Source: Alphaproteobacteria bacterium (GTDB lineage: Bacteria; Pseudomonadota; Alphaproteobacteria; UBA7985; JAUIBT01). From it: DNA of 64,000 nt. The translations under genes and the position numbers were made by a program. The notes under the pieces are model-generated. The model saw only the letters and a program-made list of their open reading frames with translations, was not told the DNA's origin and made no database searches. The DNA lies in NCBI GenBank assembly GCA_030428565.1, contig JAUIDR010000007.1, positions 18,504-82,503 on the forward strand, in the 5' to 3' direction. Of the stretch, positions 1 through 64,000 are shown piece after piece. Position 1 is the stretch's first letter, and each line of letters starts with the position of its first letter.

Positions 1-34
1 TTCTGGCTCCAGTCCCAATTCTGGCTCCAGTCCC
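1..34. repeat. 18-bp tandem repeat, about 2 copies (ttctggctccagtcccaa), at the window edge
   Basis: Direct reading. It lies in the open frame leading into pdeM and would encode SGSSPN/SGSSPW. Confidence 0.6.
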
Positions 35-745
35 TGGCTGACCCCGCTGTCATTTGCCGGACAAAGCTTCCTGGCGCACCCAAGCGGCGCATTGATATGG
101 CCTGCTCACAACTGCGTTATCGTCGCCGACATGCACCTTGAGAAGGCCTCGGGGCTGGCGGAAACCGGTCAGTTCCTGCCGCCTTACGATTCGCAGCGCA
201 CCTTGGAGCGACTGGAAAACCTAGTCGTGAGCGCGTCGCAGACCGTCGAGGGCAGCCGCCGTATAGTGACCCTGGTCTTTCTTGGCGACAGCTTTCAAGA
301 CGAGCGCGCTGCCGCCCGTTTATCTGACGTGCTGGCCGCTCGCTTGCAGCGTTTGGCAGAGCGCTTTCGTCTTGTGTGGATCGCTGGCAATCACGATCCC
401 CACGATGCCGGCTTAGTCCAGCACAACCTGCCCGGTGAGGTTCATTCGGAGCTGCAGTGGTCGGGTATCGCCTTGCGCCATGAGCCCCGCACGACGCCTG
501 AAATGGCGGGTGAGCCCGAAATCATTGGCCATTTTCATCCTAAGGCCCGGGTCAATGGGCGCGGACGGGGGTTTAGCCGCCCCTGTTTTTTGGTTGGCCG
601 CAGGCGCTTAATCCTGCCCGCCTTCGGAACCTACGTCGGCGGACTTAAAACGAATGATCCCGCCATTCGGGGGCTTTTCGAGACCCCGGTCGCGACATAT
701 GTGCTTGGGCGAACCCGGGTCCAGCGGTTGGCGCGGTCTGGCTAA
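2..745 (+). CDS. pdeM: ligase-associated DNA damage response metallophosphoesterase PdeM (5' end probably outside the window)
   Basis: The frame is open from the window edge, with no in-frame ATG/GTG before the TTG at 92. Calcineurin-like phosphoesterase motifs are present: VADMHLEKAS, FLGDSF, AGNHDPHD, GHFHPKA. Confidence 0.65.
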   Translation, partial: SGSSPNSGSSPWLTPLSFAGQSFLAHPSGALIWPAHNCVIVADMHLEKASGLAETGQFLPPYDSQRTLERLENLVVSASQTVEGSRRIVTLVFLGDSFQDERAAARLSDVLAARLQRLAERFRLVWIAGNHDPHDAGLVQHNLPGEVHSELQWSGIALRHEPRTTPEMAGEPEIIGHFHPKARVNGRGRGFSRPCFLVGRRRLILPAFGTYVGGLKTNDPAIRGLFETPVATYVLGRTRVQRLARSG

Positions 746-839
746 CACAACACTCAAAGGGACTTGGCGTTGCGGCTCTGATCGCGTTTGACGAGGCGCG
801 CGGAGCGACGCGGCATTGAGTGAGGAAGAGAGGCAAATC

Positions 840-2297
840 ATGCCCGCAACCGTCTTTTGGTTTCGAAACGATCTCAGGCTGGCCGACAATCCTGGCTTGC
901 TGGCGGCCAGCCAGGATGCCGAGCGCGGCGGCGGCTTGATCCTGCTTTATATCTTGGACCCGCAAGAGCTTGGCGACGATTGGCCGTTGGGCGGGGCGGC
1001 TCAATGGTGGTTGGCTCAGGCGTTGGACGATCTGGCGCGTCGCGTTCGCAGCTTCGGTGGGCAGCTCCATATCGCCAAAGGGCCCGCCGAAGACGTGCTA
1101 ACCGACCTGGCCCAGCGTCATTCTGTGGTCCGCCTGCACTGCAATCGCTCTTATGTGCCCGCGACCTGCGCGCGGGATGCCTCGGTAAAACGGGCCTTGG
1201 CTGCGAATGGCGTCGAGGTCATCACCCACCAAGGCAATGTCTTGGTGGAGCCGGGCAGCCTTCGCTCGCGCTCCGGCGGGCCCTTCAAAGTCTTTACTCC
1301 GTTTTGGAAAACCCTGGTGGCCGAACTCGAAAGCTGCGGGCAGGCGGCCCTGACGCCCTTGCCCGAGCCCGGCCGTTTGCGCTTTGCAAAGCAGGTGGGT
1401 GCCTTTCGCGGGCAATGCGACATTCGACAACTCGGCCTGGTGGACGAGCGTGCGCGCTGGAGCGAGAAACTTGGCAATCATTGGCAAGTGGGCGAAGAGG
1501 GCGCGCAGGATCGCCTGGACAGCTTTTTGCAGGCAGGGATTGCAGGCTACGCCGACTTGCGCAATCGCCCTGACTTGGCACACGTCTCCCGGTTTTCGCC
1601 TTACCTGCGTTGGGGCCATATCACGCCGCGCCAAATTTGGAACCGACTGGACCAAGCACCGTCTTCAGCCGCCGAGAGCCCTCGGGACCGGGCGGTCTTC
1701 TTGTCCGAACTCGGCTGGCGCGAGTTTTCTTATGAGCTGCTGCACCAATTTCCCGAGCTGCCGCGTGCCAATTGGCGGCCTGCATTTGATGCTTATCCCT
1801 GGCAAGAAAACACCTCCGCGCTGCGCGCGTGGCAAGAAGCGCGCACGGGTTATCCGCTGGTTGATGCGGGTATGCGCCAGTTGTGGCAAGAAGGTTGGAT
1901 GCACAATCGCCTGCGCATGGTGACGGCCTCGTTTTTGATCAAGCATCTGCAGATTGATTGGCGAGCGGGCCAAGCTTGGTTTTGGGACACCCTAGTCGAT
2001 GCCGACTTGGCCTCCAATGCTGCTTCCTGGCAGTGGGTTGCGGGTTCTGGTGCCGATGCGGCGCCTTATTTCCGTATTTTCAACCCCATAACTCAAGCCA
2101 AGAAGTTCGACCCGGAAGGCCGCTTTATCCGTCGCAACCTGCCCGCATTGCGTGAGCTTGGCACGCCAGAGATTTTCGAACCCTGGAGCCTTAAGACCCC
2201 ACCCAAGGGCTACCCACCGCCGCTTGTTGAGCATGGCGCTGCGCGACAGCGCGCTCTTGCGGGGTACGAGGCGGTGCGCCAGGCCTCCGAGGGATGA
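840..2297 (+). CDS. phrB: deoxyribodipyrimidine photolyase (cryptochrome/photolyase family)
   Basis: N-terminus VFWFRNDLRLADNPGL. C-terminal FAD-binding motifs: GYPLVDAGMRQLW..GWMHNRLRM, WQWVAGSGADAAPYFRIFNP. The ATG at 840 is preceded by gaggaagagagg. Confidence 0.9.
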   Translation: MPATVFWFRNDLRLADNPGLLAASQDAERGGGLILLYILDPQELGDDWPLGGAAQWWLAQALDDLARRVRSFGGQLHIAKGPAEDVLTDLAQRHSVVRLHCNRSYVPATCARDASVKRALAANGVEVITHQGNVLVEPGSLRSRSGGPFKVFTPFWKTLVAELESCGQAALTPLPEPGRLRFAKQVGAFRGQCDIRQLGLVDERARWSEKLGNHWQVGEEGAQDRLDSFLQAGIAGYADLRNRPDLAHVSRFSPYLRWGHITPRQIWNRLDQAPSSAAESPRDRAVFLSELGWREFSYELLHQFPELPRANWRPAFDAYPWQENTSALRAWQEARTGYPLVDAGMRQLWQEGWMHNRLRMVTASFLIKHLQIDWRAGQAWFWDTLVDADLASNAASWQWVAGSGADAAPYFRIFNPITQAKKFDPEGRFIRRNLPALRELGTPEIFEPWSLKTPPKGYPPPLVEHGAARQRALAGYEAVRQASEG

Positions 2298-2410
2298 TCG
2301 CGCCCTGCGCTTGATGCAGCTTCCCAAGTTTCACCAAGATCGCGGCTTAGGTTTCTTTTGATACTCATAAGCCGGGTCTTTGCGCCCGGAAAGCTGTATG
2401 GGAGAATGCT

Positions 2411-3424
2411 TTGCCGCGCATGCTGATAGTCCTGCTGATCCTGGTCGCTGGGGGAACGGCGAGCCTGCCCGGCTGGGCCCAGACAGCTAATCCACCGGCC
2501 CACGCCATTTTCGTAACGCCCTTCAGCTATGATGGTCTGCGCGCCGAGCTGTTCGAGCCGGTCTATGCCATGATGAGCGACTTCTCGCGCTTGCAGCCAG
2601 AAGGGCAGTTCTGCGCCGAGTACGATGCCGCGTGTCGATTGGATAGCGCCACCTTTAAGCATTTGACCAGCAAGGTTCCCGGTACGCCCGTTTACTTGGA
2701 AGAAATGAGCCTCAAGCGATTGTCTGAGCTGTTGTTCTTTCCGTTGGTCGCCTCGCACGATAAGTCACTGCTCAATTACGCAGCGCGCAAGGGTTATCTG
2801 CGCACCTACGGGCGTGTATTACGCCGCGAATGCATCGACGAAGCGGAGATAGGGGCCTACCTGCAATTTTTGGGCGCTCTGGCCTGGCGCGCACGCGGCG
2901 GCGGTCTATACAACAAGACGGGCCAGTTTTCAGGCCTCTATCGGCGAATTTTTGGCTGGGAGGCCTGGCGGGTGCTAGCACGCCGCTATGGGCTTGATCG
3001 TCAAAGCGCGGGCCAGCTCGGCCAGCTCATGTTCGAGGGGCTCAAGGAGCCATGGGGCGAATGGATTGACGTTGGCCGTGCCAAAAGGCCGATTAACGAC
3101 AACGCCCACACCGGGACCATCGACTCAGATTTTCATAATTTGCGCAAGCGCGGGCGGCGTCTGGTGCAAGAGCAAGTCGCCTACCTGGAAGCCAATGGCG
3201 CCAATCCCAAGCCCTTGTGGCAAGCAGGCGACCAAATGGGTGCCTGTTATCTGTTGGCCTGGAACGTTTTCAGAGATCGCGCGACTTTGGGGGCCAATCT
3301 GGCCGGGCGCATGAGCCCCATCGCTGACAGTCCGATCGCCTGGGGTGAGATTTGTATGGGCGCGACTTTGGCCTTTGGCCTCACCCACACCCTGGCTGCC
3401 AATTATCAGTGCAAGAAGGACTAG
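2411..3424 (+). CDS. hypothetical secreted protein
   Basis: 337-aa ORF. The N-terminus MLIVLLILVAGGTASLPGWAQ looks like a signal peptide. I recognise no family. Confidence 0.45.
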   Translation: MPRMLIVLLILVAGGTASLPGWAQTANPPAHAIFVTPFSYDGLRAELFEPVYAMMSDFSRLQPEGQFCAEYDAACRLDSATFKHLTSKVPGTPVYLEEMSLKRLSELLFFPLVASHDKSLLNYAARKGYLRTYGRVLRRECIDEAEIGAYLQFLGALAWRARGGGLYNKTGQFSGLYRRIFGWEAWRVLARRYGLDRQSAGQLGQLMFEGLKEPWGEWIDVGRAKRPINDNAHTGTIDSDFHNLRKRGRRLVQEQVAYLEANGANPKPLWQAGDQMGACYLLAWNVFRDRATLGANLAGRMSPIADSPIAWGEICMGATLAFGLTHTLAANYQCKKD

Positions 3425-3552
3425 GTTGGCAATACTAGGCTGGCAAGGCTAGATCGGCCTGCTTTGCTGGCACTGTCTGACCTGAGATTGTTGCAACCAC
3501 CTTGCAAGCCTCATGCGCACGGACTTGCTCGGGGTCATTGGCGGGTAGCGGC

Positions 3553-4083
3553 CTACATGCGTAGGCCTTCATAGCGCACAAAATCCACCGCCATTTGGTG
3601 GTTGGTAAATTCATCAAGCGTCAGGGCGCCGCTGTTATCGCTGTCGAGCGCTTGGTAGTTGCGGGTGTAGCGCGCGACAAACTCATCTTGGCTCAAGTGA
3701 CCGTTCTTGTCGCCATCGTAAGCGGTGAATTCGGCTTCCAGCAGCGCTTCGCCGTCGTCTAGCTCCTCGATTGGCACGGGCATGATGGCGGAATAATTGA
3801 GGAAAAACTCCTCGTCATCGACCTGCCCATTGTCGTTGGTGTCCATGCTCAAAAAGACGTAGGAGAAATAAAATGCCATCTCCGCTTCGGTCAGAAGGCC
3901 GGAAAAATTGACGTCCATTGTCGCGAAGATCAGCTCTGCGAGGCTGGCTTCGTCGGGCTCTTCGAACTTAGCGCCGGATTGGGCAAAGCTCGCCTGCGTG
4001 CTAGCGATCAGCATGACGGCCGTTAAAGGCGCGGCGAGCTTGGAGACAACAAAAGAAGACAAACGAGGGGCGAGGGCCAACAT
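3553..4083 (-). CDS. secreted EF-hand calcium-binding protein (four EF-hand loops)
   Basis: Signal-like N-terminus MLALAPRLSSFVVSKLAAPLTAVMLIASTQASFAQ. EF loops: DVNFSGLLTEAE, DTNDNGQVDDEE, DGDKNGHLSQDE, DSDNSGALTLDE. Confidence 0.75.
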   Translation of the reverse strand: MLALAPRLSSFVVSKLAAPLTAVMLIASTQASFAQSGAKFEEPDEASLAELIFATMDVNFSGLLTEAEMAFYFSYVFLSMDTNDNGQVDDEEFFLNYSAIMPVPIEELDDGEALLEAEFTAYDGDKNGHLSQDEFVARYTRNYQALDSDNSGALTLDEFTNHQMAVDFVRYEGLRM

Positions 4084-4158
4084 GCCAGGTTCCTTACACT
4101 GCAACAGGATACCTGGCATGCGCCGCTGTGTGCGCTAGGTCAAGCCGCAGCCGGCGCG

Positions 4159-5019
4159 CTAGGCCTGATCTGACGCGCTTGTGAGCGCGATGACGCCCAT
4201 CATGCGACCGAAGTCAGGCAAGCCGTTCTGGCGGGCGTGGCGGTATGAAAAAAAGCGATCGGCTTGGGTCAGAGTGTCTTGGTCCAAATTGTCCACTTGG
4301 CCCAAACCCAATGCTGATAGCTGGCTTTCGATATAGCCAGGCAGGTCGAACAGATGGTGCCCCTTGCGGTCAGGCGACGGTTTGAAAAAGCGCGCGTTGG
4401 CGCTGGACTGTGCCAAGATCGGAGCCGGGAAATCGGGGCCAACCTCATAGGAATCCCAAGCGATGGTCGGCCCCAGAGCGGCGACCAAGTCCTGTGCTTG
4501 GCTGCCCGCCTGTACCAGGGCTGCAACCAGGTTTTCCAGTACCCCGCCGATGGCCCCCTTCCAACCTGCGTGCGCGGCACCGATGCGCGCATTGCGCCGG
4601 TCGGCGATCAGAACGGGACAGCAGTCGGCGGCCATGACGCCAAGGCAGTGGCCAGCGGTATCGCTCCACAGTCCGTCGGCTTCTGGCAGAGCCTGCACAT
4701 CATACGGGGCGCTCCATACGGTCTCGGGCAGCGATTGGGCCTGCATGATGCGTGTACCATGGACCTGATGCACGGACAGGATCGGGCCTTCGCCCAGCGC
4801 TTGGGTCACGCGTTGACGGTTTTCGGCGACATTGTCGGGCGTGTCATCGCCCCGATAGGAGAGATTGAGCGCATTTTGGCCGAAGGATACCCCACCGTGA
4901 CGGGTCGTAAAGCCGTGTACCAGGCCCTCAATCTGCGCCAAAGCGGGCGAGGTCAGCAGAGTTGGGGTCGCGTTACTGGCGGATTGCGACGGGGACGATG
5001 AAAGGGTGGATTGGTCCAA
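4159..5019 (-). CDS. pgeF: peptidoglycan editing factor PgeF (YfiH / laccase-domain family)
   Basis: Family motifs: VHQVHGTRI, ADGLWSD....MAADCCPVLI, AHAGWKG. Confidence 0.85.
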   Translation of the reverse strand: MDQSTLSSSPSQSASNATPTLLTSPALAQIEGLVHGFTTRHGGVSFGQNALNLSYRGDDTPDNVAENRQRVTQALGEGPILSVHQVHGTRIMQAQSLPETVWSAPYDVQALPEADGLWSDTAGHCLGVMAADCCPVLIADRRNARIGAAHAGWKGAIGGVLENLVAALVQAGSQAQDLVAALGPTIAWDSYEVGPDFPAPILAQSSANARFFKPSPDRKGHHLFDLPGYIESQLSALGLGQVDNLDQDTLTQADRFFSYRHARQNGLPDFGRMMGVIALTSASDQA

Positions 5020-5034
5020 AACGCGGGCTCCCGA

Positions 5035-6168
5035 TTACAAAAGGGCAGGGCAGGACTTACCGCGAATAGCCAGGGCTTGGAAGAGGCTTCCCATGCCCTG
5101 TGGGTCAGTTAGGCGCTGCCAAGCCGCAAGAGGCTCCTCGCTTTGCGGTGAGGGCGGTTCGCCGAAACGCTGCAAAAACGCGCCCTGTGCCATTGGGCCG
5201 TCGAGGGGTGCCAGCCCGCCTTGCTGCTCCTGGCAAAAGGCGAGTAACCAAGCAAAATTGACCCGCGTCGTCAGGTCGGCCTGGCCGACAGTTGCCAGCA
5301 CGGGGACTTTGCTGTGACTGACGATGGCTTGTAGCGTATCGCCGGTCTCAAGGGCCGGAGGACCATAGTCAATAAACAAGGCCGCGCTAGGTTCTTGGCT
5401 GAGATCGCGGGTCAAGAAGTCGAACAAGCTGGCGGCCTCGCAGGGAATCTCCACTAAGGCACCGTCGGGTAGCGCGTCCAAGGCTTGGCGCATCGAGGCA
5501 GGCCAAAACACCGGGCGGAGCTGGGCGGCCAGTGGCAGCCTTGCCGCCTCGCTGCTGTTGAGTTCAGGCCCCAAGATAAAGGCCAAATCATCACCGCGCC
5601 GGTCCACGCAACGCAAGTGCCATTGACCCTTGTGTTTGATGATTTGCTCTATAGCCAGGGTGTCCAGGAACTCGTTGCCGACCAGGATCTTGGCGCCCTC
5701 GGGAATTTCTGACCAGTGTTCGAACCAAGTCGGGGCGGCGGTGCCCAGGCGCTCAGCTTGTTGGCGTCGCAAGCTGGGTGAGACATCGCAGAGCGCCAGT
5801 CGCGCCGCCGCTGCACAGTCTTGCGATAGGCTGGCGATAAGGTCTTGCATCATGACCCCGCGCCCTGGCCCCAGCTCTATGAGCCAGAAGGGATCGGGTT
5901 CACCCAGCGCGTGCCAGGCTTGCTCGACCCAATGGCCAACGGCTTGACCAAATCGGTGCGAAATCTCGGGCGAGGTGATGAAATCGGCGCTGCGACCGAT
6001 GGCAGGCTTGTGACGATAATAACCGTGATCGGGATCTTGCAGAGCAAAGCGCAATAGCTGGCTGATGGGCATGGGCCCGCGCCGCGCGAGCTCACTATCT
6101 AAGGCCGCATGAATAGCGGCCTGGCTCTCGACCGGGTCGGCAGGGGGCGAAAATGGATCTTGGCTCAT
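5035..6168 (-). CDS. class I SAM-dependent methyltransferase, MidA/NDUFAF7 (DUF185) family
   Basis: Motif DFITSPEISHRFGQ and LIELGPGRGVMM. Conserved alphaproteobacterial position between lgt and pgeF. Confidence 0.75.
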   Translation of the reverse strand: MSQDPFSPPADPVESQAAIHAALDSELARRGPMPISQLLRFALQDPDHGYYRHKPAIGRSADFITSPEISHRFGQAVGHWVEQAWHALGEPDPFWLIELGPGRGVMMQDLIASLSQDCAAAARLALCDVSPSLRRQQAERLGTAAPTWFEHWSEIPEGAKILVGNEFLDTLAIEQIIKHKGQWHLRCVDRRGDDLAFILGPELNSSEAARLPLAAQLRPVFWPASMRQALDALPDGALVEIPCEAASLFDFLTRDLSQEPSAALFIDYGPPALETGDTLQAIVSHSKVPVLATVGQADLTTRVNFAWLLAFCQEQQGGLAPLDGPMAQGAFLQRFGEPPSPQSEEPLAAWQRLTDPQGMGSLFQALAIRGKSCPALL

Positions 6169-7022
6169 GCGGTTTTTCCTGCTTCCAGCGGTTGCTTGCC
6201 GCGCCAGATCAGGAGCGAGAGACCGATGATAATGAGCGGGATGGAATAGAGCTGGCCGTAGCTCATCCAGCCGAAGATAAATTGCAGATGCGCGTCGGGC
6301 TCACGGAAGAACTCGACGAAAAAGCGCGCCACGCCGTAGCCTGCCATGAAGACACCCATAATGCTGCCAGGCCGGTTGCGCAGCGCCGCGACCCGATAGA
6401 GGCTAAAGACTAAGGCGAAGAGCCACAGGCCTTCTAGAGCGGCTTCGTAGAGCTGTGAGGGGTGGCGGGCCACCTCGGGATAGCGCTCTTGCCAGGCGAC
6501 AGGAATGGGAAAGATCACGCCCCAAGGCATGTCGGTTGGGCGGCCCCACAGCTCGCCATTGATAAAGTTGGCGATGCGGCCAAAAAACAGGCCAACCGGC
6601 GCGGCTACCGCCAGCATGTCGGCAAAACGCAGCAAGGGCAGCTTCAGCGCCCGGCAATAGAGCCAGGTCGCGATAATGACGCCGATGAAGCCACCATGAA
6701 AGGACATGCCGCCTTCCAACAGATTAAAGATACGAAGGGGCTCAGCCAGGTAGCTGGAAAAATCATAGAGTAGGACGTAACCCAGTCGGCCACCGACAAC
6801 GATGCCCAAAGCCGCATAGCCCACGAAGTCCGAAAAGTGGCTGACCTCTTTATCCGCTCGCAAGCCGCTCTCGTTGCCGTAGGCCTTGGTCAGGCGAATG
6901 CAGATGAACCAGCCCAGCAAGATCCCGGCCAGATAGGCCAGTGCATACCAGCGGATGCCAAAGTTGCCCCAAATATGGATGGCAATGGGATCAAAGTTCG
7001 GGAAGGGGATACCGTTTTGCAT
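6165..7022 (-). CDS. lgt: prolipoprotein diacylglyceryl transferase
   Basis: IRWYALAYLAGIL, GGRLGYVL, MSFHGGFIGV, GRIANFINGELWGRPT, HPSQLYEA. 4-bp overlap with the downstream gene. Confidence 0.92.
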   Translation of the reverse strand: MQNGIPFPNFDPIAIHIWGNFGIRWYALAYLAGILLGWFICIRLTKAYGNESGLRADKEVSHFSDFVGYAALGIVVGGRLGYVLLYDFSSYLAEPLRIFNLLEGGMSFHGGFIGVIIATWLYCRALKLPLLRFADMLAVAAPVGLFFGRIANFINGELWGRPTDMPWGVIFPIPVAWQERYPEVARHPSQLYEAALEGLWLFALVFSLYRVAALRNRPGSIMGVFMAGYGVARFFVEFFREPDAHLQFIFGWMSYGQLYSIPLIIIGLSLLIWRGKQPLEAGKTA

Positions 7023-7314
7023 AGGCTCTTTGGGTCTGATCTGAGGTTAGGAAGGGGTGACGCTGCGGGCGGCCCAGCGGGACGACCTGTTTGCGGTGCT
7101 AGAAAAGCGGAACCAGTAAAGGGGAACCAGCGAGGACTGCCAATTGTTGCCAGCATAGCATGACCGCTGAACCTGCCGTGCCAAGATTGCGCCGTGCGTC
7201 CAAATGCGGCGGGGCCTGTCGGGCGCTGTGCCTGCAGGCAAACTTGCATTCTTTTGCGCTAAGCGCCATGTCAGAAGCAATCAAGTTTCATTTACGCTGA
7301 CAAGAGGAACAGCC

Positions 7315-7563
7315 ATGCAAGGCCCCCGAATTTTTGACGATATGGCGCGCGTAGCCCAAGGCGCGGTTGGTGCCGCCAGCGGCGTTCGCACCGAAATCGA
7401 AGCTTTGGTCCGCCAGCGGATGGAGCGCCACTTGGACAAGATGAACCTGGTCAGCCGCGAAGAGTTTGATGTGGTCAAGGAAATGGCCGAGCGCGCACGC
7501 CAGGAAAACGAGAACTTGAAGCAACGCTTGAGCGAATTAGAGCAACGCGTGCAGAACTTGTGA
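7315..7563 (+). CDS. accessory factor UbiK family protein (BMFP-like coiled coil)
   Basis: MQGPRIFDDMARVAQGAVG...VSREEFDVVKEMAERARQENENLKQRLSELE resembles Brucella BMFP/UbiK as I recall it. The ATG at 7315 is preceded by agaggaac. Confidence 0.7.
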   Translation: MQGPRIFDDMARVAQGAVGAASGVRTEIEALVRQRMERHLDKMNLVSREEFDVVKEMAERARQENENLKQRLSELEQRVQNL

Positions 7564-7915
7564 CGATGCAATCCTAGCGGGCGCGAAGTTTTGAACTTTC
7601 TCGTTTTGAATCAACGCTTTGCAAAATGAGGGCAAAATCGCAAATTTGGAAGGAATAAGGCGCAAGCGGCAAATTTTAGGCGGCTAGGCGTCCTTATTCG
7701 CGAGCATGTGCTAACTTCTGGCTGTTATTCATCCCGGCTTATTCACAAGCATCCACTAGGTTTTCCCAAGCACGGGGGCCTTGAGGCAGAAGAGCTTGTG
7801 AGGCTCTACTCTCCAAAGTTGTCAGGCTGCATTTTTTTTTGACAGCGAGTCGGCGAACCCGGACCTTGGCTGTGGGTCGCAACCGTGCCGGCCCTTTTTC
7901 GCGCACTCTAATTTA

Positions 7916-8446
7916 ATGAAAGCGTTCATCGTGCAGTCACCCGTGCTAAAAGATGCAGACGAGCAGCGTATCGCTTACTCGCCGTCTGTTATCGATCAAG
8001 TTGCCGAGGCTATGGTCCTGGCAAACTATCCTGTCCAGCGACAGGGCGATTGCGAACTCCTGATCGACATTTCCGGCGAAATTTCTCGCTACACTTTCTA
8101 TATTTGCTGGTGGCCCGAGCAGAACTGTTTCATGCAGACTGCTATGGTTGATTTGGTCATGGATGACGAAAACGGCGAGCTTTACAAGCTGCTGGCACTC
8201 GTCAATTCGCAGCTCCTCTACGGTCACTTTGACCTAGACCCCGACTTTGGGACTTTGATGTTCCGCCAAACCCAGGTCGTTCCTCAAGACACAAACATGG
8301 CCAAAGAGTTGGTCGACCTGTTTATCCAAGAAGCCGTAGACTACTGCGAGCGCTATTTTGCCTCCTTCTTGCTGGTGCTGCGCGATGGTCGCGACGCCGA
8401 GCAGGCTTTGGTGGATGGCTCCAACGCAATCGACGGCTTGGCCTAA
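7916..8446 (+). CDS. YbjN domain-containing protein
   Basis: C-terminal ...LVNSQLLYGHFDLDPDFGTLMFRQ is typical of the family. Conserved position immediately upstream of proC (stop overlaps the start: TAATG). Confidence 0.6.
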   Translation: MKAFIVQSPVLKDADEQRIAYSPSVIDQVAEAMVLANYPVQRQGDCELLIDISGEISRYTFYICWWPEQNCFMQTAMVDLVMDDENGELYKLLALVNSQLLYGHFDLDPDFGTLMFRQTQVVPQDTNMAKELVDLFIQEAVDYCERYFASFLLVLRDGRDAEQALVDGSNAIDGLA

Positions 8447-9333
8447 TGAGCGCGCCCAGCGCAGCCGAGCTGTCGGCCCTGGTCGCCAAAAGCGATGGCG
8501 ATTTGGTGTTGGTGGGTTGTGGCAAAATGGGCTCGGCTCTGTTGACCGGGTGGCTGGACGCGGGCCTGCCCGCCGAGCGCGTGCTGTTGATCGACCCCTA
8601 CCAAGAACCGCTGAAGGGCTTTATCGCGCGCGGCTGCCGCTATGCCGCTACCTTGCAAGACGCTAGCCCACAAGACGCGAAACCTGCCCGCGCGCCGCTG
8701 ATGATGATGCTGGCCGTCAAGCCGCAGATGATGGCTGGTGTGCTCGCGAGCGCCGCTGAGTTGGCCGGCGCAGATACCCTCATTCTTTCGATCGCCGCTG
8801 GCATTGGCATGGATCGCTATCAGGCCGCCTTTGGCAGCCATGCCAATATCGTTCGCTTAATGCCCAATACCCCGTCGGCGATTGGCCACGGCATCACCGG
8901 CGCTTATCCAAGCGCATCGGTCTCGGCTGGCCAACGCGATTTGACGGAAGCGTTGTTGGGCGCGTCTGGGCCACTAATTTGGCTGGACGACGAAGCCTTG
9001 ATGCACGCTGTGACCGCGATTTCTGGATCGGGCCCGGCCTACGTCTTCCACATGATCGAAGCCATGAGCCAAGCGGGCCAAGATCTGGGGCTTAGCGCCG
9101 AGATGGCGCATAAATTGGCCGAAGCTACGGTCGCCGGCGCGGGCCAGCTCGCCATACGCTCCGATGAGAGCCCCGCGCAATTGCGCAAGAACGTGACCAG
9201 CCCCAAAGGGACGACCGAGGCGGGCCTAGCGGTGTTGATGGGCGAAGACGCGCGCGGCACGGCCGGATTGGGCGAATTGATCGGCAAAACGGCCAAAGCC
9301 GCTTACGATCGTTCGGTTGAGTTGGCGGGCTAA
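8446..9333 (+). CDS. proC: pyrroline-5-carboxylate reductase
   Basis: LVGCGKMGSALL Rossmann motif. MPNTPSAIGHGITG, ISGSGPAYVF, VTSPKGTTEAGL. Confidence 0.9.
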   Translation: MSAPSAAELSALVAKSDGDLVLVGCGKMGSALLTGWLDAGLPAERVLLIDPYQEPLKGFIARGCRYAATLQDASPQDAKPARAPLMMMLAVKPQMMAGVLASAAELAGADTLILSIAAGIGMDRYQAAFGSHANIVRLMPNTPSAIGHGITGAYPSASVSAGQRDLTEALLGASGPLIWLDDEALMHAVTAISGSGPAYVFHMIEAMSQAGQDLGLSAEMAHKLAEATVAGAGQLAIRSDESPAQLRKNVTSPKGTTEAGLAVLMGEDARGTAGLGELIGKTAKAAYDRSVELAG

Positions 9334-9360
9334 TAAGCGCCGACTAGGACGGGTCTTGGC

Positions 9361-9405
9361 CAGACTAAGCTCGATCAGACCAAGCTCGGTCAGACCAAGC
9401 GCGCG
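9361..9405. repeat. imperfect 15-bp tandem repeat x3 (cagaccaagctcggt)
   Basis: Direct reading. It lies between the convergent stops of proC and the GST gene. Confidence 0.6.
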
Positions 9406-10203
9406 TTAGAGCAAGCCTAAATCTTCGTCGCTGGCATAGGGCGGGCCGTACTTGTGGCGCGGTGGCATCGGGCGTGTTTGCCAGTTGGGCTCAAACACGA
9501 GGCTTGAGACCTTGCGGCCAGGCAAAAGGCCGCCTGTACCTAGGCCTTGGGCATAGTCGTAATAGAGCTTGGCGATTTCTTCAAAACAGACTTGTTGGGC
9601 CATCGGCGCCTTCAAACAAGCGTCTTTCCATCGCTGGACGCGCCCGAAACCTCTATCCGGTAAGATAAAGTCCTCGTAATAATCCAGGAACCAAAAGCGC
9701 TGGAATAAGGGCGTGAAGACAACTTCAGCAAAGCCGAAGCTCTCGAACAGGAAATCGCCGCTTGGGTTTATGTCGTTTAGATCTTGGTCAAGGCCGCGAT
9801 AGGCCGCCATCAAGCGTTCGCTAAAATCCGCGCGCTTATCGCGATCCTGGTTCAAGATCATCCCATAGCCAGCCGCGGTAAATGCCGGTTCGTGGCGCAG
9901 CAAGCTAGCCTCTAGCGCGCGTCGCCAGGGGTCTGGCTGTCGGATCGAGGCCGTTCCAATTGTCAGATCCAGGTACTCCAGGATGATCAGGCTCTCTTTC
10001 AAGATACGCCCATCCGGCAATTCCAGAGCGGGCAGGGCGGTCGTGCCCTTCATCTTGGCGAGCAAGGCAGGATCGCGCGGCTTGGTGATGTCTACCACGT
10101 TAAAATCAACGGCTTCGGCCATGCCCTTCATGGCCAGCATGATTTCGATCCGCTGGGAAAAAGGACAGACTGGTATGTGGTGGAGCAGCGGTTTGGCGGT
10201 CAT
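9406..10203 (-). CDS. glutathione S-transferase family protein
   Basis: Thioredoxin-like N-domain with CPFSQR. LPALELPDG..L.ESLIILEYLD. Helical C-domain. Confidence 0.7.
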   Translation of the reverse strand: MTAKPLLHHIPVCPFSQRIEIMLAMKGMAEAVDFNVVDITKPRDPALLAKMKGTTALPALELPDGRILKESLIILEYLDLTIGTASIRQPDPWRRALEASLLRHEPAFTAAGYGMILNQDRDKRADFSERLMAAYRGLDQDLNDINPSGDFLFESFGFAEVVFTPLFQRFWFLDYYEDFILPDRGFGRVQRWKDACLKAPMAQQVCFEEIAKLYYDYAQGLGTGGLLPGRKVSSLVFEPNWQTRPMPPRHKYGPPYASDEDLGLL

Positions 10204-10227
10204 GCAGCTGAGCGGTGGGTTTGCGAT

Positions 10228-10299
10228 TTGCCGGACTAGTTTGAATTGCCGGACTAGTTTGAATTGCCGGACTAGTTTGAATTGCCGGACTAGTTTATT
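10228..10299. repeat. 18-bp tandem repeat x4 (ttgccggactagtttgaa); the last copy diverges at its end
   Basis: Direct reading. Three perfect copies plus one variant. Each unit carries CTAG. It sits 25 nt upstream of the GST start and 5 nt after the stop of the upstream gene. Confidence 0.9.
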
Positions 10300-10303
10300 G
10301 GGG

Positions 10304-11128
10304 CTAGTTGATCGGCGCTAGCAAAGCGGGGGCTGTGACCAACTGACGGACATCGTGTGAGTGCTCTTCTTCGAAGACGCTGCCCATTGCGGCCCAGCGG
10401 TGCAATGAAGCAATGTCCAACTTGGCGCATTGCGGGCGCACGCTCCAGGTCACTTGGTAGGGCGAGCAGTTTTGTTGGTCAAAGCTGGGTCCGGTTGTCG
10501 AGCCTGCATAGACCACCGGCGCCCCGCCCGATTGCGGCAGCCCTTTGGGTTGCGGGCGGCCGTCAACGCGATGGCCAGCGTAAGTAAAATCAGCAAAATC
10601 AAGGGCCTGTTCGTCGTTGACCAGCAAAAAGACCTGGGCCTCAACGCGCAGTTCCGGGTTGGCGCAGGCATCGCTCACGCAGGCGCCAAGGCCCTTGCCA
10701 GGCTCGACCGCGCAGCTTGTGTAGACCCAATGGACTTCAATAGAATCGCCAAGTTTGACACCGTGATAGGCGCCGTGGCCGTGGGTCGGGTCTTCCAGTT
10801 CTTCGGCTGTTAGAGTGGCGCTGTTATTGCATTTGTAACCGCCTTGCTCTTCTGTGGAGACAATGGCGTAGCCGGGGCCTTTGTGCTCAGCATTTGTATG
10901 GGTGTGAATGTTGCAAAGGCTCAGAGCGTCGGCGGCAGGGGCAAAGGAATATGCGGTGGTGTTGAGACCCGCCGTGTTGGCAATATCCCGCGGGCTCTGC
11001 GGGCCGTAGCCCTGGCAAAGGTCTTGGGCGGTTGCAGCGCTCCCAAGGGCGAGCGCCAGGCCAGTGGCAAGCCATCCGCTGTTTATCCGGCTTTGCTTGT
11101 TGGGTTGACGGCGGATTGATAGCAGCAT
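10304..11128 (-). CDS. secreted protein with a carbonic-anhydrase-like His motif pattern (possibly delta-class-like CA; uncertain)
   Basis: The ATG at 11128 is preceded by gaggt. Signal peptide MLLSIRRQPNKQSRINSGWLATGLALALGSAATAQ. GPQSPRDI, NIHTHTNAEH and IEVHWVYT resemble the QSPI / HxH..EH / ElHlVH pattern of alpha-CA, but with different spacing. Confidence 0.4.
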   Translation of the reverse strand: MLLSIRRQPNKQSRINSGWLATGLALALGSAATAQDLCQGYGPQSPRDIANTAGLNTTAYSFAPAADALSLCNIHTHTNAEHKGPGYAIVSTEEQGGYKCNNSATLTAEELEDPTHGHGAYHGVKLGDSIEVHWVYTSCAVEPGKGLGACVSDACANPELRVEAQVFLLVNDEQALDFADFTYAGHRVDGRPQPKGLPQSGGAPVVYAGSTTGPSFDQQNCSPYQVTWSVRPQCAKLDIASLHRWAAMGSVFEEEHSHDVRQLVTAPALLAPIN

Positions 11129-11270
11129 GATAGCGACCTCGCGGTTCTGGTGTCGGGCAGGGTTGTCTTGGGTTTGAGGCTGGACACGCACAGGAATTTG
11201 GCCCTTACTCAACCCGGCAAGCATGACAGCCTTGCCCTGGATTGCCGCGCAAGGCAAGGCCCAGAGAAGA

Positions 11271-11315
11271 AATGACCAGGGCAACAATGACCAGGGCAAC
11301 AATGACCAGGGCAAA
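11271..11315. repeat. 15-bp tandem repeat x3 (aatgaccagggcaac)
   Basis: Direct reading. It lies in the divergent intergenic region between the CA-like gene and hyi. Confidence 0.85.
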
Positions 11316-11354
11316 TCAACTAGGGCGAAACCACAGGACGCAAGGAGGCGATTT

Positions 11355-12134
11355 ATGCTCAAACTATCGGCCAATCTGGGGCTGTTGTGGCGCGAGCGTA
11401 GTCTGGCTGAAGCGATGCAAGCCGCTGCTTGGGCGGGTTTTGAAGCGCTGGAGCTACACTTCCCCTACGATCTGCCGCCCGCCACGGTGGGGCACGCGCT
11501 GGAGCAAGCCGGTCTGCCGCTACTGGGGCTGAATACGGCGCCGGGCGATCAGCCGGGTGATTTCGGTCTGGCAGCGCTGCCGGGGCGCGAGGCTGAGGCG
11601 CGGGCGGCCATCGACCAGGCTCTGGTCTATGCCAAAGCGCTGGGCGCGCGTTCGGTCCACGTCATGGCGGGCAAAGCGGCGGGCGCGGCGGCGCGCAATG
11701 CCTTTATCGAAGCGCTGGCCTATGCCACCAAAGAAGCCGAGGCGTCGCGGTTGAACATCCTGATCGAGCCGCTGAACGACCGCGACCTGCCGGATTATTT
11801 TTTGACCGATTTGAATGAGGCGCGGGACATCCTCCAGGCGGTGGCTGCGCCCAATTTGAAGATCATGTACGATTGCTATCATCGCCAGATCATGCGCGGC
11901 GATCACCTGGCCCAGATCAGGGCGGCCCTGAGTGACATCGGGCATATTCAATTCGCAGCGGTACCCGACCGCGGCGAGCCCGATCAAGGCGAAGTCAACT
12001 ATCGTTGGTTGCTGCCCGCGATCCAAGACCTTGGCTATGGCGGCTGGTTTGGTGCGGAATACCGCCCGCGCGGGACCATGAACGAAGGCCTGTCTTGGCT
12101 GCAAGACTGGCGTGATGCGGGGCTGTTGGCATGA
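11355..12134 (+). CDS. hyi: hydroxypyruvate isomerase family TIM-barrel protein
   Basis: MLKLSANLGLLW start typical of Hyi/OtnI. The ATG at 11355 is preceded by aaggagg. IEPLN, YDCYH, GWFGAEYRP. Confidence 0.8.
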   Translation: MLKLSANLGLLWRERSLAEAMQAAAWAGFEALELHFPYDLPPATVGHALEQAGLPLLGLNTAPGDQPGDFGLAALPGREAEARAAIDQALVYAKALGARSVHVMAGKAAGAAARNAFIEALAYATKEAEASRLNILIEPLNDRDLPDYFLTDLNEARDILQAVAAPNLKIMYDCYHRQIMRGDHLAQIRAALSDIGHIQFAAVPDRGEPDQGEVNYRWLLPAIQDLGYGGWFGAEYRPRGTMNEGLSWLQDWRDAGLLA

Positions 12135-12250
12135 GGCTCCCTAACCGGGCCGGGGCGCCTGCGCGCGCTGCTGGCCCGATTATAGTCGGCCGTCATGGAA
12201 CATTGCAAAACAAGCAGGACTTTGGTCGGCAGCCTGGTGTCACAAGGTCC

Positions 12251-12466
12251 CTATTTGCAGGCCTGCGCGTACTCGATCCACTTCCCGCCGATTTCCAGGC
12301 ACCGTTCCTTGCTGCCATAATCGCAGAGCTTGTATTCTTTGAGCCATCGTCCACCATGATCGTAGCAAGAATCGTCCGGGCCAAGAATGAAAATAAGTGC
12401 GACATAGGCAAAGACAAGGAAGACCAAGACCGCCAAAATTGATTTTAGCAAGAAACGAAAAACCAT
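12251..12466 (-). CDS. small membrane-anchored Cys-repeat protein (hypothetical)
   Basis: 71 aa. N-terminal TM segment LLKSILAVLVFLVFAYVALIFIL, then two copies of C-x3-GG-[KR]-W-x6-C. It starts 6 nt after the SAA-like gene. The sequence is AT-richer than its surroundings. Confidence 0.5.
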   Translation of the reverse strand: MVFRFLLKSILAVLVFLVFAYVALIFILGPDDSCYDHGGRWLKEYKLCDYGSKERCLEIGGKWIEYAQACK

Positions 12467-12472
12467 AGTTCG

Positions 12473-12895
12473 TCACCAGTATTTTGGGTGCATGGCACCT
12501 GGGCGCAATGGCTCGCAAAGTTTGCTCGCGTCGGTATGACGATACTTGCGCCCGAGGTCGCGACCAAATTGATTGGCGAAACGATCGGCCTTGGAGTCGT
12601 TCTCTTCTCCTTTAAACCAATTCATTGCGGGATCATGCACCTCTCGCCCCCAACTGATGATCTTCGCGGTCGCTTCACCAACGGGCCCCAGTTGGGTCGC
12701 CTGCGCATTGGCCTTGCAGTGATAGTAGTTGTCGCCGCCCTTGTAGCCGGCGCGCTTCATCATTCTGTAATTCTTGATAAAAAGGGCAGTTGCCATAGCG
12801 GCTTCATAGACACCACCATTGCCACCAGAAAATGGCAGTCTTTCCGAGGACCTATGGGGTTCGTATGGGGGGACATAAAGGGGACGTTTTTCCAC
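12473..12895 (-). CDS. serum amyloid A (SAA) family protein, bacterial homologue
   Basis: Ungapped match to vertebrate SAA as I recall it: GVYEAAMATALFIKNYRMMKRAGYKGGDNYYHCKANAQATQLGPVGEATAKIIS vs [54 protein letters not shown]. Also DSKADRFANQFGR vs DSLADQAANEWGR, and LRPGAMHPKYW vs FRPAGLPEKY. Confidence 0.8.
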   Translation of the reverse strand: MEKRPLYVPPYEPHRSSERLPFSGGNGGVYEAAMATALFIKNYRMMKRAGYKGGDNYYHCKANAQATQLGPVGEATAKIISWGREVHDPAMNWFKGEENDSKADRFANQFGRDLGRKYRHTDASKLCEPLRPGAMHPKYW

Positions 12896-13036
12896 GATTG
12901 TTCTCCGTGTTAGTCTCGTTTTCCGGGATGGCGCACGATAGATGGGAACAATACAAGAACAATTGCGTCAAATCAAGCGTGTTTAATTTAAGTAAAACTA
13001 CTCTTTCGCACAGCTGATTGGTCTAAGATTAGGCAG

Positions 13037-14212
13037 CTAGTTCCCGCGCTGGCCCAACCAATCGCCCATGCGCTCCAGCGCCCGTGCAATGTTCGCTTCC
13101 GAATTGGCAAACGACAGCCGAACAAAGCCCTCTCCAGCGGTGCCGAAGGAGGTGCCCGCGATCGTCGCAACACCGGCCTCATTCAGCCAGCCATCTTGCA
13201 GCGCAGCCGCGCTGATGCCGGTTTCTTGGACGTTGGCGAAGGCGTAAAAGGCGCCTTGTGGCAGAATGGAGGAGACGCCGGGCAAGGCGTTCAAGCCCGC
13301 ATGCACCAAATCGCGACGTTTGATAAAGGCCTGGCGCATGGTCTCGACGGGGTTCTGATCGCCGGTCAGCGCCGCAACGCCCGCTAGTTGGGTCGGGGCG
13401 TTGACGCAAGAATGAATGTTGATCGCCAGACGCTCGGCTTTGTCGATCAGGCCGTCTGGCCAGTAACCCCAGCCCAAGCGCCAGCCGGTCATAGCGTAGG
13501 TCTTGGACCAGCCGTCCAATATGATAAGGCGGTCGCGTAGGCTCTCGTAGCCCAGCAGGGAGACGAATGGCTGGTCGCCCAGTGTGAGGCGCGAATAGAT
13601 TTCATCGCTCATCACCACCACGTCGGGGTGGTCTTCCAGGCCTTTGACGAGGGCTTCGATCTCCTCGGGCTTGGCCATGCCGCCGGTGGGATTGCCTGGA
13701 GAGTTGAGGATTATCAACGATGTATCGGGACGAATTTTCGATAAAATTTCTTCGGCGGAGAAGGAAAAGCCGTTGTCCTCGGGCAGGCTATAGGGGATGG
13801 GCTCGGCTCCGGTGTAGGCCACCATCGAGCGATAGATAGGAAAGCCGGGGTCGGGATAGAGGATCGAGCGACCAGGCTGGCCCAACAGCATCATGGCAAA
13901 GGCCATGGTCACTTTCCCGCCGGGTACAATCAAAATATTGTCCGGCGAGACCGCAACGCCGCGGTGCTGGTCAATGTCGTCTGCTACAGCCTGGGTCAAG
14001 GCAGGCATGCCGCGCGCGGGCGTGTAGCCGTGGTGGCCATCGCGCAAGGCTTTGATCGCCGCCTCAACGATGTTTGGCGCTGTCTTAAAGTCGGGCTGAC
14101 CGATGCCCAAGTTGATGATGTCCTTTCCTTCGGCGCTGAGTTTGGCAGCGCGCGCGAGAACGTCGAAGGCGGTTTCAGTGCCGAGTTTGCCGATAGCATC
14201 TGAAATCAACAT
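13037..14212 (-). CDS. pyridoxal phosphate-dependent aminotransferase (class I, aspartate/aromatic type)
   Basis: NLGIGQPDF, NSPGNPTG, SKTYAMTGWRLGW (PLP lysine), RLSFA. Confidence 0.9.
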   Translation of the reverse strand: MLISDAIGKLGTETAFDVLARAAKLSAEGKDIINLGIGQPDFKTAPNIVEAAIKALRDGHHGYTPARGMPALTQAVADDIDQHRGVAVSPDNILIVPGGKVTMAFAMMLLGQPGRSILYPDPGFPIYRSMVAYTGAEPIPYSLPEDNGFSFSAEEILSKIRPDTSLIILNSPGNPTGGMAKPEEIEALVKGLEDHPDVVVMSDEIYSRLTLGDQPFVSLLGYESLRDRLIILDGWSKTYAMTGWRLGWGYWPDGLIDKAERLAINIHSCVNAPTQLAGVAALTGDQNPVETMRQAFIKRRDLVHAGLNALPGVSSILPQGAFYAFANVQETGISAAALQDGWLNEAGVATIAGTSFGTAGEGFVRLSFANSEANIARALERMGDWLGQRGN

Positions 14213-14438
14213 GGGGCCGTTTCCTTTATGGAGGAGCGTCGAAGGCGGGCGCTTTGCAAGGCCCGTTGGTCATGACCCTAATTGAGCCAGATTGCTGGGG
14301 CAAGGTAACAAGCAGAACACCTTGTCGCCGCTTGCCGTCGTTGGGTAGGCGCTGGTGACAGGGCGCAATTTTTAAAGTGATTTTAAGCAGCTCCTAGCGC
14401 GTTTGGAGTGCTGATGAATTTTGGATAGCTGATTATAT

Positions 14439-15035
14439 ATGCACACACACGCGATCCTTCTGGCCGCTGGCCAATCAAGCCGCATGGGCACCAACAACAA
14501 GCTGCGACTGCCCCTGCGCGGACGGCCTGTGGTCTACCACGCAGCCAAGGCCTTTTTGGATGCCGGGCTGGAGCTGTTGGTCGTGCTGGGCCACGAGGCC
14601 GAGACCATTCGCTTTATGCTGCCCGAATCCAAGCGCATTCGAACGATCTTTTCGCCGCGCTATCAGTCCGGCCTGGCCTATTCCTTGTCGATTGGCCTGC
14701 GCTCGATCCCGCCGGAAACGCGGTGGGCCATCGTCGGCCTGGGCGACATGCCTCTGGTCAAGCCAACCACAATCGCGCGGCTGGCCGCCAAGACGCGCAC
14801 CGCAACCAACTATGCGATTGTGCCGACGTTTCAGGGCGAGTGGGGCAATCCTGTAGCCCTGTCTCACTATATGATCCGTGAGTGCCTGACGCTGGAGGGC
14901 GACACCGGTGCGGGCCAGCTGCTACGCCGCCAACCGCAGTTCGTTGATGAAATGCCCGTCGCTGACGAGGGCATCGTGCGTGATGTCGATACGCCAGAGC
15001 TCTACGCCGCCATGCGTCGCCTTGATCGTTACTAA
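14439..15035 (+). CDS. MobA/MocA-like nucleotidyltransferase (molybdenum cofactor cytidylyltransferase-like)
   Basis: AILLAAGQSSRMG.NNKL, GLGDMP. It lies upstream of a molybdopterin-binding dehydrogenase subunit. Confidence 0.7.
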   Translation: MHTHAILLAAGQSSRMGTNNKLRLPLRGRPVVYHAAKAFLDAGLELLVVLGHEAETIRFMLPESKRIRTIFSPRYQSGLAYSLSIGLRSIPPETRWAIVGLGDMPLVKPTTIARLAAKTRTATNYAIVPTFQGEWGNPVALSHYMIRECLTLEGDTGAGQLLRRQPQFVDEMPVADEGIVRDVDTPELYAAMRRLDRY

Positions 15036-15205
15036 TTGCGGCCTTTGTGGGCTTGAAGATCGGCGCCAGTCGATTGAACGCGGCTGAACGACGCGCGGTG
15101 AAACTTGGGCGGCAACGCTTGCCAGCTTGCCGCACTTACTCTTATAACCACAGGGACAAGGCCGCGCGCAGACGGCGAGCAGCAAGTTTCTGTGCGTATA
15201 TCGCC

Positions 15206-15253
15206 CAGCCAACCGCACAGCCAACCGCCCAGACCATCGACCAGCCCAGCGCT
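15206..15253. repeat. degenerate 12-bp tandem repeat x4 (cagccaaccgca)
   Basis: Direct reading. The first two units are 11/12 identical and the last two are degraded. It lies just upstream of the coxL-like start. Confidence 0.45.
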
Positions 15254-15276
15254 CGGTCGACTGCAAAGAGGATTAC

Positions 15277-17601
15277 ATGTCAAAAACCGTTCCAAATCAA
15301 AGCATTGCAGGCAAGTTCGGCTTCGGTCAGCCCGTTCGTCGGGTGGAAGATACGCGATTTGTAACCGGCCATGGTTGTTATTCAGACGATGTGGCGCTGG
15401 AGGGCGCTTTGACGGGCTACGTGCTGCGTTCGCCTTACGCTGCCGGCCGAATCGTGACGCTAAATGTTGATGATGCACGCGATGCGGCTGGGGTTCACCT
15501 GGTCATGACCGGCGAGGAATTGCAGAAAGACAATACCAACCACCTGAAGTGCGGCACGTTGGTCAAACAGCCCGATGGCAGCACCATGTACGAGCCTCAG
15601 TTCCCAGTCTTGGCGGTCGACCGGGTCTATCACGTCGGCCAGGCGGTGGCCTTCATTGTTGCCGACAGCTTGAACGATGCCAAGAACGCTGCGGAAATGA
15701 TCGAATTCGACGTGGAAGAGAGCGATGCCGCGCCTGATTTCTGCACAGCACTCGACGCGGGCCAACCGAAGGTTCACGACGCGGTGGCGGGCAATCGCGC
15801 CTTTGAGTGGCGCCACGGCGACCAAAGCGCGAGCGAGGCGGCATTTGCCAAAGCTGCCCATGTGGTCGAACTGACCCTAATCAATAACCGAATTATCTCA
15901 AACCCCATGGAGCCGCGGATTGCGATTGCCGAATGGGATGAAGAGACGCAAAAGCTGACCATGACCGCCAATACACAGGGGGGGTGGCCTCTAAAATCGC
16001 GTCTAGCTAAGGATTTTCTAAAGCTGCCTAGCGAGCAAGTGCGCGTTGTGACCCCCGACGTGGGGGGCGGCTTTGGCACGCGTGCCTTTCCTTGCCCAGA
16101 ACAGCCCATGGTTTGCCTGGCTGCACGCGCGCTGAAGCGTCCGGTCAAGTGGGTGGCAGAGCGCTCAGAGAACATGCTGACCGATTTGGGCGGCCGCGCG
16201 CACCTGTCGACGGCTCGGTTGGCGCTGGACGAAAACCATAAGATTACGGGCCTGGATATCCATTTGCGCGCCGACTTGGGCGCATTCTTGTCCGATGCTG
16301 CGCCCTTCATTCCGACCGGCGCCATGCTGAAAGTGGCCACCGGCGTCTATGATGTGCCAGCGCTGAACGTTTTGGTTGAAGGTGTCTATACCAACACCAC
16401 ACCGGTTGATGCCTACCGTGGCGCTGGGCGTCCTGAGGCCATCTACCTGATGGAACGCTTGATGGACAAGGCGGCTAACAGTCTGGGCCAAGATCGCGTC
16501 GAGTTTCGCCGCAAGAACTTCATCCCAACCGAAGCCATGCCCTATACCGCAGCGTCTGGCACCACTTACGACGACGGCAATTTCAACCTGGTGCTGGATG
16601 ACGTGCTGACGCGCGCCGACTGGGCGGGCTTTGAAGCACGGCGTCAGGCATCGGCTGCCAAGGGCCTAAAGCGCGGCATTGGCCTTTGCTACTACATCGA
16701 GTCCACGCTGGGCGCGCCCAATGAGACCTGCGCGGTCACATTCATGGGCGACGGCAAGCTGGAGTTTACCGTCGGAACACAATCCAACGGGCAGGGGCAC
16801 GAGACCGCCTTTGCGCAGCTCATGGCCGACCGCTTGGGCGTTGATATCGACCAGGTGCGCATGATCCAGGGCGATACCGACCGTATCCCAACCGGCGGTG
16901 GCACTGGGGGCTCGCGCTCCATGATTACCCAAAGCACCGCGATCAATGGTGTGGCGGATCAGATCATCGAAAAGGCAAAGGCTCTGGCGGCTGAAGACTT
17001 CGAGTGCGCCGTTGAAGATATGCGTTTTGAAGCGGGTGAGCTGAGCGTGGCGGGCACCGACCGCCGTACAAGCATCATGGGCTTGGCAGAAAAGCATCCA
17101 GGGGCGCTGGACGACACCGCTACGACCAAGATTCGGGACAATTCTTACCCGAACGGCTGCCACGTGGCTGAGGTCGAAATCGATCCTGAGACCGGCCAGA
17201 CCCAGGTTGTTAACTACACCATCGTTGATGATTTCGGCGTGTTGCTGAACCCCATGCTGGTCGAAGGTCAGGTCCACGGTGGCGTCGTGCAGGGCTTGGG
17301 CCAAGCGCTGTGCGAACAGGTGGTGTTCGATGAAGGCGGTCAGCTTGTGAACGGCTCGTTTATGGACTACGCCATGCCGCGCGCTGATACCATGCCGCAC
17401 ATGGATTTCCATTATACCGAAGAAGTGCCCTGCACCACGAACGATATGGGCGCTAAGGGCTGTGGCGAAGCGGGCTCAATTGCATCGCCCGCCGCGGTCA
17501 TTAACGCGATGATCGACGCGCTCAAGGCCGACGGTATCGCCGAATTGGATATGCCCGCGACCCCGCAAGCGGTGTGGCGCGCCCTGCAAAAGGCGGCCTA
17601 A
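15277..17601 (+). CDS. xanthine dehydrogenase family molybdopterin-binding subunit, form II CoxL-like
   Basis: 774 aa. [17 protein letters not shown]-terminus. Active-site loop AYRGAGRPE (the form II CoxL signature rather than form I VAYRCSFR). C-terminal GAKGCGEAG. Confidence 0.85.
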
Positions 17602-17778
17602 GCGCGGGCGCACACAACGCGCTTACACGACGAGCAAAGGTCGGTCTGTTGCCCTTCAGTTGGGAGCCTCGGATCGGCCTTTTGTTTTGTCGATTTGGCG
17701 CAAGGCAGCCGCTGCCCGCATTGCCTCCTACAGATGCAGCAGGCTGGGCTGCTCTGCCGATTGGCGCCGCGCTGGCCA

Positions 17779-17918
17779 GAATCGGCAGGTCAGAATCGGC
17801 AGGTCAGAATCGGCAAGCCAGAACCGGCAAGCCAGAACCAGCAAGCCAGAACCGGCAAGCCAGAACCGGCAAGCCAGAACCGGCAAGCCAGAACCGGCAA
17901 GCCAGAATCGGCAGGCCA
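17779..17918. repeat. 14-bp tandem repeat x10 (gaaccggcaagcca and variants)
   Basis: Direct reading. Ten contiguous units. Five are identical and the flanking units differ at 1-3 positions. All six frames are open across it. Confidence 0.95.
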
Positions 17919-18086
17919 GGCGCAGAACCTTGGCGCCGCCAAAAGGTGGCAGCAGCGTTGCATCTTGCAATGCAAACACTACTTTTGATTGTTAAACGCA
18001 TCGTTTTTCGTCAGTCTTTGAGATCAAAGGAAAACGGGCCCCGGCAAAAGGTGGCTCGCAGTTCACCGCGCGCGGTGAGGGGGCGA

Positions 18087-20000
18087 ATGACGATGCAAGA
18101 CAAAATATCAATACTAAAGAAGTGCCTGCAAATTTGGCTGGCTGGAATAGCGACTTTCGTGGCAAGCGCCTCCGGTGCGCTGGCCGACGGCAGCGCCGCT
18201 TCGAAGTACACGGCCGCAACGGATGCTTACGCTGCGGCGGTGGCCACCCCGACGGGGCAAGTACCCGCAGACATCTGGGACTTGCTAGACGGCCAGGCCG
18301 GAGCCAAGGGGGCATTGGGTTATGCCCGCTCTGACCTCCCCACGATCCTGCCGCCAATTGCCAAGGCAGCCACAGCGGTCACATCGTCTGAACAGAGCGC
18401 TCTGCCACGCACTTACCAGGCCGCGACGCTCGACTTCGTCGCCCTTCTGAATGATCTGGAAGCTCGCCAGCCCCGGCGTACGCCTCAAGTATCGCCAACG
18501 CATTTCCCGGAATCGCGAGTTCCAGCGGCACAAATTCACCTGGTCTCGTTGAGCCCTAGCCCTGCGCCGACGCAACAGGGCGCAGCCCCCTTGCCGCCGT
18601 CAGGGTTGGCGCCGGCACTGGCAAGAGCCTTGGCGCGCGACGGGCTTGGGCTTAAGAAATCGCAGTTAGCGCCGGGCCAGCCAGGCCAAGCCCAGATCGC
18701 CGCCCTGTCAACCCGGCTGTCCCACAGGCACGAGCAGCTTCAAAGCTACCGCCAGCAGCTTACAGAGCTGGGTCAGGATGTGCTGGCAGCCAAAATCCGC
18801 GCAACTGCGCTTGAGGCCGATAAGAGAGCCTTGGCACAAGAGTTAGCGGCGAAGCAGAGGAAAATTGACTCGCAGCTTTTGCCCGACCTGCGCGCAGCGC
18901 GTGCTGGTCTGTTGAGCTTAAATGCGGAACACCGCGCCCTGGTCGCCTCTCACGACCAGGCGCGCGCAGCATTGAGCGCCGCAGAGCATCGCATCGCCAC
19001 CGAACTGGAGCCCCAAATCGCTGCCCTGAAAGAAAGAGAAGGGGCGGAGGTTAGCAGCCTTTTTGACCGCTTGGAGGCCCTGAGCCTGGAACGCGAAATT
19101 GCGATATTTCAGTCTCGGCAATCCGCGGTGGCCATGGAGGAGATGAGCAGCCAGCTTAATCGCGACCTCAAGCCCAAGGTGGTTGATTTAAGCCGACAGC
19201 TCGCCAGCCTGGGCTTGGAGCGGGATACGCTTCGCCAACAGGTTCAGTCGCTTACCCAGGCGATTTATGTCGAATACCGCCCGATGCTGACGGCCTTGGA
19301 GAGCAAAAATGTAGCCTTGCAAAACAGCAATACCAAGCTGGAGAACCAAATTACCCGCCTGGAACAAGAATTGCAGCGTCGCGCCCGGCAAGTGCGCGCC
19401 AAGCAAGGCCACGTCGATCCGGCGCGCTGCACAGCGCTGGTACAACGCCAGGCCGATCAGTTGGAGGCCATGACCAGCCTGCTAGCTCTGTTCCAGCTAG
19501 AGCAGTTGGCGCCCAAGGATTTACGCGTCGTAGACTCGCGTGACGCCTCGGCTTTCGATTTTGTTTTCAACGATTTAGCGGCTGGATGGTTGTTAGAACG
19601 GCGCATTGATTCTTTCGTGTCACCCGATCAGCAAAAGATGGCTCTGTTGGATAGCAAGAGCAAAAAGCGGCGTTGGTCGCCGCTGGGCAGCGACAATGTG
19701 CTGGCGCTGCAGCAAGCGAGCAATACCTGGCTCAAGAGCCGCGGGCTGACCCTTGCTAGAATTGGCTTGCCCGCCGCCAAGGGCTGTTCAGGGCGGCTCT
19801 GCTTGACGGGCGTCGTGGACAAACGTACGCGCATCCTAGCCTCCTATATTTTTGATCGTGATCCAGGTTTTTTCCCGGGCGGGGCATCCGCGCGCGCGGC
19901 CCAAAACCTAGACCAAGATCGTACACAACAGCCGCTCCTGGGGCTGAAACCAGGTGCGCTGACCGAAGGCCTCATGCGTGCCTGCCAAGGGCGCGGTTAA
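18087..20000 (+). CDS. secreted Pro-rich / long coiled-coil protein (hypothetical)
   Basis: The ATG at 18087 is preceded by gaggggg. Signal peptide ...LAGIATFVASASGALADG. A Pro-rich segment is followed by about 280 aa of heptad-like Q/L/E/R/A-rich sequence. I recognise no family. Confidence 0.55.
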   Translation: MTMQDKISILKKCLQIWLAGIATFVASASGALADGSAASKYTAATDAYAAAVATPTGQVPADIWDLLDGQAGAKGALGYARSDLPTILPPIAKAATAVTSSEQSALPRTYQAATLDFVALLNDLEARQPRRTPQVSPTHFPESRVPAAQIHLVSLSPSPAPTQQGAAPLPPSGLAPALARALARDGLGLKKSQLAPGQPGQAQIAALSTRLSHRHEQLQSYRQQLTELGQDVLAAKIRATALEADKRALAQELAAKQRKIDSQLLPDLRAARAGLLSLNAEHRALVASHDQARAALSAAEHRIATELEPQIAALKEREGAEVSSLFDRLEALSLEREIAIFQSRQSAVAMEEMSSQLNRDLKPKVVDLSRQLASLGLERDTLRQQVQSLTQAIYVEYRPMLTALESKNVALQNSNTKLENQITRLEQELQRRARQVRAKQGHVDPARCTALVQRQADQLEAMTSLLALFQLEQLAPKDLRVVDSRDASAFDFVFNDLAAGWLLERRIDSFVSPDQQKMALLDSKSKKRRWSPLGSDNVLALQQASNTWLKSRGLTLARIGLPAAKGCSGRLCLTGVVDKRTRILASYIFDRDPGFFPGGASARAAQNLDQDRTQQPLLGLKPGALTEGLMRACQGRG

Positions 20001-20725
20001 GGTTGCGAGAGCTTGGGGTATGCCAGCATGGCTTTGCGATGCTGCTCTAGGGCTGCGATGGCGGCCTTGGCATCACGATCCGATAGCGCTTGATAAAAGT
20101 CGTGGGCCGCTTGGATCATCAGCCGCGTTTCGGGCAGCACTCGACGTTTTTCTTGCTGGGCGACGCCGGTTAGGTAGCTCAAAGTATCGGCAATCGATCG
20201 ATCCACAAAGGCAAACAAGGGCGAGCCCACCGCTTCGCACCAAGCAGCGCGATAGTCTTGCACCGCTTGCATGACCTGGCCGCGCGGCGCGTCTATGTCC
20301 GCCATGACTGGTAGGGCGCGTCGCATGCGGGCCAACTGGCTGGAGTCAATGCTCTGAACCGCCTGGCGAACCGCCCAGCAGTCCAGGGTAAAGCGCATAT
20401 CAATCAACCGCTCCAAATTCTCGCCGTGGCTGGCGGCGTAGCGCGCCAGGGCTTCTCCGGCGAGTGGCAGATGATCGGCGACCCGGGTTCCGCCGCCTTG
20501 GACGGCTGAAATTAGGCCCTGGGTCTTGAGCCTTTGAATAGCGCCGCGCACCGATGTGCGGCTGACCCCCATGACTTCAGCCAGTTCGCGTTCAGCGGGC
20601 AGGCGCTTACCGACCGCAAACGCGCCTTCCTCAATGCAGCCTTGTATAACGCTGGCAATGCGCTCGCTCAGGCCGCCTTGGGTGGCGTCCTTTTCGAGGC
20701 GCGCTTTCAGGTCAAATCGAAGCAT
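19997..20725 (-). CDS. GntR family transcriptional regulator, FadR subfamily (FCD domain)
   Basis: wHTH LPAERELAEVMGVSRTSVRGAIQRL plus a helical C-domain. The start is ATG 20725 or TTG 20749. Confidence 0.8.
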   Translation of the reverse strand: MLRFDLKARLEKDATQGGLSERIASVIQGCIEEGAFAVGKRLPAERELAEVMGVSRTSVRGAIQRLKTQGLISAVQGGGTRVADHLPLAGEALARYAASHGENLERLIDMRFTLDCWAVRQAVQSIDSSQLARMRRALPVMADIDAPRGQVMQAVQDYRAAWCEAVGSPLFAFVDRSIADTLSYLTGVAQQEKRRVLPETRLMIQAAHDFYQALSDRDAKAAIAALEQHRKAMLAYPKLSQP

Positions 20726-20774
20726 GGGCGGGCCTGTACCCCCAATCAAGGTGTGAAAACGGACACAATGAGTT

Positions 20775-20785
20775 TGGTCCTACCA
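20775..20785. promoter_or_regulatory. candidate FadR/GntR-type operator TGGTCCTACCA
   Basis: Perfect TGGT-N3-ACCA palindrome, 26-50 nt upstream of the GntR start candidates. It matches the generic GT-N-AC core of GntR operators. Confidence 0.4.
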
Positions 20786-20853
20786 CTATAACAATATGAC
20801 ACGTTGATAGGACGCTGCAAGTTGGGCGTTTACCAGGCCTTTGCCTGCCAGGC

Positions 20854-22128
20854 TTAAGGGGCGTCCGTTAGGCTCTGCGCGTAGGCAAGGCAAGCGGCCT
20901 TGTCGGCATGAAACCCGCCTTGCAGCCACCAGGCTTCGGTCGCCTTTAAGCGTTGGCCAATCGCGGGGCCAGCTTTGAGCCCGGCTGCCAGCAGGTCTTT
21001 ACCTTGGAGAGGAAAACGCGGCGCGGCTAGGCTTTCAAGTTGGCGATAGCGGACCAACGACCAGTGGGGCGCATCCACCAACAGCAGGCTGTCCAGCGTT
21101 GCCCTGCGGCCATGGTAATAGAGCAAGTGTGCGTCATCCAACGACAGCTCGGCGGGTCGCAGGCACAGGCGTTGGCTATCGGCATTGGACAACCGCAAGC
21201 GCTTAGCGATCAGCGCCAGCTTTGTTTCTTCATCGCCTAGCAAGGCCCGCAACATCAACAATGGGATTGGTGCACTGTCAATCTCGACAAACCGCTCCAG
21301 CAGCAGCAGCGCGCGCGCCAGCCGCAGGGGCTCGGCCCAAAGGGCTGCCAAGATTTGGCGTTGGCAAATGATCGCCAAGACCGGCCCGCAGCTTGGCAAT
21401 GCCAACAGTTTGAACAGCTCGTCTTGCAAGCGTTCGCCCGAAAGCCGCTCAAGGCCGGGTGCCAACGTTTGACAGGTCGCCAAGGTCGCCTCATCCAGCG
21501 GCTGCCTCGCATACTTGGCGGCAAAGCGGAAATAGCGCAGCAAACGCAGATAGTCTTCGCGGATGCGTTGAGCCGGATCGCCGACAAAGCGCACCCGGCC
21601 TTGCTTTGCGTCGATCAGGCCGGTCTTGAGCGGATCATAGATGTGTCCATCACGCCCCAGGTAGAGCGCATTCATGGTCAGGTCACGGCGCTTAGCGTCG
21701 GCCAGCCACGAGCGCGAAAATTGTACCTTGGCGTGGCGTCCGTCGGTGTCGATATCTTCACGCAGGCTGGTAATTTCAACCGCGTGCCAGCCAGGCTTGC
21801 CGTCGGGTGTGGTCGGCCTATCGGGCAGCAAAGCGGTGATAGTGCCGTGCTCTATGCCGGTCGGCAGGGCGCGGATGCCAGCGGCTTCTAGGCGTGCCAG
21901 GGCCTCTTGCGGTGGATGCTGGCAGGCAATGTCGATGTCGCTGAATTTTATGTCCAGCAGGGAATCGCGCACACAGCCGCCGACAAAACGCGCCTGCTCG
22001 CTCCCCAATGCGTCGAACAAAGCCTCATAGCCGGGGCGCGCCATCCAAGGCCTTATGTGCCGGGTTTCCTTAGCCAGCCCCTTATGTTGCGGCGCTGGGG
22101 TGTCGTCGCGGCTCATGGCGCGGCTCAT
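20854..22128 (-). CDS. cca: CCA tRNA nucleotidyltransferase / poly(A) polymerase family
   Basis: FVGGCVRDSLLD....DIDIA, RRDLTMNAL. Conserved DUF1285-NUDIX-cca gene order. Confidence 0.8.
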   Translation of the reverse strand: MSRAMSRDDTPAPQHKGLAKETRHIRPWMARPGYEALFDALGSEQARFVGGCVRDSLLDIKFSDIDIACQHPPQEALARLEAAGIRALPTGIEHGTITALLPDRPTTPDGKPGWHAVEITSLREDIDTDGRHAKVQFSRSWLADAKRRDLTMNALYLGRDGHIYDPLKTGLIDAKQGRVRFVGDPAQRIREDYLRLLRYFRFAAKYARQPLDEATLATCQTLAPGLERLSGERLQDELFKLLALPSCGPVLAIICQRQILAALWAEPLRLARALLLLERFVEIDSAPIPLLMLRALLGDEETKLALIAKRLRLSNADSQRLCLRPAELSLDDAHLLYYHGRRATLDSLLLVDAPHWSLVRYRQLESLAAPRFPLQGKDLLAAGLKAGPAIGQRLKATEAWWLQGGFHADKAACLAYAQSLTDAP

Positions 22129-22853
22129 GGATTGAGCAAGCGCGATAAGTTGACGAGGATACCCGCCGTCGCGCCCCAGATATAGCGATTGTGGTAGGGG
22201 ATAGCCCAGAAGTAGCGCGGTTTGTCCTGCCAGTTGCGGGTCTGACGTTGGTGATTGCCGGGGTCCATCAGGAAGTTCAACGGCACCTCAAACACTTCGG
22301 CGACTTCGCTGGGGTCCGGGGAGACTTGGATCGGCGGCTTGATGAGCGCTACGAAGGGGCGGATCGCAAAGCCTGTGCGCGTGATATAGAGGGGCAATTC
22401 GCCAACGAGTTCAAAGGCTTCTGGTGGCAAGCCTACTTCTTCTTGGGTCTCGCGCAACGCGGTGTGGGCCAAATCAGGGTCAAAGGGCTCAGAGCGCCCA
22501 CCCGGAAAGGATATTTGCCCTGCGTGCTTGGTTAGATGGGTCGCGCGTTGTGTCAACAAGACCTGCGGTCCCGCGGCGTGCTCGATGATGGGAATCAAAA
22601 CCGCGGCGTCGCGATGTGGTGGCGCGGGCATGGTGCCCGGGTTCATGTGGTGGTCGCCCGTCATCAGATCTGGCCAGTGGCCCAGCGCGGTCTCGCCCTG
22701 CGGGGCTTGGAAGGCAGACATGCTGCCCTGCGATGCTGCTGATGCTTGGGCTGGCTCGGGCCATGTGGCGCTAGCCTTGCTGGCCCCCGATTTGAGAGCG
22801 CCAGATCTAAGAAAGCGGATGTAGTCAGGGGTCGCGTGCGGGGGCTGGCTCAT
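22125..22853 (-). CDS. NUDIX CoA pyrophosphatase
   Basis: AAVLIPI, LLTQRATHLTKHAGQISFPGG, ALRETQEEVGL (Nudix box). The start overlaps the upstream stop (ATGA). 4-bp overlap with cca. Confidence 0.75.
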   Translation of the reverse strand: MSQPPHATPDYIRFLRSGALKSGASKASATWPEPAQASAASQGSMSAFQAPQGETALGHWPDLMTGDHHMNPGTMPAPPHRDAAVLIPIIEHAAGPQVLLTQRATHLTKHAGQISFPGGRSEPFDPDLAHTALRETQEEVGLPPEAFELVGELPLYITRTGFAIRPFVALIKPPIQVSPDPSEVAEVFEVPLNFLMDPGNHQRQTRNWQDKPRYFWAIPYHNRYIWGATAGILVNLSRLLNP

Positions 22854-23368
22854 TCCAGCGCCCCCAAATCGAACCAACAGCCCTGCGAGAGCAGCCAAAG
22901 GTGGCCGTCACGCTCTTCGCCCAATTCGACAAGATCATAGAAAGCGCTGGCGGTCAGGCGCGCGTGCAACCCGCGTTCTAGGGTGACATAGGGGCGTGGC
23001 TCGCCGCTCGCTTCTTGCATCTCAACCACCAAGGCGTGATCGGGACCGAGGCTGAGACGGTCATCGATGTTGGTGGTCAGCACGATTGATTGCTCAGGGC
23101 TTCCCTGGGCGCTGACCGTAGTCAAGGTCGCGACAAAGGCGGCGTCTTCAACGTCGATCCGGCCCTTTTCTACCGGTGTGACGAGCCAGTGCTGTCCGTC
23201 GGGTCCACACCGCAGCACGCTGGCAAACAGCTTTACCAGCTCAGGGCGTTGAATGGGGCGGCCCTCGTGGAACCAGGTGCCGTCGCGCGCGATGCGCATG
23301 TCATAGTGGCCATGATCTTTGGCGATCTTGGGCCAGTCTTCCGGGGCCAAGCGGCGCTTGGTAGGCAT
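22850..23368 (-). CDS. DUF1285 domain-containing protein
   Basis: YDMRIARDGTWFHEGRPIQRPELVKLFASVLR...LVTPVEKGRIDVEDAAF matches the family as I recall it. Confidence 0.7.
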   Translation of the reverse strand: MPTKRRLAPEDWPKIAKDHGHYDMRIARDGTWFHEGRPIQRPELVKLFASVLRCGPDGQHWLVTPVEKGRIDVEDAAFVATLTTVSAQGSPEQSIVLTTNIDDRLSLGPDHALVVEMQEASGEPRPYVTLERGLHARLTASAFYDLVELGEERDGHLWLLSQGCWFDLGALE

Positions 23369-23428
23369 GGTCTAACCTTGGTTCAACAGTTGCAGGCAGC
23401 GGGTCGGGAGGCTGGAGCCGCCGTGTGG

Positions 23429-23959
23429 CTAGGCGACGGCACCTAGGACGGCCCCATCAGGCCACAACGACAGGGCGCCGCGCTTGAGTTCCATTAATAA
23501 GAAAGACTTTTTCGGGCCCAGGTCAACCGGCAGCGCGAACCTGGATTGCGCATTGGTGAAGGCGTAGCGGCGGTATACTTGCGGCGTGTCGGTCACCAAG
23601 AAGCAAAGGCCATAACCAAAGGCCGCTGCATCGCTGAGCCCGCGCTGGATCAAGATGGCGGCGTAGCCTTTGCCTTGATGTGCTTTGGCGATTGCAATGG
23701 GCCCCAAAAGGACCGCGGCCGGATCGCCGGCTTGGTCGTTGTTCTGGCCATTGACCTGCAAGGGCCAAAAGCGCAGCGTGCCTTGCACTTGACCCGTGGT
23801 ATCGACGCCGACATAGGCCAGACCGGGAATATGTCGGTCCGGCGCGCGCAGCGCATAGACCCCCCGGGCCTGGCGGTCTTGGCCAAAGCTTTCATCGAGC
23901 AGGCGCTCAATACGGGGGCCGTCTTGCGGCGATTCGGGGCGGACGACCAGCGGAGACAT
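23429..23959 (-). CDS. GNAT family N-acetyltransferase
   Basis: LGPIAIAKAHQGKGYAAILIQRGL acetyl-CoA binding motif (Q/RxxGxG/A). Confidence 0.75.
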   Translation of the reverse strand: MSPLVVRPESPQDGPRIERLLDESFGQDRQARGVYALRAPDRHIPGLAYVGVDTTGQVQGTLRFWPLQVNGQNNDQAGDPAAVLLGPIAIAKAHQGKGYAAILIQRGLSDAAAFGYGLCFLVTDTPQVYRRYAFTNAQSRFALPVDLGPKKSFLLMELKRGALSLWPDGAVLGAVA

Positions 23960-23984
23960 GCAGGCGAATACTTTGACAGGCGCG

Positions 23985-24599
23985 CTAGAAGGAAGAACCG
24001 GGCTGGCTCAAGAAAGTGCGCTCTTCTGCGCTCGATTCCCGCCCCAGCACCGCATTGCGATGCGGAAAGCGGCCAAAGCGTTCGACAATGACTTGATGAC
24101 GCAGCGCATAGTCGTAGGCGAGCGCCAAGCCTTCCGCTGCTTGCGGGTCTTGGGCGACTGCTTCTTCATGCAGGGCCTTGAATAAAGCCACTGATTGCGC
24201 TTGCAAATCGCGGTCTTCGGCGTGTTCGAATGGGAGGTAGATAAAGGTCCGTTGGCGCAGTGTTAGCTGCTTGTCAAAGCCCTGGGCGACAGCATGCCGA
24301 GCGACGGCCAGCGCTTTGGGATCGCTCGCAAAGGCGCGCGGATCATCGCGAAACATGTTGCGCGGCGCTTGGTCTAGCACGACGCACAGGGCCAGGCAGC
24401 CAATCGCGCTGTCTTGCCAGGCATCCAGCACGCCCGCTACGGCGCGTTCGTGCAGCTGGCCCAGCTTGTCCCGAACCAACTGGTCAAAGTTTGGATCTTT
24501 GACAAAGTGCTGTTTTGGTTCGGTCTCGTCGAACCAGAAGGTCACGACCTCATCGGCAGATTGTGCGGCCGGGGCAGGCGAAGTACTGGTAGGGGTCAT
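23985..24599 (-). CDS. DUF924 family protein
   Basis: VVTFWF, LALCVVLDQAPRNMFR, FIYLPFEHAED. Confidence 0.7.
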   Translation of the reverse strand: MTPTSTSPAPAAQSADEVVTFWFDETEPKQHFVKDPNFDQLVRDKLGQLHERAVAGVLDAWQDSAIGCLALCVVLDQAPRNMFRDDPRAFASDPKALAVARHAVAQGFDKQLTLRQRTFIYLPFEHAEDRDLQAQSVALFKALHEEAVAQDPQAAEGLALAYDYALRHQVIVERFGRFPHRNAVLGRESSAEERTFLSQPGSSF

Positions 24600-25057
24600 G
24601 GATCAAGGCCCACTTCATAAATCAGGGGTTCGTCGCCCGTGGTATAGCGATGCTCAAAAAAGTCGGTGATTTGCACGCCGTCTGCTCCGGGCAAAAAACG
24701 CACTTGGCGTTCAATGCGTTGTTTGGCGTAGGCTCGGCCGCTGAGTGACTTGACTTGCACGACATAGGGGAGGGTGACGTTTGACAATTGACCGCCGGCC
24801 GTCGCCCTTAGGGTAATGCGCACGACGTGGCGATTGTTTCCCGATTCGGGCGGGCACTGCACACCAATGTCATAGATTTGCGCTACGACCGTCACGCCTT
24901 GTTGCTGCCATGAGCGCACGCGCGCACCGGGGATGTAGTCCAATTTGGCGCAGCCCGTTTGCTGGCTCTGGCGATCGTCTACCTGGGCGCAGGCCGTCAT
25001 CAGCAAGGCGCTGGCGATCAGAAGGCAAAAAGCGATTAGGCGGTTGGTTTTCATCAT
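24596..25057 (-). CDS. hypothetical lipoprotein
   Basis: MMKTNRLIAFCLLIASALLMTAC lipobox (LMTAC). 4-bp overlap with the DUF924 gene. Confidence 0.55.
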   Translation of the reverse strand: MMKTNRLIAFCLLIASALLMTACAQVDDRQSQQTGCAKLDYIPGARVRSWQQQGVTVVAQIYDIGVQCPPESGNNRHVVRITLRATAGGQLSNVTLPYVVQVKSLSGRAYAKQRIERQVRFLPGADGVQITDFFEHRYTTGDEPLIYEVGLDP

Positions 25058-25266
25058 GGCGGTCTTATATCGCGTGCAAGGGGCAAGGAACAGGCCCCAA
25101 AAGGGGTTTTCCGCACTGCCTAGTTGGCCTATAGCAGGGCCAAAGGCCAAGGGCCAGCGATAGGCGCGAATTGCAAATGCCGGGCCTCCCCAGCGATTGC
25201 CTGTTTAACGAGACCTGGTCACTAAGAGGGCCAGCAAAAAAGGGCTACCACGAAAGGGCATCCAAG

Positions 25267-26361
25267 ATGAGCACCCGCTCTTATGACAGCGCAGAAGATA
25301 GCGCCGACAGCAGCGCCGCAGCCGCGCTCAAAGACCGCCCGGCCATCACCCTGGTCCTGGCCAATCCACGCGGTTTTTGCGCGGGCGTGGTGCGTGCCAT
25401 CGATATAGTCGAGCGCGCGCTCAGCAAGTACGGCGCGCCGGTCTATGTTCGTCACGAGATTGTGCACAATCGCTTTGTAGTGGACTCCTTGCGTGCCAAG
25501 GGCGCGGTATTCGTTGAGGAATTGGACGAAGTGCCGGGCGATGTGCCGGTGATCTTCTCGGCCCACGGTGTGCCGAAATCGGTGCCGCAAGAAGCCCAGC
25601 GCCGCGCCATGCACTATATCGACGCCACCTGTCCGCTGGTCTCGAAGGTGCATCGAGAGGCCGAGCGCTTCTTTGAGAAGGGCAAGACGATGATAATGAT
25701 CGGCCACGCGGGCCACCCCGAAGTCATCGGCACTATGGGCCAGCTTCCTGATGGCGCGGTCGTGCTGGTTGAAACGTTGGAAGATGTCGCGGGCCTGCCG
25801 TTCCAAAGCGGAAAGGATTTGGCTTTCGTGACCCAGACCACGCTTTCGGTCGATGATACGGCGCACATCGTTGAAGCGCTAAAGGCGCGCTACCCCGATA
25901 TTCAAGCGCCACGCGCTGAAGATATTTGCTATGCGACGACCAACCGCCAAGCGGCGATCAAGGACAGTGCGGCGGGCTGTGATTTCTACTTAGTGGTTGG
26001 CGCACCCAATTCGTCGAATTCGAACCGCTTGGTTGAGGTCGCGCGGCGCCACGGAGCCAAAGAGGCTTTGTTGGTGCAAAGGGCGCATGATCTGGATTGG
26101 CAGCGTATTGGCAGCCCCGCGCGCGTGGGTATCTCCGCCGGCGCTTCAGCGCCCGAAGCGCTGGTTAACGAGGTGATTGAGGCCTTCGAGCAGCGCTTTG
26201 CAGTGAGCATAGAACGCCCCATCACGCGCGAAGAAAACGTCCGCTTCAATATCCCGCTTGAATTGCGAGAGGTGGTTTCGTCCGATCAAGACTCGCCAGG
26301 CGTTGGAATTTCAGGCGTTGGAAATTCAGGCGTTGGAAATTCAGGCGGCGGGAATTCATAG
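25267..26361 (+). CDS. ispH: 4-hydroxy-3-methylbut-2-enyl diphosphate reductase, with a repeat-encoded C-terminal tail
   Basis: [47 protein letters not shown]. The tail [20 protein letters not shown] is encoded by a 15-bp tandem repeat. Confidence 0.9.
26297..26356. repeat. 15-bp tandem repeat x4 (caggcgttggaaatt) inside the 3' end of ispH
   Basis: Direct reading. It is in frame (5 codons per unit) and ends 2 nt before the ispH stop. Confidence 0.9.
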
Positions 26362-26802
26362 GTGGCCGCGCGCGTTGAAATTTGGACCGATGGCGCTTGC
26401 TCGGGCAATCCTGGGCCAGGCGGTTGGGGGGCTGTCTTGCGCTATGGTGAAGCGGAAAAGGAATTGTCGGGCGGCGAGAACGAGACCACCAACAACCGCA
26501 TGGAGCTGTTGGCCGCTATCAACGCTTTGGAGGCGCTAACGAGGCCCTGTGTGGTGGACCTGACAACCGACAGTCAGTACGTGCGCAAAGGCATGACCGA
26601 GTGGCTGCGCGGTTGGAAGGCAAAAGGCTGGAAAACGGCGTCAAAGCAACCGGTCAAGAACAAGGACTTGTGGCAGCGCCTAGACGAACTGACCCAAAAG
26701 CACGAGGTGGCTTGGCACTGGGTCAAGGGCCACGCCGGACACCCCGAAAACGAACGCTGCGATGAGCTGGCACGCGGCGAGATCAGCAAGCTTCGCGGCT
26801 AG
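26362..26802 (+). CDS. rnhA: ribonuclease HI
   Basis: [54 protein letters not shown] start directly after the ispH stop. Confidence 0.9.
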
Positions 26803-26844
26803 CGCGGATTGGTGGCAGTGTCGTGGGGTTTTTTGTTGTTGCGG

Positions 26845-27480
26845 TTATTGTGACTCCGCAGCGATAGGGCGCTGTTGGGTGCTGTAGTCAGGATTGAGAA
26901 TGCGTCGGATGCTCGCCCCGTCGAATCCCGGGACTTGCGCCAGGATTTGCGCCTCAAGATCTGCAAGCGAGCGATCACTTTTCGGCGTTGCGTCTAGGTA
27001 GGCCTTGGCTGCCAAAAGTACGGCCTCGGCGCCCTTGGGAAGGGCTGGGCGCGGCTGCTTGATCTGCAATTGCCAATTCTGATCGCCGCTCCAACCCTTG
27101 CCGTCCTTGGCAAAGGTTGCCTCGCCCAGGGCAGGAGCTGTCAGTAAGGCCTCCGAGTGGACAAGCACCACACGCACCGCATCCGCGCCCGAGGCGGCCT
27201 GTAGGCGCTTGGCTGCTTGGCGCATAAGACTGGCGTGGATGGCATCCAGGTCGCTGGCGATGGGATGGGCGGAGACGATCACAACCCGCAGGCGCTGACG
27301 CGAAGCCTTGCTTTGATCTTCGCGCGCGATTTCCTTGAACAAAACCGCGTCTGCGATTTCGCGTTCTTGTCTTAGATCTGGAAAAAGCAGTTGGGCACCA
27401 AAGAAAAGTCCTAAGACCAGCGCCAAGCTGCCCAGGACGTAGAGCGCGAAGCGCTTGAGCAGGATGCTAAGCCAGCGCAT
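26845..27480 (-). CDS. hypothetical membrane-anchored protein
   Basis: N-terminal TM segment FALYVLGSLALVLGLFFGAQLL. I recognise no family. Confidence 0.45.
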   Translation of the reverse strand: MRWLSILLKRFALYVLGSLALVLGLFFGAQLLFPDLRQEREIADAVLFKEIAREDQSKASRQRLRVVIVSAHPIASDLDAIHASLMRQAAKRLQAASGADAVRVVLVHSEALLTAPALGEATFAKDGKGWSGDQNWQLQIKQPRPALPKGAEAVLLAAKAYLDATPKSDRSLADLEAQILAQVPGFDGASIRRILNPDYSTQQRPIAAESQ

Positions 27481-27614
27481 CTGCGGTTATCGCCCAAATT
27501 CCCAGTACCATAACCCCTGAATTCTAGCGCTGATCGCAGTCTAGAACAAGCACGACCCACCTGGACAGGGGCGCGAGATCCAAGCCGACGGTCTGGCTGG
27601 CGCGCTCATGAGGC

Positions 27615-28655
27615 TCATTGGGGCTGGCCTTCCCGCGTGTCCTTGGGCACGGGCGCATCTTGGCGCAATAGGCCCTCGTGCTTCAGCTCGGCCCAAAAAT
27701 CCGACGGGATCGGGTGGTTGAACCAGTCCAAATTGGTCTGCAATTGTTCGACCGTACGCGTACCCGCGACAAAGGAAGGAATGGCGGGATGGGCGACCAC
27801 GAACTGCAAGGCTGCGGCGGCCAGCGGCACCTGATGGGCGGCGCAGACCTGCTCAATTTTGGCGACCTTCTGCATGATAGGCGCTGGTGCCGGGGCGTAG
27901 TTATATTTGGCGCCCGCAACGGCACCGGTCGCTAGGATGCCAGAGTTAAAGCCTCCACCGACGATCACAGCGGCGCCGCGCTCTTCGCACAGAGGCAAGA
28001 AGCTTTGCAGGGCGTCTTGTTCTAGCAGCGTATAGCGGCCCGCGAGCAAGAAGCAGTCAAAGTCGCGCGCTTCAAGTGCGGCTTGGCAGACCTGCCATTC
28101 GTTGACGCCGACGCCGATGGCTTTAATCACGCCTTGGTCGCGCAGAGCGGCAAGCGCACGCCAGCATCCATCCATGGCCTCGGCAAAGACCTCGGGCTGG
28201 GCATCGCCGCGCGTAAAGCGGTCGATATCGTGGATGAAGCAAATGTCCATTCGCTCTAAGCCCATGCGTTGCAGGCTATCTTCAAAGGAACGCATGGTGC
28301 CGTCATAGGAGTAGTCGAATTCAGAACGAAAGCGCCCGGCATTGACCCAGGGCGCATAATCAATGCTGTCCTTAGGGGCGGGGTGCAGCACGCGACCGAC
28401 CTTTGAACTTAATACAAATTGGTCGCGATCTTTCCAACGCAAAGAGTAGCCCGTACGGTATTCTGATAAGCCATGACCATACATGGGCGCGGTGTCATAG
28501 AAACGAACTCCGGCCTGCCATGCGTGTTGGAACATGGCATCGGATGTCTGCTCGTCGATCTCTCTAAAAATGTTGCCAACCGGGGCAGTGCCAAAGGCGA
28601 AGGCGGTTACATCCAGGTCAACCCGACCGAATTTGTTCTTTTGAAACGCTTGCAT
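27615..28655 (-). CDS. aldo/keto reductase
   Basis: FAFGTAPVGN, FYDTAPMYGHGLSE, IHDID, GVGVNE. About 340-aa AKR architecture. Confidence 0.85.
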   Translation of the reverse strand: MQAFQKNKFGRVDLDVTAFAFGTAPVGNIFREIDEQTSDAMFQHAWQAGVRFYDTAPMYGHGLSEYRTGYSLRWKDRDQFVLSSKVGRVLHPAPKDSIDYAPWVNAGRFRSEFDYSYDGTMRSFEDSLQRMGLERMDICFIHDIDRFTRGDAQPEVFAEAMDGCWRALAALRDQGVIKAIGVGVNEWQVCQAALEARDFDCFLLAGRYTLLEQDALQSFLPLCEERGAAVIVGGGFNSGILATGAVAGAKYNYAPAPAPIMQKVAKIEQVCAAHQVPLAAAALQFVVAHPAIPSFVAGTRTVEQLQTNLDWFNHPIPSDFWAELKHEGLLRQDAPVPKDTREGQPQ

Positions 28656-28729
28656 GATGCCTCCATCTAAGTAACTATATCGTTATATACATAAAGCCAG
28701 GATAAAGTTGCAGATTGCATGGGTCTGGC

Positions 28730-28758
28730 TTGACTCGCACCCGTTCAATTTTTATAAC
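28730..28758 (+). promoter_or_regulatory. sigma70-like promoter for the acyl-CoA dehydrogenase gene (TTGACT-17-TATAAC)
   Basis: -35 TTGACT at 28730-28735, a 17-nt spacer, -10 TATAAC at 28753-28758. It lies 29 nt upstream of the ATG. Confidence 0.5.
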
Positions 28759-28772
28759 TAAATAGTTAGTGC
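28755..28772. promoter_or_regulatory. operator-like inverted repeat TAACTA-aa-TAGTTA followed by GTGC (candidate TetR site)
   Basis: Half sites TAACTA/TAGTTA overlap the -10 element. The same half sites followed by GTGC recur at 30774-30787. Confidence 0.45.
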
Positions 28773-28786
28773 AAGAAAGGCATGCT

Positions 28787-29929
28787 ATGCTAAATGATAT
28801 TCAGTTGCAAGTCCGCGACATGGCCCGTCAGTTTGCCGACGACGTCATTCGCCCTATGGCCGCTGAGCTGGACCAGGAAGAGCGCTTTCCCGCAGAACTC
28901 TATCGTGAGATGGCGGGGCTGGGGCTGTTTGGCATCGGTGTGCCCGAATCCATGGGGGGGCCAGGCTTTGACACGCTGACCTATGCCGTTGTGATGGAAG
29001 AGCTGTCACGCGGCTATGCCTCGGTGGCGGACCAGTGCGGGCTGGTGGAGCTGATCGCGACCTTGCTGGTGCGCCACGGCACGTCAACCCAACAGGCCCG
29101 ATGGCTCGCGGGTGTCATGTCCACGGAAATTAAGGTCGCCTACTGCATTACCGAGCCCGAGGCGGGAACCGATGTTTCCAACATTCGCACGACCGCTGAG
29201 CGCGATGGCGCGGGCTGGGTGCTCAATGGCGGCAAGATCTGGATACACAATGCGCCCGTGGCAGATATCGGCTTTGTCTTAGCGCGCACCGATAAGGCGG
29301 CGGGCAATCGCGGCATGTCGATCTTTATCGTTGATTTGCACGCCAGCGGCGTAACCCGGGGGCCAAAAGAACACAAGATGGGGCAGCGCGCCAGCCAAGT
29401 CGGCGCTCTGGACTTTGCAGATGTACGCCTGCCTGCTGAGGCGCTGCTGGGGCAAGAAAACCGCGGCTTTCATATGATGATGAGCGCACTGGATAAGGGG
29501 CGCGTCGGCATCGGCGCCCTGGCGGTGGGTATCGCTCAAGCCGGACTTGAAGCAGCGGTCGATTACGCAGGGCAACGCAAACAGTTTGGCCAAGTGATTT
29601 CCGAGTTTCAGGGCGTCCAGTGGCTGTTGGCGGATATGGCCAAGGATATTAGCGCCGCGCGCTTGCTGGTGCGTGATGCCGCCATGAAGATCGACGCTGG
29701 CGTTCCGGCCACCATGGCGTGTTCCATGGCCAAATGCTTTGCGGGCGATACAGCGGTACAGCGCACCGCAGATGCGGTCCAGGTCTTCGGAGGATCCGGC
29801 TACATTCGCGGCTTTGAGGTCGAGCGCCTCTACCGCGACGCCAAAATTTGCCAGATCTACGAGGGCACCAACCAGATCCAACGCATGATTATCGCGCGCG
29901 AGTTGATGAAAAACGGCGCCCAAACCTAG
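28787..29929 (+). CDS. acyl-CoA dehydrogenase
   Basis: YCITEPEAGTD, GGKIWIHNA, QIYEGTNQIQR. About 380 aa. Confidence 0.9.
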   Translation: MLNDIQLQVRDMARQFADDVIRPMAAELDQEERFPAELYREMAGLGLFGIGVPESMGGPGFDTLTYAVVMEELSRGYASVADQCGLVELIATLLVRHGTSTQQARWLAGVMSTEIKVAYCITEPEAGTDVSNIRTTAERDGAGWVLNGGKIWIHNAPVADIGFVLARTDKAAGNRGMSIFIVDLHASGVTRGPKEHKMGQRASQVGALDFADVRLPAEALLGQENRGFHMMMSALDKGRVGIGALAVGIAQAGLEAAVDYAGQRKQFGQVISEFQGVQWLLADMAKDISAARLLVRDAAMKIDAGVPATMACSMAKCFAGDTAVQRTADAVQVFGGSGYIRGFEVERLYRDAKICQIYEGTNQIQRMIIARELMKNGAQT

Positions 29930-29993
29930 GACGGGATTGGGGACAGGGATTGGGGGCATGGATAGGGGCGGGCGCACAGGCCCGTGGCTTTGA

Positions 29994-30659
29994 CTAAGGC
30001 GCGAGGCAGACCAGGCGCATGATGGTCTGTAGATTAAAGTCCAAGCGCTCATTCAGGGCCTGGGGATCGGCCAGGTTGGTCTTGTAGATAATGCTGCCGG
30101 TGTATTGGTTGGTTAGATAATAATAGCCGATGGCGGCGATTGTTATGTTGAGCTGAACAGGGTCTATGCCCGGGCGAAAGACGCCGCTTTTTACGCCCCG
30201 ATCCAACAAATCGGCGACCATATCGACCAAGCGGCGGGTGGCGCTGTCGATGCGGGTCGACTTTTTCAGGTGCTTGGCGCGGTGCAGGTTCTCACTGTTG
30301 ACCAGGGTGATGAACTCAGGATTTTTCAAATAATAGGTCCAGGTGAAACGCACCAGTTTTTCCAGCGCGTCTTTGGGCGCCATTTCGTCCAGGGCCAGCT
30401 TTTGTTCGGCGGCGCGAATATCTAGGTAGGCGTCTTCGAGCACGGTCTGAAATAGCTGCTCTTTACTGCCAAAATAGTGATAAATCATGCGCTTGTTGGC
30501 GTCGGCGCGCTCGGCAATTTCATCCACCCGCGAGCCGCTCAAGCCATTTTTTGCAAACTCTTTTTTGGCAGCTTTCAAGATGCGTTTTTGCGTGGCCTCG
30601 GCGTCTCTAGGGCGTGGGCTTGTGTCTTGATTCTTCGGCATTTGTTGCTTTCTGTCCAC
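29994..30659 (-). CDS. TetR/AcrR family transcriptional regulator
   Basis: N-terminal HTH ILKAAKKEFAKNGLSGSRVDEIAERADANKRMIYHYFGSKEQLF. Confidence 0.85.
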   Translation of the reverse strand: MDRKQQMPKNQDTSPRPRDAEATQKRILKAAKKEFAKNGLSGSRVDEIAERADANKRMIYHYFGSKEQLFQTVLEDAYLDIRAAEQKLALDEMAPKDALEKLVRFTWTYYLKNPEFITLVNSENLHRAKHLKKSTRIDSATRRLVDMVADLLDRGVKSGVFRPGIDPVQLNITIAAIGYYYLTNQYTGSIIYKTNLADPQALNERLDFNLQTIMRLVCLAP

Positions 30660-30773
30660 TGGCTGTCATCGCCGCAGACCATAGGGGTGATTTTGGCAAA
30701 GTGCAATTGCAGGCCGCGCCTAGAAATCACTCTTTGCCTAGAATCTATCTTGACAAGTTTGAAACTAACGATG

Positions 30774-30787
30774 TAACTAGTTAGTGC
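30774..30787. promoter_or_regulatory. operator-like perfect palindrome TAACTAGTTA followed by GTGC, 18 nt after a TTGACA box (30750-30755)
   Basis: 10-bp perfect palindrome in the tetR / sugar-ABC divergent region. Its geometry relative to the -35 box matches that of the site at 28755. Confidence 0.45.
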
Positions 30788-30874
30788 GTTAACCGAAACA
30801 GATTGCCTCGATCTTTTCGATCGTCAGCATGATCGCGACGGCTGGATGCATCTTGTGGAACATGGGAGGAATGC

Positions 30875-31972
30875 ATGTCATTCATCAAAAAATTCGTAGA
30901 GCGGGAGACGATCAATCGACGTCAGTTCCTGCTTGCCAGCATGGCGGGTGTCGGCACGCTTGCGGCTTCTGGTCTGGTGCCGTCGCCGGCCTTGGCTGCG
31001 GGCGGCCCAACCGTTGCTTGGAGCTATCGCAACCGCACCAACCCCTATTGGAACGCTATCGTTTCTGGCGGCGCCCGCTTCGTTGAGAGCCTGGGCATGT
31101 CGGGCGATGATCTGGTGCACTTGCTGAACGAGGGATCGTCGGAGAAGTCTTTGGCGGACGTGAAGGCGCTGTTGTCCAAGACCGGCGGTAACTTGGCGCT
31201 GGGTATCGACACCAACGATGCACCCAATGCACGCCCGGTGGTAGAGGCCGTACAGGCTGCGGGCGGCCATGTGGTGACAATCTGGAACAAGACCGAAGAC
31301 CTGCACCCTTGGGATTTTGGCGATAACTACGTGGCGCACATTTCTTGGTCGGATACTAAGCCCGCCGAAACAGTGGCCAACATTCTAATTGACGCCATGG
31401 GTGGTTCTGGCGGCATCGTGGGTCTGGGCGGCATTCCGTCGAACAATCCGGCGATCGAACGCCGGCAGGGCCTGGATAACGCGATGGCGGCCAACGGCAA
31501 TACTGAACTGTTGGACTATCAAGCTGCCGATTGGGATACGCAAAAAGCCGCTGAGATCATGTCGTCTTATCTGACGCGCTTTGGCGACGAGATTAAGGGC
31601 GTGTTCTGTGCCAATGACACCATGGCTTTCGGCGCCATCGAAGCGTTGCGCGCTGAAGGACTAGCCGGTCAAGTGCCCGTCGTTGGCTATGATGGCACCG
31701 CACAAGCCGCTGAATTCATCAAGAGCGGTGAGATGCAAGGCACGGTCTATACTGATCCGCCTTGGGCCGGTGGTATCGCCTGTTCGCTGGCTTACCACGC
31801 CGCGATTGGCACCTTTAAACCGTCTGACGAGCCCAAAGGCCACCGCGAGTTCTTTGGCCCGGCTTTGGTGGTGTCGAAATCCGATGTCGATCAGTTCGTC
31901 GCTCAACACATCGACGGCTCGCCTGATGTGGATTGGCAGGACTTCTGGGGTCCGACCACGCCAGCAGCCTAG
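30875..31972 (+). CDS. sugar ABC transporter substrate-binding protein (Tat-type signal)
   Basis: RRQFLLASMAGVGTLAASG twin-arginine signal. Periplasmic-binding-protein type I pattern (VGYDG, ANDTMAFGAIEAL). Confidence 0.8.
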   Translation: MSFIKKFVERETINRRQFLLASMAGVGTLAASGLVPSPALAAGGPTVAWSYRNRTNPYWNAIVSGGARFVESLGMSGDDLVHLLNEGSSEKSLADVKALLSKTGGNLALGIDTNDAPNARPVVEAVQAAGGHVVTIWNKTEDLHPWDFGDNYVAHISWSDTKPAETVANILIDAMGGSGGIVGLGGIPSNNPAIERRQGLDNAMAANGNTELLDYQAADWDTQKAAEIMSSYLTRFGDEIKGVFCANDTMAFGAIEALRAEGLAGQVPVVGYDGTAQAAEFIKSGEMQGTVYTDPPWAGGIACSLAYHAAIGTFKPSDEPKGHREFFGPALVVSKSDVDQFVAQHIDGSPDVDWQDFWGPTTPAA

Positions 31973-32097
31973 TCTTTACCTCCCCGACCAAGGCCGCCTC
32001 GTGACAAACGGGGCGGTTTTGGTCTGTGATAGTGTGCCTCTCATCAATTCAGTTCCTGCACCAAGAGACCAGATCACTGGTGCAAAAAATCGGGGAA

Positions 32098-33117
32098 ATG
32101 GCCGTGAAAGCTCTTCTGTCTCGGGACAGTCTGTTAAAATGGGCGCCGGTCTTGGTGCTGCTCGTCTTGATGCTGACCTTCCCAATCTTCGAAATGCTGA
32201 ACGACTTGGCGCGTGGCAAAGAGCATCTCTATTTGCTCGACAGCCGCTTCTTGTCGGTGCGCAATTTCGCGCGCATCGCCATTGCTGCGGCCCCAGCCTT
32301 GATGGTGGCCTTGGGCGTGACCTTTATCATTATCATGGGCTCAATTGACTTGAGCATGGAAGGCACCGTGAGTGTCAGCGCCGTTTCCTTCGCCTATGCC
32401 TTTATTGCGCTGGGCGGCACCTTGGCGAGCTGGGCTTGGCTGGCGATGCCACTTGCCCTCGTCGTAGGAGCGGCGATCGGCATGCTGAACGGGCTGGTGC
32501 ATGTCAAACTCAAGATTCCGTCCTTTATGGCCTCGCTGGCGATGGGCTTCGTTGGCACCGGTTTTGCGCTCTTATTGACGGGGGGCGAACGGGTGCGGGT
32601 CGATGATCCCATATTTCGCTCTTTGCTCACCGTGCGCTGGTTCAACTTCCCGATCATGATCTACGTCGCCGGGGCCTTTTTGTTGCTGATGTGGTTCGTA
32701 CAGACCCGCACGACGCTTGGCCGTAATTTCTACGCGGTTGGGGGTGGTGAGGAATTGGCCGCCGCCAGTGGACTCAACGTTAGCCGGGTTCGCATTCTGG
32801 GCTTTACGCTTGCGGGCGTCTGCTATGCTATGGGCGGCCTTTTGGCGGTCGGCAAGATCGGGATTGCAGAGACGGTAACTGGGGCCAATTTCATGTTCGT
32901 TTCCATCACCGCGGTGGTGGTGGGCGGCACGGCGCTTTGGGGCGGTATCGGCGGGGTCTTTAATACCCTGATTGGCGTTCTCATTGTCTTTGTCATCAAC
33001 AACGGCATGGTCGTTATCGGCCTGCCAAGCTACATCCAGTCAGCGGTTTTGGGCGCTCTTGTCATCTTGGCAGTGGTGCTATCAACCGACCGCAAAGCCA
33101 TCAGTTTCGTGAAATAG
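32098..33117 (+). CDS. sugar ABC transporter permease (RbsC/AraH-like)
   Basis: Multi-TM protein. IDLSMEGT, GGGEELAAASGLNV, GGTALWGGIGG motifs of BPD_transp_2. The ATG at 32098 is preceded by gggga. Confidence 0.8.
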   Translation: MAVKALLSRDSLLKWAPVLVLLVLMLTFPIFEMLNDLARGKEHLYLLDSRFLSVRNFARIAIAAAPALMVALGVTFIIIMGSIDLSMEGTVSVSAVSFAYAFIALGGTLASWAWLAMPLALVVGAAIGMLNGLVHVKLKIPSFMASLAMGFVGTGFALLLTGGERVRVDDPIFRSLLTVRWFNFPIMIYVAGAFLLLMWFVQTRTTLGRNFYAVGGGEELAAASGLNVSRVRILGFTLAGVCYAMGGLLAVGKIGIAETVTGANFMFVSITAVVVGGTALWGGIGGVFNTLIGVLIVFVINNGMVVIGLPSYIQSAVLGALVILAVVLSTDRKAISFVK

Positions 33118-33126
33118 GGGGCTGAT

Positions 33127-34632
33127 GTGTACGAGCTTCAAAAAGTCGATAAGAAGTTTCCAGGCGTTCACGCGCTTAAAGCGGTGGATTTCAAAGTGGG
33201 GCGCGGTGAGATCGTTGGTCTTGTTGGCGAAAACGGTGCCGGAAAATCCACGCTGATGAAGGTGATCTATGGCGCCTATCAGCCCGACGGCGGCACCATT
33301 AGCATCGATGGCAAGACGATGCGCTTTCAAAACCCGCGCCAGGCCATGGAACACGGCATTGGCATGGTTTTCCAAGAACAATCCCTGATCGCCAATCTGA
33401 CGGTGATGGAGAATATTTTCCTAGGATTTGAAAAGCAGTTTGTTCGTTTTGGTGTTATCAATTGGAAGGCGATGGCCGCCGCCGCGCGCCACCAGCTTGC
33501 TAAGGTCAAGCTGGATATCGAACCCTCGACGATTACCGCTAAACTCAGCTTTGCCCAACGCCAGCTAGTCGAACTTGCGAAAGTCTTGACCCTTGAAGAG
33601 CGGATCGACGGCGATTTGGTGATCTTGCTGGACGAGCCGACCTCGGTACTGGCACGCGAAGAAGTGCAGCTTTTGTTCAAACTGGTCCGCGATTTGACCA
33701 CACGTGCAAGCTTCGTCTTCGTCAGTCACCGCATGGAAGAAGTGCTAGAACTTTGCGATCGCGTCTACGTCATGAAGGATGGCGCAGTGGTGGATGTTGT
33801 GGCGCAAAACCAAGCCGATATCGATGCCATTCAACACAAGATGGTCGGGCGCGAAGTCGACAAGCGATATTACCGCGAACACAAGCAAAAGCCCTACGAC
33901 GCCGACAAGGTCTTGGTGTCAATGCAGCAGGCTTCGATCGAACGCAAATACCACGATATCTCCTTTGATCTGCACCCCGGCGAGGTTCTGTGTCTGGTTG
34001 GCACCGAAGGCTCGGGGCGTGAGGCTATCTTGCGGACCATTGTGGGTCTTGAGCGCCCCAGTGCGGGCCGTTTGGCGATCAAGGGCCAGCGCCTTAGCCG
34101 CTTTTCAGCGCGGCAGGCCGTGGCGAAAGGGGTCGGCTACACTCCGCGCGAACGCAAAATAGAGGGCATTGTTGGCGGCATGACGGTGTTTGAAAACATG
34201 ACCCTAAGCCAGCTCCACAACTATGCCCGCTTTGGCGTGCTGCGTGTGGGTGATGAAAAGCGCCTCGCGCGCGAGTGGATTGAGCGGCTGGCCATCAAGA
34301 CCCCTTCTGAGATGAAAGATTGTGGCGGCCTGTCGGGCGGCAATCAGCAGAAAGTGGTGCTGGCCAAATGGCGTTCGGGCGGCTCGGATATCATGCTGCT
34401 GGACCACCCTACGCGCGGACTTGATATCGGCGCCAAAGAGGATGTGTACGAGATGATTCGCGACATGTCCGATGCGGGCGTGGGCATTGTGCTGGTGGCC
34501 GATACGCTGGAGGAGTCCATCGGATTGGCTCACACCATCATCGTTTTGAAAGACGGGGTCGCGCAGAAGCGCTTTGATTGCACACCGGACAGCAAGCCCT
34601 CGCTCTATGACCTCGTCCACCACATGATCTGA
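33127..34632 (+). CDS. sugar ABC transporter ATP-binding protein (duplicated ATPase)
   Basis: Walker A GENGAGKST, LDEPTS, second-half signature LSGGNQQK, LDHPTRGLD. GTG start. Confidence 0.9.
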   Translation: MYELQKVDKKFPGVHALKAVDFKVGRGEIVGLVGENGAGKSTLMKVIYGAYQPDGGTISIDGKTMRFQNPRQAMEHGIGMVFQEQSLIANLTVMENIFLGFEKQFVRFGVINWKAMAAAARHQLAKVKLDIEPSTITAKLSFAQRQLVELAKVLTLEERIDGDLVILLDEPTSVLAREEVQLLFKLVRDLTTRASFVFVSHRMEEVLELCDRVYVMKDGAVVDVVAQNQADIDAIQHKMVGREVDKRYYREHKQKPYDADKVLVSMQQASIERKYHDISFDLHPGEVLCLVGTEGSGREAILRTIVGLERPSAGRLAIKGQRLSRFSARQAVAKGVGYTPRERKIEGIVGGMTVFENMTLSQLHNYARFGVLRVGDEKRLAREWIERLAIKTPSEMKDCGGLSGGNQQKVVLAKWRSGGSDIMLLDHPTRGLDIGAKEDVYEMIRDMSDAGVGIVLVADTLEESIGLAHTIIVLKDGVAQKRFDCTPDSKPSLYDLVHHMI

Positions 34633-34640
34633 GTTGTGTT

Positions 34641-35582
34641 ATGAATTTTGAACGTTTGAATGCGCACTTTCCTTGGATCACGCTGGTCGTGCTGTTTTTG
34701 CTGGTCGGTCTGGCCAATCCGGCCTTCTTCAATCCAGTCGGGCTGTTGGCACTGGCGGGGGATGTGGTGCCGCTGTTTATCATGGCGCTGGGCATGACTT
34801 TTGCCATTTACATCGGCGGCATTGATCTGTCGGTGCAACAAGTAGCCAATTTGGTGACCGTGGTGGCGACCGTGTTTTTGGTCAAGCTTGGCATCGGCGT
34901 TGCGCTGGTATGTATCTTGGCGGGGGCTTTGGTTGGGGCGCTATCGGGCCTTGTGACCACCAAATTCTATGTCCCTTCGTTTGTCTCCACCTTGGCGATG
35001 GGGTTTGTGGTGCTGTCGGGGGCGAAGTGGCTCTCTAACCAGCGCGCCTTGCACATGAATGCTGAGGCGCGCGAAGCCAGCTTTGGCTGGATGTTCGATA
35101 CCACTTTGGGGTTGCCCAACGAGCTGATTATCGCCGTGTTGCTGTTGGCGCTGTGCTGGTTCTTGCAGACCCGTACCACCTTTGGCCGGGCGCTGAAGGC
35201 GGTTGGCGCCGGGGAGCTTGCCGCGGTCGCCTCGGGTATCAATGTGGATCGCATCAAGATCATGGCCTTTGCTCTCTGCGGTGCTTTGGCCGCTATTTCG
35301 GGCCTCATGTTCTCGGTCAAGCTGTCGGGCGGCGATGCCAATCTGGCGAACGGCTTCTTGTTGCTGGCGATTGTCGCGGTGTTGGTTGGTGGCACACCGC
35401 TAACCGGCGGTGTTGGCGGCGTGCTCAATACGGCGGTCGGGACGTTGATCGTGATGGTGATCCGTGCGGCCATGGTCTTTTTGGAGGTCGATGCCACGCA
35501 TCAGCAGATGATCTTTGGCATCGTATTGATTGTCGCTATCGCCTTGACCATCGACCGATCCAAGCTGAAAATCGTCAAGTAG
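34641..35582 (+). CDS. sugar ABC transporter permease (second membrane subunit)
   Basis: IDLSVQQ, GAGELAAVASGINV, GGTPLTGGVGG. Confidence 0.85.
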   Translation: MNFERLNAHFPWITLVVLFLLVGLANPAFFNPVGLLALAGDVVPLFIMALGMTFAIYIGGIDLSVQQVANLVTVVATVFLVKLGIGVALVCILAGALVGALSGLVTTKFYVPSFVSTLAMGFVVLSGAKWLSNQRALHMNAEAREASFGWMFDTTLGLPNELIIAVLLLALCWFLQTRTTFGRALKAVGAGELAAVASGINVDRIKIMAFALCGALAAISGLMFSVKLSGGDANLANGFLLLAIVAVLVGGTPLTGGVGGVLNTAVGTLIVMVIRAAMVFLEVDATHQQMIFGIVLIVAIALTIDRSKLKIVK

Positions 35583-35654
35583 GCGCTGCTTGCCTCTTGG
35601 GTCTCCTTCGGACGTCTGACAAGTTTCCAGGGGCGACGTTTACACCTGCCCCTT

Positions 35655-35694
35655 TAGCCGGCGACCCCTAGCCGGCGACCCCTAGCCGGCGACA
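35655..35694. repeat. 14-bp tandem repeat, about 2.9 copies (tagccggcgacccc)
   Basis: Direct reading. The last copy supplies the final codons (VAG) and the stop codon of the minus-strand PAS-LuxR gene. Confidence 0.85.
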
Positions 35695-36278
35695 GGGGGA
35701 ACGGTGGCTTCCACGGGGCTAAGCACGTGGAACAAGGCGTTGGAATTCGATACGCCAAATTTCTTGAGCAGGGTGGCCCGGTAGACCTCGACCGTGCGAT
35801 AGGAAATGCCCAGCTTGAGCGCGATCTCCTTACTGGTCAGGCCGTCGGCCAGCAATGACATGACCTCGCGCTGGCGGCGCGTGAGCGCGATATAAGGGCG
35901 GACGTCAGATAGATCCGCCAGGCTCCAAACCGCCCGCATTAAGGGAGCCTCGCGGGTGAAGGAATAACCCCGCACCCGACACCAAAACAGGCTGCCATCC
36001 TTGCGCGCCATGACGCGTTCATCCCAATATTTGTTGGTCTCCCGCAGACGCGGCACGCCGCGCTCGCGGATATTGACGAATTCGTCTTCTGACGGGTAAA
36101 GGATTGAAAAGCTGCGATCTTTTAAGTAATCGACCGTATAGCCAAACATGTCGGCAAAGGCTAGATTGCAAGCTCTGATGACACGATTTTCCGTGACCAC
36201 CAAACCGACCGGGGCATAGGTAAAGGCCAAGCTTTCGAACTGGCCGCTGCGATAACAGTCCTCAATACGTGTTTCCAC
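35682..36278 (-). CDS. PAS domain + LuxR-type HTH transcriptional regulator
   Basis: N-terminal PAS-like region (PVGLVVTENRVIRACNLAFADMFGY). C-terminal LTRRQREVMSLLADGLTSKEIALKLGISYRTVEVYRATLLKKFGV. Confidence 0.8.
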   Translation of the reverse strand: METRIEDCYRSGQFESLAFTYAPVGLVVTENRVIRACNLAFADMFGYTVDYLKDRSFSILYPSEDEFVNIRERGVPRLRETNKYWDERVMARKDGSLFWCRVRGYSFTREAPLMRAVWSLADLSDVRPYIALTRRQREVMSLLADGLTSKEIALKLGISYRTVEVYRATLLKKFGVSNSNALFHVLSPVEATVPPVAG

Positions 36279-36390
36279 AATATTGCTTGCTCCGCCGTCG
36301 GGTTGATAAAATTCGGGTCGCTAGGTTTCAAAACCCGAACCGTTCTGCGCTTTGCAGACGGATATCGGGACATCAAACTGGGAGGACCCA

Positions 36391-37587
36391 ATGCAGACCC
36401 TTTCTAAACTGATTGGCACGGCTTTTCTAGGCCTGTCGATTGGCGCAAACGCTTTTGCGCAAGACCCGGTAAAGATCGCGCTGGTACACGGCATCTCTGG
36501 CCACGCGTTCGAGGTCTTTTCCAAACAGACACACACTGGTTTTGAGCTCGGCCTGGAATACGCAACCAATGGCAGCAACGCTGTTAAAGGACATCCCATC
36601 GAGCTCATTCTAAAAGACACCCAGTTCAAGCCCGACGTGGCACGCGCGGTGCTAGCCGAGGCTTATGGCGATGATGAGGTTTTGCTTGCAGTCGGTGCGA
36701 CGTCTTCGGGTGTGACCAAGGGCTTGCTGCCCATCGCCGAAGAATACGAGCGGATTTTGCTGGTCGAACCAGCGGTCGCCGACAGCTTGACCGGCCCTGA
36801 CAGCAATCGCTACGTCTTCAAGACCTCGCGCAATTCTTCCATGGATATGCAAGCCCAAGCGCTGGCGCTGCGCCCGGACGAAAACCTCTACGTTGCCACC
36901 TTGGCTGAGGACTATGCCTTTGGTCGCGACGGCATCAAGGCCTTCAAGGCCGCGTTGTCGGGCAGTGGTGCCACCATCGTGACCGAAGAATACATCCCGC
37001 AAGGCACGACCGATTTTACCGCGCCTACCGAGCGCATGTTCAATGCTTTGAAGGACAAGGACGGCCGCAAGGTAATCTTGATCTACGTCGCTGGTGGCGG
37101 CAACCCTATGGGCAAAATCAAGGCCATGCAGCCAGATCGCTTTGATATTGAGATCTCAACCGGCGGCCATATCCTGCCCGTCCTGCCGACCTACAAGCAG
37201 GTGCCAGGCATGGAAGGCGCGATCTACTACTACTATGAAAACCCAGAGAACGAGATCAACGATTGGCTGGTCAAGACCCACCAAGAGCGCTTTGGCACAC
37301 CGCCCGATTTCTTTACCGCAGGCGGCATGGCAGCAGCCCTAGCGGTCGTTAAAGCGCTTGAGACCGCTGATGAGTGGGAGACCGAGGCCCTGATCGCGGC
37401 GATGGAAGGCATGAGCTGGCAAACGCCCAAGGGCAATATGATCTTCCGTCCTGAGGATCATCAGGCCCTGCAGTCTATGTATCACTTCAAGATCCGCGTT
37501 GACGATGATGTTGATTGGGCCATCCCGGAGTTGGTACGTGAAATCAAGGCCGAAGAAATGGACATTCCTTTAGGTCGAAACAACTAA
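36391..37587 (+). CDS. ABC transporter substrate-binding protein, Leu/Ile/Val-binding (Peripla_BP_6) type
   Basis: Signal peptide MQTLSKLIGTAFLGLSIGANAFAQ. VKIALVHGISG. The ATG at 36391 is preceded by gggagg. Confidence 0.75.
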   Translation: MQTLSKLIGTAFLGLSIGANAFAQDPVKIALVHGISGHAFEVFSKQTHTGFELGLEYATNGSNAVKGHPIELILKDTQFKPDVARAVLAEAYGDDEVLLAVGATSSGVTKGLLPIAEEYERILLVEPAVADSLTGPDSNRYVFKTSRNSSMDMQAQALALRPDENLYVATLAEDYAFGRDGIKAFKAALSGSGATIVTEEYIPQGTTDFTAPTERMFNALKDKDGRKVILIYVAGGGNPMGKIKAMQPDRFDIEISTGGHILPVLPTYKQVPGMEGAIYYYYENPENEINDWLVKTHQERFGTPPDFFTAGGMAAALAVVKALETADEWETEALIAAMEGMSWQTPKGNMIFRPEDHQALQSMYHFKIRVDDDVDWAIPELVREIKAEEMDIPLGRNN

Positions 37588-37708
37588 GCGGTCTCCTCCA
37601 TGGCTGGCAGGGCTTGGCTACCGATCTTGGTGGCCGGGCTCTGCTGGCCAGCCGCTTGCTGCCGTCGCCCAAATGAATGGGCCAAGCCCCTAAGTCCGAG
37701 CTACGCTG

Positions 37709-38497
37709 ATGACCGAGCCCTCACTTATCACGCAAGATCTGACGATCCGCTTTGGCGGACACGTTGCCGTTGACGCGGTTTCTTGTGCTTTTCGGCCCGG
37801 TGAGCTGACGGTAATCGTTGGCCCCAATGGGGCTGGCAAGACCACCTATTTCAATCTGATTTCCGGTCAGCTGCGCGCGACCCAAGGCAAAGTGATGAAG
37901 GGGGCACTTGACCTGACCCAAATGGCACCGTCACGCCGCGCACAGCATGGTATTGGCCGCGCCTTTCAGCTCACCAATCTGTTTCCCAAGCTGACCGTAC
38001 TCGAAAATATTCGCTTGGCAGTACAGGCTCGATCCGGCCAAGGCTGGCGCTTTTTGACCCCGGTTCACCGCCTGACTGGCCTGCAAGCCGACGCCGAAGG
38101 CTACCTTGCGAAAACCCGGCTGGAGAGCGTCGCTCATCTGCCCGCCGCAGCGCTGTCCCACGGCGATCAACGCAAGCTGGAGGTCGCCTTGTTGATGGCC
38201 ATGGAGCCCGACATCTACATGTTCGATGAACCGACCGCTGGCATGTCGCTGGATCATGCGCCCGACGTCTTGGAGCTGATCGCTGCCCTCAAGCAAGACC
38301 GCAGCAAAACGATTTTGCTGGTCGAACATAAAATGGATGTAGTGCGCGCTCTGGCGGACCGTATCATCGTCTTGCACAATGGCGCTTTACTGGCTGACGG
38401 CCCACCGCAAGAGGTGATGGACAGTGATATCGTCCGCGATGTCTATCTGGGCAAATCGCCCGCTGCGCCTTCCAGGGCATCGCAGGAGGTTGCATGA
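37709..38497 (+). CDS. branched-chain amino acid-type ABC transporter ATP-binding protein (LivG-like)
   Basis: GPNGAGKTT, LSHGDQRKLE, MFDEPTAGM. Confidence 0.85.
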   Translation: MTEPSLITQDLTIRFGGHVAVDAVSCAFRPGELTVIVGPNGAGKTTYFNLISGQLRATQGKVMKGALDLTQMAPSRRAQHGIGRAFQLTNLFPKLTVLENIRLAVQARSGQGWRFLTPVHRLTGLQADAEGYLAKTRLESVAHLPAAALSHGDQRKLEVALLMAMEPDIYMFDEPTAGMSLDHAPDVLELIAALKQDRSKTILLVEHKMDVVRALADRIIVLHNGALLADGPPQEVMDSDIVRDVYLGKSPAAPSRASQEVA

Positions 38498-39201
38498 GCC
38501 TGTTGTCGCTAAACGCTATAGAGACCGCCATCGGACAATACGCGGTCTTGCACCAGGTATCTTTGGAGGTCTGCGAAGGGGGCGTTTTCGTCCTGCTGGG
38601 CCGCAATGGTGCCGGCAAGACGACGACGCTGCGCTCCATCATGGGGCTGTGGCGACCCTCGGCGGGCTCGGTCGTGTTCCAAGGCCAAGACATGCGGGGG
38701 CTGCACACGGCAGAGATTGCCCGGTTGGGCATCGCCTATGTGCCGGAAAGCATGGGCATTTTTGGCGGTCTGACCGTGGAGGAAAATCTTATTCTGGCCA
38801 CCCGCAACGGCCGTTTTGATCAAGAGCGGTTAAAGCGGATTTGGCAGTTGTTCCCAGCGCTGGAACGGTTCTGGAGCAAACAAGCCTGGTCGCTATCGGG
38901 GGGCCAGAAACAAATGCTGTCGGTCGCGCGCGCCATCATCGAGCCGCGCAAGCTCATTCTTGTCGATGAACCGACAAAGGGCCTCGCGCCCGCCATTGTC
39001 GATGCCATGATGGAGGCTTTCCGCGACATCTCTCAAACGACAACCATATTGCTGGTCGAACAGAATTTTGAGTTCGCCAAGTCCCTGGGCCGCGACATGG
39101 CGGTTATCGAGGACGGACGTGTTGTCCACACCGGAAGCATGGCGGATTTCGCACGCGATACGGCGTTGCAAAACCGCTTGCTGAGCTTGTCGGCGTCATG
39201 A
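38494..39201 (+). CDS. branched-chain amino acid-type ABC transporter ATP-binding protein (LivF-like)
   Basis: GRNGAGKTT, LSGGQKQML, LVDEPTKGLAP. 4-bp overlap with the upstream gene. Confidence 0.85.
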   Translation: MSLLSLNAIETAIGQYAVLHQVSLEVCEGGVFVLLGRNGAGKTTTLRSIMGLWRPSAGSVVFQGQDMRGLHTAEIARLGIAYVPESMGIFGGLTVEENLILATRNGRFDQERLKRIWQLFPALERFWSKQAWSLSGGQKQMLSVARAIIEPRKLILVDEPTKGLAPAIVDAMMEAFRDISQTTTILLVEQNFEFAKSLGRDMAVIEDGRVVHTGSMADFARDTALQNRLLSLSAS

Positions 39202-39214
39202 TGGGCAACGCGAT

Positions 39215-40264
39215 TTGGCATGCCAAGTACGGGAGCCTCACCCCGTGGGGCAAACGCAACAGGAGGGCGCTTTGGAGCCGCTAAAGTCCACACTACAACG
39301 CTTGGGCGGTGTAAATTTGCTGCCCTTTGCTGTGGCGGTTATCGCCTTTGTGCTGATCGGCGCCCCCAGTTCTTGGGTGACATTGACCGTCGCTGGCCTG
39401 GCCATGGGCATGATGCTGTTTCTTATGGCCTCGGGTCTGTCGCTGATTTTCGGTCTAATGGACGTGCTGAACTTTGGCCATTCGGCCTTTATCAGCTTTG
39501 GTGCCTTTGTTGCCGCGAGCGTCTTGGCCTGGCTCGGCGGCTGGTTGGGGGCCGACAGCCTCGTGTTAAACGCTCTGGCAGTGTTTTGCGCCTTTGCGGC
39601 GGCCATCTTGTTTGGCTTGGCGGGCGGCTGGTTCTTTGAGGTGGTCATTATCAAGCCGGTCTATCGCGATCACCTGCGCCAAATTCTAATTACCATGGGC
39701 GCGCTGATCGTGGCTGAGCAAATGATCCTGGCGCTTTGGGGCGGCAGCCCCATGACGGTCCCCAGACCGGCGTTTTTGACCGGCTCAATCTTGCTTGGTG
39801 ACGTTGCCATAGAGGTCTACCGCATTTTCGCTTTTCTGCTGGGGTTAGCGGTCTATCTGGCGCTTTATTGGCTCCTCAATCGTAGTCGTCTTGGACTTTT
39901 GATCCGCGCGGGGGTCGAGGATCGCGAAATGGTCGAAGCCTTGGGCTTTCGCATCGACCGGCTGTTCGTGGGTGTCTTCATGCTGGGCTCGGCTCTGGCA
40001 GCTCTGGGCGGGGCTATGTGGGCGGGCTATGAGACCCTCATCACCCCGGCCTTGGGCGGTCAAATGATGATCGTTGTGTTTATCGTGGTTATTATCGGCG
40101 GCCTGGGTTCGGTCGAGGGCACCCTGCTTGGGGCCATCATGGTGGGGCTGGTCGCCAACTATGTTGGCTTTCTGGCGCCCAAGCTGGCGCTCGCCTCCAA
40201 CATGCTGCTGATGATGGCAATTTTGATGTGGCGCCCCAACGGCCTGCGTCCTGCGGTGACTTGA
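39215..40264 (+). CDS. branched-chain amino acid-type ABC transporter permease (LivH-like); start uncertain
   Basis: LSLIFGLMDVLNFGHSAF, RAGVEDREMVEALG, IIGGLGSVEG. The ORF begins with TTG at 39215; an in-frame GTG at 39245 is an alternative start. Confidence 0.75.
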   Translation: MACQVREPHPVGQTQQEGALEPLKSTLQRLGGVNLLPFAVAVIAFVLIGAPSSWVTLTVAGLAMGMMLFLMASGLSLIFGLMDVLNFGHSAFISFGAFVAASVLAWLGGWLGADSLVLNALAVFCAFAAAILFGLAGGWFFEVVIIKPVYRDHLRQILITMGALIVAEQMILALWGGSPMTVPRPAFLTGSILLGDVAIEVYRIFAFLLGLAVYLALYWLLNRSRLGLLIRAGVEDREMVEALGFRIDRLFVGVFMLGSALAALGGAMWAGYETLITPALGGQMMIVVFIVVIIGGLGSVEGTLLGAIMVGLVANYVGFLAPKLALASNMLLMMAILMWRPNGLRPAVT

Positions 40265-40271
40265 GGCCCTT

Positions 40272-41366
40272 ATGACACACGCTCCTTCGCTCGCTTCGCC
40301 CAAACAGACTTGGGGCGCTTTGACGGTCAAGCTGCTGGTTTTGCTGGTGGCCGCGCTCTTGTTGTTCGCCCCGTTCTTGTTCCAAGACACCCGCTCGATT
40401 GAGGTCGCCGCGCGCATTTGTGTCTTCATCGTCCTGGTCGCCAGCTATGACGTTTTGATCGGCTATACCGGCATCGTCAGCTTTGCCCATACGATGTTTT
40501 TCGGGTTTGGTGCCTATGGGGCCGCCATCGCGCTTAGAACGATGGGCCCCGGCTGGGACGCCATTGCCCTAGGCGCGAGCGTGGGCTGTGTCATTTCTAT
40601 CGTGGTTGCCGCGGCTATCGGACTACTTTCGCTGCGGGTCAAAGCGATTTTCTTTGCGATGATTACGCTTGCTGCGGCCAGCGTGGTCATGGTTTTGGCA
40701 AGCCAGCTCTCTCAAATAACCGGTGGCGAGGACGGCATAACCTACAAGACCCCGGCGGTTTTCAAGACCGCTTACAAGCTGTTGGTCGACGATCACGGCA
40801 AGGTCGTGCGTTGGTTTGGGGTGAAAATAAATGGCAAATTGGCGGCCTATTACTTCGTCTATGCCAGTTGCTTTGCCTTGTTCTTGGTGATGCTGCGCCT
40901 GGTGGGTTCGCCCATCGGCACTGTCTTGAAAGCCATCCGCGAAAACGAAGCTAGGGCCGAGGCTATCGGCTATCGCGTCGTTGCCTATCGCACCTTTGTG
41001 TTCTGCTTTTCTGCCGTTGTGGCCTCCTTGGCCGGCACCATCTACGCGATCTGGCTGAAATACACCGGCCCAAAGACCGCGCTCAGTTTTACCATCATGA
41101 TCGACATTCTGTTGATGGTGGTCATCGGTGGCATGGGGACCATGTGGGGCGCGGTGATCGGCGCGGTTCTGTTGGTGCTGGCGCAATACTACCTGCGCGA
41201 TCTGATGGGCAGCGCCGCGGAAGCCTTGGTAAACGTGCCGCTGGCGCCGCAGGTTTTGGCCCCCGACCGCTGGCTGTTCTGGCTGGGGATCATCTTCATT
41301 CTATTGGTCTATAATTTCCCCAAGGGCATCGCTGGCACCTTGGCTGATAAAGGGGCGTCGCGATGA
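40272..41366 (+). CDS. branched-chain amino acid-type ABC transporter permease (LivM-like)
   Basis: YTGIVSFAHTMFFGFGAY, AIRENEARAEAIGY, VIGGMGTMWG. Confidence 0.8.
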   Translation: MTHAPSLASPKQTWGALTVKLLVLLVAALLLFAPFLFQDTRSIEVAARICVFIVLVASYDVLIGYTGIVSFAHTMFFGFGAYGAAIALRTMGPGWDAIALGASVGCVISIVVAAAIGLLSLRVKAIFFAMITLAAASVVMVLASQLSQITGGEDGITYKTPAVFKTAYKLLVDDHGKVVRWFGVKINGKLAAYYFVYASCFALFLVMLRLVGSPIGTVLKAIRENEARAEAIGYRVVAYRTFVFCFSAVVASLAGTIYAIWLKYTGPKTALSFTIMIDILLMVVIGGMGTMWGAVIGAVLLVLAQYYLRDLMGSAAEALVNVPLAPQVLAPDRWLFWLGIIFILLVYNFPKGIAGTLADKGASR

Positions 41367-42211
41367 GTCTAGCAAGGTTTTCTTTTGTCCCGCTGGGGCC
41401 CCATGAGTTGCACGTCACCGAATGGGGGCGCCGCGATAAGCCCGCGCTGGTCATGTGGCACGGCTTGGCGCGCACCGGGCGCGATTTCGACGAGCTCGCA
41501 GCCGCCTTGAGCGATGACTACTTCGTGCTTTGTCCCGATACCATCGGGCGCGGGCTCTCCTCCTGGTCGCCCGATCCCAAGGCCGACTACAGCCTGGACT
41601 GTTATGCGCGGTTGGCGGTCGGTCTTCTGGACCACTTTGCGATTGATCGCGCGGGCTGGATTGGCACCTCTATGGGCGGCCTAATTGGTATGCTGTTGGC
41701 CGCAAGTGCAGCCCCCGAGCGCCTGGAATACCTGGTGATAAACGACATTGGGCCCGAAATCCCTCAGGCTGCGATAGACCGCATTTTAGCCTACGCCGAC
41801 ACGCAGCCCGTGTTCGGCAACATGCGCGAGGCCGAGGCCTGGTTTCGCGCGGCCTATGCCCCATTCGGCGATAACAGTGCCGCCTTTTGGACCCGCATGG
41901 CACGCAGCTCGGTCAGGCGGCTCGCCGATGGCCGCTTGACGACCCACTATGATCCGAAGATCACGGTCCAATTTGAACAGCCCATCGACAGCCAGGCGGC
42001 TTGGCAGCTCTATCAAGATATTCGCTTGCCGACGCACGTCATCCAAGGCGCGCAGTCCGATATTCTGCCGAACAGCATTCTTGAGCGTATGAAGGCCGAG
42101 GGGCCTAAGCCGGGCGTCAGCATCAAGGCTGATTGCGGCCATGCCCCGACCCTGGCCAGCCAAGAAGACGCCCAGCAAGTCCGCAACCTGCTGGCACAGC
42201 TAGGCAAATGA
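41363..42211 (+). CDS. alpha/beta hydrolase
   Basis: MWHGLARTGRDF, nucleophile elbow GTSMGG, C-terminal CGHAP. 4-bp overlap (ATGA) with the permease gene. Confidence 0.75.
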   Translation: MSLARFSFVPLGPHELHVTEWGRRDKPALVMWHGLARTGRDFDELAAALSDDYFVLCPDTIGRGLSSWSPDPKADYSLDCYARLAVGLLDHFAIDRAGWIGTSMGGLIGMLLAASAAPERLEYLVINDIGPEIPQAAIDRILAYADTQPVFGNMREAEAWFRAAYAPFGDNSAAFWTRMARSSVRRLADGRLTTHYDPKITVQFEQPIDSQAAWQLYQDIRLPTHVIQGAQSDILPNSILERMKAEGPKPGVSIKADCGHAPTLASQEDAQQVRNLLAQLGK

Positions 42212-42362
42212 CGCTCTGCCAAAACTCTTGAGCGCCGTGGGCCCGTACAGCCCACGAAAATCCGGGCGCGCGCCACCAAGTCGAACGCGCCAGAGCGGCT
42301 AGCCTTGCCAAGCCCGGTTCTTCGTTGCATCCTACTTTTGAAAACAAAGAGGATTGTGCGCT

Positions 42363-42797
42363 ATGACGACTGTAAAACAGATACTAGCTGGCAAAGGAAC
42401 CGAGGTTTTCACCCTCGCGTTGGATGCGAGCGGATTAGACGCTGTAAACGCGCTAAGTCACCACAATGTGGGCGCGCTTGTCGTGGCGGCACCGGATAAA
42501 GCGATCAAAGGCATCGTCTCGGAACGGGACATCATGCGCGCGCTGGCCAAGGGCGGCGCAAATGCTCTAAACCAATCCGTCGCGGACTTGATGACCGCAC
42601 CTGTGCAGACCTGCACCGAGGAGGCCAGCGTTCCAAAAATGATGAGCTTGATGACCGAAGGACGGTTTCGTCACCTGCCCGTAGAGCGGGACGGCAAACT
42701 TGTGGGCCTGGTCTCGATCGGAGATATCGTCAAGCAGCGGATCGCTGAAATTGAGAGCGAAGCCGACGACATCCGATCCTATATCGCCTCGGCCTGA
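42363..42797 (+). CDS. CBS domain-containing protein (tandem CBS pair)
   Basis: GIVSERDIMRA and RHLPVERDGKLVGLVSIGDIVK. The ATG at 42363 is preceded by aagagga. Confidence 0.8.
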   Translation: MTTVKQILAGKGTEVFTLALDASGLDAVNALSHHNVGALVVAAPDKAIKGIVSERDIMRALAKGGANALNQSVADLMTAPVQTCTEEASVPKMMSLMTEGRFRHLPVERDGKLVGLVSIGDIVKQRIAEIESEADDIRSYIASA

Positions 42798-43010
42798 CCT
42801 GAATTAGGGACGGGGTTGCCATAAATTCCCGACCCGCCAAGGGCTATAGAAAATCAGCGCTTGCTAGGCGCTAACCTGGTCGGCTGGCGCAAGGGCAGGG
42901 CACGCCCGCTAAAGGCCAAGACCCTGTCGTCGGCGCTCGCCTGCGGGGGCCCAACGCCAGGCCCCAACAGGGCAAGGGGGGGCAGCTCATTAGAGCTGTG
43001 CCTAAATGTC

Positions 43011-43110
43011 GGGCGCTGGTGTAGCAACAGCCCATCTGCTCTATCTGACTGATTTCAAACGCAAGTCCATGCTCACTCGTGCTTCCCGTCGTTTGCGGCT
43101 TGCGCTAAGC
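43011..43110 (+). repeat. copy A of an unclassified ~100-nt dispersed repeat
   Basis: Ungapped 83/100 identity to 44131-44230 in the same orientation. Conserved internal pairing CGCAAG...CTTGCG. Confidence 0.85.
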
Positions 43111-43301
43111 ATGGCAATCTTCGAGCCGCGCTAAAAAACAACCACCCCAACTAGCCGCTGGCAAAGCTTCAACTTGTGTTTTTGCGAACCAACTCATATG
43201 CCATGTGTCGCAAAGGCGATACGTGCTCGCCTTGTTTGTTTTGAACCAAGGTCCAAGTTTGCGCTTTGGCGTTTGTCAGTGGATCGCTATAGGGGATTAG
43301 C

Positions 43302-44105
43302 TTGAGCAAGGGTGATACCGGCCATGGTTTCGTTAATGTTGAAACCTTTGGCGAAGGTCCGCGCCCGGTGGTCGCGCTGCATTGTGCCCTCGGTCGTGCC
43401 GCGAGCTGGCTGCCGATTGCCCGGCTAGTCGAGGACGCCACCTTTAGCGCGCCAGACTGGCCAAGCCACGGGAAGAGCGCCGCTTGGCAAGGTCCGGGCC
43501 TCATGCACGAGGCGGCCCTTGGCATTACAGATCAGGCCGTCGGTACCGGGCCGGTTGATTTGGTCGGTCATAGCTACGGCGGCGTCATTGCCCTGGATTT
43601 TGCGACTAGGTGGCCCGAAAGGGTGCGCAGCCTCACGCTCATTGAGCCGATTTTTCTGGCCATCGTAGGTGAAGACGACCGCAACGCGCTGGACGCTTAC
43701 TTATTGCAAATGCAACCGCATTTCGACGCGCTCGCCAATGGGTAGTACGCCGACGCGGCTCGTCATTTTATCGCGATTTGGGGCGGCGGTGTTGCCTGGG
43801 AACAAATCCCGCAGGAACAACGCGCAGGCCTATCCGCACAAATCCCGATCGTTGAGGCTTGTAAACCAGGCGATGAAAACAGCCCCACGGAAAGACAGCT
43901 CGCAAGCCGTCTTCCGGATCTTACCATGCCGGTGCAGCTTATTTGCGGTGAGAAGACGCTCGACGTCGTGCAGTTGGTCATGGCGGGGCTGCACAAGCGC
44001 TTGCCCAGCAGCCGGATCATGAAAGTCGAGAAAGCCGGGCATATGCTGCCCATGACCCACCCCAAGGCCGTCGCTGAGGCATTGCGCAATCTGTGGGGTG
44101 ATTAG
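43302..44105 (+). pseudogene. alpha/beta hydrolase interrupted by one in-frame TAG (43743-43745)
   Basis: GHSYGG nucleophile elbow upstream of the stop. The same frame stays open after the TAG for 119 codons (YADAARHFIAIWGGG...VEKAGHMLPMTHP, carrying the catalytic His motif). There is no usable start codon after the TAG. Confidence 0.65.
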
Positions 44106-44130
44106 AATCCGACCGCAACGCTAGAGCGCC

Positions 44131-44230
44131 GGGCGCTGGTTTCGCAATAGCCCATCCGCTCCAGCTGGCTGATTTCTAACGCAAGTCCCTGCTCACTCGT
44201 GTTGCCATTCGTTCGCGGCTTGCGCTGGGC
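44131..44230 (+). repeat. copy B of the unclassified ~100-nt dispersed repeat
   Basis: See copy A. It lies between the convergent ends of the interrupted hydrolase and the methyltransferase gene. Confidence 0.85.
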
Positions 44231-44274
44231 CTTTCGTCGGGCCAGCGACAAGGGTGCCCAAACCGCGGTGGCGC

Positions 44275-45120
44275 TCAGGCGGTGGTGGCGCTGACAACAA
44301 CAGCGGGAATTGGCACCTGCCAATATGGGCCGTCGCCGTGGTTACGGGTCACTTCGGCAATCACCGCGTTGCGAATAGCGTTGGCATTCTGCTCTGGCTG
44401 CGGGCGCAGCAGCGCACCGCCGCGGGCGGCACCGTCGCGAACATAATCAAAGGGCGCGCCCGGATCGTCCATCTGCCACCAAGCGGCCACGGTCTCAATC
44501 TGGCAGTCTTTGAACCCGGCTTCATGCAGCGCTGCAAAGGCGAAATCTGGGTCCGCGTAATCATGCGCCCCGGGGCCAGGTGGCAGCGATATGTCGGGGT
44601 GGCCGTGCTGGCCAATGGCGGTAAATACATAGCCCAGCGCCGAGTCAACTTCCGGCCCGCACCAGATGGAAAACGCAAAGCGCCCACCAGGCCGCAGCAC
44701 GCGGCGCGCTTCGCAAAATACGCGCGGTGGGGCTGGGACGTGGGGGATACCGAACCCGATGGTAACGGCGTCAAAAGTTCCACCATCAAAGGCCAGGTTC
44801 ATGGCATCGCCTTTAATGAAGTTTGCCTTCGGCACCGAGCGTCTGGCCAAATCAAGCATGGCCGCAGAAAAATCAAGGCCCGTTACATTGGCGCCGGCCT
44901 CGACAAGCGAGGCTGACACGTTGCCGTGCCCGCAACACAAATCGAGTGCTCGCGAGCCTTGGCCCGCCCGAACGGCGCTGGCGATATAGGGCGCCACCAT
45001 ATCGGACGCCGTGGCAAACACCTCGGCGTAGGATCGCGCCACATCCTCTTTCGACCATTCATGCTTTTCGAGAGCCGCAAAGCTCATCGCACCATCAGGA
45101 TCGATCATAGCCCCCTCCAC
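44275..45120 (-). CDS. class I SAM-dependent methyltransferase
   Basis: ALDLCCGHGNVS (motif I), GLDFSAAML, FDAVTIGFG, LRPGGRFAF. Confidence 0.8.
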   Translation of the reverse strand: MEGAMIDPDGAMSFAALEKHEWSKEDVARSYAEVFATASDMVAPYIASAVRAGQGSRALDLCCGHGNVSASLVEAGANVTGLDFSAAMLDLARRSVPKANFIKGDAMNLAFDGGTFDAVTIGFGIPHVPAPPRVFCEARRVLRPGGRFAFSIWCGPEVDSALGYVFTAIGQHGHPDISLPPGPGAHDYADPDFAFAALHEAGFKDCQIETVAAWWQMDDPGAPFDYVRDGAARGGALLRPQPEQNANAIRNAVIAEVTRNHGDGPYWQVPIPAVVVSATTA

Positions 45121-45226
45121 ATACTTGCAGGCTACCGCAAACGTTACCCCTGGGCAAATCTGGGCTTCGAGCTGTCAAACGGTGGCATGAAAGAGAGGAA
45201 GAGGCGCTTATTCGGGGCGGCTTTCG

Positions 45227-46606
45227 CTATAAGTCTGTTAGCGTGCCCAGTGCGCGCTCGCTGGCAAAGGCAAGCGTTTCCGACAAGGTCGGGTGTGCGT
45301 GGACAGTCAGGGCCAGATCTTCAAGCGTCGCGCCCATCTCAATGGCCAGACAGGCTTCGGCCAAGAGTTCGCCGGCGTTTGCACCGACTAGGCTAGCGCC
45401 CAGCAGGCGGTTGCTGTCGGGGCAATAGATCAGCTTGGTGAGGCCATCGCCGCCGCCAGAGGCGAGATTGCGCCCTGAGGCGGCCCAGGGAAAGCTGGTC
45501 ACGGCGTGGGCAAGGCCTTGCGCTTTGGCTTGCTGTTCGCTCACGCCTACCCAAGCGAGTTCGGGGCTAGTATAGGCCACCGAGGGGATCAGGTTGGTAT
45601 CCAGCGCGGCAGCATGCCCGCAAGCCACTTCAGCAGCAACATGGCCTTGATGGGTAGCACGATGGGCCAGCATCGGATTGCCGGTCACATCGCCAATAGC
45701 GAAAATGCCCGGCACCGAGGTCTGGCAGCTCGCGTCAACTGCGATGATTCCGCGTTCGTCCGCTGTGATACCAGCGGCCTCAGGGGCAACTCCTTGCGCG
45801 TTGGACCGGCGGCCAACGGCCTGGATAATCGCGTCGGCTTCAAGGGTGCCGCTAAAGGCGCCCTCACAGAGCAGCGTCAGTTGTTTTTTGTTGCTCTCAA
45901 CGCGGGCTGTCTTGGTGCTGGTGTGCAGCGTGACGCCCTGGTCCTGCAAAGCGGCTGCCAGGATACCGGCGGCTTCAAGGTCCGCGCCAGGGGCGATTTG
46001 ATCGGCCAATTCGATCACGGTGACATCAGATCCCAATGCCGCATAGACCGTCGCCATTTCCAGGCCGATGATGCCGCCGCCGACAATGGCGAGGCGCTTA
46101 GGAATGCTGAGCAGCTCCAGGGCTGCTGTTGAATCCCAAATGCGATCATCTTGGGGCCAGCCTGGCAATTGGATCGGCGAGGAGCCGACGGCGATCACAG
46201 CATGCTCGAAACTCCAGGACTTGCCGTCGACGTCCAGCGTTTTGGCATCGCTAAAGCGCGCGGTGCCGCGCACCACTTGCACCTTGCGTCGCTTGGCCAG
46301 TGCCGATAGGCCGCCGGTCAGCTGCGCTACGATGCCGTCTTTCTTGCTGCGCAGGCGGTCCAGGTCGATTTTCGGCGCAGCGAAACTGAGGCCCCAGTCA
46401 CCGGCATGGCGTGCTTCGCGCAGGACTTGCGCGGCGTGCAGCAGTGCCTTTGACGGGATACAGCCCTCGTTTAGGCAGACCCCGCCCAGGCTCGCACGTG
46501 GGTCGACCAGCACGACCTTGCGGCCCAAATCTGCGGCGCGAAAGGCGCAAGCGTAGCCACCAGGCCCGGCGCCTATGACGATGAAATCGGCGTGATTATC
46601 GGCCAT
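45227..46606 (-). CDS. lpdA: dihydrolipoyl dehydrogenase (E3)
   Basis: FIVIGAGPGGY, GGVCLNEGCIPSK redox disulfide, AIGDV, HAHPTLSE. Confidence 0.92.
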   Translation of the reverse strand: MADNHADFIVIGAGPGGYACAFRAADLGRKVVLVDPRASLGGVCLNEGCIPSKALLHAAQVLREARHAGDWGLSFAAPKIDLDRLRSKKDGIVAQLTGGLSALAKRRKVQVVRGTARFSDAKTLDVDGKSWSFEHAVIAVGSSPIQLPGWPQDDRIWDSTAALELLSIPKRLAIVGGGIIGLEMATVYAALGSDVTVIELADQIAPGADLEAAGILAAALQDQGVTLHTSTKTARVESNKKQLTLLCEGAFSGTLEADAIIQAVGRRSNAQGVAPEAAGITADERGIIAVDASCQTSVPGIFAIGDVTGNPMLAHRATHQGHVAAEVACGHAAALDTNLIPSVAYTSPELAWVGVSEQQAKAQGLAHAVTSFPWAASGRNLASGGGDGLTKLIYCPDSNRLLGASLVGANAGELLAEACLAIEMGATLEDLALTVHAHPTLSETLAFASERALGTLTDL

Positions 46607-46622
46607 GTTTGCGGATCCCTTG

Positions 46623-47510
46623 TTAGATTAACATGCGGCGCGGGTCCGCCAGCAGGCCGGCAAGCTGCACCATGAAACGAGCCGCCTCGGCGCCGTTTAT
46701 GACCCGATGGTCATAGCTCAAATCCAAGGGCAGCATGGGCCGGGGTTGGAAAGCATTGCCGTCCCACACGGGCGAAATTTCGGCCCTGGTAATGCCTAAG
46801 ATCGCGACCTCGGGCGGGTTGACGATGGGGGTAAAGGCGCTGCCGCCGATGCCACCCAAATTGGTGATGGTCATAGAAGCGCCGCCCATGTCTTGCGGGC
46901 CCAGCTTGCGCTCTTGCGCGCGCGCAGCCAGGTCTGCAATTTCCTCGGCAATCTGCCACAGACCCTTTTGATCGGCGTCACGAACGACGGGCACCATGAG
47001 GCCGTGCGGGGTGTCAACGGCAATCCCAATGTGTCGGTAGTCCTTGAGCGTCAAGGTCTTACCGTCTGCAGACAGCGAGGCGTTAAAGCGCGGGAAGGCA
47101 TCCAGCGCGACCGCCAGAGCCTTAACTTGAAACGCCAAGGCCGTGAGCTTGATGCCGCGCGCTTTGGCTTCGGGCTTCAGCTCGGTTCGGAACGCCTCAA
47201 GCGCCGAGATATCCGCGCGGTCGTGGTGGGTAACCTGCGGGATAAGGGTATTGGCAGCACTCAAGTTTTGCGCGGCGACTTGGGCAAAACGGCTCATGGG
47301 CTCTTCTTGAACCGCGCCGTATTGGCTGTGGTCCACATCCCAATAGCGAGCCGCCTCGTCGCTGCTGTTTGACGTCGAAGCAGGGCTTCCCGTTTGCAGG
47401 TCGTCCGCCGTTAGCTGTGAGCGACCAAGCCGCTGAGCCAGGGCTTCCAGGTCGATACCTTGCGCGCGCGCTTGGGCGCGAACCGAAGGTGAAGCAACAA
47501 ATGTCGTCAT
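46623..47510 (-). CDS. 2-oxoacid dehydrogenase E2 acyltransferase made of a PSBD and a catalytic core only (no lipoyl domain)
   Basis: It begins directly with the E3/E1-binding domain (ASPSVRAQARAQGIDLEAL). An AceF-like core follows: FPRFNASL, IGIAVDTPHGLMVPVV, ITNLGGIGG, catalytic LSYDHRVINGAEAARF. Confidence 0.8.
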   Translation of the reverse strand: MTTFVASPSVRAQARAQGIDLEALAQRLGRSQLTADDLQTGSPASTSNSSDEAARYWDVDHSQYGAVQEEPMSRFAQVAAQNLSAANTLIPQVTHHDRADISALEAFRTELKPEAKARGIKLTALAFQVKALAVALDAFPRFNASLSADGKTLTLKDYRHIGIAVDTPHGLMVPVVRDADQKGLWQIAEEIADLAARAQERKLGPQDMGGASMTITNLGGIGGSAFTPIVNPPEVAILGITRAEISPVWDGNAFQPRPMLPLDLSYDHRVINGAEAARFMVQLAGLLADPRRMLI

Positions 47511-47522
47511 GCTCGTTTGCCC

Positions 47523-48962
47523 TTACCAGCTCGTTGAAATGTACTGGGCTTCCATGAACTCCAGCATGCCCTCGTGGCCGCCTTCGCGCCCCAAGCCCGA
47601 TTGCTTAACGCCACCAAAGGGGGCCGCAGGATCGGAGACCAGGCCACGATTGAGGCCCACCATGCCAAAGTCCAGCCGTTCGCAGACTTGAAGCCCACGC
47701 TTCATGTCTTTGGTGAATACATAGGCCACAAGCCCGTACTCGGTGTCATTGGCCTTGGCGATAATGGCTTCTTGATTGCTGAAGGTCTGGATCGCGGCCA
47801 CGGGTCCGAAGATTTCGTCTTGCAGGCACTCGGCATCGTCCGAGACATGAGACAGAACCGTGGGCGGATAATAGAAGCCAGGACCGTCGGGCAGGGTGCC
47901 GCCGACCTCGATCTTTGCGCCCTTGGCCACCGCGTCGGCGACGAATGCGGCCACCTTGTCTCTGGTATCGGCGTTGACCAGCGGTCCGACATCGACGCTG
48001 GGATCGGTTCCGTCGCCGACTTTCAGCGCGCCCATGGCCTCGGCGAGGCGACGGGTAAAGTCATCGGCGACAGCCTCATGGACGTAGATACGATTGGCAG
48101 CAGTACAGGCCTCGCCTTGATTGCGCATCTTGGCCAACATGGTGCCTTCGACCGCTTCGTCTAGGTCTGCATCGTCGAAGATGATAAGCGGCGCGTTGCC
48201 GCCCAGCTCCATTGCGGGTTTTAGCACCTGGTCGGCGGCCGACTTAAGCAACTTGCGGCCAACGCCGGTCGAGCCAGTAAAGGACACAACCCGCACCCGG
48301 GGATCGTGCATCAGATGATCGACCAGTGCGCCAGTTCTGCGCGAAGGCAGGACATTGACCAAGCCTGCGGGCACCCCGGCTTCTTCCAGCAAAGGCATGA
48401 GCGCCAGCATAGTCAAAGGGGTCTCTGACGCGGGTTTGATTATGACGCCACAGCCAGCAGCCAGCGCGGGTGCAATTTTGCGCGTACCCATGGCGGCGGG
48501 GTAGTTCCAAGGCGTCACCAAGACCGCCAAGCCTGCGGGCTTGTGGTGCACCATAATCCGTGCGCCAGAGCTAGGCGCGTGGGTCAAAAGACCGTCAGCG
48601 CGCACGGCTTCTTCGGAAAACCAACGAAAGAATTCGGCGGCATAGCTGGCTTCGCCCATGGCGTCCTTGCTGGCCTTGCCGTTTTCGAGCGTGATTAGGT
48701 GTGCAAAATCGTCCAGGCGTTCGCTCATCAGCTCCCAGGCTCGTCGCAACACCATAGAACGTTCGCGCGGGCTGCGCGCGGCCCAGTCGGCCATGGCGGC
48801 TTCGGCGGCGTCCAGGGCCAGGTCGGCGTCGGCGATCTCTGCCGAGGCGACCGACGCCAGAACCTCTTCGGTTGCCGGGTTGAGCACGTCAAAGCGTTGC
48901 TGGTCGGCGCCGTTGCGCCATGTGCCATTGATGTAAAGATCGGTGTAAATTGTGTCAGTCAT
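47523..48962 (-). CDS. NAD(P)-dependent aldehyde dehydrogenase (succinate-semialdehyde dehydrogenase-like)
   Basis: LYINGTW, VTPWNYP, FTGSTGVGR, ELGGNAP (catalytic Glu), NQGEACTAANR (catalytic Cys). I prefer the ATG at 48962 over the ORF start at 49031, which would overlap the upstream gene. Confidence 0.85.
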   Translation of the reverse strand: MTDTIYTDLYINGTWRNGADQQRFDVLNPATEEVLASVASAEIADADLALDAAEAAMADWAARSPRERSMVLRRAWELMSERLDDFAHLITLENGKASKDAMGEASYAAEFFRWFSEEAVRADGLLTHAPSSGARIMVHHKPAGLAVLVTPWNYPAAMGTRKIAPALAAGCGVIIKPASETPLTMLALMPLLEEAGVPAGLVNVLPSRRTGALVDHLMHDPRVRVVSFTGSTGVGRKLLKSAADQVLKPAMELGGNAPLIIFDDADLDEAVEGTMLAKMRNQGEACTAANRIYVHEAVADDFTRRLAEAMGALKVGDGTDPSVDVGPLVNADTRDKVAAFVADAVAKGAKIEVGGTLPDGPGFYYPPTVLSHVSDDAECLQDEIFGPVAAIQTFSNQEAIIAKANDTEYGLVAYVFTKDMKRGLQVCERLDFGMVGLNRGLVSDPAAPFGGVKQSGLGREGGHEGMLEFMEAQYISTSW

Positions 48963-48978
48963 TGGGGGCCTCTGGAGT

Positions 48979-50313
48979 TTAGAGCAGGTGGCGCAGAGGC
49001 TGTGCCAAACGGTCTGCAAAGTTGGAAACAAGGGCGACGGCTTCGGCGGGGCTGAGTTGGCCTGCCGCCGCTTCTAGGGTCAGCTCTATGCCCGTACTGG
49101 CCTGGATTAACGTCAGCGTCGGGGTGCTTTCACCGCCAAGCTGCACGCTGGTCAAGCGGCTCCAGCGCAGGTCGCGCACTAATAAATCGGGGCTGGGGGG
49201 CAAGTCTTGATCGGCGTCCTGGCAGACTGCAACTTGGCCAAGGCGACCCGTCGGCGCTTGATAGCACTGGGTCTGTCCCAAGCTTTCGACGCTGACACGG
49301 GCGGCGCGACCCAAGCTGGCAGCGGCAAAGCCTGCCAGAAGAGCGGCGCTGTCGGTTTGGCCTTGCTCGCTGGTCCAACGGGCAAAGGCATCAAAGCCTG
49401 CGTCCTCGACCGTAGCCGTAAGGCGCAAACTGGCGGGCCCAGCACTTCCGGCTGCTGTAGCGCCCTTCGCTGGCAAGCCGCGCAGCAACTCCAGGTCCGC
49501 GACGTGGTAGGGTTGGGGATGGCCAATTTCGGCCAAGCGTGCCAGATCCAAGCCTTGTTCTAACGCCAAGCGGCGTGCTTTGGGAGAGGCGAGAATGCGA
49601 CCGTGGTCGCTGACCGCAGCGAGCTTGGCGGCCTTAGGCGCCGCGGCGGCTTTGGCGGCGGCTGGCGTAGCCTTTGTGCCCGCGGCTGGTTTTGGCGCGT
49701 CGGCAGCTGGTGCGGACGCTTGAGCGCTGCGCACTAAAGGGGCATCCGGCTTGGCCTCAGAAATGATAGCAATGGTCTGGCCAACAGGCACATCTTCGCC
49801 CGCTTCGGCCAGCACAGCCGCAAGATAGCCGTCAAAGCCCGCTGGGACTTCAACCGTGCTCTTATCGGTCTCGACCTCGAACAAGATATCGTCTTGAGCA
49901 ACGGCCGCTCCCGGCTCTTGCAACCAAGCGACCAAGAGCCCCGTGTCTTGAGCCATTCCTAAGGTCGGCATGATAACGATTTGACCTTCGGGCAGGGGCG
50001 CAGCGGCGTTTGCCTCTTGGCTCGCGGCGCCATCGCTGACGGCTGCCGGAGCGGGCGCGCTGTCCGCAGCTTCTGGGCTCTCGGAGATTTTAGCGATGAC
50101 TTGGCCTACCGGTACGGCGTCACCGGCCGCCGCGCTGACGTGGGTCAGGTAACCGTCGCCAGCCGCCTCGACTTCCATCGTGGCTTTGTCGGTCTCGACC
50201 TCGAACAGCACGTCACCGGCGCTCACCGCCTCGCCCGGCTGCTTGAGCCAGGCAACGATGAGCCCCGTGTCTTGTGCCATGCCCAAGGCCGGCATGATGA
50301 CATCAAGCGGCAT
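48979..50313 (-). CDS. lipoyl-carrier E2-like protein: 2 lipoyl domains + PSBD + degenerate core-like C-terminus lacking the DHR catalytic motif
   Basis: VLFEVETDKATMEV and ILFEVETDKSTVEV lipoyl-lysine motifs. Ala/Pro-rich linkers. PSBD ILASPKARRLALEQGLDL. The C-terminus ends E2-like (AQPLRHLL), but LTLEAAAGQLSPAEA stands where LSYDHRVIDGAEA is expected. Confidence 0.75.
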   Translation of the reverse strand: MPLDVIMPALGMAQDTGLIVAWLKQPGEAVSAGDVLFEVETDKATMEVEAAGDGYLTHVSAAAGDAVPVGQVIAKISESPEAADSAPAPAAVSDGAASQEANAAAPLPEGQIVIMPTLGMAQDTGLLVAWLQEPGAAVAQDDILFEVETDKSTVEVPAGFDGYLAAVLAEAGEDVPVGQTIAIISEAKPDAPLVRSAQASAPAADAPKPAAGTKATPAAAKAAAAPKAAKLAAVSDHGRILASPKARRLALEQGLDLARLAEIGHPQPYHVADLELLRGLPAKGATAAGSAGPASLRLTATVEDAGFDAFARWTSEQGQTDSAALLAGFAAASLGRAARVSVESLGQTQCYQAPTGRLGQVAVCQDADQDLPPSPDLLVRDLRWSRLTSVQLGGESTPTLTLIQASTGIELTLEAAAGQLSPAEAVALVSNFADRLAQPLRHLL

Positions 50314-51298
50314 GGATCATCTCCCCAGACATGAGCAAGCGCGCCTTTTCGGCGACGGCTTCGGGTGTGGGGACGGTGATATCCTCCAGCGCGGGCGAGA
50401 AGGGGACCGGGACGTCCATGGCCCCCATGCGCACCACGGGCGCGTCTAGGTGATAGAAGGCTTTTTCGTTGATTCGGCCCGCAATCTCGCCGGTGATGCC
50501 GAAGTTCTGGTGGCCTTCATCGACCACAATGACGCGACTGGTTTTCTTGGCCGACCGCAACAGGGTCTCTTCGTCCAGCGGCACAATGGTGCGGGGGTCG
50601 ATGACCTCGGCGCTGATACCCTCGGCGGCCAGAATGTCGGCGGCCTTTTCGCAGACCTGAACCATAGAGGAGGTGGCAATCAGCGTGATATCTTCGCCTT
50701 CGCGCTTGATGTTGGCCTCACCGAAGGGGATCAAGAATTCCTCTTCCGGAACAGTGGCCTTGTCGTTGTACATCAGCTTGTCTTCGAAGATCACGACGGG
50801 GTTGTTGTCGCGAATGGCCGTCTTCATCAGGCCTTTGGCTTCGTAAGCAGACGAGGGCAGGGCTACTTTCAACCCCGGAATGTGCGCTACCAAGGCGTGC
50901 AGCGACTGCGAGTGCTGCGCTGCTGAACGACGGGTAGCCCCCAGGTTGGTGCGCAGGACCAACGGCACGTTCAGCTTGCCGCCCGACATGTAGTGTGTCT
51001 TGGCAGCTTGGTTGCAAAGCTGATCCATAATTAGAAAAATGAAGTCACCGAACATTAGATCGACGACGGGGCGCGCGCCGGTCATGGCTGCCCCCACGGC
51101 TAGGCCCATAAAGCCGGGCTCTGCGATGGGGGTATCGACCACGCGCGCGGTGCCGAATTCTTCGACCAGACCGCTTAGGACTTTGAAGGGGGTGCCCGCC
51201 TCGGCTACGTCCTCGCCGATGATAAAGACGCTGCTATCGCGGCGCATTTCTTCGGCCAGCGCTTCATTGACGGCCTGTGAAAGAGTGATGTTTCGCAT
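50303..51298 (-). CDS. alpha-ketoacid/acetoin dehydrogenase E1 component beta subunit
   Basis: ITLSQAVNEAL.EEM, FIIGEDV, RVVDTPIAE, HSQSL. 11-nt overlap with the downstream lipoyl protein gene. Confidence 0.9.
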   Translation of the reverse strand: MRNITLSQAVNEALAEEMRRDSSVFIIGEDVAEAGTPFKVLSGLVEEFGTARVVDTPIAEPGFMGLAVGAAMTGARPVVDLMFGDFIFLIMDQLCNQAAKTHYMSGGKLNVPLVLRTNLGATRRSAAQHSQSLHALVAHIPGLKVALPSSAYEAKGLMKTAIRDNNPVVIFEDKLMYNDKATVPEEEFLIPFGEANIKREGEDITLIATSSMVQVCEKAADILAAEGISAEVIDPRTIVPLDEETLLRSAKKTSRVIVVDEGHQNFGITGEIAGRINEKAFYHLDAPVVRMGAMDVPVPFSPALEDITVPTPEAVAEKARLLMSGEMIHAA

Positions 51299-51308
51299 AA
51301 TTTAGTCC

Positions 51309-52298
51309 TCAGGCCAGGGCGTGTTCGACGTCGGTGAACACATGCATGTCCACTTCGCTTGCATCGGGGTATTTGGCGTTCAATGCGTATTCGACAGCTT
51401 CGCTTGCATCGGCTTTGATGGCGGCATTCATGGCCTCGATTTCTTCTTCGCTGGCGATGCCTTCTTCGACCAACCAAGCGCGGAAGCGGGTGATCGGATC
51501 ACGGTTTTCGCGCCAATCTTTTTCTTCTGACTTGGAGCGATAGTACTCACGGTTGATATCGCCGACGTGGTGGCCGTGGTAGCGATAGGTCATGAGCTCG
51601 ATAAAGAAGGGGCCTTCGCCTTTGCGGCAACGCTCGACCAGTTTTTGGCTCAGATCGTTGACCGCCAGCACGTCTTGGCCGTCGACCTGGAAGGCCTCGA
51701 TACCAAAGGCTTCGGCGCGGGCGGTTATGGAACCTGCTGCGATCTCGTCGGTGCGGGTGTATTCGGAGTAGCCGTTGTTCTCACAGGCATAGATGACGGG
51801 CAGCTTCCAGAGCGCGGCCATATTCATGACTTCGTACATCAGGCCTTGGGCGGTCGCACCGTCACCGAAAAAGCAGACGGCGACATCGTCTTTGCCCAAG
51901 AGCTTGGCGGAAAAAGCTGCACCGGTCGCGATGCCCATCGAGCCGCCGACAATGGCGTTTGCGCCCAAGTTGCCGTTCGATTGATCGGCGATGTGCATAG
52001 AGCCGCCCTTGCCCCGGCAATAGCCTTCTTCTTTGCCCAGCAATTCGCAGAACATTTCTTTGAAGTCGGCACCTTTGGCCACGCAGTGACCGTGGCCGCG
52101 GTGGGTCGAGGTAATCTTGTCGCTGGTCTTCAGCGCTTCACAAATGCCCACGGCAACGGCTTCTTCGCCGGAATACATGTGCGTGAGGCCTGGCATTTTG
52201 GCCGAAAGATAGAGCTGGTTGGCGTTGTCCTCAAAGGTGCGAATGCGCACCATCTGGCGGTACATACGCAAGTAGTCGTCAGCGTTCGAGTGGGTCAT
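51309..52298 (-). CDS. thiamine diphosphate-dependent E1 component alpha subunit (AcoA-like)
   Basis: YRQMVRIRTFED, STHRGHGHCVAKG, GKGGSMHIAD, FFGDGATAQG, ENNGYS. The ATG at 52298 gives about 329 aa, the normal size for this subunit. Confidence 0.85.
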   Translation of the reverse strand: MTHSNADDYLRMYRQMVRIRTFEDNANQLYLSAKMPGLTHMYSGEEAVAVGICEALKTSDKITSTHRGHGHCVAKGADFKEMFCELLGKEEGYCRGKGGSMHIADQSNGNLGANAIVGGSMGIATGAAFSAKLLGKDDVAVCFFGDGATAQGLMYEVMNMAALWKLPVIYACENNGYSEYTRTDEIAAGSITARAEAFGIEAFQVDGQDVLAVNDLSQKLVERCRKGEGPFFIELMTYRYHGHHVGDINREYYRSKSEEKDWRENRDPITRFRAWLVEEGIASEEEIEAMNAAIKADASEAVEYALNAKYPDASEVDMHVFTDVEHALA

Positions 52299-52586
52299 GT
52301 GCAGGGCCTTAGCGATAGCTTTTAGTAGAATCTTGCGCGCGCAACCCCCGTCACCATTATCGGCGAAAGTGGGCATGGTTCGCGGCGTTATCAGCGCTTT
52401 TATGAAGTTAGGGGCGGGAAAAGGGTCACGGCATCCGCGCGCGAGAGCCGATGCTACCAGCCGCGAAAGGTGCACCCTTGTTAAGCGCACTCCATTTTGG
52501 CTGATCCTTTTGGGGCTGACCCCTTGGGGCTCCATCCCGGCCGCCCGCCCGGTCCCACAAAAGGCGCCGAGCGGACTGAGGGAGGA

Positions 52587-53885
52587 TTAGTAGCGGTTAG
52601 CGATGGGCAGCTCTTGCGCTGGGAAGAGCGAAATCACTTCACAGCCGGTATCTGTCACCACCACCTCTTCTTCGATCCGCGCCGCCGAGTATCCGTCTGC
52701 CGCAGGGCAGTAGGTCTCAAGCGCAAAGACCATGCCGGTCTGGATCTCCATGGGGTTGTCCAGGGAAACAGCGCGGCTGATGATCGGACGCTCGTGCAGC
52801 GCCAGTCCCAGGCCGTGGCCGAACTGCAGACCAAAGGCGGACAATTCGTCGGGGAAGCCGAAGTCTTGCGCCTTGGGCCACAACTTGGCGACCTGGTCGG
52901 TGGTCACGCCGGGCTTGATCGCTTGGATTGACGCATCAATCCACTCGCGCGCTTTGACGTAAGCATCGACCTGAGCTGGGGTCGATGTGCCAATGTTGAA
53001 GGTCCGGTAGTAACAGGTGCGATAGCCCTGATAGCTCTGCAAAATATCAAAGAAAGCCTGGTCGCCGGGGCGGAACAAGCGGTCAGTGAAGTTGTGCGGG
53101 TGCGGGTTACAACGCTCGCCAGAAATGGCGTTGATGGCCTCTACGTCGTCCGAACCCATCTCATAGAGCATCTTGTTAGACAGGGCGACGATCTCGTTCT
53201 CACGAACGCCCGGCTTCAGCTCTTCGTAGATCATGTGATAGACGCCATCGACCATGCTGGCCGCTTGGGTCAGAAGCTGGATTTCGTCCCAGTTCTTGAT
53301 CTCGCGTGCGGATAGCATGATTTGCTGGCCATCGACGACGTTTAGGCCCGCTTCTTTCAGCGCTTCAAACATGGCGGTTTCGGCATAGTCGACGCCGACC
53401 GGCATGCCAGCCATACCTGCGTCTTTAATCAGGCCCGCGATATCTTCGGCGTACTTCTTCATCAGACCGAAAGAGGGCGGAATAGTACCGCGCATGCCGA
53501 CCACGCCCGCATGGCAGTTTTCCGGCACCAGCCAGTCTGAATACTTGCGGTGGTGGACCGCAGCAGAGCCAAAGTCCCAGACGTGCGGGGCATCATCGCC
53601 GGTCAACAAACAGAAGCGGCACATTTTGTCCCGTTCCCATTCGCCGATCTTGGTCGCCGAAACGTAGCGGATGTTGTTGACATCAAACAGCAACAGCGAA
53701 CCAGCGTTGCTTTCCTGAAGCGCCTTGCGCGTACGCCCGAGGCGATAGCGGCGCAGGCGGTCGTGGTCGATGCGACGCTCGAAATCGACCGAGTTGTGAC
53801 CCCAAGCAGGGATACGACCTTCCCACTGCCAGTTGGGTTCAATGTCCTGGGGCGTCAGGAGGTTAGGGATGAGGGCGCGCGACAT
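52587..53885 (-). CDS. M24-fold (creatinase/prolidase-like) hydrolase with a non-canonical metal-ligand set
   Basis: Creatinase_N-like N-domain (LLLFDVNNIRY) and pita-bread C-domain (GDQAFFD, GHGLGLALHE, FALETY, RIEEEVVVT). The ATG at 53885 is preceded by aaggaga. Confidence 0.7.
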   Translation of the reverse strand: MSRALIPNLLTPQDIEPNWQWEGRIPAWGHNSVDFERRIDHDRLRRYRLGRTRKALQESNAGSLLLFDVNNIRYVSATKIGEWERDKMCRFCLLTGDDAPHVWDFGSAAVHHRKYSDWLVPENCHAGVVGMRGTIPPSFGLMKKYAEDIAGLIKDAGMAGMPVGVDYAETAMFEALKEAGLNVVDGQQIMLSAREIKNWDEIQLLTQAASMVDGVYHMIYEELKPGVRENEIVALSNKMLYEMGSDDVEAINAISGERCNPHPHNFTDRLFRPGDQAFFDILQSYQGYRTCYYRTFNIGTSTPAQVDAYVKAREWIDASIQAIKPGVTTDQVAKLWPKAQDFGFPDELSAFGLQFGHGLGLALHERPIISRAVSLDNPMEIQTGMVFALETYCPAADGYSAARIEEEVVVTDTGCEVISLFPAQELPIANRY

Positions 53886-53949
53886 GGCTTTCTCCTTCAG
53901 GCGCACTGTGGCGCGCCTGTTTGTTAAACAAATTCAAGTGATTAGTCGG

Positions 53950-54756
53950 TTACTGAATGCACCAGCCGCCGTCGATGTGCAGCATCTGGCCGGTCATGTA
54001 GTCGCTGTCCGGGCTGGCCAAGAAGGCGGCCGTACCCTTGATGTCGTCGGGATAAGAGACCCGCTTGATCACCAGCTCGTTTTCAACGATGTCGTCATAG
54101 GCTTGGCCCGCGCGCTCTTTAAAGCCGATCTCAACCAAGTCTTTGTCAAGCTGCTCCCAGAGCGGCGTAACTACAACACCAGGGGCGTAGCCGTTGACGG
54201 TAATGCCATGCTCGGCCAGGCCAACCGCGCCACAGTGGGTCAACGCCAGGCAGCCGTATTTGGATGTACAATAAACGGTGACGTCCACCAGCGGCTTGCG
54301 CGACGCGATCGAGCCCACATTGATCAATTTGTAGGGATAGTCTTGCTTGCCCTGTTTGATCATTTGGCGGGCGGTCTCCTGCATGCCCAGCCACATGGCC
54401 TTGGTGTTGACGTTCATGATCATGTCCCAGTTATCTTCATCGATATCCATGAAGAAGCGGGGCTTGTTGAGACCAGCGTTGAACAGACCAACATTGATCA
54501 TGCCGAAGGCTTCAACCGTCGCTGCGACGGCCGCGGCGTTGTCTTCGCGCTTGGTGACATCCATTTTGACCGCAATCGCCTTGCCGTTACCGCGCGCGTT
54601 GATGCGCTCTGCGACGGCTTGCGCTTCGTCCAAATCCAGATCACCCAGGCAGACGTTGGCGCCTAGCTCTGCGAAATGCTCAGCGTTGGCAGAGCCCATG
54701 CCGCGTGCGGCACCGGTGATGAGAATGTTTTTGCCTTGTAGGCGATTGGGGTCCAT
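53950..54756 (-). CDS. SDR family oxidoreductase (acetoin reductase / polyol dehydrogenase-like)
   Basis: ILITGAARGMG, NAGL, YCTSK, LASPDSDYMTGQMLHIDGG. The ATG is preceded by taggagga. Confidence 0.85.
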   Translation of the reverse strand: MDPNRLQGKNILITGAARGMGSANAEHFAELGANVCLGDLDLDEAQAVAERINARGNGKAIAVKMDVTKREDNAAAVAATVEAFGMINVGLFNAGLNKPRFFMDIDEDNWDMIMNVNTKAMWLGMQETARQMIKQGKQDYPYKLINVGSIASRKPLVDVTVYCTSKYGCLALTHCGAVGLAEHGITVNGYAPGVVVTPLWEQLDKDLVEIGFKERAGQAYDDIVENELVIKRVSYPDDIKGTAAFLASPDSDYMTGQMLHIDGGWCIQ

Positions 54757-54773
54757 AGCTGATCCTCCTAGAT

Positions 54774-56693
54774 TTACCGAAACCCGTTATTCATCAGCGC
54801 ATCGGCCCGGTCTTGGGCTCTGCGCAGTGCGTCGCGCGGCGGGGTTACACCGCGCAGCATGTCGTGAAACTCCTCGCCGCAGATCTGGATGATGTCGCAG
54901 ATCTCAGGGACAGGGGGGCGAGGCCAGAATTGCAGTTCGTCACGCCAAGACATGGCGTCAACATCTTCAAAGATGGGCGAGAGGCGGCGCACTTCGGGGT
55001 CGATTCCCACCGAGTAGCGAGCGTTGGTGCGGCTGCCATTCTGGACGTACATTTTTTGGGCCTGTGGCGAGGTGAAGACCAGCAGCGCTTCCACGGCTGC
55101 GGGCACGCGTTCGGCCGGCAAATTGGCAGGAATGCCCATCATGTAACCCCCAACCGGCGCGATCGGCGTGCCGCCAGGTGCGGTGGGGTGGGGCAGGTAG
55201 CCGGTGGAATTGGCAGCCGGGCTGGAGGCATCCAGCTCAAAGTAAGGCGCCAACAGGGTGTAGCCATAGGCCATCGGTACGGCGCCAGCCGCATAGGGGC
55301 GCACGCGCTCGTACCAGGACATGGACAAGATGTCGGGCGGCGAGTAACGCAGCAGCTCCATCAGGAATTCAGCCGCTTCTAGGCCGGCTGGCGTGTCGAT
55401 TGTGGGGTGATAGTTCCCGGTTGCCAGGTTGTCGGTCTCAAAGCCGCCGGCGATTTTGGGCAGATTCAAGACCGACTGGCCGAAATCAGCCAGGGCCATT
55501 AAGAATGTGTGACCTAGCGCTGTGCCGCGGGCGGCGTTCCAGGCAATGCCATAGCGCCCGGCGCTGGGCTTGTGGAAATGGCGGGCGGCGTTCAACAGTT
55601 CGTCGGTCGTGCGCGGCGGCTCAAGCCCGGCGTCAGCGAACAGATCTTTTCGGTAGAACAACAGCTCGGGCGTGGTCTGCGCAGGCACGCCATAGGGGCG
55701 CCCGCCCCAGTAGGTCGCCTTCCAGCCCGCGGCGTGAAAATCGGCTGAGTCCAAGCGGGCGATGTCCATCGCCTCATCCAAGGGCATGAGTACGCCGGTC
55801 TCGGCGAATCCGCCGACCCATGGCAAATCGACCGCTACAATATCATAGCGACTTGACTTGCGTTCGGCGTTCTTGACGGCTTCTTCACGCAGACGGTCGA
55901 TAGAAAAGGCGCGTTGGTGGATTTGGGTGCCAATGACTTGTTCAAACTGGCGCTTCAGGTTGTCCATGACCATGAAGGTGGGATCGCCGTGGACCAAGAC
56001 GCGAATCCCGCCTGAGATCTTGAGCGGCTCGCCCAATACCTGCAACGGCGGGATGGAGCGCGCTTCGAGGTATGAGCCGCCAAAGAAGTAGTCGTTGCTC
56101 TCGCTTTGCGCTAAGGCGCCGCCGAATTGGTTGGCGGCCAGGCGCTGTATGCGGCTTGAAAGCTGCATCCATTGATTGAGCAGTTTGGGGCTGGGGTGAA
56201 GCGAGAAGCTGCGACCGCTCTTGGTGCGGGGGCGCTGCTCGACCAGGCCGGCCTCAACCATCTCTTTCAAGCGGCGGGTGGCGGTGGCGTAGGGCACGTG
56301 ACTCGCACCAATCAGCGAGGTTGGCGTAATGACCTTGGCCTCCAAGTGGCCGCGCATCAGGTGCAAAAACATGCGGAAAAATGGATTCGGCGCAGAGATC
56401 TCAAGAATATCGTCCAGTTCGTCGCCAAAATCCTCCAGAAAGGCCAAGATCTGGAGCATCTCGGTCTTCGCTTGCGGCGAAACCGGCATCTTGCGATGAT
56501 GATGTGGATCCAAAGCGTTCATACGAGGCGCGCGATCTCTTTCCTGATCTCTGCTGGGGCGATTGGCGGCACCTGATGAAATGTCCAAATTGGGGGTTTT
56601 ATCGAGAGACATAACAGGCGTTGTCCTAAATTGTTCAAAATGACATCGAGAGTGTACGGGAAACATATCCAGTTTGGATGTCAAATCATCCAA
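54774..56693 (-). CDS. winged-HTH (MarR-like) domain fused to a family-1 solute-binding-protein domain; putative cytoplasmic regulator (start uncertain)
   Basis: N-terminal ITPTSLIGASHVPYATATRRLKEMVEAGLVEQRP. C-terminal about 430 aa with SBP_bac_1-type motifs (YDIVAVDLPWVGGFAETGVLMPLD, GRPYGVPAQTTPELLFYRKDLFADAGLEPPRTTDEL). No signal peptide. Confidence 0.7.
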   Translation of the reverse strand: MDDLTSKLDMFPVHSRCHFEQFRTTPVMSLDKTPNLDISSGAANRPSRDQERDRAPRMNALDPHHHRKMPVSPQAKTEMLQILAFLEDFGDELDDILEISAPNPFFRMFLHLMRGHLEAKVITPTSLIGASHVPYATATRRLKEMVEAGLVEQRPRTKSGRSFSLHPSPKLLNQWMQLSSRIQRLAANQFGGALAQSESNDYFFGGSYLEARSIPPLQVLGEPLKISGGIRVLVHGDPTFMVMDNLKRQFEQVIGTQIHQRAFSIDRLREEAVKNAERKSSRYDIVAVDLPWVGGFAETGVLMPLDEAMDIARLDSADFHAAGWKATYWGGRPYGVPAQTTPELLFYRKDLFADAGLEPPRTTDELLNAARHFHKPSAGRYGIAWNAARGTALGHTFLMALADFGQSVLNLPKIAGGFETDNLATGNYHPTIDTPAGLEAAEFLMELLRYSPPDILSMSWYERVRPYAAGAVPMAYGYTLLAPYFELDASSPAANSTGYLPHPTAPGGTPIAPVGGYMMGIPANLPAERVPAAVEALLVFTSPQAQKMYVQNGSRTNARYSVGIDPEVRRLSPIFEDVDAMSWRDELQFWPRPPVPEICDIIQICGEEFHDMLRGVTPPRDALRRAQDRADALMNNGFR

Positions 56694-56868
56694 TATGAAT
56701 TACTTTTGCGCATCTTGCTTGGAAGGCCGCGGCCATAGTGCGTTCAGTCGTCAAAGGCAGCGGGCCAACTCGCTGGAAATGCGCTGCAGACGATTTAAGT
56801 CGCTAGGAAGGCTTTGTGCCCAGAAGCGACAGCACTAAACTCAGGAAATCTCGGGAGAGGAGACCCTA

Positions 56869-57822
56869 ATGACCCGTTTTACCCTTGCTGCTACAACCGC
56901 CGTTGCGGCTTTTGCCATTGCTGGTGCAGCCACTGCTGGTAGCTACAAAATCGGCATCACCCAGAACAACGTGGGCGTCGACAGTTATCAGACTACTTAC
57001 GAAAAAGCCTTTATCGCAGCTTCTGATGCGAACGCCGACGTTGAAGCGGTTGTTCTGGATGCTGGCGGCGACGTTGCGCGTCAGATTGCGCAAATGGAAG
57101 ACCTGATTCAGCAAGAAGTTGACGCCATCATTATCTGGCCGACCAACGGCGAAGCGGTTATCCCCGCGGTTCGTAAGGCCCACAAGGCTGGCATTCCGGT
57201 GATCGTAACCAACTCGAACATCGCAGAAGCAGGCTTCCCTTTCGTTAAGTCTTTCTCTGGCCCCGATAACATCACCCAAGGTTCACGCTCTGCTGAGATC
57301 ATGTGTGACAAGTTCAAGGCCATGGGCATTGAGAACGAAGCGCAGGTCGTGCACATCACTGGTCAGCCCGGCTACACCACCGCGATCGAGCGTGCGAAAG
57401 GCTTTGAAGACCGTCTGCCTGAAGTTTGCCCGAACGTGACTGTTCTGGACACTCAGCCCGGCGACTGGAACCGCGAAAAGTCTCAGAAAGTTATGGAAGC
57501 TTTCTTGGTCAAGTATGACGACATCGACGGCGTCTACGCTGGCGACGACAACATGGGCGTTGGCGCTCTGAACGCTGCTAAAGCGGCTGGCCGCGAAGGC
57601 ATCATCTTCGTCGGTGCGACCAACTTTGCGGTTGGCTACGAAGCCATGGAGCGTGGCGAATACTGGGGTTCAATCTACCAGTCTCCAGTTGACGATGCAG
57701 AAGCCGCATTGAAGACCGCGCTGGACGTGTTGAACGGCATGGACGTGCCCTTCCTGAACTACTTCGACACTCCGAAGATCACTCAGGACAACCAGTCTGA
57801 CTTCACTAAGCCGGTATTCTAA
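56869..57822 (+). CDS. sugar ABC transporter substrate-binding protein (ribose-binding-protein-like)
   Basis: Signal peptide MTRFTLAATTAVAAFAIAGAATAG. KIGITQNN, IPVIVTNS, VYAGDDNMGVGAL. Strong RBS gggagaggag. Confidence 0.85.
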   Translation: MTRFTLAATTAVAAFAIAGAATAGSYKIGITQNNVGVDSYQTTYEKAFIAASDANADVEAVVLDAGGDVARQIAQMEDLIQQEVDAIIIWPTNGEAVIPAVRKAHKAGIPVIVTNSNIAEAGFPFVKSFSGPDNITQGSRSAEIMCDKFKAMGIENEAQVVHITGQPGYTTAIERAKGFEDRLPEVCPNVTVLDTQPGDWNREKSQKVMEAFLVKYDDIDGVYAGDDNMGVGALNAAKAAGREGIIFVGATNFAVGYEAMERGEYWGSIYQSPVDDAEAALKTALDVLNGMDVPFLNYFDTPKITQDNQSDFTKPVF

Positions 57823-57834
57823 TCTGGCATTGCC

Positions 57835-57872
57835 GCCGAGCGCTGGGGAACCGGCGCTCGGCTTTCTTTTCT
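57835..57872 (+). terminator. rho-independent terminator/attenuator after the SBP gene
   Basis: Perfect 9-bp stem GCCGAGCGC / GCGCTCGGC with a 10-nt loop, followed by TTTCTTTTCTT. Confidence 0.65.
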
Positions 57873-57909
57873 TAAAATCAAACAATAATAATAAATTCTG
57901 GAGGACACC

Positions 57910-58722
57910 GTGGCAGATATACCACTGGGGCGTGTCGCTGGTCGATCGTGCATTGTCACAGGCGCGGCGCGCGGTATCGGTCGGGCGATCGGTGAAGCCT
58001 TGTTGGATGAAGGCGCTGATGTCTGTTTTGCCGACCTGAACGGCGATGATGCAGCGCGCGTGGCGGCCCTAAACGAAGAGCGTATGGCTGGTAAGGGCGG
58101 CGCCATTACTTATGCCGCTGTCGATGTGCGCGAGCGCGAACAAGTGCAAGCCATGATTGCTCACACAGTCGAGGCATTCGGCAAGCTGGACGTCAAGTTC
58201 AACAATGCCGGGGTCAATAAGCCGATGAATTTCCTGGATGTGACCGAAGACAACTGGCACTTCATTATGGATATCAACGGCCTGGGCTGCATGATCGGAA
58301 TGCAAGAGGCGGCCGCTCAAATGATCAAGCAAGGCACCGGCGGTAAGATCATCAATACGGCCTCGATCGCCAGCCGACAGGGCTTTGATAATGTAGCGCC
58401 ATACTGCGCCAGCAAGTGGGCCGTGGTCTCCTTGACCCAATCCGCCGCGCGCGATCTGGCCAAGCACGACATCACGGTGACCGGGTTTGCGCCGGGCGTG
58501 GTAGCAACTGAAATGTGGGAAGAGGTCGATCGCGACCTGATGGAGATCGGCGCCGCCGAGCGTCCGGGGCAGGCTATGCAAGACTTCTCTGCCGACATCC
58601 TAAAAGGGCGCGTTGCCTTGCCGGGCGACATTACCGGCACAACGACTTTTTTGGCCTCGCGAGATAGCGACTACATGACCGGCCAAATTGTTATGATAGA
58701 TGGCGGCATGACCCTGGTCTAA
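57910..58722 (+). CDS. SDR family oxidoreductase (acetoin reductase / polyol dehydrogenase-like), paralogue of 53950-54756
   Basis: CIVTGAARGIG, NNAGV, YCASK, LASRDSDYMTGQIVMIDGG. The GTG start is preceded by ggagga. Confidence 0.85.
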   Translation: MADIPLGRVAGRSCIVTGAARGIGRAIGEALLDEGADVCFADLNGDDAARVAALNEERMAGKGGAITYAAVDVREREQVQAMIAHTVEAFGKLDVKFNNAGVNKPMNFLDVTEDNWHFIMDINGLGCMIGMQEAAAQMIKQGTGGKIINTASIASRQGFDNVAPYCASKWAVVSLTQSAARDLAKHDITVTGFAPGVVATEMWEEVDRDLMEIGAAERPGQAMQDFSADILKGRVALPGDITGTTTFLASRDSDYMTGQIVMIDGGMTLV

Positions 58723-58834
58723 CCAGGGTCTGTGACCGTCAAGCGATGAATGGTTGTGGTCAGTCAGTACGGCGCTAAGGGCGTGCCTGCTGGCAGGCTG
58801 CAGCGTTAAAATTTTCGGGAGCTGGGAGGAGACT

Positions 58835-59809
58835 ATGCCCCAAATCACAAAGGCAAGCATTGGACGCTTTGTGGCCCGACAAGGGATCTTGATCGCATTC
58901 GTCTTGTTTATGGTTGGCTTTACCTTTGCCAATCAGCGCTTTTTGGCCCCGGAAAACGTGATGGGCGTTATCCGATCTTCGGCCATTTTGGGCGTTATGG
59001 CGCTGGGCGTGACCTTCGTGGTGATCAGTGGCAATCTGGACCTCTCTGTGGGCTCAATGATGTCCTTTTCCACCATCGTGGTACTGGATCTGCACGACAA
59101 GCTTGGCCCGACGTTGGCCATTCCAGCCATGTTCGCCATGACCTTGTGCCTGGGGGCCATCATCGGCTTTTTGGTCGGCTACCTCAAACTGAATTCCTTG
59201 ATCGTCACTTTGGGTATGCTATCCGCCATTCACGGCCTGACGCTCACCTATTCGGGCGGCAAGAACATGGATATCGTCGACAAAGAGGGCACTTGGTTTA
59301 GCGTTTTCGGGCAGGGCGATGCTTTGGGCGTGCCGGTGCCCATCTTGATGTTCTTGGGTCTGGCAGCACTGCTGGGCATCGTTTTGGCTAAGACCCCGTT
59401 CGGGCGCAAGATTTATGCCGTCGGTGGCAACGGCGTGGCGGCCACCTTCTCTGGCATTCGCCGCCCGCGCGTCATCCTCAGCTGCTATCTCATTTCGGCT
59501 TTTTGTGTTGCAACCGCGGGCCTACTGCAAGCCAGCCGCTCGTTGGGTTCGCAAAACACCGTCGGCCAAGGCTTGGAGCTGGAAGTTTTGGCGGCGGTCA
59601 TCCTGGGCGGCGCGTCTTTGTTGGGCGGCTCTGGCACCATTTTTAAGACCGTCATCGGCGTCCTGATCTTGGGCTTTATCCAAAACGGCCTGCTGTTGGT
59701 TGGCCTGCAATTCTATGCCCAGTACGTCGTGACCTGGGTCATCATCATTCTTGCGGTCTGGCTGGACATAGCAGCCAAGCGCGGCAAGCTTCTGTCCCCC
59801 ATCGCCTAG
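58835..59809 (+). CDS. sugar ABC transporter permease
   Basis: LDLSVGS, YAVGGNGVAATFSGI, GGASLLGGSGT. The ATG at 58835 is preceded by gggagga. Confidence 0.85.
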   Translation: MPQITKASIGRFVARQGILIAFVLFMVGFTFANQRFLAPENVMGVIRSSAILGVMALGVTFVVISGNLDLSVGSMMSFSTIVVLDLHDKLGPTLAIPAMFAMTLCLGAIIGFLVGYLKLNSLIVTLGMLSAIHGLTLTYSGGKNMDIVDKEGTWFSVFGQGDALGVPVPILMFLGLAALLGIVLAKTPFGRKIYAVGGNGVAATFSGIRRPRVILSCYLISAFCVATAGLLQASRSLGSQNTVGQGLELEVLAAVILGGASLLGGSGTIFKTVIGVLILGFIQNGLLLVGLQFYAQYVVTWVIIILAVWLDIAAKRGKLLSPIA

Positions 59810-59822
59810 AGGAGCTGAGGAC

Positions 59823-60824
59823 ATGTCAAGCGGTATGCTGAGCACTTTTCTAAAGCGCGGCGCGATTTGGGGCTTCATCCTGGTCGAGCTGGCCTTCTTT
59901 TCCATCGCCGGAGAGCAAATGTCTCTGTCGGACAAAGCTTTCATGGACTTGGATAACATGCTGTTGTTGTTCAAACAGTCGGCCCCCATCGGGATTATCG
60001 CCGTCGGCATGACCATCATTATGATCAACGGCAATATTGATTTGTCAGTGGGCGCGACCTTTGCCTTGGCGGCCATCGTGCTGTTGGACAGCATGACCTG
60101 GCCAATTTTCTCGGGCTTGGGTGATTGGGTCATCCCGGTTGCTTGGTTGCTGGCACTGCTGACCGGTGTCATCCTGGGGGCGCTAAACGGGTTCATCGTC
60201 TGGAAAACCGGGATCGACGCCTTCATTGTGACGCTGGGCTCTATGCTGGGCTTTCGTGGCCTGGTCTTCATGTACAATGGCGAAAACCCTACCTCGCACC
60301 TCAATTGGACACTCGTGGATTTTGCTGAAGCGCAATGGCTGGGGCTGCATACGGCCACTTGGTTCCTGCTCGGGGCGACGGCGATCATCTGGTACATTAT
60401 GAACCGCACCGTGCATGGTCGAAACGCCTATGCGATTGGCAACAACCGCGAAGCTGCCGTCAATGCGGGCATTCGCGTCGGCCCGCACATGATGATTAAT
60501 TTCATGATCATCGGGTTTTTGGCGGCGCTGTCTGCGGTGGTCTTTTATTCCGAAAGCGGCTCGGTCAACCCCAACGATGGCGAGCTGTATGAGCTGTGGG
60601 TCATCACGGCGGTCGTCCTTGGCGGCACCAAGCTGACGGGCGGTTCGGGCTCGATCATCTCCACTTTCGGCGGCGTAATTGCGATCCAGTTGCTGCGCAA
60701 AGGCTTGGGCCACATCGGCGCGGACACCGAGACGGTTAACCTAGTCATCGGAATGATCTTGATTGCTGTACTGTTCTTGGATCGACAGCTCAACATCAAA
60801 GGCAAAGAGGAGTTGCGCGTATGA
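59823..60824 (+). CDS. sugar ABC transporter permease (second membrane subunit)
   Basis: IDLSVGAT, YAIGNNREAAVNAGI, GGTKLTGGSGS. Confidence 0.85.
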   Translation: MSSGMLSTFLKRGAIWGFILVELAFFSIAGEQMSLSDKAFMDLDNMLLLFKQSAPIGIIAVGMTIIMINGNIDLSVGATFALAAIVLLDSMTWPIFSGLGDWVIPVAWLLALLTGVILGALNGFIVWKTGIDAFIVTLGSMLGFRGLVFMYNGENPTSHLNWTLVDFAEAQWLGLHTATWFLLGATAIIWYIMNRTVHGRNAYAIGNNREAAVNAGIRVGPHMMINFMIIGFLAALSAVVFYSESGSVNPNDGELYELWVITAVVLGGTKLTGGSGSIISTFGGVIAIQLLRKGLGHIGADTETVNLVIGMILIAVLFLDRQLNIKGKEELRV

Positions 60825-62362
60825 CCCGTCAAACGCAAAGCGCTGAGACTGCGAACAGCAAACCCGTCTTGCGCCTGGAAGGCATCGTTAAGACTTTCCC
60901 CGGCGTGCGGGCTCTAGATGGGGTGTCTTTCGATGTGGTGCCCGGTGAGGTCCACGCCTTGATGGGCGAGAACGGCGCGGGCAAGTCAACCCTGATGAAG
61001 GTCTTGGGCGGGATTTATCAACCCGATGAAGGGCGCATTCTGGTCGGCGAACAGGCGGTGGTCATGACATCGCCTCTGCAGGCCAAGTCGAAAGGGATCG
61101 TCTTCATCCACCAAGAGCTGAGCTTGGCCAACGAACTGACGGTCGCCGAAAATGTCTATTTGGGGGAACTGCCCCGTAAGAGCTTTGGACGCGTTGACTG
61201 GCAGAAGCTCTACGCTCAGACGAATGAAATCCTGGCCAAGCTAAAGGTTGGTTTCAACGCCAAGACCCGGGTCGGTGATTTGTCGATCGCCAACCAGCAA
61301 ATGGTCGAAATTGCGCGCGCTTTGACCGTGGACGCCAAGGCGGTCATCTTTGACGAGCCCACAGCCTCGCTGACGGATGCGGAAAAGGTGGTGCTGTTCG
61401 ACGTGATCGCCGATCTGCAAGCCCAAGGCGTTGGCATCATCTATATTTCTCACCGCATGGAAGAGATCTTCAAAATCACGGATCGCATCAGCGTACTGCG
61501 CGACGGCCAGTATCGCGGCACCTTGGTCACAGATCAGACCAACGAGGACGAAGTTACCCAATTGATGATCGGGCGAAAGCTGGATCTGTCGCGCAATGCA
61601 AGCCACCACGAACTTGGCAAGGTGGCGATCGAGGTGCGGGGACTGTCGTGTGGCGGCCTGTTCCAGGATGTGAGCTTTGAGGTGCGCGAAGGCGAGGTCT
61701 TGGGCTTTTATGGCTTGGTTGGCGCTGGTCGGACCGAGATTGCAGAGACTTTGTTTGGCCTGCGTGAACCCACCGCCGGACAAATTTTGGTGCGGGGCGA
61801 AGAGGTCCATATCCACTCGCCCAGCGACGCCATCGCGCGCGGCATCTCGTTGGTGCCCGAAGACCGCAAAGAGCAGGGCTTGGTCCTCACCATGAGCTGC
61901 CGGGACAACATGACCTTGCCGCAGGTCGAGGATCTTAAAGCCGGCCCCTTCGTGGCCGAAGGCGCTGAGATCGCAATTTTTGACAAATACCGCGACAGCC
62001 TGGATATCCGCACACCAGGTTGGCGGCAACTGGTCGGCAATCTGTCAGGCGGCAATCAGCAGAAAATTGTCATCGGCAAGTGGCTGTCTATGCACCCCAG
62101 CGTGCTGATCGTTGACGAGCCAACGCGCGGCATTGACGTGGGTTCTAAGGCGGTCATTCACGAACTCATTCGCGATTTGGCCGCGCAAGGCTATGCGGTC
62201 ATCGTCATTTCGTCTGAAATGCCGGAGGTTTTGCACGTCAGTGACCGGATCGCCGCCATGTACAGCGGCAAGCTGATGCGGACCTTTAGCTCAGAGGAGG
62301 TTAGCGAGGACGGCTTGATCCAAGCCATCTCGGGCCTTAGTAGCGATAAGGTGGCTGCGTGA
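60821..62362 (+). CDS. sugar ABC transporter ATP-binding protein (duplicated ATPase)
   Basis: GENGAGKST, FDEPTASL, LSGGNQQK, VDEPTRGID. 4-bp overlaps on both sides. Confidence 0.9.
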   Translation: MTRQTQSAETANSKPVLRLEGIVKTFPGVRALDGVSFDVVPGEVHALMGENGAGKSTLMKVLGGIYQPDEGRILVGEQAVVMTSPLQAKSKGIVFIHQELSLANELTVAENVYLGELPRKSFGRVDWQKLYAQTNEILAKLKVGFNAKTRVGDLSIANQQMVEIARALTVDAKAVIFDEPTASLTDAEKVVLFDVIADLQAQGVGIIYISHRMEEIFKITDRISVLRDGQYRGTLVTDQTNEDEVTQLMIGRKLDLSRNASHHELGKVAIEVRGLSCGGLFQDVSFEVREGEVLGFYGLVGAGRTEIAETLFGLREPTAGQILVRGEEVHIHSPSDAIARGISLVPEDRKEQGLVLTMSCRDNMTLPQVEDLKAGPFVAEGAEIAIFDKYRDSLDIRTPGWRQLVGNLSGGNQQKIVIGKWLSMHPSVLIVDEPTRGIDVGSKAVIHELIRDLAAQGYAVIVISSEMPEVLHVSDRIAAMYSGKLMRTFSSEEVSEDGLIQAISGLSSDKVAA

Positions 62363-63228
62363 TAATTGGCTTCATCGGGCTTGGACGCATGGGGCAACCC
62401 ATGGCGCGAAACCTGGTGAAGGCGGGCCTCGAGCTGGTGGTTTGGAACCGCAGCACCGCGCCCGCACAGGCGTTGGCCGAAGAGCTGGGCGTTCGCGTGG
62501 CCGAGAGCCCTGCCGATCTGGCTAACAGCGTCGATCTGGTGGTGACCATGCTGGCCGATGACCAAGCCTCGGTTGCTGTCCATCAGGGGGTGGCGGGATT
62601 GTTTGCTGGTGGTCGTGCAAAGTGGGTGGTCGAGATGGGGACTTTGAGCCCTCAGCACCTGGCCGAGCTTGCCCAAGTCGCGCCAAAGGGCATGCGCGTC
62701 GTCGATGCCCCTGTTTCCGGTGCGACCCAGGCTGCGCGCGATGCCCAGCTGTTGATTATGTCCGGCTGCGAGGAAGCCGCCGCGACGGTGCTGGCACCCG
62801 TGTTTAACGCTTTGGGAAAGCGTACGATATATCTCGGCAAATTCGGTGCTGGCGCAGTCATGAAGCTGGCGGTCAATTCGCTGATCCACGGCATTAATCA
62901 GACTTTGGCTGAAGCGATGAGCTTGGCCGAGGCGGCGGGCATTCAGGCCGAGGCAGCCTTTGATGTCATCGAAGCCTCGGCAGCGGCGGCCCCCATGCTC
63001 AGCTATCGTCGCCCCCTCTATTTGGACGAAGCTGGCCATGACGTGACCTTTACTGTCGCGCTAGCCCGCAAGGACATGCAAATCACGGCCCAGTTGGCGC
63101 AGAGTCTAGGAACCGCCATGCCGCAAGGGCAGGCGACTTTGCAAGAGCTGTTGGCGGCAGAAAAAGACGGCTATGGCGCCCGCGATATGGCGTCGATTTT
63201 GGCCTATATGAGGGAGAGGAAAGCATGA
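62359..63228 (+). CDS. NAD(P)-dependent oxidoreductase, 3-hydroxyisobutyrate / tartronate semialdehyde reductase family
   Basis: IGFIGLGRMGQPMARNL, DAPVSG, GAGAVMKLAVN. Confidence 0.8.
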   Translation: MIIGFIGLGRMGQPMARNLVKAGLELVVWNRSTAPAQALAEELGVRVAESPADLANSVDLVVTMLADDQASVAVHQGVAGLFAGGRAKWVVEMGTLSPQHLAELAQVAPKGMRVVDAPVSGATQAARDAQLLIMSGCEEAAATVLAPVFNALGKRTIYLGKFGAGAVMKLAVNSLIHGINQTLAEAMSLAEAAGIQAEAAFDVIEASAAAAPMLSYRRPLYLDEAGHDVTFTVALARKDMQITAQLAQSLGTAMPQGQATLQELLAAEKDGYGARDMASILAYMRERKA

Positions 63229-63953
63229 AAGCAGCGCTGTTTGTCGGCGGTTGGCAGGGGCACACGCCGACCACATTCGCCGATTGGTATGCCGACTTGT
63301 TGCGCGCCAACGGCTTTGACGTTGATATCTACGATAGCCTGGAACCGCTGGAAGACCCCGCCTCCTTGAGCGATCATAGCTTGATCACCCCGATTTGGTC
63401 GTCGGCGCGCTCTGGCCATCGCGACGAATTCGGCAATATGACCAAGCCGCAAGAAGACGGGCTGCTGAAACTGATTGGCGAGGGTTGCGGCCTGGCAGGC
63501 TGGCACGGTCACATGGGCGATGCGTTTCGCGATCGTCCGACCTATCACTTTTTGATCGGTGGGCAGTTCGTAGCGCATCCGCCGGGCTGGCCCGATAACC
63601 TGCAGCCCAAAGAAGACTACATCGACTACGATGTGACCATCTGCAAGCCGGACGATCCTATCGTCAAGGGCATCAAGAGCTTCCGCTTGACCTCCGAGCA
63701 GTATTACATGCTGGTGGACCCCTCAAATGAGGTCTTGGCCACTACCACCTTCACCGGCGATCACTTGTGGTGGATTGAGGGCACGGTCATCCCCGTGGTC
63801 TGGAAGCGGCGCTGGGATCAAGGTCGGGTCTTCTATTGTTCGATTGGTCACGAGCTGAACGATTTGAAGGTGCCGCAAGTAACAGAAATGATCCGACGCG
63901 GTGCTTTGTGGGCTGCTGAAGGCAAAGGCCTACAAGGCGGGGTTGCCCCTTAG
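63225..63953 (+). CDS. ThuA domain-containing protein
   Basis: About 240-aa class-I-glutamine-amidotransferase-like fold without the catalytic Cys. GLAGWHG and YCSIGH resemble ThuA-like proteins as I recall them. 4-bp overlap with the upstream gene. Confidence 0.65.
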   Translation: MKAALFVGGWQGHTPTTFADWYADLLRANGFDVDIYDSLEPLEDPASLSDHSLITPIWSSARSGHRDEFGNMTKPQEDGLLKLIGEGCGLAGWHGHMGDAFRDRPTYHFLIGGQFVAHPPGWPDNLQPKEDYIDYDVTICKPDDPIVKGIKSFRLTSEQYYMLVDPSNEVLATTTFTGDHLWWIEGTVIPVVWKRRWDQGRVFYCSIGHELNDLKVPQVTEMIRRGALWAAEGKGLQGGVAP

Positions 63954-64000
63954 CAGCCCGTTGAATAAGTGTGTTTTTGAACGCAACAGAACGTTCAAGC

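Follow-up and report, generated by a model that had tools for sequence, protein, structure and literature searches.

The analysed stretch of 64,000 nucleotides (hereafter the window) carries a 902-bp islet (12135–13036) between a hydroxypyruvate/2-oxo-tetronate-isomerase-like gene, hyi (plus strand, start probably at 11355, end at 12134), and a class I/II aminotransferase gene (13037–14212, minus strand). The islet encodes a module of two genes, both on the minus strand. The first (12473–12895) encodes a stand-alone protein of 140 aa with a mass of 15.6 kDa; its start codon is GTG, and a ribosome-binding site, GGAGAA (12901–12906), lies 5 nt upstream. The ORF had been placed at these positions in the initial annotation, and its strand is added here. 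Six nucleotides separate its stop codon from the start of the second gene (12251–12466), which encodes a 71-aa membrane protein, again as previously noted. The rest of the islet consists of the module's upstream non-coding region (12896–13036, minus strand, 41.8% GC) and the spacer between the second gene and the converging hyi (12135–12250, 63.8% G+C). No promoter was found upstream of the first gene in a sigma-70 consensus scan and no terminator in a consensus scan of the module, and none of the RNA-seq runs searched for the module genes contained them.

The islet had been described as visibly poorer in GC than its flanks, and windowed composition bore this out: it contains 52.0% GC compared with 59.0% in the whole window, which places it in the lowest 0.9% of 902-bp windows. 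Codon usage was deviant as well. GC3 amounted to 0.58 and 0.60 in the two module genes versus 0.70 ± 0.03 in 42 long reference ORFs (z = −3.8 and −3.3), and the z scores of the codon adaptation index (CAI) were −2.6 and −2.0.

The 140-aa protein had been proposed to be a homologue of vertebrate serum amyloid A (SAA), and this was confirmed. The Pfam SAA profile (PF00277) matched residues 31–119 with 68.2 bits (E 8.9e-19), well above the curated gathering cut-off of 30.8 bits, and it was the sole Pfam match in the protein; scanning both module proteins against NCBIfam gave no match. Among PDB sequences, phmmer retrieved SAA chains only, with mouse SAA3 (4q5g) as the best one (E 2e-10). The SAA motifs quoted in the initial annotation, DSKADRFANQFGR and LRPGAMHPKYW, were both located in the protein. 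The gapless alignment with vertebrate SAA that had also been claimed holds through helices 1–3 but not over the whole length, as a gap of 3–4 residues is required past helix 3.

Structure prediction led to the same fold. The AlphaFold model, for which a 31-sequence alignment served as input (pLDDT 82.8, pTM 0.76), contains four long helices (residues 27–49, 54–68, 71–92, and 98–117) and a short fifth one (123–126). When this model was used as the Foldseek query, the only significant matches were SAA structures (mouse SAA3 and human SAA1), with target-normalised TM scores of 0.82–0.87 and rmsd of 2.1–2.9 Å to the crystal structures. The SAA domain occupies residues 27–140. Residues 1–26, noted earlier as a Pro-rich extension without a Sec signal, are indeed Pro-rich and disordered (pLDDT 51–57 over residues 1–20; the first helix begins at 27), and no signal-like hydrophobic segment was detected in them.

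Bacterial SAA domains have already been analysed (Burroughs, Nicastro and Aravind, eLife 2025, PMC12419801, where Zamocky and Ferianc 2023 is cited as a further prok-SAA reference) and make up the prok-SAA family within the SAA-Wnt clade of the Lipocone superfamily. Lipocones are predicted to be lipid-head-group phosphoesterases or transferases that were recruited as toxin tips (PMC12419801). The superfamily has characterised members in TelC, PTDSS, and YfiM; among polymorphic toxin systems, TelC is the sole Lipocone toxin with an experimental characterisation (PMC12419801), and pyrophosphatase activity on lipid-linked oligosaccharides is described for YfiM in a 2026 preprint. The conserved polar positions are a His in H2, a Glu in H3, an Asp/Glu at the end of H3, and an Asp in H4, the reconstructed ancestral site being His/Glu/Asp with an extra acidic residue that ends helix 3, and the SAA-Wnt clade is defined by the fifth helix and an sNxxGR motif (PMC12419801). 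Both clade traits were found in the 140-aa protein: the predicted structure has the four-helix core with the short fifth helix, and the motif is present as A107-N108-Q-F-G111-R112. The predicted active-site positions are H59, E85, D88, and D104, and together with the motif they match the H/E/D/D site and sNxxGR given for the SAW clade (PMC12419801). In the 31-sequence alignment H59, E85, D88, D104, N108, and G111 were invariant and R112 nearly so, and the active-site and motif positions were invariant or nearly so also when 150 sequences were aligned. By its sequence, the 140-aa protein is thus a prok-SAA family member in which every predicted active-site position is kept.

A word-indexed protein search returned one relative only, and exhaustive HMMER was needed for the remainder. 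It yielded 634 matches at E ≤ 1e-3 among 1.84 billion cluster representatives, and in these the SAA domain nearly always occupied the extreme C-terminus of a longer protein. Among the best 150 matches we found domains annotated as RHS repeats (21), RHS (13), YD-shell (9), PG_binding_1 (7), Phage_Mu_F (3), and eCIS_core (2), and a DPxG-type junction motif occurred in 69 of them. The delivery contexts listed for prok-SAA are T6SS/Rhs, MuF, fusion to a PG-binding domain, and a signal peptide with a metallopeptidase (PMC12419801). At other loci many short SAA ORFs were orphan tips in Rhs arrays and lacked proper starts. The cysteines of the domain followed three patterns across the family, CCCC (101), C--C (9), and -CC- (4). 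C1 with C4 and C2 with C3 are therefore retained or lost as pairs, which implies the disulfides C1–C4 and C2–C3. The window protein retains C60 and C127 (the C--C pattern), probably joined as a disulfide, and has lost the other pair.

The co-occurrence of the small Cys-repeat gene with SAA homologues, which the initial annotation had raised, was examined in 80 loci encoding an SAA domain from other bacteria of many phyla (783 kb in total). The pattern used to collect these loci, [GDR][AG]DKYFHC, leaves out the window's own GGDNYYHC and hence the window's genus. In 58 of the 80 the SAA-domain ORF was followed immediately, and in the same orientation, by a gene for a small protein that has one to three membrane segments at its N-terminus and a C-terminal C[LMIYS][DE]xGGxW-x(4-10)-C motif, and the motif occurred elsewhere in the 783 kb, read in six frames, only once. 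A "TM+[TM+TM+]Imm-SAA" arrangement is given for Prok-SAA in the supplementary table of PMC12419801. An HMM built from 54 of these Imm-SAA proteins and run against the six-frame translation of the window recovered the 71-aa ORF only (E 2.9e-5; the next best match had E 1.2), with two domains at residues 34–52 and 57–72. These correspond to two tandem Imm-SAA units, CYDHGGRWLKEYKLC and CLEIGGKWIEYAQAC, which carry the CxDxGGxW...C motif in two copies and four cysteines in all, whereas all 54 proteins behind the HMM have a single unit. C34, C48, C56, and C70 and two tryptophans were invariant in the window's subfamily, and the immunity domain distinguished as type (iii) in PMC12419801 has four cysteines that are absolutely conserved. 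Judged from these features, the 71-aa protein is of the cognate Imm-SAA immunity type.

The 71-aa protein begins with a membrane anchor at about residues 2–28. Its AlphaFold single-sequence model shows a helix at 2–28 followed by short strands; the soluble part was modelled with low confidence (pLDDT about 62), and no structural match to the model was found in the PDB. The membrane segment is flanked by positive charges on its N-terminal side and by acidic residues on its C-terminal side, which predicts an N-in, C-out orientation and would put the Cys domain in the periplasm. The probable disulfide of the toxin and the predicted periplasmic Cys domain of the immunity protein favour action outside the cytoplasm.

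The window module belongs to a subfamily of five stand-alone proteins of 140–154 aa, all with the C--C cysteine pattern. The closest relative (P0001, 89% identical) occupies the same site in a sister species, and three more members (P0002, P0271, and P0272) were 43–49% identical in the five-sequence alignment. P0271 is a second module in the same sister genome and adjoins guaA and guaB. Every member is accompanied by a downstream membrane-anchored four-cysteine gene. The pairing of the two genes, already suspected when the module was first noted, was seen likewise at L001, L086, L087-89, and L090, with the immunity gene directly downstream on the same strand. All five proteins have a Pro-rich, signal-less N-terminal extension of about 26–40 residues, in which only M1, P5, and P21 are invariant and nothing beyond prolines is conserved. 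The four further modules lie in unrelated housekeeping surroundings, with GC3 lower than in their flanks. A metagenome scan for the window's subfamily returned one distant locus only. Two other stand-alone relatives were met at L047 and L058.

Horizontal acquisition of the module had been proposed on composition, and comparisons with related genomes upheld it. A congener (L083), whose aminotransferase is 94% identical to that of the window, has an empty site: homology breaks off precisely at position 13036 and is regained at 12134, and between aminotransferase and hyi the 902-bp islet is replaced by 155 bp of unrelated sequence. The spacer at 12135–12250 is hence part of the indel. In another relative (L084) the aminotransferase is 88% identical, and the locus is too short to show the islet state. 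The islet was present in metagenome contigs from aquaculture, biofloc, and wastewater samples; in the four metagenomes compared over the region it was found each time, and joints skipping it were not.

Against the sister species (L001), sliding-window identity was 88–98% within a tract of about 1.1 kb (11830–12910) and 66–90% outside it. The tract takes in the 3′ third of hyi and continues across the spacer and the two module genes; the upstream region (12896–13036) was 81% identical, with its final 14 nt the same in both species. Synonymous divergence followed this pattern, with dS of 0.157 for the SAA gene and 0.196 for the immunity gene, 0.34 in the last 300 nt of hyi versus 2.2 in its remainder, and saturated values of 1.0–3.3 in the other flanking genes. 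The module (dS 0.16–0.20) hence lies 5–10 times below its flanks (at least 1.0). The low dS and the high-identity tract indicate that the cassette was moved recently between the lineages, and homologous recombination through the flanking genes would be the simplest reading of the tract. The atypical GC3 and CAI argue, moreover, for a first origin of the cassette outside the genus. An animal source was rejected since the closest relatives come from bacteria: H[AG]RGN[YF], the motif of the vertebrate type, was missing from the top 69 and from 149 of the 150 best HMMER matches, and the sole metazoan-like match among these 150, which has the motif and a signal peptide, ranked 70th. The dN/dS ratio between the window and the sister species was 0.37 for the toxin, 0.09 for the immunity gene, and 0.01–0.19 for the flanks. 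By this measure the toxin is fast-evolving yet constrained, and its ratio could reflect relaxation instead of diversification.

Altogether, these results make it probable that the module is a two-gene interbacterial toxin–immunity cassette of the prok-SAA/Imm-SAA kind. The 140-aa protein would be a soluble enzyme of the Lipocone fold that attacks a membrane lipid at its phosphate-linked head group on the periplasmic face, with undecaprenyl-pyrophosphate-linked cell-wall precursors such as lipid II as its likeliest targets, and it would be harmless inside the producer's cytoplasm. The 71-aa protein would hold its N-terminal helix in the inner membrane and expose a disulfide-stabilised four-cysteine domain to the periplasm, where this domain may bind and block toxin arriving from sister cells. 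The cassette as a whole is a small mobile islet that a congener lacks and that two species have recently exchanged, with homologous recombination in the genes on either side as the route. We infer the toxicity, the substrate, the periplasmic action, and the neutralisation, the toxicity and substrate by analogy with the Lipocone superfamily. The protein is not a polymorphic toxin in the strict sense, for only the disordered 26-residue segment precedes its SAA domain; as no delivery domain is fused to it, we file it as a stand-alone relative of polymorphic toxin tips. It is not a classical orphan Rhs tip either, as neither a DPxG junction nor Rhs-like sequence was found upstream.

Two routes by which the toxin would reach its target are plausible. 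Small effectors that lack a signal peptide and are countered in the periplasm by an immunity protein are typical of the cargo loaded on Hcp, and the scattered Tse/Tsi pairs of Pseudomonas present a comparable T6SS effector–immunity arrangement. It is possible, though on the unlikely side, that a T6SS encoded elsewhere in the genome delivers the 140-aa protein as a cargo effector loaded on Hcp, VgrG, or PAAR. Its small size, the missing signal, and the predicted periplasmic location of the immunity protein would suit this reading, and so would the many relatives that are Rhs/YD toxins and the inclusion of T6SS among the prok-SAA delivery routes (PMC12419801). Against it, the 30 window ORFs (out of 61) that were compared with Pfam gave housekeeping functions or no match and no secretion genes (T6SS, Rhs, or other); vgrG, hcp, paar, and adaptor genes were found neither among these 30 ORFs nor beside the four sister modules, and the toxin N-terminus matched none of the T6SS markers tested.

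The extension itself invites another explanation, which we regard as doubtful, namely that the toxin acts as a diffusible bacteriocin in the manner of colicin M, that residues 1–26 serve for receptor binding and translocation, and that release occurs by lysis or in vesicles. The architecture of the module parallels that of colicin M and its immunity protein Cmi, a Pro-rich extension is common to the whole subfamily, and the SAA-Wnt branch is argued to have evolved diffusible versions (PMC12419801). However, there is no lysis gene within the module, the extension contains no conserved TonB-box-like motif, and no sequence relationship to colicin M was detected. More speculatively still, the five-member subfamily, in which each toxin is paired with a four-cysteine immunity protein of two units, may represent a distinct, undescribed class of minimal diffusible bacteriocins, or one with an unrecognised route of export and import set by the disordered N-terminus, its cassettes spreading as selfish islets via homologous recombination in the housekeeping genes that happen to flank them. 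If so, it would be the smallest natural system for testing the SAA fold as an enzyme.

The missing delivery domain might also mean that the cassette is stranded or decaying, with the toxin no longer deployed and the pair kept through immunity to the prok-SAA toxins of neighbours or through addiction-like selfishness. The higher dN/dS in the toxin than in the immunity gene and the many orphan SAA tips in Rhs arrays elsewhere are in line with such a state; an intact ORF, preceded by a ribosome-binding site both in two species and at four further subfamily loci, the retention of all catalytic positions, a toxin dN/dS well under 1, and an upstream region free of any Rhs-core trace make it improbable.

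The function of the module was left open in the initial annotation, with binding of lipid or retinol put forward as a candidate. This part was not supported: the family has been analysed before (PMC12419801), the relatives are Rhs, MuF, and PG-binding toxin tips, and an immunity-type partner is encoded in 58 of the 80 loci. A non-toxic lipid- or retinol-binding protein or a membrane-active housekeeping factor, comparable to vertebrate SAA as an apolipoprotein, is very improbable, although the fold is shared with retinol-bound mouse SAA3 (6py0), since the family context consists overwhelmingly of toxin tips and immunity genes, the catalytic-type polar residues are invariant, and the gene is dispensable (empty in the congener), atypical in composition, and recently exchanged. 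Finally, an intracellular stress or anti-phage effector acting in the cytoplasm on lipid-linked precursors is hardly credible: the 140-aa protein has no signal peptide, and such a role has been proposed for some signal-less Lipocones, with stand-alone signal-less prok-TelC and Min-Wnt in putative antiviral contexts (PMC12419801), but the Cys domain of its Imm-SAA-type partner is predicted to be periplasmic, the conserved disulfide pair is kept in the toxin, and no defence genes adjoin the module.

The toxin–immunity reading, preferred here, bears on a wider problem. What serum amyloid A does biochemically has been a matter of debate for decades, and the Lipocone proposal of 2025 holds the SAA fold to be an enzyme for lipid head groups that descends from bacterial toxins. 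The locus provides a very compact test case, a putative toxin of 140 aa with all predicted catalytic residues and a candidate immunity protein of 71 aa. It is also a clean natural example of cassette movement: one congener has the site without the cassette, and a recombination tract of some 1.1 kb is common to two others.

Colicin M is a small toxin that lacks a signal peptide, has an unstructured N-terminus, and targets periplasmic lipid II, and Cmi, the colicin M immunity protein, is anchored in the inner membrane and has a periplasmic domain with a disulfide. The likeness of the window module to this pair is an analogy in overall architecture only; the window toxin is related to colicin M neither in sequence nor in fold, and the window locus revealed no receptor, no TonB box, and no lysis gene.

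The vertebrate proteins SAA1 and SAA3 (4ip8, 4q5g, and 6pxz) are homologous to the window protein over about 110 residues with 29–33% identity, and they share its four-helix bundle, the short fifth helix, and the RPxxLPxKY C-terminal tail. They are animal proteins, studied as apolipoproteins and retinol binders, with signal peptides and with neither cysteines nor an immunity partner. The window protein scored 120–185 bits within its subfamily versus 34–44 bits to the PDB SAA chains. An assignment to vertebrate-type acute-phase SAA (Met-SAA) was rejected, as the protein has two conserved cysteines and no signal peptide, and its top 69 matches are without the vertebrate-type motif.

A further comparison is with TelC–TipC of Streptococcus intermedius. 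TelC belongs to the same superfamily as the window toxin; for both, toxicity is predicted only outside the cytoplasm, and the predicted reaction is the cleavage of a lipid head group at a phosphate linkage (of lipid II in the case of TelC). TipC is a membrane-associated, extracytoplasmic immunity protein, as is predicted for the 71-aa protein. In contrast to the window toxin, TelC is assigned to another Lipocone clade and is an LXG/T7SS substrate of Gram-positive bacteria, and TipC and the 71-aa protein are unrelated.

The closest correspondence is with the prok-SAA/Imm-SAA systems, a family known beforehand and defined computationally, so that the locus adds no new kind of system. The window module shares with them the domain, the H/E/D/D positions, the sNxxGR motif, and the downstream gene for a membrane-anchored protein with a Cys motif, and the four cysteines of its immunity domain fit type (iii) of PMC12419801. 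It differs in that the toxin stands alone, in none of the listed delivery contexts, and keeps one of the two family disulfides, and in that the immunity protein has two motif units in place of the single one seen in 54 of 54 proteins from other loci. The window copy is set apart by a toxin that stands alone and lacks a signal peptide, by an immunity protein with a doubled unit, and by clean evidence of its mobility.

The delta-type carbonic anhydrase-like gene located beside the toxin islet (the SAA gene and its 71-aa immunity gene) occupies about 10304-11200 on the minus strand and matches the Pfam family CA_like with an E-value of 8e-65. Comparison of the loci demonstrated that this gene is common to the window and the sister species (L001), and that it is missing from the congener with the empty site (L083), where the GST gene directly follows hyi. 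The carbonic anhydrase-like gene is a second indel, adjoining the toxin islet. It is flanked on both sides by perfect short tandem repeats, one of 18 bp x 3.8 (10228-10296) and the other of 15 bp x 2.9 (11271-11314). Both repeats are non-coding, and mechanical ORF calling took them for repetitive peptide sequence at the termini of adjacent ORFs.

When the base composition was followed in 902-bp windows, three other segments, at about 7250-7900, 30000-30900 and 56350-57300, had 51-52% GC, as low as the toxin islet. The plus-strand ORF of 808 aa at 17574-20000 had no Pfam match, and no Pfam family is on record for its counterparts of 631 aa in L001 and 617 aa in L083.

The segment 12035-12312 was present as two contig variants in one wastewater metagenome (X9): the first matches the window exactly, and the second has 22 differences and a 1-nt insertion. 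The presence of two variants suggests that X9 contains two related strains or species side by side, both carrying the end of the module.

A second, paralogous copy of a stand-alone SAA-like gene (154 aa) was found within the sister genome (GCA_030432195.1, contig JAUIHE010000014.1; L086, 10001-10724), together with a partner encoding an 85-aa four-cysteine protein. This module adjoins guaA and guaB, and its GC3 is 0.58 versus 0.77 for guaA.

In six loci of other bacteria (L004, L005, L006, L017, L061 and L063), the SAA-domain ORF is followed just downstream by a lipoprotein-like protein of ~138-161 aa with the motifs ...GWIP...NLDTNE.W.... This protein is a candidate for a second immunity type, unrelated to the first, behind Rhs-linked SAA toxins, and it may correspond to the 'LP+Imm-BamE' entry in the supplementary table of the Lipocone superfamily paper (PMC12419801).

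Follow-up and report, generated by a model that had tools for sequence, protein, structure and literature searches.

A conserved operon of marine bacteria in which E2 function appears divided between a lipoyl-bearing, non-catalytic subunit and a lipoyl-less acyltransferase

In proteobacterial acetoin dehydrogenase, the catalytic domain of the E2 (AcoC) is replaced by an alpha/beta hydrolase. E3BP (protein X) is regarded as a eukaryotic gene, and in fungi its reduced core-binding domain derives from the catalytic fold of E2 (PMC10156792). In actinobacteria, OdhA is an established case of a lipoyl-less acyltransferase that relies on lipoyl domains in trans (PMC10415282). Here we analyzed a stretch of 64,000 nt of alphaproteobacterial DNA (the window), with a pyruvate/acetoin-dehydrogenase-like operon in which all swinging arms sit on a dead core-like subunit, here named LipX, and the active acyltransferase is armless, an arrangement undescribed for bacteria. 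The initial annotation knew of no characterized bacterial complex with this partition, which stands for the two-gene split itself, but OdhA has to be counted as a partial precedent, since its lipoyl-less acyltransferase is served in trans (PMC10415282).

The domains of the window proteins were assigned by Pfam and NCBIfam profile searches (Table 1). The open reading frames of E1alpha, E1beta, the 444-aa LipX, an aldehyde dehydrogenase (ALDH), a 295-aa core and E3 follow one another in this order on the minus strand, in agreement with the gene order and positions of the initial annotation, and all the motifs quoted there (EVETDKATMEV, EVETDKSTVEV, LTLEAAAGQLS, AQPLRHLL and SYDHRVINGAEAARF) were located. 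The junctions, described beforehand as gaps of 10-16 nt or overlaps, measure 10 nt (E1alpha-E1beta), -11 nt (E1beta-LipX, an overlap), 16 nt (LipX-ALDH), 12 nt (ALDH-core) and 16 nt (core-E3), with a purine-rich, SD-like run ahead of the downstream gene at each of them. The true start of ALDH is probably the ATG at 48962, which has such a run; the TTG start of the open reading frame at 49031 would overlap LipX.

Table 1. Features of the operon and of its surroundings, in positions of the window
Feature	Position	Strand	Support
E1 alpha, TPP-dependent dehydrogenase, heterotetrameric alpha/beta type	51309..52298	-	E1_dh PF00676 4e-84
E1 beta; stop overlaps LipX start by 11 nt	50303..51298	-	Transket_pyr PF02779 and Transketolase_C PF02780
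LipX, lipoyl-bearing non-catalytic E2 half, 444 aa	48979..50313	-	Pfam/NCBIfam and structure model
LipX lipoyl domain 1, aa 1-78, lipoyl-Lys K43	50080..50313	-	PF00364; pLDDT >90
LipX lipoyl domain 2, aa 109-186, lipoyl-Lys K151	49756..49989	-	second PF00364 stretch
LipX PSBD-like domain, aa 238-281, family-specific motif GHPQP(Y/F)HV	49471..49602	-	weak PF02817
LipX C-terminal pseudo-core, predicted reduced CAT/E2 fold, aa 293-444, tail PLRHLL	48982..49437	-	AF2 and Foldseek
Aldehyde dehydrogenase, SSADH-like, between both E2 halves	47523..48962	-	Aldedh PF00171 7e-159
Lipoyl-less E2 core, AceF-like: PSBD aa 5-40 and acyltransferase (2-oxoacid_dh) aa 67-294	46623..47510	-	PF00198 3.9e-80 (Pfam)
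E3, dihydrolipoyl dehydrogenase	45227..46606	-	TIGR01350 lipoamide_DH 494 bits, cut-off 408.8 exceeded
DddP-like M24 (pita-bread fold) protein	52587..53906	-	PF00557 1.3e-35
SDR, 2,3-butanediol dehydrogenase/acetoin reductase-like	53950..54756	-	TIGR02415 207 bits, PRK07067 206 bits, both under cut-off
Putative regulator, MarR-like wHTH fused to SBP_bac_1 ligand-binding domain; start codon uncertain	54774..56693	-	PF01547 1.5e-25, weak MarR_2
Divergent cassette arm: CUT2 sugar/polyol SBP, second butanediol-DH-like SDR, two permeases, ATPase, tartronate-semialdehyde-reductase-like oxidoreductase, ThuA-like protein	56869..63953	+	Pfam, NCBIfam

Profile HMMs support the two lipoyl domains and the PSBD proposed for the 444-aa protein, with two Biotin_lipoyl stretches (Pfam, 1.7e-34) and a weak match to E3_binding (PF02817) at aa 240-260. 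Among 32 homologues, E40 T41 D42 K43 of the first lipoyl domain and E148 T149 D150 K151 of the second are invariant; many divergent members of the family have a single lipoyl domain. The PSBD-like domain is modeled as three short helices (pLDDT 93-95), and its invariant residues in the homologue alignment include L241, A242, S243, P244, K245, R247, R248, Q267 and P268. The E1beta model NF008854 (NCBIfam) also hits LipX, its positions 1-103 aligning with aa 1-102, and the P64K lipoyl domain 1gjx is among the structural matches of the full-length LipX model. The PGAP label for LipX orthologues is just "biotin/lipoyl-containing protein".

Beyond the PSBD, LipX is not recognizable by its sequence. 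Its residues 275-444 have no Pfam or NCBIfam profile match, PF00198 matched 0 of 25 LipX family members even at E <= 10, hhalign of the C-domain against E2 gave a nonsignificant E of 0.05-0.1, and no sequence-level match of LipX to any PDB chain, E3BP included, was found. The AF2 model of the C-domain (about 150 residues) has a pLDDT of 91.9 and a pTM of 0.86, and its top 50 Foldseek hits in the PDB are all E2 cores, E3BP, CAT or NRPS C domains (E ~1e-4, TMq 0.47-0.66), with human E3BP (6h60) and fungal E2/PX entries among them; the full-length model also finds E2/CAT folds. The proposed kinship of this region with E2 cores is thus backed by structure prediction and Foldseek only, and not by the sequence profiles.

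The DHRxx(D/N)G criterion of a canonical E2 catalytic domain is unmet by the 444-aa protein, confirming the suspected loss of the motif: there is no catalytic His/Asp, Ala faces the DHR histidine in the window sequence, and just 1 of 117 representatives (the LipX family members with an intact tail) has a His there, without DHR context. The C-domain falls about 70 residues short of a catalytic domain in length and, judging from the model, probably lacks the strand that bears the catalytic Ser/Thr. Its tail, on the other hand, retains P(-6) and R(-4) in 117/117 representatives, within an invariant P-x-R-x-L-L pattern, and P-L-R-H-L-L, near-invariant, resembles the P-R-R-M-L-I of the core itself. 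The C-domain also has invariant charged residues, among them the R and D of R380-D381-L382-R383, E414, R435, R441 and H442, which could point to a new catalytic or ligand-binding role, for example an alternative acyl transfer or a thioester hydrolysis through the invariant Arg, Asp and Glu, and AcoC sets the precedent of a catalytic domain exchanged for another fold. Such a role is in our opinion very improbable, given a domain that is too short by those 70 residues and that is devoid of the His and probably of the Ser/Thr strand, next to which a fully competent acyltransferase is always encoded.

This acyltransferase, the 295-aa core, fulfills the catalytic criterion of canonical E2 (the His and Asp/Asn of DHRxx(D/N)G and a Ser/Thr on the neighboring strand): H268 and N272 of its DHRVING are kept, and position 216 is Thr or Ser, in each of 22 homologues. 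Its best NCBIfam model, TIGR01348 PDHac_trf_long (356 bits), is matched over positions 285-586 of 587, a weak E3_binding match covers aa 5-24 of its PSBD, and no lipoyl domain was detected in it by Pfam or NCBIfam. A canonical E2, with lipoyl, PSBD and catalytic domains on one chain, is therefore not what is encoded here: the lipoyl domains are confined to the 444-aa protein, and the 295-aa protein alone has a 2-oxoacid_dh domain. That the latter is a complete AceF-like core without a lipoyl domain, as had been claimed, holds well beyond the window, since the best 120 homologues are all 291-301 aa long and the core is lipoyl-less in every locus surveyed.

The split-E2 operon was found in at least 100 marine bacterial species, on complete chromosomes and on plasmids, and the LipX C-domain family comprises 302 clusters at 50% identity, with hosts in the Rhodobacterales, in Hyphomicrobiales-type genera (Roseibium, Hongsoonwoonella) and in Marinobacter. 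A lipoyl-less core was observed downstream of LipX in all 77 loci (distinct species with enough DNA downstream of LipX), and no lipoyl-domain match occurs within 700 nt upstream of any core in the surveyed loci. Divergent single-lipoyl contexts with enough DNA likewise have a lipoyl-less core after LipX (4/4), and in one of these four E1alpha and E1beta are fused in a divergent operon while LipX and core are still adjacent. ALDH lies between LipX and core in 58 of the 77 loci, LipX adjoins the core directly in the other 19, and an E3 gene comes after the core in 20/73; hence, of the order E1alpha-beta, LipX, ALDH, core and E3 put forward initially, the succession of LipX and core is strict, and ALDH and E3 are only partly conserved.

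We also considered that the split may be a sequencing, assembly or annotation artefact of one canonical E2 gene, for which the sole argument is one database protein, P0332, in which a frameshift has fused LipX with ALDH. The same architecture in 77/77 independent genomes, complete chromosomes and plasmids included, rules this out; each of the two proteins has a start and an SD of its own and is complete at both termini, a whole ALDH gene separates them in most loci, and we see practically no chance that an artefact is involved.

CAT-fold domains trimerise by themselves, and LipX could be a free lipoyl carrier outside the acyltransferase core, with a C-domain that homo-oligomerises (e.g., in trimers) or binds E1, and with arms that reach a separate oligomer of the core by diffusion or transient contact alone, similarly to the actinobacterial OdhA/AceF system. 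The translational coupling of E1beta and LipX is consistent with such a carrier, and so is sequence conservation, as no part of the cassette evolves faster than the LipX C-domain, whose median identity across loci is 52% compared to 74% for the core; this value fits a loose scaffold and would also fit some other role. OdhA, moreover, uses lipoyl domains from a different oligomer (PMC10415282). However, the most conserved feature of the C-domain is the E2-type tail, through which the subunits of E2 cores contact each other, LipX and core are adjacent even where E1 is in another operon, and a PSBD is kept on both proteins, as expected for one shared particle, leaving the free carrier as a doubtful alternative. 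The hints that the C-domain binds the E2 core are indirect, namely the conserved tail and the adjacency to the core genes.

On Phaeobacter plasmids, the operon is part of a self-contained 16-gene cassette that includes two butanediol-dehydrogenase-like SDRs, the DddP-like M24 protein and a sugar-type ABC transporter, and on plasmid pGal_E78 the cassette is bounded by the same divergent-arm genes as in the window. As the pGal_E78 cassette has its own lpdA and no other lipoyl protein, LipX must be the lipoyl carrier. An SDR is present with the E1/LipX/core set in every context sampled; both cassette SDRs are under the TIGR02415 cut-off (207 and 256 bits versus 304), and the nearest solved structures of the one encoded on the minus strand are 3wye, 1geg and 4e6p. 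The putative regulator is kept upstream of this SDR in most Rhodobacterales loci, and the CUT2 SBP was found in 61 loci with a median identity of 89%. The DddP-like protein, the most conserved of the cassette (median identity 89.5%), aligns over its full length with three solved structures of DddP (4s01, 4rzy and 4b28) and reaches 112 bits with the NCBIfam DddP model, whose cut-off is 600; its gene is absent in the Marinobacter versions of the cassette. ALDH (540 bits with TIGR01780, below the cut-off) is fast-evolving, with a median identity of 55%.

The physiological reaction is, by inference, most likely an acetoin-type cleavage, the substrate and the cleavage being unassayed; the closeness of the two SDRs to acetoin reductase/butanediol dehydrogenase and the presence of ALDH support an acyloin-type reaction as far as sequence similarity can tell. 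E1alpha and E1beta nonetheless have their best scores with PDH models (E1beta exceeds the NF006667 cut-off of 321 with 392.8 bits), and the nearest solved structure of E1alpha, whose median identity across loci is 87%, is human PDH E1alpha (2ozl, 2.5e-65). The complex may then be an ordinary 2-oxoacid (pyruvate-like) dehydrogenase, with SDRs that make the 2-oxoacid from a 2-hydroxyacid, ALDH as an unrelated passenger and the split E2 as the sole oddity. Consistent with this, ALDH is missing in 19 of the 77 loci and poorly conserved, and in Marinobacter and one further locus (L089) the ABC system gives way to TRAP transporters, which typically carry carboxylates. Yet E1alpha reaches only 355.9 bits with TIGR03182 PDH_E1_alph_y, under the cut-off of 393.85, and the PDH equivalog criterion is unmet; both SDRs are nearest to acetoin reductase/butanediol dehydrogenase and not to 2-hydroxyacid dehydrogenases, the ABC transporter belongs to CUT2, a sugar/polyol type, and 75% of the loci have ALDH between the two E2 genes. 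We consider the 2-oxoacid dehydrogenase a real possibility, although an unlikely one.

Our preferred explanation, held with moderate confidence, is a dedicated lipoamide-dependent dehydrogenase complex for acyloin cleavage, in which E2 function is divided over two obligatorily paired polypeptides and LipX is tied to the active core. In this scheme, an imported diol or polyol would be oxidized by both butanediol-DH-like SDRs, and E1 would split the resulting alpha-hydroxyketone into acyl-lipoyl and an aldehyde, the latter to be oxidized by ALDH where it is encoded. We infer that E1alpha-beta reductively acylates the lipoyl-lysines of LipX and that the acyl-lipoyl arm then acts in trans, entering the catalytic site of the lipoyl-less core, where the acyl group would be transferred to CoA; E3, cassette-encoded here and putatively from a housekeeping gene in most genomes, would reoxidize the arm. 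The pseudo-core may keep LipX beside the active core, most likely through the conserved PLRHLL tail and CAT-fold interfaces, and the recruitment of E1 and E3 could be shared out between the two different PSBDs. The 11-nt overlap of E1beta and LipX and the trans service of a lipoyl-less acyltransferase known from OdhA (PMC10415282) speak for this explanation. Physical assembly remains an inference, and the absence of direct evidence of LipX-core contact counts against this explanation, as do the nonsignificant sequence match of the C-domain to E2, the fast evolution of this domain, the lack of ALDH in a quarter of the loci and the proximity of E1alpha to genuine pyruvate dehydrogenases, which leaves room for a 2-oxoacid substrate. 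Nor does the acyloin-cleavage scheme give a part to the DddP-like, ThuA-like and oxidoreductase genes.

Among known systems, E3BP has the same order as LipX, from lipoyl domains to PSBD to an E2-derived C-domain without the catalytic histidine, so that LipX meets the architecture criterion. The lineage criterion is unmet: LipX is bacterial and has no specific sequence relationship to E3BP, and any similarity is therefore convergent. The eukaryotic E2 partner of E3BP has its own lipoyl domains, whereas the core paired with LipX has none, and the PSBD of E3BP is E3-specific, whereas the specificity of the LipX PSBD is not established and it may bind E1 rather than E3.

Only the trans-lipoyl principle is common to LipX/core and to OdhA/KGD with AceF (the hybrid PDH-ODH supercomplex). 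In OdhA, the E2o domain is fused to E1o, whereas the core is encoded on its own, as a 295-aa protein that includes a PSBD; the lipoyl donor AceF is the active E2 of another complex, whereas LipX is non-catalytic; and the OdhA system includes neither a pseudo-core subunit nor a dedicated two-gene E2.

The acetoin dehydrogenase AcoA/AcoB/AcoC/AcoL matches the cassette in its heterotetramer-type E1alpha-beta, lipoyl protein, E3 and linked butanediol-DH/acetoin-reductase SDRs, in an aldehyde co-product (inferred for the cassette), and in that the E2 is unorthodox in proteobacterial aco too. A full-length match to an AcoC-type E2 is unmet by LipX, as NF011457 "acetoin dehydrogenase E2" (151.5 bits, cut-off 307) matches only its lipoyl part, aa 5-85; the E2 is split into two genes only in the cassette, and the LipX C-domain is a predicted reduced CAT fold, not an AcoC C-domain. 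To our knowledge, sugar-type ABC transporter, DddP-like and ThuA-like genes are not part of described aco clusters. Finally, lipoyl domains off the E2 chain have precedents in the alphaproteobacterial PDH E1beta, with its N-terminal lipoyl domain, and in the Neisseria E3 P64K; in these systems, however, lipoyl domains are still present on the E2 as well, and the additional one is on an active enzyme and not, as in LipX, on a degenerate E2 paralogue.

The minus-strand gene order read in the initial annotation, namely E1alpha, E1beta, the 444-aa protein (LipX), an aldehyde dehydrogenase (ALDH), the lipoyl-less 295-aa protein (the core) and E3, matches the ORF list and the Pfam and NCBIfam assignments, and all the sequence motifs quoted there are present. 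Pfam detected two Biotin_lipoyl stretches in LipX (1.7e-34) and a weak E3_binding match at aa 240-260; aa 275-444 are covered by no Pfam or NCBIfam family. The core has a full 2-oxoacid_dh domain (3.9e-80, covering 4-231 of 232 profile positions) after a weak E3_binding match at aa 5-24, and no lipoyl domain was found in it with Pfam or NCBIfam. The profiles thus agree with the earlier description of two lipoyl domains and a region of the peripheral-subunit-binding domain (PSBD) type in LipX, and of a PSBD with a whole core in the 295-aa protein. With the ALDH start placed at its alternative ATG, the gene gaps are as tight as had been reported (junctions of 10, -11, 16, 12 and 16 nt, the negative value being an overlap), with a Shine-Dalgarno-like purine run before each gene.

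Coordinates of the operon, of neighboring features in the window and of cassette features in other genomes
Feature	Sequence	Positions	Strand	Length	Basis or remark
E3	window	45227-46606	-	459 aa	ORF list, Pfam/NCBIfam
Core	window	46623-47510	-	295 aa	Pfam/NCBIfam
ALDH	window	47523-49031 from TTG; ATG alternative at 48962	-		Pfam/NCBIfam
LipX	window	48979-50313	-	444 aa	Pfam/NCBIfam
E1beta	window	50303-51298	-		Pfam/NCBIfam
E1alpha	window	51309-52298	-		Pfam/NCBIfam
M24-E1alpha spacer	window	52299-52586		288 nt	untranslated
DddP-like M24	window	52587-53906	-		
Putative regulator	window	54774-56693	-		start codon uncertain
Alpha/beta-hydrolase ORF	window	43302-43745	+	147 aa	profile positions 1-110 of 217 only
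Overlapping downstream ORF	window	43669-44022			no Pfam match
Cassette on plasmid pGal_E78	L086, NC_023141.1	2693-21021		16 genes	
Dak1/Dak2 kinase	L087	12223-13839	-		
Rhamnose-catabolism-like neighbors	L091	14752-18201	-		
LipX and core	L089	1249-3462	-		

The LipX C-terminal pattern was then scanned in one genome per GTDB species; 101 species were positive, and the window proteins were placed by tblastn on the 80 loci retrieved. A lipoyl-less core lies downstream of LipX in all 77 loci with sufficient downstream DNA, either with an ALDH gene between the two (58/77) or directly adjacent (19/77, including all Marinobacter and Roseibium/Labrenzia loci and some from Yoonia, Loktanella and Jannaschia), and 20 of 73 loci have an E3 gene after the core. 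Of the gene order proposed for such a survey, the succession of LipX and core therefore held throughout, the intervening ALDH and the following E3 in part of the loci only. In the 700 nt upstream of each core in the surveyed loci, tblastn mapped no lipoyl-domain match, and the best 120 core homologues are all 291-301 aa long. The possibility that a lipoyl domain really belongs to the 295-aa protein, which would have refuted the split, is not borne out by the 77 concordant loci and these uniform lengths, and a frameshift or assembly artefact of one E2 gene is excluded by the multi-species survey. We are confident that the E2 is split, that LipX has a pseudo-core and that the arrangement is conserved; the finding is real and widespread.

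The LipX family is large, found mainly in Rhodobacterales with some members in Marinobacter and Rhizobiales-type genera, and its members are annotated merely as "biotin/lipoyl-containing protein" or "pyruvate dehydrogenase." When 1.84 billion representative proteins were searched exhaustively with a C-domain profile, 302 clusters passed E ≤ 1e-3, 196 of them also E ≤ 1e-10; two length classes are seen, of about 420-470 aa (two lipoyl domains) and about 320-360 aa (one). Apart from a few fragments and one chimeric database protein, P0332, the domain closes the polypeptide in the best 150 matches. P0332 (545 aa, from the representative library) has a LipX frame with the second lipoyl region garbled and running into an ALDH N-terminus; its most likely origin is a frameshift or assembly error, not a natural fusion.

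Catalytic positions were counted in the 117 representatives that carry the C-terminal tail, with the tail as anchor. The position facing the catalytic His is occupied by A, P, E or G, a His being found in one representative only and without DHR context, and A, T, S or P stands in place of the DHR Asp. The earlier claim that the 444-aa protein has no intact catalytic His/Asp thus withstands a family-wide count. The tail itself is strongly conserved, with Pro(-6) and Arg(-4) in 117/117, Leu(-5) in 109, Arg(-10) in 110 and Ala(-12) in 109. E2 chains generally end in this same P-x-R-x-L-L motif, as does the active core (DPRRMLI), and the segment is involved in inter-subunit packing in E2 structures. 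In the core, His268 and Asn272 of DHRVING are invariant, and position 216 is only Thr or Ser. Since LipX lacks the catalytic residues and the core has them, the sequences predict LipX to be a pseudo-E2 and the 295-aa protein to be a competent acyltransferase.

Sequence methods do not recognize the LipX C-domain as an E2 core. A phmmer search of its C-terminus against the PDB gave no match, and PF00198 was found in 0/25 family members, even at E ≤ 10. Aligning the C-domain and core profiles by hhalign reached only E = 0.05-0.1, in a register that sets TLE(C/A)AxxQL opposite LSYDHRVIN and the PLRHLL tail opposite PRRMLI; the alignment is reliable over the last ~65 residues only, and a ~70-residue deletion could not be placed. 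AlphaFold2 modeled the isolated C-domain with six strands and four helices (pLDDT 91.9, pTM 0.86), consistent with the full-length model. When this model was compared with the PDB by Foldseek, the best 50 matches were all CAT-superfamily folds, among them NRPS condensation domains, chloramphenicol acetyltransferases, E2 cores of PDH, OGDH and BCKDH (6ct0, 1c4t, 7b9k, 3l60) and a human E3BP model (6h60). The matches have a probability of 1.00 and E about 1e-4; TM is 0.47-0.66 for the query and 0.4-0.5 for targets that are E2 catalytic domains. Such scores fit a CAT fold cut from about 230 to about 150 residues. It is the predicted structure, not the sequence, that is decisive in assigning the C-domain to the CAT/E2 fold, in support of the relationship to E2 cores suggested in the initial annotation.

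The genes of the cassette differ in evolutionary rate. Median identity between loci is 90% (89.5%) for the DddP-like M24 protein, 87% for E1alpha, 76% for E3, 74% for the core, 55% for ALDH and 52% for the LipX C-domain, which is encoded at 48982-49437 of the window, the last two evolving much faster than E1alpha, M24 and core across loci L003-L082 from other genomes. Even in the nearest relative, L003, the short-chain dehydrogenase (SDR), M24 and E1alpha are 96%-98% identical, and ALDH and the LipX C-domain 55%-59%. A lineage-specific replacement of the ALDH in the window is unsupported, as ALDHs are ~55% identical among all loci.

The strongly conserved operon order is regulator, SDR, M24, E1alpha, E1beta, LipX, (ALDH), core and (E3), with a divergent arm that encodes a CUT2 sugar-type ABC transporter, a second SDR, a tartronate-semialdehyde-reductase-like oxidoreductase and a ThuA-like protein. 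On pGal_E78, a conjugative plasmid of Phaeobacter gallaeciensis, the genes form a self-contained cassette flanked on one side by a RelE/ParE toxin-antitoxin pair and by a type ISP restriction enzyme and on the other by plasmid backbone genes. LipX is the only lipoyl protein of this block, which has an lpdA of its own, and must therefore carry the lipoyl groups of the system, lipoylation itself being inferred. The whole 16-gene cassette is also present on 17 other PLSDB plasmids, conjugative or non-mobilizable, from Phaeobacter, Tritonibacter, Marinovum and Pacificitalea, and looks horizontally mobile. In the Marinobacter version, a TRAP transporter and a 417-aa protein replace M24 and the regulator, with SDR, E1alpha-beta, LipX and core kept; the 417-aa protein was considered as a divergent M24 and rejected, having no similarity to it. 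At locus L089, a GntR-LipX-core unit faces a TRAP transporter, a fused 737-aa E1alpha-beta and two SDRs, and three more divergent single-lipoyl versions also keep the cassette. LipX adjoins the core even where E1 is relocated, and the constant module is SDR(s), E1, LipX and lipoyl-less core.

Several further features of the window were recorded. The M24-E1alpha spacer, inside an otherwise tightly packed operon, gave no Rfam match and could hold an internal promoter; the same junction measures 74 nt on pGal_E78. The regulator ORF encodes a MarR-like winged helix joined to an SBP_bac_1 solute-binding domain. It is probably a ligand-sensing regulator of the cassette; PGAP labels its orthologue "extracellular solute-binding protein." The alpha/beta-hydrolase gene is probably truncated or a pseudogene.

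As to the substrate, a true 2-oxoacid would be suggested by E1, which is closest to PDH, and by the TRAP transporters of some cassette versions. We favor acetoin-type cleavage of an SDR-made alpha-hydroxyketone, because both SDRs are closest to acetoin reductase/butanediol dehydrogenase, E1alpha falls below the PDH equivalog cut-off, the transporter is of sugar/polyol type and ALDH is embedded in 75% of loci; the substrate is undetermined, and a 2-oxoacid is not excluded. No NCBIfam equivalog was found for the solute-binding protein (SBP), SDRs, oxidoreductase, ThuA-like protein or M24, and the SBP relatives of known structure are CUT2 sugar/polyol binders of a generic kind; a search beyond the end of the window yielded short contigs only. 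The substrate is resolved to class level only. In single genomes, a Dak1/Dak2 (dihydroxyacetone/erythrulose-type) kinase adjoins the cassette (L087), or rhamnose-catabolism-like neighbors do (L091: AP_endonuc_2 isomerase, aldolase_II-SDR fusion, DeoR regulator), which may point to a small polyol or deoxy-sugar as the substrate. M24, the most conserved gene of the cassette, aligns end-to-end with solved structures of the DMSP lyase DddP and scores 112 bits against a DddP equivalog cut-off of 600; it is absent from Marinobacter versions, and its role beside a lipoamide-dependent complex is unexplained.

LipX and the core each carry a PSBD, and the two differ, the core PSBD keeping the canonical Gly-Arg turn and that of LipX showing the family-specific motif GHPQP(Y/F)HV. 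That one recruits E1 and the other E3 is a reasonable idea for which there are no binding data. The best model for core and PSBD together is TIGR01348, the "long" AceF-type E2p (356 bits, model positions 285-586), and the E1 of the cassette is of the heterotetrameric alpha/beta type. Since AceF-type E2p is normally partnered by a homodimeric E1, the complex looks like a mosaic. By inference from the enzymology of lipoamide complexes, E1 would acylate the lipoyl-lysines K43 and K151 of LipX, the arm would enter the active site of the lipoyl-less core and pass its acyl group to CoA, and E3 would reoxidize it. The most plausible role of the pseudo-core is to anchor LipX to the active core; this rests on the invariance of the E2-type tail and on LipX and core staying adjacent, with no direct evidence so far. 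Only tentatively, as a scheme that is possible but on which we would not yet rely, we propose that LipX is a convergent bacterial counterpart of E3BP, its pseudo-core plugging into or substituting in the AceF-like core, with all arms on the non-catalytic subunit and PSBDs separating E1 from E3, at the central step of an undescribed plasmid-mobile pathway for polyol-derived acyloins in marine Roseobacters and Marinobacter that also uses a DddP-like enzyme.

2-Oxoacid and acetoin dehydrogenase complexes are the textbook case of swinging-arm catalysis, the arm normally being tethered to the core that it serves. Here, a natural system of at least 100 species places arms and active sites on separate polypeptides, the arm-bearing one with a vestigial core domain. 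If LipX and core co-assemble, they would represent an independently evolved bacterial analogue of E3BP, a two-gene model for active-site coupling versus covalent tethering and for core stoichiometry, and would define a new domain family missed by Pfam and NCBIfam in 302 clusters. The cassette also marks an uncharacterized, apparently horizontally mobile catabolic pathway of ecologically important marine bacteria, near-invariant DddP paralogue included. Literature searches returned no account of this operon or of a bacterial E2 that is naturally split, in line with the earlier remark that no characterized bacterial complex with this partition was known to its author. In architecture, LipX resembles E3BP/protein X of eukaryotic PDH, which is described as a eukaryotic gene and, in fungi, has a reduced core-binding domain derived from E2 (PMC10156792). 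It is not an E3BP-family member, because E3BP is described as eukaryotic, there is no specific sequence relationship, and the E2 partner of E3BP retains its lipoyl domains, whereas the partner core of LipX has none. The actinobacterial OdhA (PMC10415282) shares the trans-lipoyl principle with the cassette but differs in that its acyltransferase is fused to E1o and served by the lipoyl domains of an active E2p. E1beta (NF008854) and E3 (P64K) with lipoyl domains are precedents for relocation, not for complete separation. The arrangement is a previously unannotated variant of a known enzyme-complex type.
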